This document shows, in pieces, positions 1 through 64,000 of a stretch of DNA of 64,000 nt; positions within the stretch are counted from its first letter, which is position 1; every line of letters begins with the position of its first letter. The stretch is from Magallana gigas (lineage: Eukaryota). The DNA is taken from assembly GCF_963853765.1 (NCBI RefSeq), contig NC_088855.1, positions 28,210,001-28,274,000 of the forward strand, read 5' to 3'. Below the pieces are notes generated by a model. The model was given only the letters and a program-made list of their open reading frames with translations, searched no databases and was not told the DNA's origin. Both the position numbers and the translations under genes were made by a program.

Positions 1-40
1 CGGACGGACAGACGGACGACAGACAAAATGTGATCAGAAT

Positions 41-76
<36 letters not shown>
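1..76 (+). mobile_element. 3' end of a non-autonomous Helentron/HINE-like element
   Basis: GGAC/GACA microsatellite-like tract, then hairpin AGCTCACTTGAGC-TTTCA-GCTCAGGTGAGCT (41-71) and an A-run; same architecture as 6700-6964. Confidence 0.7.
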
Positions 77-1372
77 TGAAATTTAAGAAGTGTCGATACT
101 GAAATGTAGCCATAGAGCTTGAAAACAGGGTATTGTCAGTTATTCATTAAAAAATTAGTACCGCTTATTGTTAATTGGTGTTCTGTTTATAAGCTCCTGA
201 CTTTATATATTTTTTCTTATAATAAAAATAATAACCACTATTTAAAAAAATACACAAAGTACCCATCGCTGCCATATTGAATTTATTGAGTACAGTAAAG
301 TCGGTCTGGATTTTTTCCTTTAACGTTAACTGAGCTGTAATTTGTTTGGTGCTCATCTACTACCGATTCAACTAAAAAGTCACATGACCTCATTCATTAA
401 AAAAAAATCTCTCTATAGTCTGATTCTGGTTCTTTACAATCTGTTAAAGAAAGGGCAGAAGTATACAATTTGGAATATCCCTTTTTGATTGGTGCATTTT
501 TTGTTCTTCTAATTGAAATCCCTTAAACCAAAACATAGAACAGAACCACAGGCACCTAACGTTATAGCAATGCTGTTGAAACAATTGCAGAATTCGGTTT
601 TCAGATGTCAGCATTTCTGAACAAAAAGATGAAACAGCATACCACTTCGAAGTTTTTGCTCGGCATGATTTTTTTTTACGTGTCACATGTCTTGAGTAAC
701 ACAGAGTAAATGATTCTTGTCCTCAAACAAATCGTGCTTACACTAAGGTATAGTTAGGGTTGATTGCTTTCAGTTCAGTACATACTTTTCATAAATGTCT
801 TCAATTTGATGAGCAAGCGTGCATTAAAGGAAGAAAATCGGAGGTAAAATACAAAATGCACAATCATGTTTAAAAATTTTAAAAAGGTGTTTATACAAAC
901 CGATAACTTAAAAAACTATTAATCATACCAACAGGTGGAAACAAACCAGGATACAAAAAACCCTTCAAAAGTGTGGTAAGTAACAGCGCGGTGAAACCGA
1001 CTGAGCTATTCAAACCTTACAGGTGATGCACAAAATTATTTATACGAGATATAAACCACTATAATACAAATTAGTTTTAAAATTCTTTGTAGGTTTATTG
1101 CATTTCGACCTCAGGGCAGGGGTGCCCCTAAAAATTCCTATCTTTATTTATTCCTTTGGTTAAACCTATAAAAAAAATATCTTAGTTTATTTTTTAACGG
1201 CAGGCCTGCCCTGATGGACTTCTAGGCCAAACTTCATGCAGAAATAGACCGTTTTACTGTTAAAAAAATTGTGTTTTAGCTAACTTTGAAGGTAAATTTA
1301 AAAATTACAAGCGCAATATGCTAGGTTCTAAATGCAAATTCGAAAAATTTAGAAATTCGTACAGTATATAAA

Positions 1373-2550
1373 CAGTGCCTGTTTGGCAGGGTAACAGTTG
1401 AAATTGACACCCTGAGGAAACCATTGTCAACCGACGCGAGAGTTGTCAATTTCAAATGCTATCCTCCCAAACAGGCACTATTTATTTTATTATACTACAT
1501 ATCTAAATTTTTGAGAATTTTTTACTGCTTTTATACAGAAATGACGTGAATTTTACGGCGAAACATACACACATAATTTTGGCGCATGTAACAATTCGTT
1601 TTGTTATACTTTCATGTTAAATACTGAAATCTGATTGGTTAAGACACAGTTCATAATCCGTTCTATTACCCTCAGCGTTAGCAACACATTTAGCAACGGG
1701 TAACATTAAAAATTGTTACATGCGCGAAAATTATGCGCGTACGGTTCGCTGTAGAATTCACGTTATTCCTATATAAAAGCAGTAAAATTATCTTAAAAAT
1801 TAAGACATTCAGTATAACAAAATAAATAGTGCCTGTTTGGGAGGATAACAGTATATAAATAGTGCCTGTTGAGGAGGGTAACAGTTGAAATTGACACCCC
1901 GAGAAAACCATTGTTAACCGACGCGAAGCGGAGGTTGACAATGGTTTTCGAGGGGTGTCAATTTCAACTGTTATCCTCCCAAACAGGCACTATTTATTTT
2001 GTTATACTGAATGTCTTTTTTAAAAATTTTAAGAAAATTTTACTGCTTTTATATAGGAATAACGTGAATTCTACAGCGAACCGTACGCGCATAATTTTCG
2101 CGCATGTAACATTTTTTAATGTTACCCGTCGCCAAGTGCGTTGCTAACGCTGAGGGTAATAGTAAATATTATTAACTGCGTCTTAACCAATCAGATTTCA
2201 GTATTTAACATGAAAGTATAACAATAAAAATTGTTACATGCACGAAAATTATGCGCGTACGGTTCGCTGTAGAATTCGCGTTATTCCTATATAAAAGCAG
2301 TAAAATTTTCTTAAAAATTAAGACATTCAGTATAACAAAATAAATAGTGCCTGTTTGGGAGGATAACAGTTGAAATTGACACCCCTCGAAAACCATTGTC
2401 AACCTCCGCTTCGCGTCGGTTGACAATGGTTTTCTCGGGGTGTCGATTTCAACTGTTACCCTCCCAAACAGGCACTATTTATATAGTGCTACCTGTTGCT
2501 AAGTATGTTGCCAAACCAAATCAGATTTCAGTATTTAACATGAAAGTATA
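1373..2550. repeat. Array of nested inverted repeats built from a ~135-bp palindromic core plus arms (non-autonomous DNA element cluster)
   Basis: Core AGTGCCTGTTTGGGAGG..GAAAACCATTGTCAACC-loop-GGTTGACAATGGTTTTC..CCTCCCAAACAGGCACT at ~1860-1992 and ~2345-2478, internally deleted at ~1373-1480; arms alternate in orientation. Confidence 0.85.
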
Positions 2551-3786
2551 ATAGAAAATGTCAAATGAACTTTGATTTTTACAAGTGATATTTTCCGGGA
2601 AATCGATCTCCCCTATAGGTCAATTCTTTTGTTATATATAAGTGATGCTTTTTGCGTCGTGGTGAAATCTTTTCTGTTTAATGACATTCACTGGTAGTAT
2701 AAATACTGCATCTTTCTGCATTCCAGATGTCGTTAAAACTAAAATCAATAAAACAAATTTCAGCTATAGACACCCATTATTTTTTCGCATTGTACTTTAA
2801 ATTACCAAACAATTTGTCATAATGATTCGTAACAATACAGTTATAAGAATCTAATATTTTACAGCAGTATTTTATGAATGCACAATTTCTGTAGAGTATT
2901 CTTTATTCTTGAGTACTATGTCCCAAGTTTCTGTTTTTTGCTTAATATATCGATAATCATGAATATTCTTGGAGGCCCATGAGTCGTTACCATAATAACA
3001 TGTGCCACATTAGGTGCTTGGTTACACTTAATTGTATCGCTAAATTAATAATATCATACATATAAAGAACTTCTATTACTTCGTATGATTTTACATTACA
3101 CTCATTATTTTTTTTACCATCAACCTCGGACTAAATCTCGTGCGACACGTGAGGAAAATAAAAGGAAAACCAATCAGGACCAATGAATTTAGGGCCTCCG
3201 ACGACACCTTTGTGCCCAAACTACGTTCATCCATTAGAATAAAACAAAAGTCCAGATTTTCTTTATTTAAATGCCTCAGGTTTGAATACACAATAAAAAA
3301 AAAGAAAGAAAGTGTGCGGTAATTTTGCTTTCATGATTGTTAAAGACAAGAAAACGCCCGGATGATAGAGTTCAAAAATTTGTGTTTTGTTCATGTTAAT
3401 TTCTTTGTGTAAAAACAGACGAAGTGTCAATGAAGAAATCTTGGATTTTTCCCCTTGTGTTGATTTCAACTGTTCTTCTTTGACAAGCATGTGTATCCTC
3501 GTTAAACTTCGTCAAAAAGAGACGGAATCAGTGGGACAGACTATAGCACATAACAACATGAGTTAAAGGAAAAAGATAAATAAATGCATATTTAGTGTAA
3601 CCATGTGCATAAAAAGTTACAAATAAGCAAACATATCTGCCGTAATCATAAATTTGCTTAATACATAAATGTGTACATTAAAGTTAATTTACGATATAAG
3701 ATTTACATTTCTATTAAAACAAATTATTTCTAAACATACCACACAATAGCATTTTGAAGAACGTTAACATACATGTACCTACCTTA

Positions 3787-4742
3787 TCTAATTAGGTCTC
3801 CGCTCTGCAGGCGCCCTTTAGTATTGAGTCTGTCCGTCCGAAATCGTTTGTCCAGAGCATATCTTCTCTCCTTTTGGTCCAATCAGGTTCATACTTCACC
3901 CAACAGAGTGCCTTTTTGTAAAGGGTATGCAGTGACCTTGAACCGTGTTTCTAGGGTTAAGGTTAAGGTATGGTAGAATTGTATACAAAATTCTTGTCTG
4001 GGGCATATCTTCTCTTCCCTTGGTCCAACATGGCTCATTCTTCATTAACAGAGTGTCTGAGGTCAAAGAATGTGCAGCGACCTTGAATAAAGGTTGTAGG
4101 TTAAGGGTCACCGTCATATCAGACCATTGCTCAGAGCATATATACTTTCCATTTAGCCCTATTTGACTCATAATTCAAATAAACAGAACTATCGAATAAA
4201 GGATGTTTAGTGAATTTTGAATCATTTTTTTAAAGATAGATATGAAGGACATAGCAGAATTGTATGAAAAATCCTTGTCCGGAACATATCTTCACTCCCT
4301 TTGCTCACGTCTGACTCATACTTCACCACATGGCGCCTTTGATCAAAGGGTATGCAGTGACCTAGAATGATGTTCGTATGTCAAGTGTCAAGGTTATATC
4401 GGATCACAAAAAAATCCTTTTTAAGAGCATGTAAATACTCTCCACTTAGCCCTCTTTGGCTAATTCTTTACTTATAAAACAGAGCTTTTTTGTTGATGGC
4501 GTACAGTGACCTTGAACCAATTCAATGTGCAGGTCATAGCGGATCTCTTTGTAATCAGTTTAAGACTAGACTATTTCCAATTGCCTTAATCTTGCTCATA
4601 TTAAACAAATATACCTGTATGTAAGGGGTAATGATATTGAATCAGAAGTTCTATGCCAGCTGGAAAAATTTTTCAGTTTTCATCCCATTGTCCATTATTT
4701 AAGCGGGGTTAAGATGCTCACCATCTCAATGTTGTCTAGTAG
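3787..4742. mobile_element. HINE-like non-autonomous element with internal ~130-150-bp degenerate tandem units
   Basis: GTCCGTCC tract near 3833; recurring GCATATCTTC..CAGTGACCTTGAAC units near 3853, 3998, 4128, 4277 and 4423. Boundaries approximate. Confidence 0.6.
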
Positions 4743-5071
4743 TTTCTTACTTCTTAAACAACGCAATCGAACAATTTTGAAAGAGAGGGTCTTGACCTGT
4801 AATACTTTTAATTTAAAATGTTTACAGTGAAATTTCTGTATTTTGAACTAGTAAAATTCATCTTTTATCTTATTAAGAGAACACAAACTACAAAATTTTT
4901 AATGCGATGTGCACTTTCAATTCGACTAGTACTATATATATTGACCTTCTTTAGTTATCAGTCTATTCATACAGACTTACAACACAATCTGTTCCTTGTT
5001 TACAAATTAATGTCTAAGGTTTACTACCTTAAAAGTTTAATATTTATCAATTTAAACTTAACTATAACAGT

Positions 5072-5831
5072 GTAGAAATCACTTTCCAACGCGGTCACTC
5101 TACGGACTTGAAATTGACCAATCAGGTAACTCATTTTAAAAAGGTTAACGCCCAATTTCGGGAAAATTTCTTTGATGCCTGACACTGTTAGCTAAGCCCA
5201 AAAGGTGTTACAACAGTTACTCGCATTTCCGCAAAGAAGACATGTAACAAAGACAGGATTAACTTGAAGCCGAAACAAAATAAATAAGTTTATCTACGTG
5301 GAATTTCGAAGTGTCAAGCTAATGCGCCAAAGAATTTATTTCCAAAGAAACCGAAAAACGAAATGTTTACATTACTACCTAACAGCCTGTCAAAAATTCT
5401 TTGATGTAAAATGACATTCTATATGTTACATAAGATGTGCGAGTAAACCTTGGGAGTGAAAATTAGTCTAAATAAGATTTATGTAAGAATACCGTTTTAA
5501 GTTGAAAGAATGTATGGGATATTTCATCGCACTAAACGAAATAAATTAATTAAAATACATGTAATTTCAATTATTAAATTTTGATACGTAATTATAGGTC
5601 ATAATTCCACGTAGATAAACTTATTTATTTTGTTTCGGCTTCAAGTTAATCCTGTCTTTGTTACAGGTCTTCTTTGCGGAAATGCGAGTAATTGTTGGCT
5701 GAGCTACATGTGTAACAGTGTCAGGCATCAAAGAAATTTTGCCGAAATTCGGCGTTAACCTTTTTAAAATGAGTTACCTGATTGGTCAATTTCAAGTCCA
5801 TAGAGTGACTGTGTTGGTAAGTGATTTTTAC
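5072..5831. mobile_element. Foldback/MITE element with ~250-bp terminal inverted repeats
   Basis: 5072-~5325 (GTAGAAATCACTTTCCAAC..TATCTACGTGGAATT) is the near reverse complement of ~5603-5831. Confidence 0.8.
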
Positions 5832-5835
5832 GGAA

Positions 5836-6614
5836 TCACTTTCCAACTTGCGGCTCGTCGAAATAAACATCTTTTAATTAATTTCTACGGATTTTGATTT
5901 TGATTCCTCAGGTTAGCTTGAAATTACAGTTTTATTCTTTTTATTATTTAAGCTAAATTTCATTTAAGGTTTTTATTACTTATTTTTGAATTAAGGATAT
6001 TTTTGAAATAGTTTTTTAATACCTTAATCCAATTTTAAAATTAGATAGTTTTTAAATTTCTTTCATTACTTCAATGTTAAATTGTTATTCGTTAAAAAAA
6101 ATGTCCGCCTTAATTAAATAACTTTGTAATCTTTTAAATCTACACTTAAAATTATGCTTATTGCGTATTAATTTCTATTCTAAAATTTATTCCTTAAAGA
6201 TTTAACTTTTCGTCTATTTAAACTTTACCGCGCCTTGCTAAATAGAACTCTTCTGCGCGAGGAGATAAATAAGTTAGCATAAACAAAAACGAAAATAGAA
6301 ACTTTTTCCGCTAAATTTACAAGACAAGTTTAAGTCATTATTTAATCATATTTTTCGATACTTTATTATTAATCGACAATATTCAAACTTAGGGATCATG
6401 TTTTAGGTAAGCGCTATGCTCGATATTGTTTTGATTTCTTTTTAAGTCTACTTTTTTTTAATTGTGTTACGGTACTTTTGTTATCTCTTTGATTTTTATA
6501 ACATGGTATTATTATTTGTGTATTTCATTCATTATCTTGGTCACTTTCCAACTTGCGGCTCGTCGAAATAAACATCTTTTAATTAATTTCTACGGATTTT
6601 GATTTTGATTCCTC
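5836..6614. repeat. Perfect 74-bp direct repeat (5836-5909, 6541-6614) flanking 631 bp of very AT-rich DNA
   Basis: Both copies read TCACTTTCCAACTTGCGGCTCGTCGAAATAAAC..GATTTTGATTCCTC with no mismatch seen. Confidence 0.9.
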
Positions 6615-6699
6615 GATCAGGTGCTGTGGAAGCAAGTTCATTGCAAATAGACACAGGTTAATCCTTGAGCTAATTTCCCCAAACAAAACATCACGACGG

Positions 6700-6843
6700 T
6701 GAAAACCAGAGTGTGATAAATGCATATTAATTTGAATTTTTAAATCAAAGTTGTCATATCCAAAGTATCTTTCCGATGATTTAGAAACTTGAATCCCCTT
6801 TACCCAGGGATGCCTTGTGCCAAGTTTGTTTGAAATCGGCCCG

Positions 6844-6886
<43 letters not shown>

Positions 6887-6932
6887 GCGACAACGGCGAC
6901 AGACTACGGACAAATCTTGTTCAGAAAGGCCT

Positions 6933-6964
<32 letters not shown>
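6700..6964 (+). mobile_element. 3' part of HINE-like element
   Basis: GAATCCCCTTTACCCAGGGATG..GGAGAAGAAGATGAAAATGTGAAAAGTTTACGAC, a GACA-type tract and terminal hairpin CTTGAGC-CTTCG-GCTCAG at 6935-6951. Left boundary approximate. Confidence 0.7.
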
Positions 6965-8396
6965 TAAAGCTTCAATACTATGGAGGGTTCTAAACTATTA
7001 GAACTTATTTGAATGGTCGGTTTCAAAAATTTACACGCTTTTCAGTTTCATCTTACCGTGTTGAGTAAAAAAAACAATATATCGTTGCAAAACATCTGAT
7101 ATAAAAGATTAAGCTTGAATTTCAAAGCTTATTTTGCAATTGGCTGACCTAATTAAACATATGTTCCGTTAAAAAAAAACAATCAAGCCCCTTTTTGTAA
7201 TTTTATATAGCAGTGAATACAACTGCTATATATAATTGCAAAACGGGCTTGGTTGGATTTTTTTATCATCACAATTACCTTTGGTATATGCTGAGATACC
7301 TGAAATCAGCTGTTGCTTCCATGATCATTAATTTTTTTTCCAATATGTAGGTCTCGGCCTCCAGGAACAGTCATTAGTTTTAGCAGCCTACTTTTGATCT
7401 GTGCCTCAATTTTACACATCAAAAGGAATATCTTGCATTTATAATCTTTAAATGGAAAATATCCGTTTTTGATAGTGCATTTATCCACTCGTACTAATAA
7501 ATCATTTATTTCTGAATCATGTTTGATCTGCAAACTAAGTTTGAAGTCTCCCGGAAATCTTACTGTGTAAAAAGAAAGAAGATCCCGAATTTTTTGTTTC
7601 CTAAAAAAAAAAAGAATAATAAAAGTTTCTATTCTATTAAAAATAATTTAATGTCAAGCTTAAGATAAAAGCAAATCAATTGCATGCACTGAATAAAGTA
7701 AATACATGTATAAAAAAATTTCTCAAGAACGATTCAAATCATTATCTTCCCTGAGTATCCGAGATGACTTCACATTCACAAATGTCTTTCTTCAGCAGCA
7801 CTGAGCAGCAATTTATACATGTACAAATATTCTTCCATATAAAACTTTGCCACTTTTTGTCGTAGATTCTTAATCCATATATTTAGCTACGCTGAACTTT
7901 AAACCTGGTACATTACCGTACACAGAATACATGAAATTTAACGGTTATTTTATATGAACGGCTATGCTTGACGTATACACATTATACATGTATACTGTCA
8001 CACTGCACGTTGCAGTTAATCTGCGTGGATTTATTATGCTACATATGCTACACATTCGATTATTTATATTACTGGCTATGCTGCACTAGTTTCTGACGGA
8101 GAAGTGGTTCTGTATACCTAGGTATTATATATATGCTACACTTTGTGGTTAATACGAGTATCTTTTAACCCTTACTTCGGCACATAATTGACGAAACACA
8201 TGCATACATTTGTATGTTATACATGTACAGGATATGCATATCACTATGAAGTAGCACTTGAGCGCAGGAAATTCCATTACTATTTCTCCATTGTGTTTCC
8301 GTTTATGATTTGCTATGCTGCAATTGATCCTTGCTGCCAAATCATCAATTCGTGCCTCATGCTGCTATGCTACATGATGTCAGTATTCTGGTGACG

Positions 8397-10641
8397 TCAC
8401 GTTGAACTAGAGAGTAGTTCGCACAGTTTGACGCCGGTGCTGTCACACACGACGAATCTGTTGTTGTACTTCTGTAGACAGATGGCCCTCGGCTCCTTGA
8501 TTCCGTCGTCCTTGTTCAGCAGGATTCGGTTCAGCTGCCCGTCCGGAGTCAGCTGGTGGACATTGTTGGAGATGAAGCTGGTGACGTAGATATTATTTTC
8601 GTAGTCCACGGAGATCCCCACCGGTCCCTTCATCATAGGGTGAGTGAAGGTAAAAACTTCGATACCATCTCGACCAAAGCACTACAAGAAATTTAAATTT
8701 AGGAAATGTTCAGCCTTGAAATTTAATGCCAATTCTTTCACATTTTTACAAAATTTTGGCACAGTTTAAACTTTTAAAGAATAAAGAATCTCTCTCTCTC
8801 TCACTCTTTCTCTCTCTCTCCCCCCTACCTGTATAGAGTTATGGTTCCAGTCGGAGAACATTAGCCTCCCTTTGTCGGTACACACCTGCCGGATACAGGC
8901 GTTAGGGACCCTGATCACGTGTACCGACTCCCCCTTCAGGTTCAGTATCTTCACTTCTGTCACACACGCCACGTAAAACTTCTCCTCGCCGTACGCCACG
9001 CCGTAGATTTTGGAATGAATCGTGATTTCTTTGACTAAAATAAGAGAAAACTAAAGTACTACACAATGATCGTGTTTATTAAAGCAATATTTTTCTTTTA
9101 GTGTGCATGTAAACTGTGTGTTCTTGTCTGTTCATTTTTTTCTTCAGGATTTCATTTTTTTAATGCTTTTGATTTATTAGATAGAGGATATTTGCTTTAA
9201 AATAAATTCATAATTTAATGAACCTGCAATTATGAACCACTTATCTCTCGCGAAGCGACATAAGGAACTACTTTATTAATAAGTCATATTGCTCATCTGT
9301 GTTTGACCACACTAAAAGACCACACTAAGTATTTTTCTCTGTAATGTAACTGTAGTACAGGAATTCGCGGTCTTCCGGTATTTGAAATTACCTGTCTTCA
9401 TGTGAATGGTATCAACGATAGCTATAGTGGACACGTAGGACATGTTCCACGGCTTGTTGGAGGGGAGGGACACTCCCACTGTGAAGGGATTGACCAGACA
9501 CACGTCCCACGGCTTCCCCGCTAATGGCAATTCCGCGGTTAAGGTTCCGTTTGGGTCGTACTGAAAATAGAAAGGAAGAGCAATGAGCGTGCACATAATA
9601 ATTCTACTGACGTCCTTGTCGATATTTCGTACAAAAAAAAACCATGTACACCAGATTAACAACATGATATTCATGAAAAGAGGGATTTATAAATTATATA
9701 TATTTTTTACGGAAAAATAATGCCCAAAATAGAGTAAATATCTGAAAATTTGAGGGGGGTGTTTTTGAGGATGGAGTTAAAAGGTCATGCGTTTAAATAC
9801 TGGCCACATGCTACTTATCGGTAAGCTATGTTGTCTATATGCTGTAATGGGTTTCTACCTGTTGTAATGAATTCTTCAGACGATTTCCAATCATTAAAAG
9901 TCCGTTATAGAGATAAGTGCACCCTCCGATATCAGAACTCGGGTCCTCACATATAGAGAAGGAATTTGTCACCGACGCAGTACAGTCTTCCAAACTTTGG
10001 TCAAACTGGGGACTTTGGATGTCGCGTACACCGGAATCATCGAAGGAGTTCGCATAACAGTGCAATCGAACGCTCCCGAAATGCTTAATAAGGGATTTCA
10101 AGTTGTCTATTTTCTCGTTGATTTGGAATTCGTATTCATAGCACTTGTTGGCTGTGTCCAATCTGTGCTGAAGTATCTTTTCGTAGAACGTTTGTATGGC
10201 ACTAAGATCCGAATCTCGTCTCTGAGACCAGAATTTGATCACGTTTTCAAGTCTTCGCTGATATTCCTGTATTGCACTTTGGCGGGCTTCTAACTCTGCG
10301 ATGCGATATTGACACTCCTTAGCAGCCTCCTTATGAATTTCGTCTAAGTTTCTCCGAAGCTTGGCTTCAAGGGTATCCAAGTGTTTGTTAATATCCTGTC
10401 GAACTGCATCCACTTCTGAGTGAATTGAGCGCTTGTTCATTTCCAAGGTTTCAAAATGTTCCCTGCTTTCCTTCAGCATCGCCATTATTTGATGTCTTTC
10501 ACGTTTGAAGTATTTGATTATTTCCATCACAGCTATTCGGTCATTTTGGTTAATGTCTGTTTCGCGGCTTTCGTGTTGTTTACTCGGCGGTTTTTGCCCA
10601 GAAGGTACGGGGCCGCCGTTTTGCTTTTTCTTCCCAGACAT
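8397..10641 (-). CDS. Coiled-coil + NHL-repeat beta-propeller protein (TRIM2/3/71-like, no RING/B-box seen); exons 10641-9859, 9560-9392, 9034-8829, 8681-8397
   Basis: Four GT-AG exons join in phase. N-terminal helical region, then NHL-like blades (KPWDVCLV, IYGVAYGEEKFYVA, LMFSDWNHNSIQCF, GPVGISVDYENNIYVTSFISNNVHQLTPDG, EPRAIC). Confidence 0.8.
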
Positions 10642-11338
10642 CTCTTATCTGAATTGATTTTGAACAAGTATGAAAGTTATTATATATATATATATAAATT
10701 TTAGATTTAAGGAGTAACAACTTTATAATAAACAATGGAAGCTTAGCCTACACAGAAAGAAATTCTCAATGATATTGAATATTAATCTAATGAATTGAAG
10801 GCGGATTTAATGCAAATATTAACAATCATCTGTTTAACTTGAAACGTAATCCAAATCCCTATTCTCTACTTACAGGACCCCTTCCTGGGAATTACTCCTC
10901 CGCTCTTGGGGAAAATATGTGGAATTGTTTTTTGTATATAGATTAATACATATTAATCGGACTTAGTGTGATTTTTGAGTGCAGTTTAGTTTATTCGCGC
11001 AAGTTCCGTGTGTACGTGTAAGCTATTGCTAGACGAGGTTGAGCAGTTCCATAGAGCTCGCTCTTTATTGTATGAAGAATAATTCAATGATTTTACGAAA
11101 AATACACAACTTGGTTCTTAAAAAAATAAATAAACTATTTTAATTTTTATTTCTAATTCACTGGCTTCAGAAATTCAAAAAATGAAAGTTTATACAAAAT
11201 CAATATATCTTTGCACTAGCAATTAGTTTGCTCAAATATATATTCCCCAGTGTAATAAATAGACAATGAAACGGTTTATAAGCATTAATGAGTAGTATAT
11301 ACAAAATGCGTTTGAGAGAGAACCAACGACTGGTGTAC

Positions 11339-11341
<3 letters not shown>

Positions 11342-11372
<31 letters not shown>
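11342..11372. repeat. (GA)n microsatellite; similar tracts at ~8790-8820, ~48848-48898 and ~60900-60942
   Basis: Direct reading. Confidence 0.95.
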
Positions 11373-11378
<6 letters not shown>

Positions 11379-13233
11379 TGTGTGTGTATGTCTATGCGGT
11401 GAGCGAAAACTATTTACACCGGCCAACAATTGAAAGATCACACTCGATGATAAAAGGTCGAAGCCAGTCACTATTCGTTGTTGATACAAACTACAAATTA
11501 GCCAGTGAATCACCGACAGTATTTAAATAGGATTTTAACTTTTCGGTGTTCAAACGCAGGTGGACGTAAAAGGTTTGAAGATCCAACCACAACCTTTCGG
11601 GACAAAGTTTATTGTGAGATTCTATGAGAATGAAAATCGAAAAAACCTCAAATAGAAAAACTCATTTCAAAATATGTGGGATTGAAAGATCAACGCCGAA
11701 ATAGGATTTGTGAATTTTTAAATTGACAGATCATGAAACACAAAAAGTGTGTTGTAAAAACACTTTACAAAGAAAATACAAATGGTCTGTTAGTGGTATT
11801 TACTTTAGTTTTTGTGTTTATTGAAAGCGATACATTTTTTTCTGACAAGGTTCCTCAGTCAATTAGGGGTAATTTCGTGTTAAATGAATTGCATAGGGAA
11901 ATTCTTCTATTTTACAGATGAGGTTTTTAAAATTATGTTGTAAGTGGTTATGAGAAGGCGTGTGGAATAAATACCAGGCCCGAAAACCCACTACTGCAAA
12001 AAATAGGAGCATATTAAAATGACATACGTTTATTCTTTTGTTGCATTTTAACTTTATCAAACCTTGCCTAAACACAAGGGTTGTCTGAATTACTCGAATT
12101 GTTCTTGGCCTTTTTGTTCCATTGTAAACCTATGACAAAAAACGCCCTAATCAATAAAATCTTACATATCCGTATACTTACCTATACAGTGGGTGACAAG
12201 TTTCAGTAACCCTATCCGATTAAATCGTTAATTTTTCAGTTAATCTATCGATTATTTTCTTCGTTAAACGCGAGTAAATCCATGGAGCATTGTACTAATA
12301 GCACAGGAATGTTTGCTTTTAATTAACAATAAAATACAGTGATAACCTATTAATTATTACACGCACTTCATTATAAAAGACGTCCATGGAGAAATAAAAC
12401 AAAAAAGCAATATCATATTACTGCGTGTTTATTGCCCGACAGACAATATAATGATCATATAAATACACCGTATATTACCAACACGCGCATAGCATTATCC
12501 TGTATATCATATAAAAAATAACGAACACTTTGATGCATTCTTTCACAAAAAGATTTTTTTTTTCGAAATCTAGGATAAATAGATGAGGACGTGAACATGT
12601 AACTTACCGGTATTTGGGCAACATCGGGAGTTCCCTTCCAATATTTAAAGCGTGGCCCTGTGAAAATGGACAAGTTGACGAGTCGCCAAGTGCTGTCGAC
12701 CATGGAAATAGTTCCGTACCGACTAGGCATGCGACCAGCGCGAACCCTTTGTATACAAATACTTAAAGCACTCTGTAAGGGGCCAGGCATATCAAAGAGG
12801 AAGCGCAATCACAAATAACAATATTTGGGAAAACAATGTATATGCTATGTCAAGACCGATATTAACCCCCCCAAAAAAGTGTGAGTAATTTAATTCATCT
12901 CCAGTAATTAGGATAATATTATCACTTAATAAGCAATCAGAGGGGTGGGGCAGATATTGCGAACGGGGGGGGGGGGGGGGGGAGTGATGTGTAAAAAATT
13001 GAGTCGGTTGTAAGGGAACAGTCCTAGTGGGGATCTAAAGGACAAATGCACTGGAAGCTCCCGAATTTTAAAGAAGATGTTAAAACTAAACCTTAATAAA
13101 AAGGCTCGATACTGGCCGGCCGGTATTCTCGTTACCAAAATAATCATAATACGTAATTATCACGATATCTTTATTGAATAACTTTTATTTTCGATATATC
13201 TGCATTTCATAATACTAAGAGAAAATGTCATTT

Positions 13234-13941
13234 CAGGGGCGGATCCAGGATTGGAAGTTCGAGGGTGCGCCAGTCTTGGGGCCGCCTTGCGGCCCCCAGT
13301 GGGTCCAGGGCAAAGCCTTGGTGGGGATCCAGGAGGCAAAGACCTCGGAAGCTCCCAAGTTCTAGATATTTTGTAGGGTAGAAATGAAGTCTTCAAAGTT
13401 AGACTTTCGTTATATTTCTTCTCGTGATAATACTTAAATAAAATAACAAAATTTTAAAGGCTTGTAGATTTAAGACCTGCAGTAATCCCATTAAAAGACT
13501 CTGCCAATCAGAAATTTTTAGAAATATTTCCTTTAATTTTTTTTCTTCAGAATTGCTGTAGATTTATCAGTTCAGTGGGACGATTTAAATGGAAGTTTAA
13601 TTTTAAAAAAAAATAACTATGGCACTTTGTATTATAATAAACACGGAAGAGTCGTTTAAAAAACACTAGCTAGAATAATTACTCTAATGTGGTTGATTGG
13701 TCAGGTTACAACCCTCGGGGAGCGTGATTTAAATGGGTATTCTATATGTTATGTACATCATTAAACCCACGAGTTTTCTTTATGCTGCACCGTTGAAATC
13801 AGTCTAATGTAGAAAAATCCCACGAGTTTCCAAAATGGTGACAATTAAGACTCACAAGTTGTTAATTTTCCTTGCCAGAAGGAGTATATTATAACTTTTG
13901 ACAAATCTATATGGGTGCACCCCCCTTTAAATCCGCCACTG
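13234..13941. mobile_element. MITE with CAG(G/T)GGCGGAT termini
   Basis: Starts CAGGGGCGGATCC and ends ATCCGCCACTG; CATTT lies on both flanks (13229-13233, 13942-13946), a possible 5-bp TSD. Confidence 0.6.
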
Positions 13942-14912
13942 CATTTAAAAAGTGTTAACCTTTATCGAATAAAAATTTTCAATTACGGACAACGCTGAAT
14001 ATGCATCTTTATCAAGACTTTTGCTAAATAATTTAATGCAATTAGAATACTCTACAAATCTGTATCATTTTTCTTTCTTTAAAAAGTTAAATGCCACTGA
14101 AAGTTACAAGCTAAATATTTAAACGCATTATCTCCCCACACTTCCCCTAAAAATGAGAATAAATACAAGCTGTTTTGACCTTTATATGGCAAATCGCTTC
14201 AAACAAATTTGCGGTAATCGTGGATATGGTATACTAAGCAAAACATATCTTTTATATAACATAAAAGTGTCCAGTCTCAATTTCTTACGTCATACTGCAC
14301 AGGAAGGAAGCAGGAAAACAATATGTCGTATAATGATGTCACTATATTTAGTCATTGTCAGCCGAACATGTTGTGTCTCAATTCCCATAATTTCCCTGTC
14401 AGGATTGACAACAAACTACACGGTTTCTGTAATAGTGTGTACCGGTAGATTAACTTTTATTTCCCCCATGATTTCTCAGAATTTTCATTCGAACACCATG
14501 GAAATACCGGTATATTCTAAATATTATATTACCCTTTCACAAGGAAATAGCACTGTCATCTATGTGTGAAATATTCATCTGGGAATCAAATTACTAAGTA
14601 GGCGAGAATATTAATTTGACGAAAATATTAATTATTAATATTGATATTATTTATTTATATTAATATTGATTTCAAGCTGGAAGAAGTTGTATAACTATTC
14701 AGCAAAAAAGTATCCAATTGCTCCATCCTTTTTATTTCACAAAGTGTCTAAGCTCACAAAAATTGTCTAATATTGCAAGTTCACATATCACAAAGAAAAT
14801 AGATTTACAAAAAGTATCTGAATTAGTTGTAAGTTTTTATTTCACACCCATGTACTTATTGTATACTGAGGTGTGAGGGTTTTCTATTACATCTGTATGA
14901 TGTACATGTACA

Positions 14913-17900
14913 TCACTTGGATGCTGGTATTTTGGCCTTGCCTTTATTCCGCTTTCCTCTGTTCTTTTTCTTCCTCTTTGTGGTTTTATTTTGTGATGTA
15001 AAATTAAACTTGAAATCTGCAAAAATCAACAAAACTTTCATAAAAAGTATTTGTAAAAAAAAACAACAATCCAACAATACTGATGAAATCCACATCAAAT
15101 GAATTCATTTTTATGGTGGAGGCTGCATTTTTAGTTTCAAGTAATAAATGAGAAAATAGAGTAACTTGTTTCATCACAAAAAACTAAGGGCTAAGATTAG
15201 GACAGTCACAAGTTTTCAATATATATAAATACAATTTAAGATAAAAGACACTTTATTATGTCCAAATGAATTAAATATTCAAAAATTTAATAAATTTTAA
15301 TAAAAATTCAAAAATGAATAAAAAAATTCAAAACCCCTTTTTAAAAAAAAAGGGGCGAAGATTAATTAAGACATTCACAAGTTTTCAAAATATATAAATA
15401 CAATTTAAGAAAAAAGACACTTTATTATGTCCAAATGAATTTAAAAAAAATGTTTAATCACTTCAGTCAATTTAATATATTTAATAATTGATTTCCTCCT
15501 TATTAAATTTATTTTTTCATAACCCCCCACCCCAGAATATTCGAAATGATTCCAAAAGTAATAAAAGGACAATTCAAAATTTTTTTGACTACCAAGGTTT
15601 GATTAATGTAAGTGGACATCAATTTCCATAATTTGAGTGCAATTCACAGTTTTAATGATCGATACGTAAATTTGTGGCGACCAATCTTATCAATACAATA
15701 TGTTATTAGAAATAGCACTTCGATAAACATTTAAGTTCATGGATCAAGCCAAGAGCAAAAAAAAAAAAAAAAAGGATTCAATTGAAACCCCAGTATTTCT
15801 TCGAAATCTCTTCTCAGCATGGTCTCATAACAAGGATTGTGACAGGAACAAGAGGTTTCTTCAAAACTCACCAGATGGGTCAAAGGTCAATGGGATTCGA
15901 CCATTCAGTGTGTGATAAGGGATCATTATGGCGGGATCCAGTGGAATCCATGGAACTTTCATCTTGTCAAAGTCGGGATCCGCAAAGCCAAGCTGCTGAA
16001 AGTGCAGATCATAGGAGCCTCTGGTAAAAAACAAAACAAAAAAAAGGTCAAATTTCTATCCTAATTTCGATTTAGTATAAAACCAAGCTATAAAAGACTC
16101 ATGAATTCAATTATCTTCAGTATAATGATGAAGTTAGATAAACAAATATAGTCTTGGAGCAATAAAACTTTGGGTTGGTATAATTATCTTCCTTTCTTGG
16201 AGATGTACCTTTTATGACCCTCTGTCGCTTTCTTTATGACGCATTTATCTGAGAATTTTTTGTGAGCAAGGAGATATTGACCAGGAGACAACCTACAGAG
16301 CAAAAAGGTCAAAAGTTAATGTGTTTATGTGTAATTCAGGTAGTAAATTCTCAAAGTTAAAAAACAAAGTAAAAAAAACCCTTCACCTTGATTAGCAATG
16401 ATCCAGACTCAACATTGGATAATTTAAGACATGAGTGTCTATATATAGGCTCATTAGCCTACACAGTCAAACCTCATTGTTGATCGGATCTTGAAGATAA
16501 CCAAGGATCGAGATATCAATGTTAAAATTAATATTAAGCAGTGGTTAACCGTTAAGACATTCAACTAACTTCAACATATCAATATCATATCAAATACTCT
16601 GACATTAGAAATACATAAGTTTGGTTGAATTTTTTGAAATCAGAGAGAAAAACAGAGTAATTGAAGCAAGAGGCCCACTGACACTGACCGTCACCCGTGT
16701 ACCATGGTCCATAGATGATAGACCTGTCATGGAGGTCATGTTAGCATTTTAAAATTCATTTTTGAGTCAACACCCTAAACCAAGACTCCTCTGACTGTTA
16801 ATCATTGCAAGCTTTTAATAATTGATGTTTCCAAACATCAAACAAAAGGGGGTGGGGTGGGGGAAAAGTTGGAGGAACCTTGGATTATCTATACCAAAGC
16901 TCCATGGGCCAAAAATTGTAAACTCTTTATAAAAGTACATGTGCAGAAAAAAACATTTTAATATTAAATTAATACACTTTCACTATGTGGCCATATTGGC
17001 CAAACCCAAATGTGTGTACCCCTGACCAAAGGGTCAAGAATGTCACAATTTAGGACAGTATGGACATCATAACCATGCATTCCGTCTATGGCTATGTTGG
17101 CCCCACCTTAAGGCCTAAACCTCTGACCAAGGGACCTTGAATTTCACAGTTTAAGTCGAGGGCTTCATGAAAATCATAACCATTCAAATTGTCTCCCCTA
17201 CTGTGGAGGTAGAGAAAAAGATTTTTCTAAAATTTCTGACATTTTCACTATTTGGCCATATTGGGCCAGTCTTAGGGCCTAAACCCTTTACCCAAAAGCC
17301 ACGAATGTTAATTAAAATTTTGGTGAAGGCTTTATGAAAATCATAACCATGCATTTAGTATTTCTAAAATTTATATGGGTAGAAAATAAGATTTTCTCAG
17401 ATTTAATACATGTTCATTAAATGGCCATATTTGCACCCCTGGGGTCTGAACCCCTGACCCAGGGACCACAAATTACATATTAATCTTATTTTCGTACAGA
17501 GCTTTATGATCATTATAACCATGTACATAGTTTTTTTCTCACGTGTGAGATTAGAGAAGAAGATTTTTTAAAATTTATCCTTTTTTTTGCAAGCTTGCCC
17601 CCATCCATAAAGATAATTTCAAAATTGAGATTTCTCTTGTTCTAGAGATGCTTCAAACAAAAAATGGTTAAAAATTGTAAACAGACGATGCACGGCACAG
17701 ATTGACAAACGACACCAAAGGCAGTAGGTCAATTAAGTGATGTAAATTACCTAAATAAAAGAATGAATTACTGAGTAATACATACCAGTACTAGTAGCAA
17801 AGTTTAACCAAACATAACTTCTTATAAGATCAAGGCTGCCTTTGTCCTAGCAGTTATTCTGTCTATTCTTACGTTGTACATACTACATTGTACATGTACT

Positions 17901-20900
17901 GTCATAATTTATGCTTCCAAAAAAGTTAATACTTCTTATTCAAGCACTCATGGCAATCTTACAAGAGATACTCTTAGTAGATGTATACTAGTATAACATT
18001 TCAAAGGTCACCAGTTTGCAGAGTAAATGTATGTATAAAATGAATCTGATACCATCAATGAAATATCAGGTTTTTCAGAACATTGTAGTTTTCTGAGTAA
18101 TGATGAACAATTGTAATGGAAATACAGGTAACCCTTGGATTTTTTTAACTAAGTTCACAAACTTTGTAACTCAATTCTGTACAAAAGAAAACTGACAATG
18201 GTTGATAAGCAGCACAACCACCCAATGGCGAAATGAATACCGGTACCACTTACTGGTGGAGATGGTGGAATATATTTTGCAGCATCAGGAATGCTTTTCC
18301 AGGGCTAGCATGAAGAAAAAAGTAGATTCAATACATGTACATGCATATAGAAACCATGAAAAATATTCAATCGTACCTCTATTATGTAATTTTAATAGGA
18401 TGACCACATAGACTTTGATTTGGCATTCCTCACCTAAAGCTCTGTGTTGGAGGTATAAGCTGGGCTGCTTGCAATTCTTCTAGAGACACTAACTCTGTCC
18501 TCTGTGTGTGGAATCTGGCTGGTAAATAAAATGCAAACATGGTAGATTATTAATATACCTGTATGTAACATAATGCTCTTACAGTAGTAAATGTATACCA
18601 TGTTCCACAAATACATTTTAATTGTGCATCAGTCATAAGAATTTCACTAAAAAAAAGCAAACACATTAATTCCATCTAAAATCCATGAATTTGAATGATT
18701 CAGTGTTAGATAATACAATATGATGCAGGTGGCTTACCTCTCAGGACTCGACAGCTGGGTCTGATGTAGGAGGAGATCCAGGTTCTCGCTGTCTCGCTGG
18801 CCGTAACTTGCTCCATTCCAAATTGACACTGGTACTCCAGCTTTGGAATCAGGTGAATGAAGGACAACTGTCGGATGGATCAAGAAACAAAGATTGCACA
18901 CAATTGCAAATCATGGCAATTGTTTTTAATTCAAACTGTTCATAACAAAAAAGGAATAAATACTTAATCATACAAATTAATATGCATGAAAGCCAATGTC
19001 ATCGTTCTCATCAACTAGATAGTGTAACCAAACAAGCACTCATGGCTCCATGTTTGTAAATGCATCAGTTTTCTTCATAATCATATAATAGTTCTTAAAT
19101 ACTTGAATTTTTCTGATAAGAAGTAGGGTGGAAGGTGCTATTATATCAAGTATGCCTACAATACCTGCTGATTGAGGTCTCGTATAACTCCGTGAATGTT
19201 GCATCGCACAATGACCTTGAACCCTCCTAAATCCCAAAGGTTATAGGTCACGTTGTTGCGCATTGGAAACTTGAAGATGTGATCAACATTTTCAACCGGA
19301 TTTGCAGGAATATTTTGTTCTATGAAAACGAAAAAAAATATTATCACAACTACCGGTACTGAACATCAGACTCTAAAGAATCCAACGATATGAAATTGTG
19401 AATCTCAGTCCGAATCAAATGCAAGATTCCTTTAGGTAAGGTGAACATGAAAGTCTATGTGAACAATTTAAATACATGTATGCAGATAACTGTCACATAC
19501 CTTCACTGGATTTCAGAAGCTTCTGCTGTACACTAAGAATGTTATCTAAAGAGAACTCGTCCTCAGTTTTGTTGGTGGGTTTTGAGGCTTTCTTACCACC
19601 TCTTGCTTTGACATCCGATTGCTGAGAAAACTCTGGATTTGAAGCTGGTACCATTGTCTGTTTTCCTACATGACTAACTCTTCTCTGGGGTCCAATTTTG
19701 CCCAAAATATTTTCTTTGAAAAAAAAAAATTGGAAAAAAAATTAATCAAACAAAGTAAATTTTCATCTATTAAGATTTTTTATTTGAAAATGACAAAATT
19801 CCAGATCCATTGCTTCATTCTTTAAACCTCTCACCAGTATCTAAAGACCTCATTCTATTTGTCCCCACAGCTGAAGTTTCAGCAGAAACCTTTAAGGCCT
19901 GTTTATCATTCTCAGCAACCTGACTCTTGACAGCTTTCAAGTTTTCCTTCACTGATTTGGCAGCTGCCGTGTTGATTTCATTGAACACCTCTGTCTCTGA
20001 CTTCCTTTTTCTTCTTCCTCTTGTCTGCATCTCTTTCTCGGATGTCTCGTCTTCAGAAGTGCCACCCACCGATGATTTGGATCTGGTTGTCATTCGACAT
20101 GGAGGCACCACTTTTCCCATACTTTCATTTTCCTTTGGTTCAACAGATTCTGGCATTGGATTTTTTCTAGGTCTTCCTCTTCTTTTTTTCACTGGTTCTA
20201 CCAACTTCTTTTTGGCCTCTTTAATATCATCCTCACTTTCAGATGTAATAACATCCTTTTTACATTTCCTCTTCTTTGCAATAACTTCGCTATCAGAATT
20301 CTCCTCTTTTCCTTCAATGGGTGCACTTTCCATTTTACAAGCAAAATTTGTATTCTGATCACTTTCTGCACTCAATGATTCTAAACTCTGACTGGGGCTC
20401 TTGTGTCGATTCGATCTCCTTAATGGGGTACCATAAGGTTTATCAAACCCACCATCAGATCCCAGATTCACCTGTTTTAAAGTTTGTACCTGACTTGAGA
20501 GGTCCCCACTTTCATCCTCACTCTCCCTACACAGAGGAATAATGGGACAAGGAAAAGCCTCAGTAATGCCGGATACCCCTCCTTTCTCTGGGCTTGCAGG
20601 AGATTCCTGTTTCCTGGGCGGACTCTGGACCGAGTCCGATGCATAGTCCGATCCTATGGGGATGATCTTGCAGACCTCCATGTCACTGATATCTGGCTCG
20701 GGACTAGCAGGAGAAGGGCTGGCTGGAGCGTCCTCTATCACCTCCATCTTCTTTGTAGGGGACTCCATGATGTATAGCTTGTCCTCTTCATCCTCACTGC
20801 TGTCCTCCTCGCTCTTTATTGCCACACTCCTCGCTTGGAGTCGTCTCGATTTTCTGGGGGATACTGATGATTTTTTATTTTCATTTATTGGTTCCGGTGT

Positions 20901-23900
20901 TCGCCAAGGAATTGTAAGAAGTTCACTTTTCTCCAAAACAACAGTTTTATTCTCTTCAAGTCTCTGAGAAAATTCATTTCCTGCACTTGTATCAATATTT
21001 TTAATTGCATTTCCCTCAATATTGTTTGCATTTTCTTTGGCTTCTGTAATCACAATTACTTCACAACCTTCACATGTTTTCTTATCAATATCATTGTCAC
21101 TGAAAAGCTGAGAATCAGTCTCCTGAAATCCTTCTTGAAAATCAGATGTTATTTCACAAGAATCTGTCTTCACTTCTTTTGTTTCTAACTCTGGCTGAGT
21201 TACAGGTTGAATTTCACTTACTCCTTTTGGAGTTTTGTGCATTTCCCTGATTTTTCTCAGCAAGTCTTGATCGGAGTCAAAAGACTTTCCTTTGTCTTCA
21301 AATTTCTTATGTTTAATTGCACTCACAGAATCCAGTTCATTCTTCATCTGCGATTGAGAATCCTCACCGGTATCCAACATTGGGGTCTGCTTGTGTTTGG
21401 AAAGCGAATTCAATTTTTTCTTAGCAGTTCCAAAGCACTCAAGATCCTCCAATGAAACATCTTCTGTACAGAATGGCTCTTCTTTCTTTACAGCACCATT
21501 CTTACTCCTCTTTTTACCTGCAGTCCTTTTGGAGCTGCCACATTCATTGCTACCAGCACTTTGTGGAGTGACTTGAGGTGTTGATTTGAAAGTTCTCTCC
21601 TGTGTTTCTGAATCGTCTAATTTACTAAACACAAGTCCCTTCTGTAATGGCTTTGCAATGAAGGACTTCAAAACAGTTTTGAAATATTTTGTGTTCTTTT
21701 CTTTAGGTGTAAGCTGTGGTGGTAGAAATGGTCTGTCAATGAAAACCACTCGGTGCACAGTTACCTTATCACCCTCTAGAAAAAAAAATCCAAATTTACA
21801 TCATTAAAAAGGTGGGATAGGTTCATGAATAGAAAAATAAGATGAACATGTACCTATCTAAAACCTTTCACCCCTAAATAATCAAAGAGCGGCTGTTCTG
21901 AGAATAGAAAACTGAGAAAGTAGCCTATGAACTTTGACCCTTTCTGACCTTTGAGTGGGAAGTCCTTGACAGTGATTGGCATCTCCCAATGTTCTAGGTG
22001 TTTAGGTGCATGGTTGTCCACCAGACACTGGAGAGCTCCGGAGGATATAACAATATGAGCTCTGTTCTCTACAGCCAAGTGCTCAGCATTTTGGTCAATA
22101 CTGCAGGGCTATATAGTTGGACACAGTAGAGTAATTTTGTTTTGTTTGTTATTGTGATATACATGTACATGTATGAAAAAACCCTAAACAACATGTATAT
22201 TTGAAGTTTTTTATGAATATATATGATTACATGTACATGTTCCTGAATAATTGTGAGAAGAACTAAATTACAATTTTTCATCGATAAAACCGAAAAATAC
22301 ACTTGTATACATGTTCATGTACAAAGAATCACATATAAAGAAGAATAAAATTACCGTAAACAGAACCTCAGAGAAGCAAGTCTGGCAATTTCGTTCAAAT
22401 TACATAATTATTGAAAAAAAATTCTTCTTCACATACTTCAATACATGAACCAACCTCATGATTCCAGGCACTTGGTTTGCAATTTCTATTTTTAGACACT
22501 GGGTACTGCTGATTGACAGCTGGAGAATCCAATGGTAGCTCTGGCTTTAGCTGCTGATTCACAGTGGGCAGGATCATCTTTGGCACCACCCCCTTTAAAA
22601 TGACAAACAACAAAATTCCAAGAAATTCTACTAAAATTCAAGGAGAGTAAACCAAAATCAACTTCACGTGTACATTTACCCTTGATCTTTTAAGGCATAA
22701 AATTGGAGAAAAAGAAGACACAAAACGCAGTATCATGTTTCTAAGATTAGATTTTGGGAGTAGAGATTGACTTACCAACTGAAGAAGCGGTTTAATGTAT
22801 ACCATCTTTGGAAGGGAGCCTTCACCATCAATTTCGAAGGATTTTTCTGCATTGTAGTATTTTGGATACAACTCTGCTTCCTTTTTCCTGCTCTGAATGT
22901 AGTCCTAAACAGACAAAAAGCATGATGGTCAAAAATTTGATAAAGGAAATACATGTATAACAAGCAAATACTGATGCCAAAAAGGCATTATTTTTCATAC
23001 ATACACCTATTTATTAATAAATATTTTTTTTTTTTGGCAAACACACTTGAATATGAGATGTAAACTTCTAGTTCAACAAATATTTACAAATACATTTTTC
23101 ATCAATACCAAGTAACTTGTTCTGCAATATCTTTAATAATTACTCTGGGATTTCACTTATTTTATTTTATACGTACCTCCATGTAACTCCTGGCTGCCGG
23201 GTGCATGTATGTGTAGTCTGTCTTGTGACAGGTGTTGGCAAGTGTTTCTTGGAACTGCTGAAATTCTGCCTGCTCCTCTAGAACCTCCTTTGTCAGAAGC
23301 TTTCAGGGAAATAAAATGAGTATCGCTCATGATAGGCTTATTGGTACAAAATTTTTATCTCTGTTCACTGCCCAAAAATATTATTGCATATTGGCCAAGC
23401 ATTCAATGACATCACCAATTTGAAGATACCATCCAAACAAGATTGAAGAAAAGTCTACTAGGTGATATTATTTATTCAAACAATTGATATATCACCTATT
23501 TCATTTGAATTTAAGGAAGTAATGTCACCTTTTTTAGTTGTTGATTTTGTGATAAATGTATCATGTACTCAGATACATGTAGGTGATATCATCACCTTGA
23601 TTTCACATATAGTACCATGTAATTTTACATATATTCAAAAAAATAATGTCTCTAATTATCCTTTTTATGGAAGTTATCAAGTTTTAAGTACACTTTTTCC
23701 CCTCTTCTGATTTACATGTAAGCATCTTATCATTGCAACAGTGAAATTCAATTTTCTGTTTTCAAATGCACCTAAAAAATTCAAGAATGTATGTACATAA
23801 TGTTAATATGAACTGTTGAGGATTATTTTTGAAGTGTGTAAACATCCTATAAAAATAAATGTACTTTAATACCTGGAGTTCCCTCATCTCCATTCTTTCC

Positions 23901-25266
23901 TCTTCAGTTGTATCAATTGTAGTCTTGTGGGAGTATTTTCTGTAGAGGTACACATAACGTTTCTGCTGATCATGTGAGAATCTGGACTTCCTAGGTGGTG
24001 CAATCTTTTTCACCAAAGGTGGCTCTACTCTCTTTTTTCTGAAATAATTATTTTCAACTTCAATTTATCTGTTATGCTTGATATACACTGTATATTTTTT
24101 TTACTGTAATTGGAATTTTTTCCTCTCTAAAACTCATCCAAAAAATCCCTTATTATGAACACACTGCATCTGAAAATTAATTGGCATGGGGATCTTTAAT
24201 TAATTTTACAATTAGCTTGCGATTCATTGCTATTACTAATTAGATGCAGGACTTAAACTTTCTTATGATTGAATATGTGATTTTTCCAGCTCATGTGTGT
24301 TTTTAAGACATTTATTACAATACTATATTTTAAAACATTGATTGCACATACATGTATGATTGCATGACTTTGATTAGTTGTAAACATATTTGCAATAATA
24401 ATAACTCATATGCGATCATTATACAAGCTATAAAGCAATTATAAGCAGCGAGAAAGGGATGAAAGTCAAAGATATATTTATCTGTTAATTCTCATTGTTT
24501 GATTTTGACAAAAAAAACTTTCTTTTTTTTAAAGTACCTTAAAACATGCTTATAACGAAGTGTCAGGGACGGGCAATTTTACTTTGTTATAAGTGTTATT
24601 CATTATACATGTACCTGTCAAGTTTACAACATGTAATAAAGTCACAGGGAATGAAAATCACTTCACTGTACGTGTCATTTCATTATAAGCCTGTTCACTA
24701 TAACCATGTTTTACTGCAAATCATGCATACATACTGTTTCCCTTGGGCTTCTGGAGCATTCTTTGTCTTAGAATTTGCTTTCTCCTTTTGTTCATCTATT
24801 TTCCCCTTTGGTTTGGTGGGCTTGTCAGACAATTTTTTACCCATAGCTACTGTACCATCTGCAGATTCTGGTGGTTCAAACCTTTAAAAATGATGAAAAG
24901 ATAAAACACTATGTCATGCAAGACTGACCTCTGTGTGAACTGTGTAACTCTATATATATAATTTTTCCTGATAGTTAATGTAACATCTGACTAAATATTT
25001 AATACAGTGGTCCCTGTGTTACCTACTGGTTTAAACCATTACACTATTATTTTCCTGCAATGTCTTTTGGAACATGCAATTAATTATCCTTTCCACTTCA
25101 TTTAAATTACAATAATTCTTAATTAAATTAAGCCCTAAACTTGTGCAAGACAGCATTGAATTATTCATTAACCTGGCATCTGAAGCAGTTTCACTCTGCC
25201 TGTGTGTGACACTGGGACAGACAGGTTCTCCCTTCATCTGTCTGATTCTCATTAACAGTCTCTCTT
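14913..25266 (-). CDS. ICE2: Little elongation complex subunit 2 (ICE2/NARG2), 3' part: exon 2b 25266-25173, then 24881-24735, 24038-23873, 23299-23177, 22904-22776, 22592-22437, 22108-21948, 21775-19835, 19713-19501, 19319-19165, 18867-18738, 18518-18434, 18304-18254, 16292-16209, 16020-15872, 15016-14913
   Basis: In-phase GT-AG exons. Motifs match ICE2 as recalled: PRKSRFSHDQQKRYV; HIVISSGALQCLVDNHAPKHLEHWEMPI; NVTYNLWDLGGFKVIVRC; LIPKLEYQCQFGMEQVTASE; GQYLLAH; KVPWIPLDPAIMIPYHTLNGRIPLTF (NARG2_C-like). Confidence 0.9.
16664..17757 (+). mobile_element. HINE-like element with ~100-170-bp degenerate satellite units, in an ICE2 intron
   Basis: AAGAGGCCC start; repeated GGCCATATTGGCC..ACCCCTGACC..CATAACCATGC units near 16985, 17085, 17250 and 17420; GAC tract near the end. 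Boundaries approximate. Confidence 0.65.
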
Positions 25267-25460
25267 AGATATGGCAAGAAATTAGGACTGCGTTTTAAGG
25301 TAGTAGTTTTGTACCCAAGGGTACACCACTATATAAAACATGTGTTAAAAGTTACAAACAGGGTACACTATATATTTCTACTAAAACTGAAAGTAGGGGA
25401 GTCGGGAAGGATTTTAGAGAATCAACTTTAAATAGCTATAGAAAAGGTTACAACTCAATT

Positions 25461-26122
25461 AGAAAGTGATACAAGGGTTTAGAAGTCTATATTTTAGTCT
25501 AAGTTAAAAAATCAAATATATGAGCTGATGGAAAGGGTACAGTGGGTACAAAGGGTACACTTGGATACGGGTAGGTTACAACACTATTAGAAAGTGATAC
25601 TAAAAGTCTATATTTTAGTCTAAGTTAAAAAATCAAATATATGAGCTGATGGAAAGGGTACAGTGGGTACAAAGGGTACACTTGGATACGGGTAGGTTAC
25701 AACACTATTAGAAAGTGATACAAGGGTTAAGAAGTCTATATTTTAGTCTAAGTTAAAAAATCAAATATATGAGCTGATGGAAAGGGTACAGTGGGTACAA
25801 AGGGTACACTTGGATACGGGTAGGTTACAACACTATTAGAAAGTGATACTAAAAGTCTATATTTTAGTCTAAGTTAAAAAATCAAATATATGAGCTGATG
25901 GAAAGGGTACAGTGGGTACAAAGGGTACACTTGGATACGGGTAGGTTACAACACTATTAGAAAGTGATACTAAAAGTCTATATTTTAGTCTAAGTTAAAA
26001 AATCAAATATATGAGCTGATGGAAAGGGTACAGTGGGTACAAAGGGTACACTTGGATACGGGTAGGTTACAACACTATTAGAAAGTGATACAAGGGTTAA
26101 GAAGTCTATATTTTAGTCTAAG
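25461..26122. repeat. Subterminal tandem repeat: 5 full units (128,121,128,121,121 bp) plus a partial unit
   Basis: Units start at 25461, 25589, 25710, 25838, 25959 and 26080; near-identical; each has three GGGTACA motifs. Confidence 0.95.
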
Positions 26123-26766
26123 ACACAGCTTTCTTCTTCAGGATCTATAAAATTAATTTTGAAATTCTGTTACTATTTGGATTGTAATGTTTCAGATTCA
26201 CACCGCACTTACCACTACGGAACAATTTGATACTGCGGGCGTTAAATTTATTCTAATTAATAAAAAATCAATTGTAAAAATTGGCCTGACATTCTGTCCT
26301 AATTTGGGAGTTTATTTCCAAGCAACATCCTTCTCAGATATTTCAATGGAACTTTTTCAAGTGAATAACCTAATAATGTTTCCTCACGTCAAGGTGCATT
26401 TGTAATCACATTACGTGTATTGCATTTTATGCTGTATTGGATGGAGAAGGCTTATAAAGGCAATGCCTCTTTAGAGTAATGCTTCAGTAAATCCAACAAT
26501 GTCAAACCAATTTAATTAACTTAATTCAGAAACCACCCGTGCATTTTTTTAAGCAAGGAAAAGAAACAAGATAATTTACCTTTAAAAATGTTATATTTAT
26601 CATACTCTTATTTTACACAACAACCTAGCCATCTAAAAAGTTTGTGCATGTGAAATTTTTTCATTATTATGCTGCAAAAGTTACATACATTTAAAGGTGG
26701 CACTAAAGGGAGATAACTCATACAATCTTAATATATTTAGCAGAGCATTATGAGTGCATTTCTTAC

Positions 26767-29559
26767 CATGAGATGACTGCGATTCAGTGATTGAATCTGT
26801 CATTTCACAATCAGCAATGGTTTGATCATCTATGTTGTCATCATTGGAAAAGTTGGTGCCTGAAATAGATATATCATTGTTGTATAAAGTTTAAGTACCA
26901 ACTAGCCCTGGTAGTTGGTTTTTATTTCAGTAAAAATGTATTAAACAAGCTATTACAAAAAAATTTGGACACTGAGTATACAAGCATAAAAAATTAACCA
27001 AAAGTATGGTTCTTTATATATACGGTATTAAGCATTGTATCATCATAATAGGTTAATTCCCGCTCTTGTGCGATATATCATCTAAGACTATACGTATTCT
27101 GCACATAAATATTAGCTTCATTTTATTCAGTTTAAAATATTTGCAGTTAAGAGAATAAAAATAGGAATACAAAATCTTGTAAAATTATTGAAATGAATTC
27201 CCCATTTTATGGCTGCAAATAAATATGTATCTCTTCCCAGTTCTCAGACAAAAGGAATTATGCAAATCAATTTTAAATGCATATTGCATATCAATACCTG
27301 AAGTCTTTAAATCAGTCTTCTCAGATGTCAACATGTAGTCTCTCCAAGCATGAAACTTTTGAGTTCTGGGATGGTTTTCCGAGTAAACAGCATTGAAGAT
27401 TTCTGCAAAGGCTTGGTGCGAAACAAATCCATGGTTGCTACAATAAGAATACAATGATGAAATATTTTAAAGTATGATGCATTTACATTCAGTCCATAAG
27501 CAACAATATGTTTCGGGATGTTGTAGTATTGGAATATAGAAACATGAAATTCTTTTGTTACTCATGCGGGATATTAAGGTGGCGCAGCATTGATTGCAGG
27601 CGAAAAAAAAATATATAACCTGAGTTTAATTGTTTTTGTGCAATCATCACTACCGTCATAACCCGTATAAATCAAGTAAAATTAACTAAATTACTGTTGA
27701 CGTACATTAGTATGTGAATTTGTTTGATATCCCCAATCAATATTTTTTTGTGCAGTGTGGTTTTTCTTAGGTCGATAAAGTTAATTAAGATTATCAATAA
27801 ACGATGTGTGTAGATGAGTTACAATAAGTAAAATTCCATAAGAAAAAAAAGGAATCATAGTTGGTGAATGTAAATATAGTTTTAATGAAAACCCATGATT
27901 TGAGATGTAACACTTTTCTTGAAATTCCTAGCAGTCACTTTACTACACTATTTTTCCTTATCATATATCTGTATTATATCTTTAATTGTCTGGTTAATAT
28001 GTTTATAATACTTTTCATAATAATTCATTGGAATCTGCTTCCTGTGGGTGAAATGTTATCATTATCACTAAAAGGGGTTTACATGCAGTCCTCCTATCAA
28101 TTGATTAAATCTTATTTTCTTCAAGACCACAAGCAGTCAAGTATATGAGATATGACTGTATGCATGTACCGGTATATCTATATCGATTTCTTTTGGTTAT
28201 TCCTGTTTTTATTTTTTTATTTTTTTCATTTCACCTTATTTTTTTTCTTCACATTTCCCTACTCACTTCTCGTGTATATTTAAATTATATCTAATCAGTG
28301 AAGTAGTTTATTTGTACAAAAATGAACATAAGTTTAGGAAAGCAAAATTATGAATTCAGGAATCTCAAAATATCCCAACACAGAGGGTCACAAGATGGTG
28401 AATGTAATATGTCTCAGTCAATATTGTTTAATATCACAATAGCTAAATGAATAATTTAAGCCTTTATATATACTTGCATATGTTAACCAAAGATCACAAA
28501 CTTAAAATCCACTTGGGGCTTTTGTTCATATTTACTGAATTAAATTTTAAAAATCATATTATCCCCCCCCCCCCCACATTGCTTTCTTTTTTGCCTATAT
28601 TGGACTTCTATACTTTAATGCATAAGGCTTTCTTTCATTACAAGTAATTTTTGCTGACTAGAATAACTATTACAATCTGTCTGTATAGTAACCCCATGAC
28701 ACCCGATCAAAATCTGTGAGACTCATAAACCCACAATTAAATTTTAAAATGCAAAATTTATTATCATAGAATTCTAATTACCTAGATTCACATAGGAACT
28801 CGTGCAGGTCCTTGCTCCAAAAGACTCTGTTACTTGCACTTTTCCACTGGCTGGCACTTGGTAGCGAATAAAATGCTTTTCCTCGATTTGGTGAAGAGTA
28901 TCCATCCACATGGTAATACATTTGACACGATTTGCATTTTAAAACACCTCTTTGGCCTGGAATGGGTCCACTCAAGGTGTACAGGGTGACTGCAACTCTG
29001 GCAAAGGAATACAGAGTCTCTTCACACTGCAGACATTCAGTCACTGGGGGGTTGATGAAAGCTAAATAGGGTTCCTTGTGGAGCCAGGTAGCTTGCCACA
29101 ACAGTGATGAAATGTCTGCTGGGTTGTCCTTGTGGAAGGTCATCAGATTTGGGCAACACGGAAGAATTCGCAGAAAGTGCAACAAAGATTCCGGCTTTGT
29201 TGATGCAAAGAGTGGAGAGGCCTTGCAAATGTTCCTTATGATGACATTCCTGTCTGGAAAATTCTCTGGCACGTGGTTGACGACTGCACAGAGGGTAGCC
29301 ATCTGGGCAACGGATAGGCACAGGGAAAGAAGGTTTACAGTGTCCTCCTCATTCTCCAAGGGTAGAATGTTTAGATGTTCTTCTGCGTCCATTTTCAATC
29401 TATGGATGTTTGCCACAAGTTTGTCTGCTTCCTCCTTTTGGTTGATCAGCACCTCTATTCTTTTGGATGGTGTGTCTGGATCTTTGTTTAAAAGTCTTTT
29501 AGTCTTTGAAGGAGTTCTTGTGCCCACATCTTTAAGGGTGCGCCGTTTCCGAGGGGTAT
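26767..29559 (-). CDS. Partial CxC5-domain protein of a KDZ-type transposase; exons 29559-28781, 27437-27298, 26859-26767
   Basis: Three open, in-phase GT-AG exons: PPVTECLQC..VTLYTLSGP..LKCKSCQMYYHVDGY..FY..SNRVFWSKDL..VSHQAFAEIFN, matching the CxC5 pattern as recalled. Start exon and catalytic exons not found. Confidence 0.75.
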
Positions 29560-30322
29560 CTAAATAGAAATAATAAAAGGTGTAATATTAGTACCGGGAC
29601 ATGAGTTTTAAAGGAAGAGTCATTTCAAAAGTTTGACTTGTTTCTTTTTCAATGTGTTAATTTCTTTTGATCAAATTATTAGGTGACTGAAAGGAACAGA
29701 AAGAGGTTACCCGTACTTTTACCTTTAGTTTAATATTAGGCATTGAAAGTAAAATAAGGTCATTTGAAATGATTGACAAAATGACAGAAGTCAAAACCAA
29801 TAGAAAATTGAATTTTTCTTTTGTAATTATTATGTGTCTTATAAGCCCCGATCATCATGCTTTAAAAATATGTCATATATTTAATACAATAATAGTGCTG
29901 TAATTTTAGTATTAATATTTCGATCATAACATGTATTACACAACATTCATAAAGGGTCTTTTTGAAATCAATATCAATTTGTGCAGGTTTTCTAGTGAAG
30001 GAATAGAAGTAAATTATGCAATTTTTGAACATTTTTGTGATGAGACAAATCCTTTAATTTGCACTTTTATAGATATTGAAGGAAAACCCCCATAAATGAC
30101 TAGATCTCTTTGCCAAATAGTTGCTTACAAATAGAACATGGTTGAGTATTGTTGATGTTGATGTTGTATGTATATTTGAAATATATGACCGGGAATTATA
30201 ATAGCTAGGTAAAATTACAATAGGTATAATAATAATCATTATAATATTATTTATACATTTATAGTAACTAGTAATAATTAGAAAAAAAAAAGAAACGAGA
30301 TGTTTGTGAAACACTTATACCC

Positions 30323-30748
30323 CCCCTCCCTTGGAAACATCTACCAAGAAAATGAACAGAAACTGCAAATAATTGAATTTTTTTAAGTCAAAGGGGCACA
30401 ACTCTGTTGAAAATAGCTCGAATGTACCCAAAATTGAACTTGACCTAGGTATTATTATAATAAATGTGTTTCATTTCAATACCTGCAACTTTTGTGAAGA
30501 AAATGAACAAAAACTGCAAATAAGTGGAATTTTACTAAGTCCAAGGGGCATAACTCTATTGAAAATTGCTCGATCATACCCAAAGTCCAATTTGACCTAG
30601 ATATTTTTATATTAATTGTGTATACCAAATTTTATTTCAATACTTGCAACCTCTGTGAAGAAAATGAATGGAAACTATTGGTGGACGGACAGACAGACGG
30701 ACAGCAGCCAAGCAATATGCCCTCCCTTCATCGAAGGGGGTATAAAAA
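30323..30748 (+). mobile_element. HINE-like element nested in the KDZ-like element
   Basis: Two to three ~160-bp units (GAAAATGAAC..AAGGGGCATAACTCT..TTGACCTAG), GGACGGACAGACAGACGGAC tract and 3' hairpin CCCTTC-ATC-GAAGGG. Confidence 0.75.
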
Positions 30749-31009
30749 TACAAACAAAAGGTTTTATACACAGGTTCAGATTCTGTGGTATAGGACAATA
30801 AGAAGGACTAAATAGATTATTGTATAATAATTTCTCTTTGTTGATTGAATATATTCATGAAAATATTTAAATATTGCAATATTTTTATCATAAGTAAGAC
30901 TAATGTCACCATTTAGAATGAGTTGTACTGAAAAAGGTATTGGCAGTCTTAAGGAATCTATGTTTTTGGATTAGTAAAAGTCTTTGATCACATGCAGTAT
31001 TTTGGACAT

Positions 31010-31600
31010 TCAATAAAAAAAGTGAGAACATGTTTCATAATTGTTTCCACATATGTCACAACTTGGGTTGTCACTCAGAAAATGATAATATAAATCAGCA
31101 AATAAATTACTAGCTGAGTTACGAAGTTGACAATGGATTATATTTTCCTTTCGAACACCATAGTTAAAGTACTTCTTGGATTTGGAACAATACATATTTT
31201 TTATGGCATGGGTAAAAGATGACAGTGTTGAAAGACTTTTCATGCATGTACATTGTAATAGGTTGTTTTAGCTAGGGGGACTTGAATTGTAAGGTTGTTC
31301 TGATTTCTTAGGGGATAGGATTTTAGGTAATCATTGTCCAATCAGATCAACTAAATATTCGAGTTGCTAATCCATAAACTATCTTATAAAAATAACACAA
31401 GCTCATGTATTTTACGTCAAACTTCGAGTGTATCCCAACCAAGTTCAATTTGACTTTAATCCTAAAATAATTATAGCTGCTGCAACTGCAAAATCTTCAA
31501 GTAGTTTAGCATCTCTATCAGAACAATTATCCCATACAATGTCAGAATATTCAAGAACTGGGCAACAAAGGCAAAGTAAATTTTTATCAAGGCATCCCTT
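31010..31600 (-). mobile_element. Degenerate 3' fragment of a CR1/L2-type LINE ORF2
   Basis: Minus-strand PVLEYSDIVWDNCS..KLLED (~31470-31580) and HCQLRNSASNL..SCDICG..ETCSHFF (31010-31243). Confidence 0.65.
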
Positions 31601-31859
31601 TTAAGGGTGTGTTTCAACATTTTTAAGATATTTAAACAAGTACAGGCTTTAGAATGAATATCAAGAATATGTGTCCTCCAACTACCACCCTGCTGGAATT
31701 TTATATCTAGATGAGTATGTGTTTCAACATTTTCAATAGCAGGCCCATCAGTACCAAATTTAACTTTGGGATTACTAAGTAAACACTCCTTCTACCAAAA
31801 TCTAAATTACCGGTAACTGTTTTATAGGGATTAATTTCAACCGCCACTTAATGAATTTG

Positions 31860-33770
31860 CAGATTTCAAATATTATTATCATATATCTACTATAATATAC
31901 AAAGGGTGATGCATTAGACCCCAATAATTATAGAGGCATTAGTCTTTTCAGTTGCTTTGGTAAATTATTCACATCTATTTTGAATCAAAGATTGTTAACA
32001 TCATGGTCTGTCGCAAATGATGTAATCACTGATGCAGTTTGGATTTCAACCCATTTAACGAGGCACAGCTGAGGCTATATTTAGCCTTTCAAATATTATT
32101 AATATGTCAATAAGAAAGAAAAAGAAGATTGTATTGTTGACTTTAAGAAAGCAATTGAGACAATTGAAAGATTGAAATTATGGGAAAAATTGTCTAACGT
32201 TGCATGGTATTAGAGGAAAATTGTTGAATTTTATTCGTAGTATGTATAATAATATGAAATCATGTGTTAATTCAGCAGGAAAGTTATCTGAGTTTTTTTT
32301 AAAAATAACACAGGACTTTTGCAGGGAGAAGTGCTATCTCCAATATTGTTTTCATTATATGTGGATGATTTTGAAATGGAATTTTTGTGCAAAGGTAACA
32401 TACCATTGATACAAATTCAAGAGTTAAATCTTTTTGTTTTAATGTACGCAGATGACATGGTAATTTTCTCCGAAACTGCACATGATCTTCAAGAAAAGTT
32501 AAATACATTGTATTCTTATACATCTGTCTGGGATCTTACTGTAAATGTACAAAAAACCAAAATTGTCATTTTTAGAAATGGTGGTAAAACTCACAATAAT
32601 GAGAGGTGGCATTTAAATGGCGAGCCAATTGAGGTTGTCAATAGCTTTATATACCTGGGCCTTTTGTTACAATACAATGGAAAGTTTAACAATACACAGA
32701 AACAGTTGGCGGGCCAAGGGAGAAAAGCCATGTTTTCTTTAAAGTCAAAAACAAGTCAATTGTATCTGAATACAGAAACAATGCTGTCAATTTTTGATAT
32801 TTATATTGCTAGTATATTAAATTATGGCTGTGAGATATGGGGCATGCATGCTGCAAATGATATAGAAAAAGTGCATTTAGAATATATAAAATTTGTGTTA
32901 GTGTGAAGAAGAATTCAAACACTGCACTTGTATATTTTGAAACTGGGAGGCTACCTATGAAAACTATACGAATGTTTAGAATATTCAAATTTTGGTTCAA
33001 ATTGTTACAAAGTCAGAATTGTATTTTGCAGTCCTGTTACAAAATGCTGTATAATGAGTGTGAATCGTCTTTGGCACCTGCTGAAAATTGGGTTACTGTA
33101 ATTAAGAATAAACTTTTTGAAATAGGTCTAGGACATATATGGTTTGAACAGAAGTATATACATTTTGCAACCTATTTTCCTTTAATTAAGCAAAGAATCA
33201 TTGATCACTTTACTCAACAACTTGTAGAACAGATTAATTCCTCATCTCGATGTTATTTTTACAATCATATTAAAGACCAGTTTTCATTACAATATTATTT
33301 AACAAAATCAATACCTTCTACATATAAGAAACAAATTACAAGAATTAGATTGTCATTTTATAGACGTTCAATTGAAAGTGGACGACACACTTAATAGTAC
33401 CAAAAGAAAGACGCTTATGTAAATTTTGTTCAGATATTGAAGATGAATTCCATTTTGTTTTGACATGTGAAATCCGAGTAAAATATATTAAGAAATATTA
33501 TTGGAAAAAACCTTCTGTATACAAATTTATACAATTATTAAGTGTTCAAAATTTTAAAGAACTGTGTAATTTCGGGAAGTATCTCCATCTAGCTTTCAAT
33601 ATTCATGATAATTAAGAAAAATTTCTCTGGTTTTTTCGCCTGTTAGTAAAATTTTATTTTATATACATTGTCAATGTACTTTACATGTACATGTACCATT
33701 ATTTCAATAGTGCTATTATTTATATGTAATAACCTATGCCATAAGATGTATGTCTTGTGCAAATTAGGTT
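31860..33770 (+). mobile_element. 5'-truncated, frameshifted non-LTR retrotransposon reverse transcriptase (RTE-X/CR1-like group)
   Basis: DPNNYRGISLFSCFGKLFTSILNQRL; QGEVLSPILFSLYVDD; YADDMVIF; KTKIVIFRNGG; FIYLG; ILNYGCEIWG; C-terminal IEDEFHFVL. Split across ORFs by frameshifts and stops. Confidence 0.85.
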
Positions 33771-33789
33771 ACTGCATTGTCTCTGAACA

Positions 33790-34250
33790 TGAAGTGGATA
33801 ATTATCCATAAACTACCTTTCACATCAACAAAAAGCTGTATAAGCTTCAATGTTTCCAATACAGAATAATAATTAATATTAAGATTTTAGCAACAGACAT
33901 TTAATATTCAAATCGAAAATATGTACTTTTTGTCACAGAGAAGAGGAAACTATAGAACATATCTGTGGGATTGAAATCTATCATCCAGTTCCTATTCTCT
34001 GTAAATGAATGTATATTGTATAATTTATCTTAATAGAAGAATAAAAAATTCATATGCATTTTAATTTACCGAAACTTTGTAATATAATGGACATCCTAAA
34101 TAGTTTAAATACCATTTTTCTTTGGTAAAATACTATTTTTACACAGCAAGTTAATTATATTAGTATTTCTTCTGCAATGTTATCTTTATAAACACTCTTC
34201 AGAACCCATGAAACACAAAAATTATTTTTTATAAAAATGGAGAAAATGTA
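33790..34250 (+). mobile_element. Highly decayed L1/Tx1-like ORF2 3' fragment
   Basis: Broken motifs KLPFTST..FQYRII..ILAT..CTFC..EETIEH resemble the zf-RVT region. Confidence 0.45.
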
Positions 34251-34496
34251 AATAATCAAATTTGTATTTAAATGATGATATGATAGGATATTACATTGTT
34301 TGACAATTGTATTTTTTCTCTCAATCTTATTCATCTAAAAAAGATTCAATTTTTTTAATTTGTTCAAAACCAGGAACAAGCAATTAATAGATGTACATTG
34401 TATTTACTGTGTAAATTGCAAGGTGTTAGACATATTTTACAGCTCTCATATATGCTCAAAAGATTCCTTCCTCAAAGACAGTCTTTTGTCTAATTT

Positions 34497-34975
34497 CTCA
34501 TGTGTATGGTCTACCTGTATAATTCTTATATATTCTAATATGTTATTTGCAAGGCTCAAAGTTTCACACCTTTCTTTGTTATACAAACTTCAAAGACATA
34601 CTTGGACAACACCTGCATATGTATAATGTGTGTGTATTTTAAGAGGAGACATGCTTCAAAGGAAAATTTTGGGCTATTTTCTCATGTGTATGGTCTACCT
34701 GTATAATTCTTATATATTCTAATATGTTATTTGCAAGGCTCAAAGTTTCACACCTTTCTTTGTTATACAAACATCAAAGACATTCTGTAGACAACACCTG
34801 CATATGTATAATGTGTGTGTATTTTAAGAGGAGACATGCTTCAAAGGAAAATGTTGGGCTATTTTCTCATGTGTATGGTCTACCTGTATTATTCTTATAT
34901 TTTTATGTTATTTGCAAGGCTCAAAGTTTCACACCTTTCTTTGTTATACAAACTTCAAAGACATATTGTTTACAC
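34497..34975. repeat. ~184-185-bp tandem repeat, ~2.6 copies
   Basis: CTCATGTGTATGGTCTACCTGTAT recurs at 34497, 34681 and 34866. Confidence 0.9.
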
Positions 34976-37144
34976 CTTCACCTGCAGATAGATTATTTCA
35001 ATTACCCTCTGGTGTAGATAAGCAAAGAACCAAGAAATCTACAATGCATTTTTTTTTTTGATATTTGATTTTTTTTAGAGACAAATTAATTAAACTTTAG
35101 AGAATAATTAAGGTAGCCCACAACATTTAAATGCTTTGTTATAATTTTTTGATGACGCAACATTACTAGATGACAAATTAATGCTTTATGAAATTACTAA
35201 TGTCAAACCATTTTTTTTAATGAAATGCTCAGGGTTCCTTATAGACTGTGTTCTGATCATCAACAGATCGAGTTAGCCCTCTAAGGATTTTGTTAAAATT
35301 AAATGAATTAAATTTGTGGTAGTCATTTTTTTTTTCAGAAAAGAATTCCTTATTTTTAACATAGATTACATATACTTTTTATGCATCAATCTCCCCCAAC
35401 AAAGTCACCTAGCCCATATAATACTTTCTTAGATCTATTGCAGTAGGATTAATATAAATATCAACAAAAAACTGTCTAACACAAGTAGCAGCAAACGATT
35501 CCAATTAAATTTTTTATCTATCTATTGCGAAATCTTCCCTCTGTACTGATACAATTAGAGCAAACTGTTTTGATTAGAATTTGAATCTAATTGTAATATA
35601 AGTGCTATTACTCTTTGAAATATAATGAAATTTTCATTCCAATATTGTATGTCCTTGTGAATGGGGTATGAATTTAATTAGAAACCAAATGTTTAATACT
35701 TAATTTAGGAGAGTTGCAGTTCTGTTACCTTTAATTCATTTAAAGCAATATGAGCTGCAATTTTCAGGCTGAATTTTTTTTTTTACAAAAATTTCTACTG
35801 AAATGACAAAAATATCATGGCCGGATTTTAAGTTTCTGTTAGCATTTGTGGGAAAAGCCGTTAAGAAGCCTTACTTGAAGCATAATTGAATTATTGTTGT
35901 CCTGTACAAAAATTTAACTGCTATAAATTCCTTAGAAGATTAATCATTCTTCAGACAAAAATTAATGATTTTTTTCAAATCTTATTTATCATACAAGTAT
36001 AAATTACATACAGACTAAACATACTAGTGGTTTTTGCAGCAAAATAAATTTCTAGAGAATACAGCTTATATATTGCTTTAAGTTTCAGTACACTATTTTT
36101 TGAATTAAATTGATCTATACAAAACCTTACAAATCTAAATATAATATGGTCATAACATGGACGTATATACGTCCCTGGTCATAACTAAAACAAAGTACAC
36201 AAGCATTATAAGGTTAAACTTAGTTTGTACAGCATAATTTCATCTTTCCCCTAAAATCAAATTTTGATTATTAATTGCTTGTTTCCACAAAAATCAATTT
36301 TTTGATTATTAATTGCTTGTAAAATTAGTAATAAAAACTAGAAAGGGTTATTTTTATAAATAATTTCTATTTTGTTGGAAAAATAATTACAACATGTATA
36401 TAAGGATAAAATTAACGATTTCCATAATTAAGCACTATTTATTTTTATCAAAAAATCTTTTTTCAAACTAATCAAATCATTTTGATCAATGCTGAGAAGA
36501 GAAATCTAATTTTTTTCTGACAAAAATTTATGAATGTTTCAAGTCTTATTTGCATGTGAGACTTAGCATATTTTGCAGCAAGATAACAGTCTAAAAAATA
36601 CAGTTCATATTGATTTTAAAATTAACAATATGAATTATACTTTAATATTGCTATTTGTTCAATAGTCTTTAAACTGCAACTGTTATAAACCTCCAGCAAG
36701 CTTCAACACAATAAATCAATTAAATAAATTAAATTGAAATGGCTAGCAAACTCATATCTAAGCAAACTTACCCATTCTGATACAAATCCAGTTAAATCAC
36801 AATATAAACAACAGTTAGCAGCTTAAAACAACAGGTAGCATTCAGTAGGAACTATCATCTAAGACAAAGTGACAGGTAGGCTAGATGAGGTTATTGACAG
36901 GTGAGGTATCTAGTGGGAGTGTACTTGACTTTCCATTAGCCAATGAGAATCGATTATTGTGTAACCATTGTACCCTCTGTATCACGTGACCCTAGAGTAT
37001 CCTGGGTAATTTTCTACTTTCATTTTCCTATGGTTTTGTACTGTACCCTTTTTGTAACCCCTTTCTTCTATATAATATAGGAGGTGTACCCTAGGGTACA
37101 AAAGTATCACCTCAAAACAAAGTCCTAATTTCTTGCCATATATG

Positions 37145-37713
37145 GTCTCTCTTCCAGTGTGGAGGGAATCCCCGAGTATTTATTGAAGGATTCCTCACTG
37201 AAGAAGCAGTCAATGCCATTTATTGGCTTCTTATTGCTGAAATAAATAGGTAAAATATAAAATATATGTATATTTAACAATACAAGTATTTACTTAATTG
37301 TTTATGAAATTCAATCATCTTTAAACTTCAAGTCAACATCATGTTTAGTGCTGTGATGGTAGTGAAAGGAGGGGGTAATATATGTGCATAGATCTGTTAA
37401 TAACTGATGCCGATTGAAACGACGTATACTTCTGATGGCGTATAACTGTGATATGCTATAAAATACATAACACTAGAACTGACATGGGGAAACTCTGTTA
37501 AAAACACTTATTTTCAGTTTGAATTACGTTCACCAGTTTACCACTGTTACAACTTAAAAATCATTAAAATGCTCAACCTACTTTCAGTTAAGTAATACAT
37601 TAATGGTCGATGAAGTGTTAACCAATCATATAATATGCTTCTTTTGAGCAAATGTGAATACACAAGGAACTGTAAAATTAAACACGATACCTCCAACTAA
37701 TTTTTGTGTCCAT
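37145..37713 (-). CDS. ICE2: ICE2 5' part: exon 1 (37713-37691, MDTKISW) and exon 2a (37236-37145)
   Basis: ATG, AG|GTATCG donor and TTTCAG| acceptor. Translates MDTKISWSNKKPINGIDCFFSEESFNKYSGIPSTLEER, resembling the ICE2 N-terminal NG..FFS.E.. motif, and joins in frame to LLMRIRQ across the TSD. Confidence 0.85.
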
Positions 37714-40251
37714 ATTTTCGTCGTTTATTCAATCCGGAATATCCAGTATTTGACCTCGTATTTGGTTTGCTTTTTAGAATAAACTTATTTTTTTATTAAC
37801 TCGTACGTATTCTACTTCGTGGAATTGTGTTGTACCTATTTTTGATAATCATTTAACGGATTAAATCAATGAGGCGCTGTTTTAACATTTTTGAGGTATT
37901 TTCTGGTGTCAAAAAATAAATATTTGATATTGATAAATTATTGATATCAAAAGCTATAAAAATATAATTTTTGATATCAAAAAACTTGACAGAAAATCAT
38001 TTTTTAGTATCAAAAATACAAATAAATGATATCAAACAATGTTACATTCTGATATTAAAAATTCGATTTTCAGCCTATAGGCAATAAAAGAGGGTTTTAA
38101 AGAATGATACTGTAATAGATAAATGGTATAATAATAAACAATAAACTTCTCTTTTCTCACAGCTGAATATTTTATTTCAAGTTTTACAATGTCATAATGG
38201 CTCAAAATCAATGCATGTAAAGTACATCTGATTTAAAGTTCCTGTATGTGGAAAACATAGGATAAAATCTGACATTATACCGTTCAGATCAACATTGTAT
38301 TTACACAATGGAATGGATACTTTTTTTGAACATCCAATCGGATGAAAAACTGAAGATACATACACCCATAACAAAATCAGTAACTCAACAATTCTAAAAC
38401 AGACTTACATAAAAAAAATACACTGGGCTTGTTTAATACAGAGCTTCAATTAAACCAGTGACTAAATGCACAGTGTTTGAAAAAAATTCTTATTCCAATT
38501 TTACATTCTCAAAGTTATAATTTTTCTCATCACATAAAATATTCATTTCAATTTCTTGTGAACAGAAAGGGCATTTAGAATTGATTGTAACAAAAATAAA
38601 AGATTTCTAATAAATTTCTAATATCAGTACATGACTAGATTTTCCAAAATAAAAATCTACCCAAAACTTCAGTCGTCAATTTGAATGCGCTAGAGAGTAG
38701 CGAAACAATATCTATAAAAAGAGAATATCAAAATTTCTAATTAGCAAAGATATCAATTTTGTTCTCACATATCAACAATGCTGTAACTTCAACCTCTCAG
38801 CTATTTAAGATGACCATGTAAAACACTTGCTTTTTGCAATATATTCTATCAGAAAAAAACTGTATTAATTTGGTCATCCTCGTTATTTTGAAAATTTGGA
38901 AGTCAAGACCATGCAGATAAAATTTGCCTAATTTTTTTTTTTCAAGATACCCAACTTTGCAGTATTACAACCTTTGCATTAGATGTGTCAATATTGACAA
39001 CTCTTAAATTCCTCCCCTTTGGTAATCCAGGTATAGATTTATTTTAAGAAAACTTACAGACTACCAGTATATATAATCACATAAAACAAGATGTACAAGT
39101 ATGGACAAACACTAAAAAATCCTTATCAGTAAGAAAAGAAATTGCTTTAGGAAATGCTCAAAAGTAAAAAAAAAATAAAATGTTTTATCCTCTAAGTCAC
39201 CCCCCCCCCCCTTAAAAATGCTACACATACAGTACACAGTAAATATTTCTCAACACCGACTTTACGTGTCAATACTTATTACACATGTACATTGTATGTA
39301 ACATGTATAAACAAGACAGCAGGGCAAAACATATAATTCTTTAATTGTAAATGTACATCCTTGGTAATAACAGTCTAATACATCTACTTGACACACTGTG
39401 TCAAAGTCTATATACAGTACTACACTTTTCAAGCCTAGCGGACATAAACTTCACAAGAAAAAACAGGAGGAAAAATAGCCCACAATCATTATGCTTAAGT
39501 CACATGAACATGCACACTGTGCTGTTTCACAAAGGAGAGACTGCATTGCAATAACAAGGTAAGTTATATAATGAAGTAATGCCATTGATACAACTAAACT
39601 GCTTTATGCATGAAAAATACTTTATTCTGCACAAATCTGATGAAAAGTTTATATCAATTTTGAGAGTTATTATCATACATCAATTACCCATGATTTAAGT
39701 GCAAGCAATTTTTCAAGGAATAATACACTTTCCAAAAAGTAAAGACCACAAAATAGACTTTTTTAGGTAGATAAAAATGATCCAAACATATTGGAATTGT
39801 AACCATAATTGTTTACAAACATTTTTTTTTTTTAAATTATCACCATTTTTTTTAGAGTATAAGCCACTGTCAGGACAGAATGCAGTATTTTACTTACAAA
39901 AGGCAAATCACTGAACTAATATCCTCCATAATCAAATTTTCAAGATTCAATTTTTCATTGCATAAGTTTTTTTTCAAATTGACAATTATTTAAAAAAAAA
40001 AACATCCTAGATTTTGGAATACATGTAGTTTACATATACAAAATTGACTTCTTTTAACTCAACAAAACAAGGAGTAACCCTAGTATTCAGCATTCCACCT
40101 TTATCTATAATTTAGATGACCAACTTGTATGATAAACAAGACAATGCATGACCCTTGACCTTTCCTTCTCCAACAGGAAGTTGTAACCAAGCCTTTGTGT
40201 GACACTGATGTTTTGAGGAGATGAGTTCAACATACGACCATAAAGAAGACA

Positions 40252-43200
40252 TCAAAATTCTACCCAGTTATTGTCGCTGGACCTGTAAAGATTTTTAAAG
40301 AAATTTGTTAATCATGGGCAATGAATCAATTTATAGGTTAAATAATGAGATTTCAAATAATTATATGCACAGGGTTACATCTATGAATTTTCCAACATAG
40401 GTTGAATTCAATAGCTCCAAAACACAAGAAAAAATGCATTTATGCCAATAATATACTGCTATAGATTTTGTTCTGCATTAAGTTTAGAAACTGTTGTTTT
40501 TTTTGTACTTTTTGCGCTACATTGTCATATGGAATTATGAAAAATATTCCACTTCTGAAAGAAAAATATTCCTATCCATTGTATCTACATGTATAAGGAT
40601 TCATTTTCTGATTATTAAATATGTAGTTTTTTTGCACTTGGGAAGGATTTTCAAGGGAAAGAAAAAATGCATGTACAATAGGAAACTGATGATTCTTTTG
40701 ATTGAGGGAGGGTGAGTATCTGAGTTTGGGAGGATGTATGGGAGTATGGGACGCGGTGAGGACATACTGTATTGCATTGTATAGGCATTGTGTGTATATC
40801 ATTAAATCACCTTTTAATGCCATGTGGTGTATTCTATTATTGATGACCAAGACTTTAGAAAGAGAAAGAAAGAAGTTATGATTTACATATGTAACACAGC
40901 TTGTATAGCAGAGAAACTGAGTGAAATTACATTAGAGGTAGTAGGTGTTCCTGGACAGATATGAAATACATGTAGTTGTCAAAATGTTATTTTTCATCAT
41001 GGTAATTACTGTAATTACTTCATGCATTATACATGTACCTATAATACCACATTCTGTAATCACTAATAAACTAAATGAAGGAATTAATACAATATATTTA
41101 CATACATATTTTGGTTGTACATGACCTTGTCAAAAATATGTATACTGGTTTAAAAAACTGTACAATAATATTCACAGAATATTTTTAACTGTATGTAAAG
41201 TACTTTGTATCAGTACTCAGTAGTTATTGATATTTGGTGTGTTGCTAAAGGGAATTTGCAGATTGCTTCTTATCAATTCAAAGAAAAAATTATATAAATC
41301 AATTTGACCAAAACCCACTGGAGAAACATTGAACAAATTTTACAAAACATGTAGAAAAAATCAACCAAAAAAAAAATTAAAAGTTAAAGCTATAATGAAA
41401 TTCTTAAACTGCTTGCTGCAGAACCTGTAAATAATATACCTACCCTGCCCCTGTAAAGTCTCCCCATGGGTCACTGTTTCCTTGAACAGGTTTGGCAGGT
41501 GCTGAGTTCACAGAACCACTACTGGGGGATTCCCCAAAGTCAAAGTCTAACAGATCAACATGACCACCAGAATTATTCACTTGTGATTGTGACGGGGGTT
41601 GGGACACATTGCCTGAGGGCGGGGCTGTGAATGTCTGTGGTAACACTCCACCTGAAGGTGGGGGTAATTTCACTCCCCCTGGCGGGGGAGGAAGGAATAC
41701 TCCAGAGTTGCCTCCCTTTGGTCGGGGTTTGGAAGATGTTGTTTCAGATCCCACGTATTTTTTGGTCTTTTTGTGAAAGATTGTTTTTGAAAAAAAGAGA
41801 TGTATCATAAATGAGAAACCTAGCTTACATGAACAATAATATTTTAATCATACATGTCATACAAGTTATCAATCACATAATACTTTCAAAAAATAATTGA
41901 AATACATGTATTTCCATCAATTTTAAAGTTTCTGCCAGTTCTTCTATGATATGTAAGTTTAATTAAACTACTGGTAATAAAATAAGTTTTGGCTAACATT
42001 TACGGGAAATGTTAATGACAACATTTTGTCACCATACCTTTGCTACATTAATAGTGATAGTCTGACCCTCTTTAAAACCCAGGTCAAGTTTCGGACCCGT
42101 GTTGAATTCTTTGGTGGTTACTTGAGCCTCCTCTTCTTTCTTCAGCCATCTGTAAATTTTACCGGTACATTTTAATGAGCATATGTCAGTGAAATGTTTT
42201 ATTTGGTGCTTTGTATCTTTTTTTTATGTTCTGCATAACTTGCAGAATATAAAATCTTAAACACCATTTTGGTTTAAATTTATACTTTTAATTCTGAAAT
42301 AATTTTTGGGTACTACCAGGGTTGTCTCTAAAAATTGAAGTAGAAGGAAGAAATAAAGAAGTAGAAGGGGATCTGGGGGTCTTGCTTATAGCTACATTGT
42401 GTTGAAATGCAATAATAGCCGGGTAATTAATTAAGGCATTATAGGCGGGGAAATTCCCAGCCTCCCGGGTCTTAGAGACAACCCTGGTTCTACACTCATA
42501 TACATTGTATGTTTATGCACAATCTACATTTATACCAAATGCTTACTTAAAATGATCTTGTAATGCCACATTCAAGTCAAAAGAGTCACTTCGGTCATCA
42601 AATCCAATCCCTATAAAAGCACTTCGACCTAAAATCAAGAATAGATTTCCAATTATTTTAATAAAGTCTTGCTGATCAAGACGCACTATTTCACAAGTAT
42701 CAAAATCTGAATACAATGGATGAATATTAATTCATCACTTCAGGCATTTAAAAACACAGAAAAAAAAACATATTTCATTTGCACAGACCACTTTCGTCTT
42801 TTATCCTGATAACGAAGTATCGACTGGAATCCGTGACACTCTCTACTGCCAGTCCGGGATGGTTGTCTACTGGACATTGTGCAAACAGCTCACCTATTTG
42901 TAGAACCAACAGAGATACAGGTAAGAGAAAGCATATACTAAGATACCAAAAAATCCAAATTACTTAATCAGCATCTCACATCAACAGTAAATCTTACTTT
43001 CTTATCTATATTTCTCATTACATTAAAATAGAGTATATCTATATGTATTCATTAAGCCCTATTTATGAGGATTTTTTTCCCTTAATTATGGCACTTCATA
43101 ACAGAGAAATACATGTATAAATTCAATACATACAGAACCAGTATTGTGTAAGGTAATTTGAGTTAAAAGAATTTACAAAGCATAACACCCAACCCATTTT

Positions 43201-44751
43201 ATGCTCATAAATATTTGGAAGCTGTTGAATTCATCCCTGTAATATAAATTTGTACCCATACCTGATGTTTTGTCCTCTAATTTAATAAATAACTCTTTTC
43301 CTTTTGCTACAACTCTCAGTCTCCCATCCCAATCTGGTGCATCAAGCTTCCAATCAGAGGCTCTGAATGGATAAAAAACAACAACATAATCAACTATCAA
43401 CATGTCTGATCATCATACATTGCCTTGGTGCTGAACCCTGTACTTCTTTATTTAGAACCATTTTTAACAGGAGTTTGGACTTTAGGTAGTTGTGTTAAAC
43501 AGCAATGTGACATACGTAGGCCTGTCTATTTCATCGCCGGTCACTCAGCCAGGGGTCTTTGAAATCAAAATTTTTTTATTTGGCTTTTGAGCTAAGACAA
43601 CGCAATCTGAGCATATTCTAATTGAAACCAGTGTCATTTTTCACTTGTTTTGATGCAAGAAAAGGATATAGTTACATCCTATCAAAAATCCAAGGTCTTG
43701 TTAAAATGGTTCTAATGCAAATATCTGTAGATTCACATACAGTCTTGCTATCCAAGGCAAAAAATCAGTAAATACATGTAGTCTCTTTTTTGCATGATTC
43801 TCCAACCACACACATATGTACTTTATTTTATTCAATGTTTTTGTAAGCCAATATTTTCCAAAGGAAAAAAACTTTATAACCATCTTCTGCAGAAAGAAAT
43901 ATGCTATTATACAATTTTCCAAGAGGTCGTAGTGTTGGGGTTGGGGGGATCTGATCAGCTAATCCTTTAAATCCACACAATTCAACGTATATCAGATTTC
44001 TTTTCATGAAGAGCCACCTTGCTTAAATGTGGGACGCCCCCTGTACAGAAAATAATTTACTTTTATTTGTTATTTTTCGTAGCTGAAAAAGCAATCATCT
44101 TGATTCCAGCTGATCTTCACAATTATCTTCAACAATCAACATATACATTCAAGATTTCTGAAGAACATATGTTGAACATCAGTTTTTATTGATTTCTAAT
44201 GCAAATGTTAATGTATGTGTGTTTTATACTTTCACTTTCCCATACCACCACATATTCACTATTCATTTTCTTTTCAAACATAAAATCAGAGGGAAATCCA
44301 TGTGTAATAAATGTTAATAGTCAGAAAAGATTTTTTCCCCATTTTCTGCACTCAATGATCCCAAATTTGTTTTTAAAACCAATCAATAATGTCAAAATTT
44401 GTCAGATATGTATCAAATAAAGATAAATAATAATACTTTACAATTGTCTACATCCTCAAATTTTCAAATCATTTCTCCCGATAGCAATTACTCAGAAAAT
44501 CAATTCTTTGTTAGGATTCTGTTCTTTTGCTGAATGTATACTGTAGTACGTTTTGACCGGGAGTTTTCCGACAGTGATACGCCCCCTTAACTACAGTACC
44601 ACTTATACTCAAGTTTTAAAATCAAATCAGAACAACTCGACAACAAAATACACTATTATGATCACCTGTAGCCCCTGTTTGATGGCCGAGGAGGAATTCT
44701 GTATACGTGGACATTGTTTTTTACACACAAAACACTTTCATAGTCGGCCAT
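40252..44751 (-). CDS. NECAP1: Adaptin ear-binding coat-associated protein; exons 44751-44666, 43362-43262, 42893-42789, 42628-42547, 42149-42038, 41766-41444, 40282-40252
   Basis: [22 protein letters not shown]; [16 protein letters not shown]; [15 protein letters not shown]; [27 protein letters not shown]; [12 protein letters not shown]; C-terminal WVEF (WxxF) motif. The exon 6 acceptor is weak. Confidence 0.93.
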
Positions 44752-45551
44752 GGTAAACACCTGACTTCCGGTTGCAGTGAAAACAAAATCTAAAATAAAA
44801 AACCGTTCCAGATAACTTTGAAAAATCAGGATGTCTTGATAACTTCATTCATTCAACTATGGTTGTTACTGCAGTTTCGTATCTTAACGGGAGGGTAGTT
44901 AAAGCAATATTTTAATTATTTCTAGTCTTTTTAAGGAGGTGGGCATCTATCTAAAATGTAAAAATATAAATTGAGTTACACATAGATTCCAGGAGAAAAA
45001 ATTTCACGTTAAATTGAAGAAAGTAATTTATGCTTAGTTTTAAAATTGCATTTTTAAAACAAAAGTTCACTTAGAATGTTTATCACATGAAGTTAAAGTA
45101 TGGACATGGCAAATGAAACATAGGTTTATTTGTTTACATTCGCGGATCCAAAAATCTGTATTGCCAGATTAGGTGGGGGGGGGGGGGGGGGTGTCCGCGG
45201 TCTATTTTTGGTAATTTTATTATGTGAATTTTAAGATATGTAACACCCACCCCCCAGATCTGTGCATGGTTTAGATGGGATATGTACATAACATGTCACA
45301 CATGTCAATAGATAACGTGACGTCACAATCAAAGTCACGTGATATAACGTCACAATCAAATTCACGTGATATAACGTCATAATAAAGACAACACAATCAG
45401 CATCACAACAGCATACAAAGAAGAGTTGGCAGGTGATGAAATATTGCATGTTTGTCGATAGTTTGCACAATGAAATATTGCATGTATGTATATAAATATC
45501 ATATTTAATATGTGGTTATAGAAGATATCTCTCATTTCAGATTACAGTGAA

Positions 45552-47361
45552 ATGGAGTCAAAATCAGATTCTGGAAACGGTCCAGTTATCAATATGGTAT
45601 GTATATTACGTCTAATACAAGTATCATCGATAATTTTTAAAGTTGCCACGGAAAAAAACAATCACATCTCTCATGTACTTATCTAGGAACGGGTTCCAAT
45701 CACAGAGGGCCAGAAGATTCATTGTTCAGATGACAAGAGTGCAAATGGAATCAGAAATGGAGAAATCCAACGTCGGATTAAGAATATTCCCGAATATTGG
45801 AGGAAAGAAGACTACTCGCGCTAGAAAGGCACATCAAACGTAAACGGAGGAGAAGATGAAGAGTTCGGACAAAACAGAGCAGCAGCTTCAAAAAATGCCA
45901 GACGACCCAGGGGCGTTTGATTTTAAGAATCAAAGGGTACAAGATTTTGAAGGGAAAGGGAAAGAGGATAGCATTCAGAATGAAGTCGATGGTATTTGGA
46001 TGGCAGCATTAGAGACATATGAGGAGAAGCAAACTGATCCGCGAACAACAAATGAACTAATTGAGGATTTTGAAGTTCAATCAACAAAGGATGTACAATT
46101 TGATAAGTTGGTTAAATACTTACTTGACGGAGTAAAATCAGAAATAATAAAGAAAGCTGAAGAAGGATTAAAGAGCCAGAGCGAAGTGAAACAGTCGGAG
46201 ATTGAAGAGGAAGCCTTGGGTCAAATAAAAAAGAATGAAGGGGCTGGTATGGAGGTGAAGCAAGAAAATGAAGAAAATTTCACTTGCCTGAAAAAAGTAA
46301 ATACTTCCTTGCCCGAAGAAGCTAGGCACAGAAATGATGAAGGCTTGAAGAAAGAGAAAGAAAACTTTCAAGATGAAGGACACCAACTTTTGGAGAAAGC
46401 AAAAGACAATGACAACAAAATTGTTGATATCAGGTATATATTTACTTTTCTCTATTACTTTATAAACTCTACCTGAAATTGATCAGTTATAGTTATTTAT
46501 AAGAATCAAATAAAAAGAAGTAAACGTTTAAGTAAATTTCATGAAGCAATTCAAAAATTGCAAATTGAATTTTATATCAGAGAGGAAAATGCTGTAAAAA
46601 GTTTCAAAGCACCAGTTACTGGATCAAAGGAGCCTAAACCAAAAGACCTTGAATTGGAAGCCGCCAAATCCAATCAGATGATAAAGCAAGAAGTAGATGA
46701 AGAAAAGACTGGCTTCGACACAAGAAACAAGGTAATGAGCTATTTATTCAAAGTTTTGTTTAATTTGAAAGAAGGGAAGACGTCAATGTTAATTGCTTCC
46801 CCCAAAAATCTTTGGTATTATACACACTGAAATGGATACACATTGATGCCGATGTTTTCGATCCAAATCTTCTTGTAATGACTTCATCCACTGAAATATG
46901 ATTTATAACTTTTGATTTTGTATTGAATCGATTTATGACTTGTCGTTTAGTTTTGAAATAGGTAAAAGAACTATTCCGCTTTTTTCTAATAGTCTTTTAC
47001 TCTTTTCTATTGATTTCAGCTTTTCCTTGATGACTATGAAGATGATGAGGATGATGGCTTTATGCCGAGAAAATTGTTTTTCTTCAGCTTTTCTGAATTT
47101 AAGGTAATTCTTAACGCCTGTGTTTCACTTGTATGTTTATTTCATGGCAGATTTATGTTTTAGAATTTATGAACTGTACTTGAATTCACAAACTCACACT
47201 AGTATGGTTAACCCTGATAGATTGGCGCCTTAAAAAAACTGTGTCCCTCTATCATTTTATAACTTTGGTTTTATGGTACGTGTACACAAAATGAACACGT
47301 ACAGATATTTTTTAAGATGATTTCATTTCGTTTCTTTTAGAAAGAAGAAACCTCCACCTAA
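45552..47361 (+). pseudogene. Acidic orphan gene copy 1, frameshifted in coding exon 2
   Basis: Same five coding exons as copy 2. A +2 insertion gives TAG at 45822-45824, followed by a 16-nt deletion relative to copy 2. Confidence 0.7.
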
Positions 47362-48861
47362 TGGAAGATTAAGGAATTATCAACAAAAACGACACGTCAC
47401 CTCAACACCCGGTTAATTTGTTAAATGTTGTTACGATATTAGAAATAGAATAAGTTCTTTATATGTTGGTGTTGGTATCTAACAGTACTTCATTAAAACC
47501 ATTACATGTAACATGGTTTCTTTGCTTTCTGTATCGTTTTTGTGACTTCGAAGAGCTTGAACATGCGGCTAAAAAGTCGATCAAGATTGATAGGTGCATC
47601 AATTGCACAAAAAACCTCGGACACTACAGGCACGAAAGATCGTTTTTGAAAGGGTGGGCTGCGAGGGGGCAGACTCATCCAAACATTCTTGACAAGAAAA
47701 ATTTTTTAATTCAATTTTCACATGGTCCAAAAAGATGGAGGGGGATGGGGACTCTTTGATAGTTTACTATCTTATATGTAAATTTAACAGAGAAAAAAAT
47801 TGCTCCGACAAAAGGTTTTTTTACGGGGGGGGGGGGATCCTCTGCCCCCATTTGATGCTGCATGCTTGCACGATCACTTAAATCTTGTCTGTGTTTGGTC
47901 TACGAGGGTATTGGCACTCAATTTTGCGCACCTCCAGGAAACGCAATACTGGTACCCACTTCGTTGTCATCATTGTTAATATCACATATTTTTCCAAAAT
48001 ATTACGATTTTTCACATTATCCCTCCAAGGATTTCAGCCATTTATAAAATAACAAAGCACAGAATTTTCAACGAATTGTTTTGCCAACCGTCTTATCATC
48101 AAACAAAATATTGCAATAGCATGGCGGTTTGCCAATCATAGACATAAGAACTGCATGAAAATGAAAGATAAATTCATTTACTGCGATAATTACTAGTTAA
48201 GAACATCTAGTTAATGTCTCTATGTAAAAATATACACATTGGTTCAATACAGTCCTTTCTATTTAATTACTTGATATTTTTCATATTTTTTCGAATTTTG
48301 AATATTTAGGAAAATAAAATTGGAGGATGGGGTCCTATATTCAATTTTATTATAAATTCAAATAAAACACAGAGATGCCAGAAGTGCATTATTTCGCAAC
48401 TTGTAAATGACACCTCGATTATCCTGGATGGAAGTGAAAAAAGTTTATTAGAAACCATTTCTACATTACATATATTCTTGAAAATGTCCGGCTATGTATT
48501 AATTATTCAAAAACTCATACTGTATGGATAGGTTCCAAAAATATAGCAATGATATACTTATTCCTAATAGCAAGTTGAATTGGGGATCTACAAAATTCAC
48601 CTTGCTTGGAATAAATTTTGATGTTGATTTGTAAAAGCAAAGATATCCTTAATATCATTTTTCTTTGGTTAAAGTACTATATTTACACAGCAACGTGTAC
48701 TGAGAAACAGTTGAGTGTTTCTTAAGCAATGTCGTCTTTAAAGATCTTCTATGAAACACAGAAATTTATTTCTTACAAAAATGGTGAAAATGAGATTTTT
48801 GATACTCATTGGAACATCTGGAATCTAATTTTTACTTGAATTTTCCTTCTCTCTCTCTCTC

Positions 48862-48897
<36 letters not shown>

Positions 48898-49019
48898 GGA
48901 CAAAATTTTGCACTTCTGAATTATTATATTTAAAACATCATAATCATGCATTGTATGTCTGCAGAATGTGTGAAATAAAAAAAAAAGAAATAAAAAGAAG
49001 TGCATTTTACAACAACAAA

Positions 49020-49545
49020 GGTATTATTTAAATAAAATGCTTTCTTTGATGATTCATTCGGGATATGAAGGTATCGACATTGCAGAACAATACATAACCC
49101 GCGTTAGAGGATAATGTAATTTTTTTCTGCAATGATCCTTCATAACCCGCATGGATCAACAATATTTTTCTTTTAGTTAATTAATAAATTGATTATGAAA
49201 AGTAAATTAAAATCACTTTATTACTGTTAATGTACATAACTACGTTAGCCAAAAGAAACAGCCAAATCGTCTCTCGTGAGACTTTGAGTCTGACATTATC
49301 ATGATTATTTCGTGCAGTACGTGACTTTTCTTAGGTCGCTGTAGGTTTCGACCAATCGATCAAGAGGGCGTGTAAATTTTAAGTCCTGTCAGTTTCTTGT
49401 CCGTTTCAGTCGCTGTAGATTTCGACCAATCTATAAACAGGGCATGTAGATTTCAGTCTGGCTGTTTCTATAGAGCTATGAATTAACTATGAGTTTCCGT
49501 ATAAAGAAATAGAGGGAATAATACTTGGTAGATGTAAATAATAAA
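49020..49545 (-). mobile_element. Dispersed repeat, same family as 57895-58520 but in opposite orientation
   Basis: Shared blocks in reverse complement, e.g. CAAATCGTCTC..GAGACTTTGAGTCTGACA..CATGATTATTTCGTGCAGT and GTCGCTGTAGATTTCGACCAATC. Confidence 0.8.
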
Positions 49546-49696
49546 ATATATTAAAAACACTGTAAATATATTAAATTAATACAGCAAGACTTGGTAGGAC
49601 TGCTCTTTATCAGATCGGCGAGCAATCTCAATAACTTGACATACAAAATATGATCCCTTGAGCGAACGCATTCATTTGGAAGATTATCGAAACCTA

Positions 49697-50161
49697 TACT
49701 CTGTCCCAAGATATTCTGGATTCACATTTGGCTTAATTGCTTGATATTTATAAATACCTCAGGATTCAAACGATGTTCATTCAAAAGTATGAAAAATTTC
49801 CAAGATTTCTCAGTCGAAACGCCCCCGTTAGCTTATCAGGTATCAATACAATGCTGAAAAATGTGATGTCTACGGAGATTTTGTATTGCAGCAAGCCCGG
49901 ATGATAACGTTGAAAAATTGCGCGATGTATTCAGAGTGTATTCCGAATGGAGAAAAGATGTAAACATTCCCCATTATAAATCTCCGTAAGGAATCTGTTT
50001 TCGTTCCTGTGAATTTTTCCGAGTGAAAGTTGATAATGTGCCAATGAAATTATCTTGGAAAATATCCCTTTCAACTATTTCAATTGCACTTCTTTCACAG
50101 GTATGTGTATTTTTAATAAAAATCGTCCAAATGTGCTGCATAAATATCTTGGGACAGACTA
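49697..50161. mobile_element. MITE with 19-bp TIR and TA flanks (Tc1/mariner-like)
   Basis: TACTCTGTCCCAAGATATT ... AATATCTTGGGACAGACTA, with TA on each side. Confidence 0.6.
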
Positions 50162-50337
50162 TAAAACACTAATAATTCCAGAATTTAAAAGTCATAAAGG
50201 TCACGAGAAATTTGGTACCTTGGAATAAAAGGCGGTTCTTCAATATCACAAAGCTATCGAAATATGAGGAAACATAAACCAAAAATAGAAGAATTCCATT
50301 ATGTTGAACAAATTCTGTCACACATATAGAAAAACTG

Positions 50338-51481
50338 ATGGAAGAAGCCTGTGACGCTAGAGATAAAAGTAGTGGAAGATCTAGCGAAATTGAGGAACGT
50401 CATTTGGTCCAATTCCGAGCTCGCCCAAGAGAAATTCAAAACTCACGACACGATCACCGAGTTCTTGGATAACTACAAGTTCCCAAAGGTGGACAGAAAG
50501 TTTATTCTTCCTACAGGCTTCAGGGCAGTGCGAGGCAACAAAGCCAAGGAACCCACATGTGGCACTTTTGGTGGAACACGATGCCCTGTCTGACATAAGG
50601 CACCCTAGCTGCCACAATCTGATTGTAGAGGCGGGTGTGGCTATTGCAATTGCAACTAAAGCATTTTTAAAAGTAATCCTTTCATGAAGGTCAGTTTGCT
50701 GAGCACTCCGGCTAGGAACAGAGATGAGGGAAGTTGTCCTTCATAAAAGCTCAAATATTCCAAGATGTCGATTTTACAATGACCGCACACCCCTCCTCTC
50801 AGTATTATATCTTCAGACCAAATTATGTAGCCATTTCAGACGTATCTGTGCATTTCACTTGAGTAGAGGCTCATGTGGCTTAGTTTTCTTTGCAAAGAGT
50901 TAATGCCCTTGATGCGGCGATCTTGTGCAACAACAATATGGCTGGATGCTTCACGGCATTGTCACAGATGGAGGTGCAAGGTCTAAGAACATACCAAGGA
51001 CTGCAGCACTGTAGCATTGGATCAAAAACCCAAAAAATAGAAATCTAAAGGAATTGGAAAAAACGCCGAAGAACTGTGTGGATGGTGCATCTGTGGCTTA
51101 GACTGTGATGTTATAATGAAGTTACATTCTACCTTCCTCGAGCTGTTGACTAATGAAGAGATGACTTGAGGCTTATAAAGAGCACGCCAGTATGGGTATA
51201 CAGACAGACACAGACAAGGGGTCCATTCTGAAGAATCTCGGGGGCTCCAATGACGTCGGCAATGTGTCGTATGACGTTCCTGCTATACACCCCGAGTGTT
51301 TGAGATAAGAGCAGACTGTAACACCCATGCACTCCATGTGTTCCACTGCTGTGGTGATGATATAAAAGCCTATAAATATATTCCAGACATGGTCAAGGCT
51401 CTAACTATGACTTGCATGGATATCATGCTTAAACCAGAACTAATTTATAGAATTAAAGCTGAATTTGAAGAAGAAATTTAG
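50338..51481 (+). pseudogene. PM20D2: Intronless, multiply disrupted peptidase M20 domain-containing 2 (PM20D2)-like pseudogene
   Basis: Colinear motifs IWSNSELA, LPTGFRA, VEHDAL..CHNLI, VNALDAAI, HGIVTDGG, GSNDVGNVSYDVPAIHP and KALTMTCMDIMLKPEL, in changing frames with stops. Confidence 0.85.
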
Positions 51482-54400
51482 TGATGAAGCATTTATTTAA
51501 TTTGAACTTTCCAATTTATTAAATGAAATTGATGTCCCATTAAGATGAGTATGCATGTTTTAGCCCACTTTTCTTGAATAACGTTTCTTATAATTAGTTT
51601 GGATTGACAAATTGAGCTTTTATTAATTACTAGTATACTTCAGACAATTACAGTATTTTAATGATTTTATGAAGAAAAAAACTTGGTTATGGTTATGCCA
51701 GAGGTACAGAATTAATACACCAATATGTTAAATCTGTAGATTTTTCAAAATTGAAGTCAAAATAGATACTACCACCAAGAACAGATAGATTACGTTGTCA
51801 TGATTTAACGAGGCCTGATCTAGTTGAAAATTACGAAAAAAGGAATGATAAAAAATTTTAATTCTTGGAAATATACTTGTATGTTTTATGCTTAGAAAAA
51901 TTAAAACGAAATTTTGTTACCTTGCCTTAATTGTAGTGAAATGGGGGCACTGTCAAGATATGGACCATTTTTCGTGTTTTTATCCACAATTACATACTAA
52001 AACTCTTCAATAAACAAAGAAATTTACAAATAAAAAAAAATACATGATGAAATTCTTTGTTTTTAACATATATCATGCAATTTTCATTCTTCTTATAAAA
52101 ATGAAAAGAAAATTGGAGGTAGCCTTTATTGCAGTGAAAAGGGGGCATGTAAAAACACAAAATATGGATTTATTCTGTCCAACTACGTGTTTCATAGGTC
52201 GCAATGGGTTTACATAACACCAACAAACGATTGCAATACTGTATATTAAGTTTCTAAAAGATAAATATTATTTACAATTTGAAATAATTTTCTCGCCATG
52301 CTTTATTTTTCTCTTAACTCGCGACGCTGTTTTTCGTGGAAAAAGGGGGTAGAAGGAGGAGAGGGGGGGGGGTGGTAAAGGCGACAAAATTGCGATTTTT
52401 ACTAATATCATGTACTATATCGAAAAAGAAAATGTTTTTGGGATTCAATTTCAATGATTTATAGACTTATTTTATTTTTTTAAACTGAAAATAATCCATG
52501 CATATTCAAGTCGGCATTAAAAAGAGTGTGTATATAAACACTTCAACATGTTCAAAGAGAAAGACTAAAATCGTTTACTTCTAGTTGCCGTGTTTGTTTG
52601 TTTAAACTCACAAATTGAAATAAAACAGGATAAAATTAATGAATCTGTACCAAAAAATTGATCCCTCAAAATTAATGAGGTTCCAAAGTTGTTTTTTATT
52701 TAAATATTTAAAAGAATAATAATAGAAATGCCAGCTTTCAATGCATAATCTATAGAGTACCAGAGGTAAGCAAGATCAACGAAACATTTAGCGCAATTTG
52801 ACGTCATTTTAATTGTGACGTTATTGTGTTCAATTGTGACGGCAGTCAAGGGTATTGTGACGTGCCTGAGTCGACGCTGCGTTAAAACGTATGCGCAGAT
52901 CAAGTAAAATGGGCCTCGTTAATCGGATTGTGCTGTATGATTGAAAACATTACATGATTGTACAATTTCATCATCTTAGCAGACGAGAGCACACTATTTA
53001 AAAAAGATGGGTGGATAAGGCGTGTAAAACGCCCATGCACGGTCGGCAAGATACTGAAAATTAAAATATCAAATCAATCTGATATTTCTTAAAATATCAT
53101 TTAAAACAATATATATTTAACATATCATTGATTTTTAACCTATAAATATATATGTTCAATACCGGAAATATGTTGACTCAAATACGCCTTTACGTATCAA
53201 AACCTGCAAATAGTGTCTTCTTTTTTTTTTGTAGAACTTCAAGGCATTTTCTTGCATAAAGTGGATCTGTGCTCCATATTTTTCTCATAACCTAAATAAG
53301 GTCTAATGGAAAACAAACCGATTTCAATCAACAAAAACGTGGAGAGATGACCCACTATACATTAAAGATATCATTTTGTATCCCAACAATTGAATGTTTT
53401 GAAAAAAATAATACAAGGCCGTAAATTCGAGATCAAAGTGACAAACAGTACAAATGTATTTAAACAGCCTAATTTACAAATGTATTGTGTCTGAAATGGC
53501 TCAGTGGTTAGAACACCCGAAATAAGATAACCTTAATATATTTAGAGTTTTTATGTTATGGGTTCGATACCACAGAAATTTAAGGCAATTTTTTTTCTTA
53601 TCTTTTGTTAAATATATTAAACACTGAATATAGTTAGAAATTATGCTTTTGAAAACTTGAATTAAAATATATTTGAATAGATACAATTGGAAAAAAAATA
53701 AATTCAAAATTGTATTTTACGACTAGACTGAATTGGCATTTGCGCCATCTTATCCCCCCCATCTTCTTTAGATGTTTTGAAGAGGATTCAACATATATAT
53801 GCCAATGATTAACTATAAAAAAGGCTATAAAGTATTATGTATTTGCAATTTTTATGATTAACCCCAAGCTATATTTCAAACACACGCAAATTTAATTGCT
53901 TATTTGACGCAATAAGTTAATTATCAATCTGATATCCTGTTGCGAGTCTAAAGCATGAAAATAACCAAACACGAATGAAAAGTCCGGCTATCGGTAGGAA
54001 GGAAAATGGCGGTATCGTATCTGGTTATCACGACGTATTTGGGTTTCTTTGATTATGAATGAGAAAAGTAAAATTGTGAATGAAATTTAAACGTTATAGA
54101 ATTTTTATGCATGTTGGAAATAAAGTTTTCTTTTAATGATTTGTTAGCTAAATCACGTGATAAGTATCTGTTGTAATGCGAAACGTCTCACATGCAGGTA
54201 TTAAAAGAGAGATTCTTAATTTTTGTTGACATACCACAACAGATGGCTGCTATAGAAGTCTTATGCATAGTAATTATTTTCTGCCATTTTAAAAGTATTT
54301 CATAATCAAATTAGCAGTACTGTCATCCATTACTGCAAGAACCATGTGACGTATCTGTTGGGAGTTAATTGTACATCTAATTATTACATTCAGTTAAAAG

Positions 54401-55095
54401 ATGAATCAACTTAGAAGGAAATATGGTGATAACCAATGTAAAATTGACTGAAAATGTCCGTCATTCTGCAAGAATTCATCTTGAGATTTCCAGTTTAATA
54501 CCCATAGTTAGAATAGTCATAAAAACAACGTCTTGCTGTTGAACAGCGGCATTTTGTCTGTATGGTATTATTACGTAGTACATATACTCAAGTGTTTAAG
54601 TTAGGGTACATGTACCTCGCCAGATATGTAATCTCACACATGCATTAAAAAAGGCCATTATCTCTACATTAGGACTACTTTTTCTCATTAAATACAGTTG
54701 ATATGTTTTCATTTTGAGTGTAACAGTTTTTAACAATATAACATACTAGAGGAGAATTCGCCATTCACCTTACAAATTTATAACGAATGGAGCGTATACA
54801 AATGTCACACTTGCATCTAACGGATTATGAATCAGTCATTTATGAAAACTCTGGAAGTCTTACAGCTGAGGGTTTACATGTACGAATGGTTACACACCTA
54901 CAATGATCGAAGACTCAATTAAAAAGTTAAAAATCAACATTTCTCTACTAACATGTACATGCAACGAATAACGCTTTTAGAATACTCTAATAAATAATAA
55001 AGTAAATACATGATTGTACATGTAGCATACTGAACCCTTTGGCTTTTCATACGTTTTAACAAAACATTAAACATATCTAATTCATTTAATGTACT

Positions 55096-55560
55096 GAATA
55101 CAGTGCTATTTCCCGTGTAATTGACCCTTCTACACTAGCAAATGGTTTCGCCCCGTCTTGAATTCGCCCAGATACAGCTGTGTTAAAAGAGGGATAATTT
55201 GAGACATTGGAATTTGCCCAGTCTTAAGGTTGCATGGGACATCTGTCGATATTAATGTGGATTAAAGTACATTATAATTTTTTAGAATTTTTAGCCAAAA
55301 AATAGCTTTAAAAATATTTCGAACTCCTGACTAACAGATTCGTAGGAAACCCTCTAAGCCACTGCGCTACGCGGATAAGTGACTACTAGTATGTGAGGAA
55401 AGAAACTACAAATATAATTAAACTTAATTTTAATGTTTATTTCGATAAACTATACGTCACAACATTGAGGAGTCATATACCATCTTAAATCGCCCGCTGA
55501 CAACGAGGGCAAAAGAGGTGAAAATAAAACGGGGGCGAAATTTGTTCTTGTATTTAGTAT
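55096..55560. mobile_element. GGGCGAA-motif MITE interrupted by a second element
   Basis: Repeated TTCGCCC/GGGCGAA motifs; host reads GCCCAGTCTTAA | ATCGCCCGCTGAC either side of the insertion. Confidence 0.6.
55228..55484. mobile_element. Kolobok-like MITE with TTAA target duplication
   Basis: TTAA at 55224-55227 and 55485-55488; degenerate TIRs GGTTGCATGGGACATCT / GAGGAGTCATATACCATC. Confidence 0.6.
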
Positions 55561-55849
55561 ATCACATGCAAAGATAACGAACATGGAAAATGTACATTAT
55601 TTAGGCACATGTAAACTGTCACACTGTCACATATTAGACAACAGTTAACATGACGTCATAATCAAAGTCACATGGAATGACGTCACAATCAAATCAATCA
55701 GCATCACAACGGCATACAAAGAAGAGTTGGCAGGTAATGAAATGCATGGTTGTCGATAGTCTGCACAATGAAATATTGCATGTATGTATATAAATATTAT
55801 ATTTAATATGTGGTTATAGAAGATATCTCTCGTTTCAGATCACAGTGAA

Positions 55850-57488
55850 ATGGAGTCAAAATCAGATATTGGAAATGGTCCAGGTATCAATATGGTATGT
55901 AAAATTATGCTTTCATACAAGTATCATTGATAATTCATAAAGTTGCAACGGAATTGAACAATCACTTTTGTCCATGATTTTTTTAGGAACGGGTTCCAAT
56001 CACAGAGGGTCGAGAGATTCAACGTTCAGATGACAACAGAGCAAATGGAATCGGAAATGGAGAAACCCAACGTCGGGTTAAGAATATTCCCGTATTGGAG
56101 GAAAGAAGACTACTTGCGCTAGAAAGGCACATCAAGCGTAAACGGAGGAGACGGCCGTACGTCAAAAAGATGAAGATTTCGGACAAAACGGAGCACCAGC
56201 TTGGCAAAACCATGACGGCTACCAATGAAAAAATGCCAGAAGACCCTGGCGCGTTTAATTCTAAGGTTGAGGGTTTACAAGTATTTGAAGGAAAAGAAAA
56301 AGAAGTTCGCAGTCATAATGAAGTCGAGGGTACTGAAATGGTAGTCTATAATAAATACGAGAAGAAGCAAACTGACCTACAAGCGACTAATGAAATGATA
56401 GAGAACTTTGCAGTTCAATCAACAAAGATGGATGTCGCAAGAGATCAGCAACAGGATGCACAGTTTGACAAGTTGATTGAGTACGTGCTCGACATAGTAA
56501 AATCAGAAATAGCGGATAAAGTTGAAGAAGGGTTAAAGAGCCAGAGCGAAGTTAAACAGTCGGAGGCTGAAGAGGGTAAAATCAAAAAGGATGAAGGGAC
56601 TGGTATAGAGGTGAAGCAAGAAAGGGGAGAAAAATTCACTTACATGAAAGAAGTAAACACTATACCTCCTGAATATGCTCGGCAAGTAAATGATGAAGAC
56701 TCGAAGAAAGAGAAAGAAAACTTTCAAGATGAAGGACATTTGGAGAGAGCAAAGGACAATGACAACAAAATTGTTGAGATCGGGTAAAATAATTATCTAC
56801 TTTTCTCTATTACTTTATACATTGTACCTGAAATTGATCAATAATATTATACATAGTTCCATCACCTTTTTTAAAGAAGTAAATGTAAAGGTAAATTTTA
56901 ATTTATCAATACAAATATTACAAGTACAGACAATATTCACATCATTTTATATTCTATTTGATAAAAGTAATTTTTTTTCTCAGAGATGAAAACGCTGAGC
57001 AAAGTTCCAAAACATCAAGTTCTGGATCAATAGAGCCCAAGCCAAAAGATCCTGAATTGGAAGCCGCCAAAACCCTAACCAGTCAGCTGATAAAACATGA
57101 AGCAAGAAACAAGGTAATATTACATTTCAGTATTATTTTACATTTTTTTTATCAAGAAAAATATGAAAAACTCATCAAACTGTAATAAGCTATTTATCCA
57201 AAGTTTTATTTAATTTGAAAGAGGACAAGGCAGCCGCATAGATGTTAAATTTTTCTAAAGTATTTGACAATAAATCATGTAAATGTTCTTCATTGCACTG
57301 AAATTATTACATACCGCTGATGATGAAGTTTTCGGTCTAATTTTTCTTATAATAACTCCATCCACTGAAATACGATTTATTACTTGTCATTTAGTGTTAC
57401 AACTGCTAGAAAGAAGAATAAAGTTTCTCTAATTTTCATTTGATTTTTAGCTTGCCCGCGAGGACGACGATGATGATGATGATGATTA

Positions 57489-57519
<31 letters not shown>

Positions 57520-57741
57520 TTCATGCCGAGAAAGCTATTTTTCTTTAGCTTTTCTGAATTTAAGGTAATTCTTTTTACGTCTGTAATATTTGTAAAGATT
57601 TATTTATCGACAAATATACAATAACCATTTAGTTTATATGAATGCAAATATATCGAATACGTACAGTGTACATGAATACTCTAAGATATGTTTTTTCATT
57701 TTGTTGTTGTTTTTTTTTAGAAAGAAGTAATTTCTGCATAA
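55850..57741 (+). CDS. Acidic, low-complexity orphan protein copy 2, 368 aa; exons 55850-55894, 55987-56783, 56984-57113, 57451-57564, 57721-57741
   Basis: 1107 nt of in-phase GT-AG exons; basic KRKRRRRP stretch, E/K-rich body, poly-Asp tract and DGFMPRKLFFFSFSEFK. Exon structure shared with copy 1. Confidence 0.75.
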
Positions 57742-57894
57742 TGGAAGAAAAAGAATTATCATCAAAAACAACATTCCACCTCTTCACCCCGTAAATTTGT
57801 TTTAAAAAATAAATTATGTTCTGTAAATGTCATTTATGCTTTGATTATTTTTTGATGAGTGTATTTATACAGAGGATTGCGACATTTAAACAAT

Positions 57895-58520
57895 ATTACA
57901 TTTACATCTACCGAGTATTATTTCCTCTGTTTCTTACGGAAACTTATAGTTAATTCATATCTCTATAGCCGTTTATCGATTGGTCGAAATCTACAGCGAC
58001 TGAAACTGACAAGAAACTGATAGGAATGAAATTGACACGCCCCGTTTATCGATTGGTCGAAACCTACAACGACCTAAGAAAAATCACGGACTGCACGAAA
58101 TAATCATGATGCTGTCAGACTCAAAGTCTCACAGGAGACGATTTGGCTGTTTCTTTTAGCTAACGTACTTACGTACATTAACAGTAATTTAGTGAATTTT
58201 ACTTACTTTTGATAATCAATTTATTAATTAGTCAAAAGAAAGATGTAAATATAAATAATAAAATGCTTTCTTTGAATGTACAGGGTTGTGTAATTTTTTA
58301 GATATTCATTTACCGTCCATGTGAACCATGTAAGAAATGTTTAAAAAAAAACCTATATAACTACAATAACATGTATAATGAATAAATTTTGATCTTGATC
58401 TACGAAATGTTTTCTCTGGAATTACTGCCTACGCGGGTTATGTATTTTTTCCGCGATGTCGCTACCTTTAGATCCCGAATGAATCGCCAACAAAAGCATT
58501 TTATTGTTTAAATAAATGCT
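57895..58520 (+). mobile_element. Dispersed repeat, same family as 49020-49545
   Basis: See 49020-49545. Confidence 0.8.
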
Positions 58521-59546
58521 TTCGATGGTGGTTTATGTCGTTTTATTTACATTTTCCAGTGTCTATGATAACATTTTAAATCCATTTTCTAAAGCATTTC
58601 ACCAATGAATATTTTATTTAATAATCGTACAATTGCTACAAAATATATAAATATAAGTATTAAATAAGGAATCATTCTTTGAATATTATGCGGTGATCAT
58701 ACGGTCGGTTGTGATCAAATCTATCATAAAGCCTTCGGGCTCAAAGAATGCCCAAAAATGATTTCTTCTTCTCTCAAATAAAGGTAACGTGCATTACAAT
58801 GGATAACTCGCATCAACAATGCTCGCTACCTTCATACTCACATGAACCATCAAATTAATGCATGAACCCGGCCAATTATAGGCGAATAAACTTTGTGACG
58901 TTTTATCAATATTTTGACAGTTCACGCCTTGTCAGAGTGAACTTTTCACATGAAATTTCTCGAGTGCTCTTTCCAAGAAAATCTGGTTTTTGGATTTCAT
59001 GTGATGTTAAATAATATTAATGTAAATCAAGTAATTGATCATGCATTGCCTTACACAGCTGTATCACAAGGAAAAACAGTTTATTTACTACGCAATAACA
59101 GGTTTATATTCTTAATTGTCTTTAAACTATTTCTGTCATTGTATTTAATTTGTATAAGATCTATACATGTTCCCAACCTGTCTTTAAATCGCCGATTTTC
59201 AAATTCTATCTCTAGACTCTTAGTAATACAATTAGGTGTAATTTCAAATCCTCTCTTCTAACATGTATATGAAGTGTAAAGGGGAAAGAGAATAAGAGAC
59301 TTTAAAACGTTTGTCAATAGAAACCCAGACCCAGTCTTTCACAAAGATCACTCAATTCTTAACGATTTAAAAGTTTAAGTGATGCGTGTATACATATCAA
59401 ATAAAGTCAGTGCCTCAATACTCAAGCGGCCTTGGGCTTTTTCAGCTATTGATGACATTCAAGACCAAATTGATCATGAACGCACACGAATTTTAAATAA
59501 TCAATAGATACCCTCTTTCAAAGCAAAACGTAAACAAACAGCAGAT

Positions 59547-60897
59547 ATGCCCAAGTTTGTGCTCCATTATTTTGATGCGCGAGGGAGGGGCGAGCCCGCC
59601 CGTCTGCTGTTCGCTGTCGCGGGTATACCGTTCCAAGACAGACGAGTCTCCCAAGAGGAATGGCCAGCGATCAAACCAAGTATGTTCACTGCTTGTTTTG
59701 TTGAGAGATTTGTCTTTTATTTTGGATACGGCGGCGAACTTTCGATTCGTCGGTCTCTTGTTATTGCGTTTTTTGTTTTGTTTCATGATGTAGAAATACC
59801 TGGGGGTACCTTGCCGTATCTGGAGGTGGAAGGGGTAGGAATCACCCAGAGCATGGTCATCTACCGCCATTTAGCAAGGCTGTTTGGTAACGTACTTTCT
59901 CCAAGGAATGAATAACATATATTGACTTTTTTTATTTGGTCACTGTATGCCTGAAATTTTGAATTAAAAGGAAAAAGACCACACAAATACAACAATGCAC
60001 ACATCACCACAAAAACAAATAAATTAAAAAAAGATACAAGTCCTGAATATCTGGTTACATGAACAAGTGAATTATTAGGGAACGAAGTTTTATATATATA
60101 TACCAGTGGAATCTCTTTTTGTTAAACCAAAATCGAAAATATATATGCAGGGTTTTTTTCGCCTCCTCTCATTGACTCACATCAGAATGCATGAAATTTT
60201 GATGTAGTTTAGGAAGAAAACGTTCGATTTCTGCTCAAATTTGGAAATAATAGTAATTTTGTTTCTTATACGAATCTTCATTGTACATGCATGTACAACA
60301 GTACTGCTCTAATTCGCCCACGTGACGTAAAGAAAATTGGGGAGCGGATTGAAGTTCTTATTTTAATTAGAATGATTTTATATCTTCAATTGCATGCGTA
60401 TTTCAAAGAAAAACTTGGAATTCATGATCAGAGTAACAATTTATATGAATGACTGTATCTGTTTCGACACGGTTGAGTCAACATAGAGAACACCTATTTA
60501 TTTAATCATGTCCTAGTTATTGAATCTATTATTTAACGTTAATTCAAAAATTAGAACATATCATGTAAATATACGTACATACTGCATTATAAACTAGCCT
60601 TAGTTTAATGCTTTAACAAAACAAAACCTGTGGTGATATCACACTACACTTTGAATCCAATTGCAACCCATAAGATATATTAATAGTTCTTCTTAAACTA
60701 TAATCCCACATGAACATGAAATAAAGTTATATTTTAGACGAATCTTTTCCCGAGTCAAAGAAACAGTCTGCTGTAAAAGATACGAGGTGCGCGTATCCTG
60801 GTATATAAGAAAACTTCTGCGAACTACAAGCACTGTCGTATTATATTGAAAACCTTGAAATTACTTGGTGGTGATGAATATCAATACAAAATGGACC

Positions 60898-60946
<49 letters not shown>

Positions 60947-62124
60947 TACATGTAAATTAACATGACGACAAAATATATAGCAATGACCCCCTGGAAAAGA
61001 GCGTAATATTTCTGTCTGTCAATCACTCTATATGTATCACATCGTTGCTTCAGGTCTAGATGGGGATACGGTTTTGGATAAGGCGCATGTGGAAGAAATT
61101 ACAGAATATTTGATAGAAATGAAGATAAAATATATGAGTGGACTCGCATTTCCACCGAAAGATGATGTAAGCATAATTTATTGTGTGATTTTAATGCGAC
61201 GTTTAAAGTAATAATTTTTATAAAGAGAGTTACCCTTTATAAGTATACAGAGAGAAGAAATTGATTTTGATTATATTAAATTGAATACATTTCTTCTAAT
61301 AAGAAAACTGGATACAAATACATTTACTTTATTAATTTTATTTTCATTTTTCTTTGAAAAACCCAGTGTCAGTGGGTTTTTTTTTATATTTTACAACATA
61401 TAAGCTTAAGAACTCTAGCTCTACGATAAATATGGGTTGAGGGACCGTCAACCCAAATTTACCGTAGAGCTATCAACGAATACAATACACTGATTTCACA
61501 GGAGGAAAAACTTAAACAGCTGAAAGAAGAATTCATGACAAAACTACAGGCATGTTGCTGTCAGATTGACAGAATATTGCAAACCAACAAGTCAACGGAA
61601 GGATGGGCTGTGGGCAAAAAGGTTACTATAGTATAAATTATAAATAAATATATTTAATTAATAGTGATATCACTGAAAATAATATATACATCTAGAATTT
61701 ACACGGATGTATAGTTTGCTGTCAAAGAATAACACCACTTTCAATATCATGAACGACAAAAATATTTCAAAAACAGTAAAAATAAATCGAAATATTTGGA
61801 AATTAACATGCAACTGTTTTTTTTAGACTTTTAGTTACACTCTGAAATAGATAGACTTTCTGTTAAAGTTGAAATCGACACTGTTTAACAGCGTTTAGTA
61901 CCTCTTAATAAACACCAAAGACCTATCTCCAATGATCTAATCGTTTTTTCCCATTTTAGTTGACGTTTGCCGACATCATGATGTTTGAAGCATTTGAACA
62001 CGTGCTATCTTCTATGCCGGAAGTGCTAGACAAATATCCAAGGATTCAAAAGTGTCGCAAGAAACTGCAGTCGCTGAAGAAACTCCAAGAATACCTCAGC
62101 AAAAGAAAAGTTACCGCATTCTAA
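59547..62124 (+). CDS. Sigma-class glutathione S-transferase, 207 aa; exons 59547-59679, 59794-59886, 61054-61166, 61502-61621, 61960-62124
   Basis: MPKFVLHYFDARGRGEPARLLF (catalytic Tyr), GTLPYLEVEG..QSMVIYRHLARLFGL, LTFADI, DKYP..YL.KR; 624 nt in frame. Confidence 0.93.
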
Positions 62125-62946
62125 TACCAATATCGCAAGCCCCCCAAAATGGACACAGACAGAATTAGCGCAGGAATCCAAAATACTGATACTGTATAAA
62201 CCAATTCTTACTTTTTTTTGGTGCCATGTTTCTTTGATCGATTGATCGAGAGTGTCAAAACTAACACATGTTGCATGCTCATTAATTAAAACCTCTTATT
62301 ACACTATTATCAGTATTTTAATATGTTTGATTAAAAGATAATATTTCACCAGATCTCTTGCTTTAAAGCATTATTTTCAACGTCAATCCACCTAAATATA
62401 GAATTGAGGTAAAATGTGAATGTTGTCTCCATTTCTGTTGAAACAAAGGCATAACATGCATTAATGCATAAAATATACGATGAATTTGACCTGGCAGCTG
62501 TTAAACTCAGAACCTATATCATAAAAGTGTTCTTTTACCAGATCAGGGTTAGGTATTCTATCAATAATTGAACAGGGTATTGAAGGTTAGGTATTCTATC
62601 AATAATTGAATGGTTCATTGTAATTAGCTTATACATGTACAATGTACATTTCATGTTGAAAGTAAAATGCAACAAATGTGATATTTTGATGAAAGAAATA
62701 TACCATTGATCAATGAACGAATAATGAATGCATCTGATTAAGTTACTGTAGGTGCCTTATAAACCTATAGCTTATTTAAGATGGTCTTTGCTATAGATAA
62801 CATGCACTTATCCCTGAAGAAATATGAAAAATAAGCGAACATAAAATGAATAGCTTTCGTTTTGCTTTGGGAGAATCTACATGTATATCTATCTGTTACC
62901 ACCCCCCCCCAACAAAAATCAAAAAAAAAATATATCGATTTGCTCT

Positions 62947-63073
62947 NNNNNNNNNNNNNNNNNNNNNNNNNNNNNNNNNNNNNNNNNNNNNNNNNNNNNN
63001 NNNNNNNNNNNNNNNNNNNNNNNNNNNNNNNNNNNNNNNNNNNNNNNNNNNNNNNNNNNNNNNNNNNNNNNNN
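62947..63073. other. Assembly gap (127 N)
   Basis: Run of N. Confidence 1.
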
Positions 63074-64000
63074 NGTAAACTGTTGTAATTTGTCTTACAG
63101 CTCTTCTGGTTCCTGCCTGGTTCAGAAACCTACGATTAGTCTCGCATACACCCACCCCATAGATCATTTTAAATCAATATCTTGCAACTAATTAAAGTAA
63201 GTTCGCTGGACGCTTTAGAGTGTTCAGTAAACACTACACGTAAATACCCATTCGAATAGTAATGTTGCGTTTACTTTCAAATTAACATTTGCCCTTCTGC
63301 TTTCTTTTCGGAGAAGCCGGTTTTTTTTTGTTTCATGAACTGGTCCCAGTTGAAATGATACTGATCTTAATTGTCTAACAGTCACATGTACTCATTTCGC
63401 AGTCACTTAACAATCAAAGTTACGCTTTTTAAAGTGTATTTTTCTGCTATTACATACAAAATATACCAAAAAATGCATAGAAGTAAAAAAGAAGAAAAAA
63501 ACCCCGAAAAACAAACTGTGTGTCTTACGGTCTTATAACTGCAGTGTCTTTTCACACTCTTTACATGCAAAAAACATTTGGAATGTAAATATTGATAATT
63601 ATAACAGAGAAATGCGGTTTACCCTAGCTCTATATTAAAGTTCAGTCTAAAATAACTGAATGAATTTGATTTGTTCTAAATAGGTGAAATGTTTTCAGTA
63701 ATTGTGAGCTAACTATTTATGTTGCACTCTTCACTCCTTTGTGAATGAAAGGAGATGGAAACCCTTTATACGTATGTACATGGCACGTAATTCATCATTG
63801 TAACCCTCAGTACATGGTCGATTATAGAAAGCATTGTGGAGATATTTTGGAGGACAATAGCATTTTACAGAGAGATCGATCATTGAGAAGACGATACATC
63901 GGATATGAAAAATGACATGTTTACTGAACTCGGCAATTCATTGTGATATTGCAAAATGGATCAAAATTATAAATAGATACAGAAATGAAATTTATGAGAA

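What the first reader, a model, noticed from the sequence alone, without database searches (positions are those of the whole stretch)
25258..37153. An 11.9-kb transposon splits coding exon 2 of an otherwise intact ICE2 gene
Seen: GTCTCTCTT is duplicated exactly on both sides of a TIR-bounded element. Deleting the element and one copy gives ..GIPSTLEER|LLMRIRQMKGEP in frame. With the element present, translation runs EER-PYMARN-stop (44 aa in total). The other 16 exons are open with canonical splice sites. Established: ICE2 is a little elongation complex subunit needed for Pol II snRNA transcription. Inference: this is a very recent insertion creating a probable null allele on the assembled haplotype, a candidate recessive deleterious allele of the kind underlying high genetic load in oysters. 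The clean TSD argues against a misassembly.
Basis: partly seen in the sequence, partly recalled or inferred. Interest (0 to 1): 0.9.

Follow-up and report, generated by a model that had tools for sequence, protein, structure and literature searches.

The report
Transposon-split ICE2 gene in oyster reference
On the assembled Pacific oyster chromosome, an 11.9-kb cut-and-paste transposon sits inside a conserved coding exon of the single-copy ICE2 gene; uninterrupted copies of the site occur in other public oyster data, so this is an ordinary but well-documented segregating gene-disrupting insertion.

Summary
An 11,879-bp TIR-bounded element (25266-37144) splits exon 2 of a minus-strand ICE2 gene. 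Translation into it stops after 44 residues. The other exons thread 100% onto the 1,324-aa Magallana gigas ICE2 protein XP_065935196.1, and all 16 true introns are GT-AG.

One correction: the target-site duplication is 8 bp (GTCTCTCT), not 9. Seven other family copies have 8-bp duplications, and every copy starts with the T.

The element is a non-autonomous KDZ/Zisupton-type transposon. It keeps a CxC5 exon but lacks about 19.6 kb of a 31.4-kb parent-like copy on contig C9, including that copy's KDZ-like exon.

The insertion is not fixed. Seven contigs from other public runs join the two flanks with a single duplication copy, and one is identical across exon 2. Contigs of two more runs pass through the junction into sequence that is not the element. 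The probable source run breaks exactly at the junction, which suggests heterozygosity.

The assembly holds no paralogue. RefSeq's full-length model lies on this chromosome and skips the element as a non-canonical intron.

"Null" and "deleterious" remain untested. Exon 2 is 177 nt, so skipping it would stay in frame. This is a new member of a known kind, of modest interest.

The parts
25258..25265 (.). Left copy of the 8-bp target-site duplication GTCTCTCT
   Evidence: Seven other family copies show 8-bp TSDs.
37145..37152 (.). Right copy of the 8-bp target-site duplication. Base 37153 (T) matches the element's first base by coincidence.
25266..37144 (-). Non-autonomous KDZ/Zisupton-type DNA transposon, 11,879 bp. 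It looks like an internal-deletion derivative of the 31.4-kb copy at G000:C9:1911301-1942745. Its transposase-gene remnant runs in the same direction as ICE2.
   Evidence: Identity to C9a is 98.5-99.1% over element positions 857-11879.
25266..25327 (.). Left terminal inverted repeat (TAGATATGGCAAGAAATTAGGACT...)
   Evidence: I1: 59 nt, 88% complementary
37083..37144 (.). Right terminal inverted repeat (...AGTCCTAATTTCTTGCCATATATG)
25359..26122 (.). Subterminal tandem array of 121-128-bp units. The arrays are longer in copies C9a and C10.
28781..29587 (-). Open frame of 269 aa carrying a CxC5 cysteine cluster (the domain associated with KDZ transposases). It is a retained 5' exon of the transposase gene.
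   Evidence: PF18718, E 5e-8, 33.5 bits against a cut-off of 26.9; the identical ORF is in C9a.
32319..33394 (+). Nested reverse-transcriptase (retrotransposon) fragment inside the element, also present in the C9a copy
   Evidence: RVT_1, E 1e-14
37125..37127 (-). Premature stop codon reached 6 codons into the element (…EER-PYMARN-stop; 44-aa product)
37691..37713 (-). ICE2 coding exon 1 (ATG at 37713; MDTKISW + 2 nt)
37145..37236 (-). ICE2 exon 2, 5' part (residues 8-38). It has an acceptor but has lost its donor.
25173..25265 (-). ICE2 exon 2, 3' part (including the second TSD copy). Intact exon 2 would be 177 nt, i.e. 59 codons.
14913..24881 (-). ICE2 coding exons 3-17: 24881-24735, 24038-23873, 23299-23177, 22904-22776, 22592-22455, 22108-21949, 21775-19835, 19713-19501, 19319-19165, 18867-18738, 18518-18434, 18304-18254, 16292-16209, 16020-15872, and 15016-14913 including the TGA stop. 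All are open and all introns are GT-AG. The NARG2_C domain lies in exons 11-16.

Best explanation
A non-autonomous cut-and-paste transposon of the KDZ (Kyakuja-Dileera-Zisupton) group, most like Zisupton, has inserted into coding exon 2 of the single-copy ICE2 gene on the assembled haplotype of Magallana gigas chromosome contig C3. ICE2 (little elongation complex subunit 2, also called NARG2) is a subunit of the complex that drives Pol II snRNA transcription. The element is 11,879 bp with about 60-nt TIRs, subterminal tandem repeats and an 8-bp TSD. It carries only the 5' (CxC5) part of a transposase gene, so it must have been moved in trans by a full-length relative such as the 31.4-kb copy on contig C9 (inferred). 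Insertion duplicated GTCTCTCT within codons 37-39, inside the most conserved N-terminal block of ICE2. Read straight through, the mRNA stops 6 codons into the element, giving a 44-aa product and, by established rules, a target for nonsense-mediated decay (inferred). The insertion is a segregating allele, not a fixed feature: uninterrupted sites are present in several other public runs, and the likely source individual appears heterozygous. The RefSeq protein XP_065935196.1, annotated on this same chromosome, can be obtained only by skipping the element plus one TSD copy as an 11,887-bp intron without GT-AG ends. It therefore reflects the empty allele rather than what this haplotype can encode by normal splicing.
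For: Structure: TSD, TIRs and frame. Family: at least 9 further copies in the genome, 7 of them with 8-bp TSDs. Derivation: the window copy is 98.5-99.1% identical to C9a over its internal 11 kb but lacks about 19.6 kb, including the KDZ-like exon. Classification: CxC5 scores above the Pfam cut-off. The C9a exon gives a weak KDZ hit (E 0.005) and scores 0.97/0.96 against KDZ clusters in the Atlas. Zisupton makes 8-bp TSDs (PMC12730594). Gene: NARG2_C hits; P0025 threads 100% with GT-AG introns, while the element gap has no GT-AG option. The contig on record for P0025 is 61,039,741 bp, the length of C3. The N-terminal block is conserved from oysters to abalone. Single copy. Empty allele: contigs L047-L053 from 7 runs join 37145/6 to 25266 with one TSD copy. 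L050 is 100% identical across exon 2 and 99.8% / 97.1% identical in the flanks. X9 and X10 flank contigs run through 37145 into 125-126 nt unlike the element. The X2 flank contig starts exactly at 37145.
Against: No read or contig crossing the filled junction was shown directly. Only Logan contigs were available, the listed ones stop 31 nt short of the junction, and the loose-end letters of the X9 and X10 contigs were not printed. The species of the runs holding the empty site is not given, and several contigs are only 85-95% identical in the introns, so some may come from sister species. The KDZ catalytic domain is absent from this copy and only weakly detected in the parent copy. That the transcript is degraded or the protein lost is not tested. 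That C9a encodes a working transposase is not shown; its frames are short exons and no full gene model was built.
Confidence: 0.85

Rival explanations
1. The insertion allele is not null. With exon 2 split by 11.9 kb, the spliceosome skips both halves and joins exon 1 to exon 3. Because exon 2 is 177 nt this stays in frame, giving an ICE2 that lacks residues 8-66 and is partly or fully functional. A hypomorphic or neutral allele of this kind would add little to genetic load.
For: Exon 2 is 83 + 9 + 85 = 177 nt (59 codons). Exon 1 ends in phase 2 and exon 3 begins in the matching phase. The NARG2_C domain lies far downstream in exons 11-16.
Against: The skipped segment holds the most conserved N-terminal block of the protein. 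P12, G15, F19, F20, E22 and S24 are invariant across bivalves and abalone, which suggests the block is needed. No RNA evidence was obtained for or against skipping.
Confidence: 0.25
2. The element is an assembly artefact: a repeat copy wrongly placed in the ICE2 exon during assembly.
For: No junction-spanning read was displayed. Near-identical copies exist elsewhere in the genome. No junction-specific ORF products are on record in other assemblies.
Against: The element is complete, with both TIRs and an exact 8-bp duplication of the target, as in 7 other copies. A misjoin would not create that. Its internal structure is a unique deletion derivative, not a copy of any other locus in the assembly. 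In the probable source run the flank contig ends exactly at the TSD, as expected when filled and empty alleles branch there.
Confidence: 0.03
3. The RefSeq model is literally right: the element is removed from the pre-mRNA (or excised somatically) precisely enough to give normal ICE2 from this haplotype.
For: XP_065935196.1 is annotated on this chromosome and equals the element-free reading exactly.
Against: None of the 10 possible gap placements has GT-AG or another standard splice pair. Empty-allele DNA exists in other individuals and would give RNA-seq reads that an annotation pipeline aligns as a gap. Precise excision with loss of exactly one TSD copy is not the usual outcome of cut-and-paste excision (established knowledge).
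Confidence: 0.03
4. The element belongs to another superfamily with 8-9-bp duplications (hAT, or Mutator as a 9-bp TSD would suggest), and the CxC5 exon is a passenger.
For: hAT elements also make 8-bp TSDs. The KDZ Pfam hit in the parent copy is below the cut-off.
Against: The family TSD is 8 bp, not 9. No hAT or MULE domain was found in any frame scanned. The CxC5 and KDZ-like exons lie on the same strand in C9a, and the same pair recurs 13 kb apart in a 34-56%-identical relative on contig C8. The Atlas places the exon with KDZ clusters.
Confidence: 0.05

Closest known systems
Zisupton / KDZ (Kyakuja-Dileera-Zisupton) DNA transposons
   Same: 8-bp TSDs with TIRs, as stated for Zisupton in PMC12730594. 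A CxC-type cysteine cluster lies upstream of a KDZ-like transposase exon in the parent copy. KDZ domains are reported as enriched in C. gigas (PMC10546077).
   Different: This copy lacks the catalytic part and is non-autonomous. The parent copy is unusually long (31.4 kb) with many short exons and nested retroelement fragments. Its KDZ match is weak (17 bits), and placement within KDZ (Zisupton versus Dileera) was not resolved by a tree.
Exonic transposon-insertion loss-of-function alleles segregating in outbred populations, as invoked for the high genetic load of oysters
   Same: A polymorphic insertion in a coding exon of a conserved single-copy gene, with a premature stop. It is present on one haplotype and absent from others.
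   Different: No fitness, segregation or expression data were obtained here. In-frame exon skipping could soften the effect.
ICE2/NARG2, subunit of the little elongation complex (ELL, EAF, ICE1, ICE2, ZC3H8) for Pol II snRNA transcription
   Same: A NARG2_C domain at the C-terminus. Orthologous to proteins annotated as ICE2 in Ostrea, Saccostrea, Crassostrea, Pinctada, scallops and abalone. Single copy.
   Different: The oyster protein (1,324 aa) carries one 647-codon, poorly conserved central exon. Its role in the complex has not been tested in molluscs.

Membership tests
ICE2 / NARG2 (little elongation complex subunit 2) | C-terminal NARG2_C domain (PF10505) | tested here: met
   Exon-level hits: 43.9 bits at 18736-18873 and 31.8 bits at 15864-16055, against a cut-off of 30.8. 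PF10505 is precomputed for P0025, which threads 100% onto the window.
ICE2 / NARG2 (little elongation complex subunit 2) | Collinear orthology with proteins annotated as ICE2 in related species | tested here: met
   tblastn of O. edulis P0015 and P. imbricata P0012 hits the exons in order. P0015 hit list.
ICE2 / NARG2 (little elongation complex subunit 2) | Physical membership of the little elongation complex and a role in snRNA transcription | not testable with these tools
   Rests on established work in human and Drosophila cells; no mollusc data.
KDZ / Zisupton DNA transposons | 8-bp target-site duplication | tested here: met
   The window copy and 7 other copies have 8-bp TSDs. Zisupton makes 8-bp TSDs (PMC12730594).
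KDZ / Zisupton DNA transposons | Terminal inverted repeats | tested here: met
   59-nt TIRs, 88% complementary. The termini are conserved in all copies.
KDZ / Zisupton DNA transposons | KDZ transposase domain (PF18758) encoded by the element | tested here: inconclusive
   Absent from the window copy: not detected in the frames scanned, and the only family match to the KDZ-like exon is in C9a. In the parent-like C9a copy, one 177-aa exon scores 17 bits, E 0.005, below the 26.6-bit cut-off. The Atlas feature search puts it with KDZ clusters at 0.97/0.96.
KDZ / Zisupton DNA transposons | CxC cysteine-cluster domain associated with KDZ transposases | tested here: met
   PF18718 CxC5, 33.5 bits against a cut-off of 26.9, at 28781-29587 on the minus strand.
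Mutator-like elements (suggested by a 9-bp TSD) | 9-11-bp TSD and a MULE transposase | tested here: not met
   The family TSD is 8 bp. No MULE domain in the scanned frames.
hAT | 8-bp TSD together with a hAT transposase / dimerisation domain | tested here: not met
   The TSD length fits, but no hAT domain was found in any scanned frame of the window copy or C9a. Only the longer open frames were scanned.

The most novel reading that the evidence does not exclude
A KDZ/Zisupton family is currently active in Magallana gigas. A single 31-kb master copy would mobilise deletion derivatives into coding exons, producing segregating knock-outs of conserved single-copy genes such as ICE2. That would give a concrete molecular source for part of the oyster's large recessive load. 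Reference annotation hides such alleles by modelling the element as an intron.
Probability: 0.3. Interest if true: 0.5.

Novelty: new member of a known kind. Interest (0 to 1): 0.33.

Why it matters
There are three practical points.

1. The reference chromosome carries a disrupted allele of a conserved single-copy transcription-machinery gene, while the public protein model on that chromosome reads as intact. Anyone using the assembly for variant-effect calls, guide design or haplotype work at this locus should know this.

2. The site is a ready-made marker: filled and empty junction sequences are known to the base. It can be used to test in families whether homozygotes are missing, which is the kind of direct test oyster genetic-load studies need.

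3. It documents a young KDZ/Zisupton-type family in an animal genome, with 8-bp TSDs, near-identical copies and one candidate autonomous copy.

None of this is surprising in kind. Polymorphic transposon insertions are common in oysters.

Tried and rejected
- **Filled-allele lookups.** Exact-product lookups of three short ORFs that exist only in the filled allele (51, 41 and 35 aa) found nothing. This is weak evidence, because short ORFs are rarely called and records of this genome are withheld.
- **P0025 contigs.** The link to this assembly was made through the contig length instead.
- **Own-genome KDZ search.** A whole-genome Pfam KDZ search found only unrelated loci on C4 and C1. It missed the family's own weak exon.
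- **Fragment hits.** The representative search with the 661-aa exon returned mostly exon-sized Logan fragments. P0033 turned out to be exon 9, not the insertion site.
- **CxC5 relatives.** Relatives of the CxC5 frame were only short, unnamed oyster proteins.
- **Read laying.** Only Logan contigs were available for the DNA runs I chose. Filled-junction reads, loose-end letters and RNA splicing were therefore not seen.
- **Earlier notes.** Notes of this scan on this genome held nothing on this locus or family.
- **9-bp TSD / Mutator reading.** Rejected.
Full report
**Observation**

The 9-mer GTCTCTCTT occurs only twice in the window, at 25258-25266 and 37145-37153. Between the two copies lies an element whose ends form a 59-nt inverted repeat, 88% complementary (25269-25327 / 37083-37141). 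A 121-128-bp tandem array lies under the left end (25359-26122).

On the minus strand, removing the element and one repeat copy gives ...KKPINGIDCFFSEESFNKYSGIPSTLEER|LLMRIRQMKGEPVCPS... in one frame. With the element present, the frame reads EER-PYMARN-stop.

**Correction: the duplication is 8 bp**

The genome (G000, 564 Mb; the window is C3:28210001-28274000) holds at least nine further copies of the family. I read the flanks of eight paired copies. Seven have a duplication of exactly 8 bp: CGCGCGGG, AAAAAAAG, GATTTTTT, GTACACGT, CTAAAGAC, TTTAGCTC and AACACACC. In all eight the base before AGATATGG is T, whatever follows the right-hand duplication.

The element therefore starts with that T (25266) and ends at 37144, a length of 11,879 bp. 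The TSD is GTCTCTCT, and the ninth matching base is a coincidence. The predicted empty-site sequence is unaffected.

**What the element is**

- Its only sizeable frame with a family match is 28781-29587 on the minus strand. This frame carries the CxC5 cysteine cluster that Pfam associates with KDZ transposases (33.5 bits, cut-off 26.9).
- Reverse-transcriptase fragments at 32319-33394 are nested debris.
- From element position 857 to the right end, the window copy is 98.5-99.1% identical to positions 20277-31445 of a 31,445-bp copy at C9:1911301-1942745. That copy has its own 8-bp TSD.
- The window copy lacks about 19.6 kb of that copy. The missing part includes a 177-aa frame with the motif pattern of the KDZ transposase C-terminus. 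Pfam KDZ scores it at E 0.005, 17 bits, below the cut-off. The Atlas feature search scores 0.97 and 0.96 against KDZ clusters, and 82 of 100 hits are KDZ.
- Within the family that frame exists only in the C9 copy. A 56%-identical relative lies on C8, next to a 34%-identical CxC5 frame on the same strand.
- Zisupton, the characterised member of KDZ, makes 8-bp TSDs and has TIRs (PMC12730594). KDZ domains are reported as enriched in C. gigas (PMC10546077).

I conclude that this is a non-autonomous KDZ/Zisupton-type element, moved in trans. Trans-mobilisation is inferred, and the catalytic-domain evidence is weak.

**The gene**

- NARG2_C (PF10505) matches minus-strand exons at 19159-19365, 18736-18873 and 15864-16055, and nowhere else in the genome.
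- A search with the O. edulis orthologue returned P0025, 'little elongation complex subunit 2 [Magallana gigas]' (XP_065935196.1, 1,324 aa).
- Every residue of P0025 is matched exactly by 17 coding exons of the window. Each of the 16 real introns has one GT-AG solution.
- The 11,887-bp gap that removes the element and one TSD copy has ten equivalent placements, and none has standard splice ends.
- The contig on record for P0025 is 61,039,741 bp, exactly the length of C3. RefSeq's full-length protein is therefore annotated on this very chromosome and treats the element as an intron.
- All matches of P0025 in the genome lie at this locus, and the empty-site sequence is absent from the assembly. 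There is no paralogue and no second haplotig.

**Where the insertion falls in the protein**

The insertion lies in codon 39. This is inside the best-conserved N-terminal block, PxxGxxxFFxExS...LEERLL, which is shared by oysters, pearl oyster, scallops and abalone.

**Is it polymorphic?**

A search with the downstream half-exon frame found Logan-derived ORFs that read straight through the site (…GIPSTLEERLLMRIRQ…, flanked by intron-encoded residues, so they come from genomic DNA). I fetched seven such contigs from seven runs. Each aligns to window 37145/6 and upward on one side and to 25266 and downward on the other. The two alignments overlap by 8-9 nt, which is one TSD copy.

L050 is identical to the predicted empty site across all of exon 2, and 99.8% / 97.1% identical in the flanks. 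It is an element-free version of essentially the same haplotype. The other contigs are 85-98% identical in the introns, and some may come from sister species. Those show the ancestral state.

**Evidence from laid contigs**

Only contigs were available for the four DNA runs I laid on 35000-40500.

- In X9 and X10, from two other studies, the flank contig runs through 37145 and continues for 125-126 nt that do not fit the element. This is as expected for the empty allele, but the letters were not printed.
- In X2, one of the two best holders (share 0.96) and probably the source sample, the flank contig starts exactly at 37145. Its depth is about twice that of the neighbouring haplotype-specific contig. 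The element contig ends at 37113.
- With 31-mers, a homozygous insertion would let the flank contig reach about 30 nt into the element. A break exactly at the TSD is what a filled/empty branch gives. I read this as heterozygosity, as an inference only.

I did not see a read across the filled junction. Look-ups of three junction-specific ORF products found nothing, which is weak evidence.

**Consequence**

Read-through gives a 44-aa peptide and, by established rules, a transcript subject to nonsense-mediated decay. This is inferred, not tested.

One specific alternative deserves weight. Exon 2 is 177 nt, so joining exon 1 to exon 3 keeps the frame and deletes residues 8-66. Because that segment is the conserved N-terminal block, I still favour strong loss of function, but 'null' is not established. 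The fitness effect and any link to genetic load are untested.

**Verdict**

This is a real, segregating, exon-disrupting insertion of a young KDZ/Zisupton-type element in single-copy ICE2 on the reference haplotype, and the public annotation masks it. In kind it is a familiar event in a highly polymorphic, transposon-rich genome, so interest is modest. Its value is as a precisely defined marker for load studies and as a pointer to a recently mobile KDZ family.

Noticed in passing
window 41443-44751 (minus strand): A NECAP-like gene (PF07933-type N-terminus, 88-100% identical to the front of O. edulis P0016) lies directly upstream of ICE2. O. edulis isoform X2 and both Saccostrea 'ICE2-like' models (P0016, P0023, P0024) are NECAP-ICE2 fusions that join at ICE2 exon 2. 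These are either conserved read-through transcripts or a recurrent annotation artefact.
   Followed up: partly
G000:C9:1911301-1942745 (L037-L040): A 31.4-kb copy of the family with its own 8-bp TSD (AAAAAAAG). It is the only copy with the KDZ-like exon (L038:8430-8960, minus strand). It also carries a frame with a Walker-A-like motif (GPPTAGKT, L038:259-609, minus strand) that has no significant Pfam match. This is the candidate autonomous master.
   Followed up: partly
Read-laying run X9, window 35964-37113: X9 holds a 1,150-nt contig identical to the window copy's right end. Neither other near-identical copy in this assembly (C10 at 99.3%, C9a at 98.8%) is identical there, and X9 seems to lack the ICE2 insertion. 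An identical sister or donor copy may sit at a locus not represented in this assembly.
   Followed up: no
G000:C8:1247307-1261196: A related element or gene: a CxC5-type frame (34% identical) and a KDZ-like frame (56% identical) on the same strand, 13 kb apart.
   Followed up: no
window 24617-24716 (ICE2 intron 3): An interspersed repeat of about 100 bp with over 1,000 first-look candidates genome-wide at 88-93% identity, probably a MITE or SINE.
   Followed up: no
G000:C5:57018120-57019503 and G000:C3:23091717-23092088: Very short derivatives of the same family (about 1.4 kb and about 0.37 kb). The first has an 8-bp TSD (AACACACC), so the family also exists as MITE-like copies.
   Followed up: partly
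window 8400-10644 (minus strand): Long open frames downstream of ICE2 that look like a coiled-coil / NHL-repeat (TRIM-like) gene. Judged by eye from the translations only.
   Followed up: no
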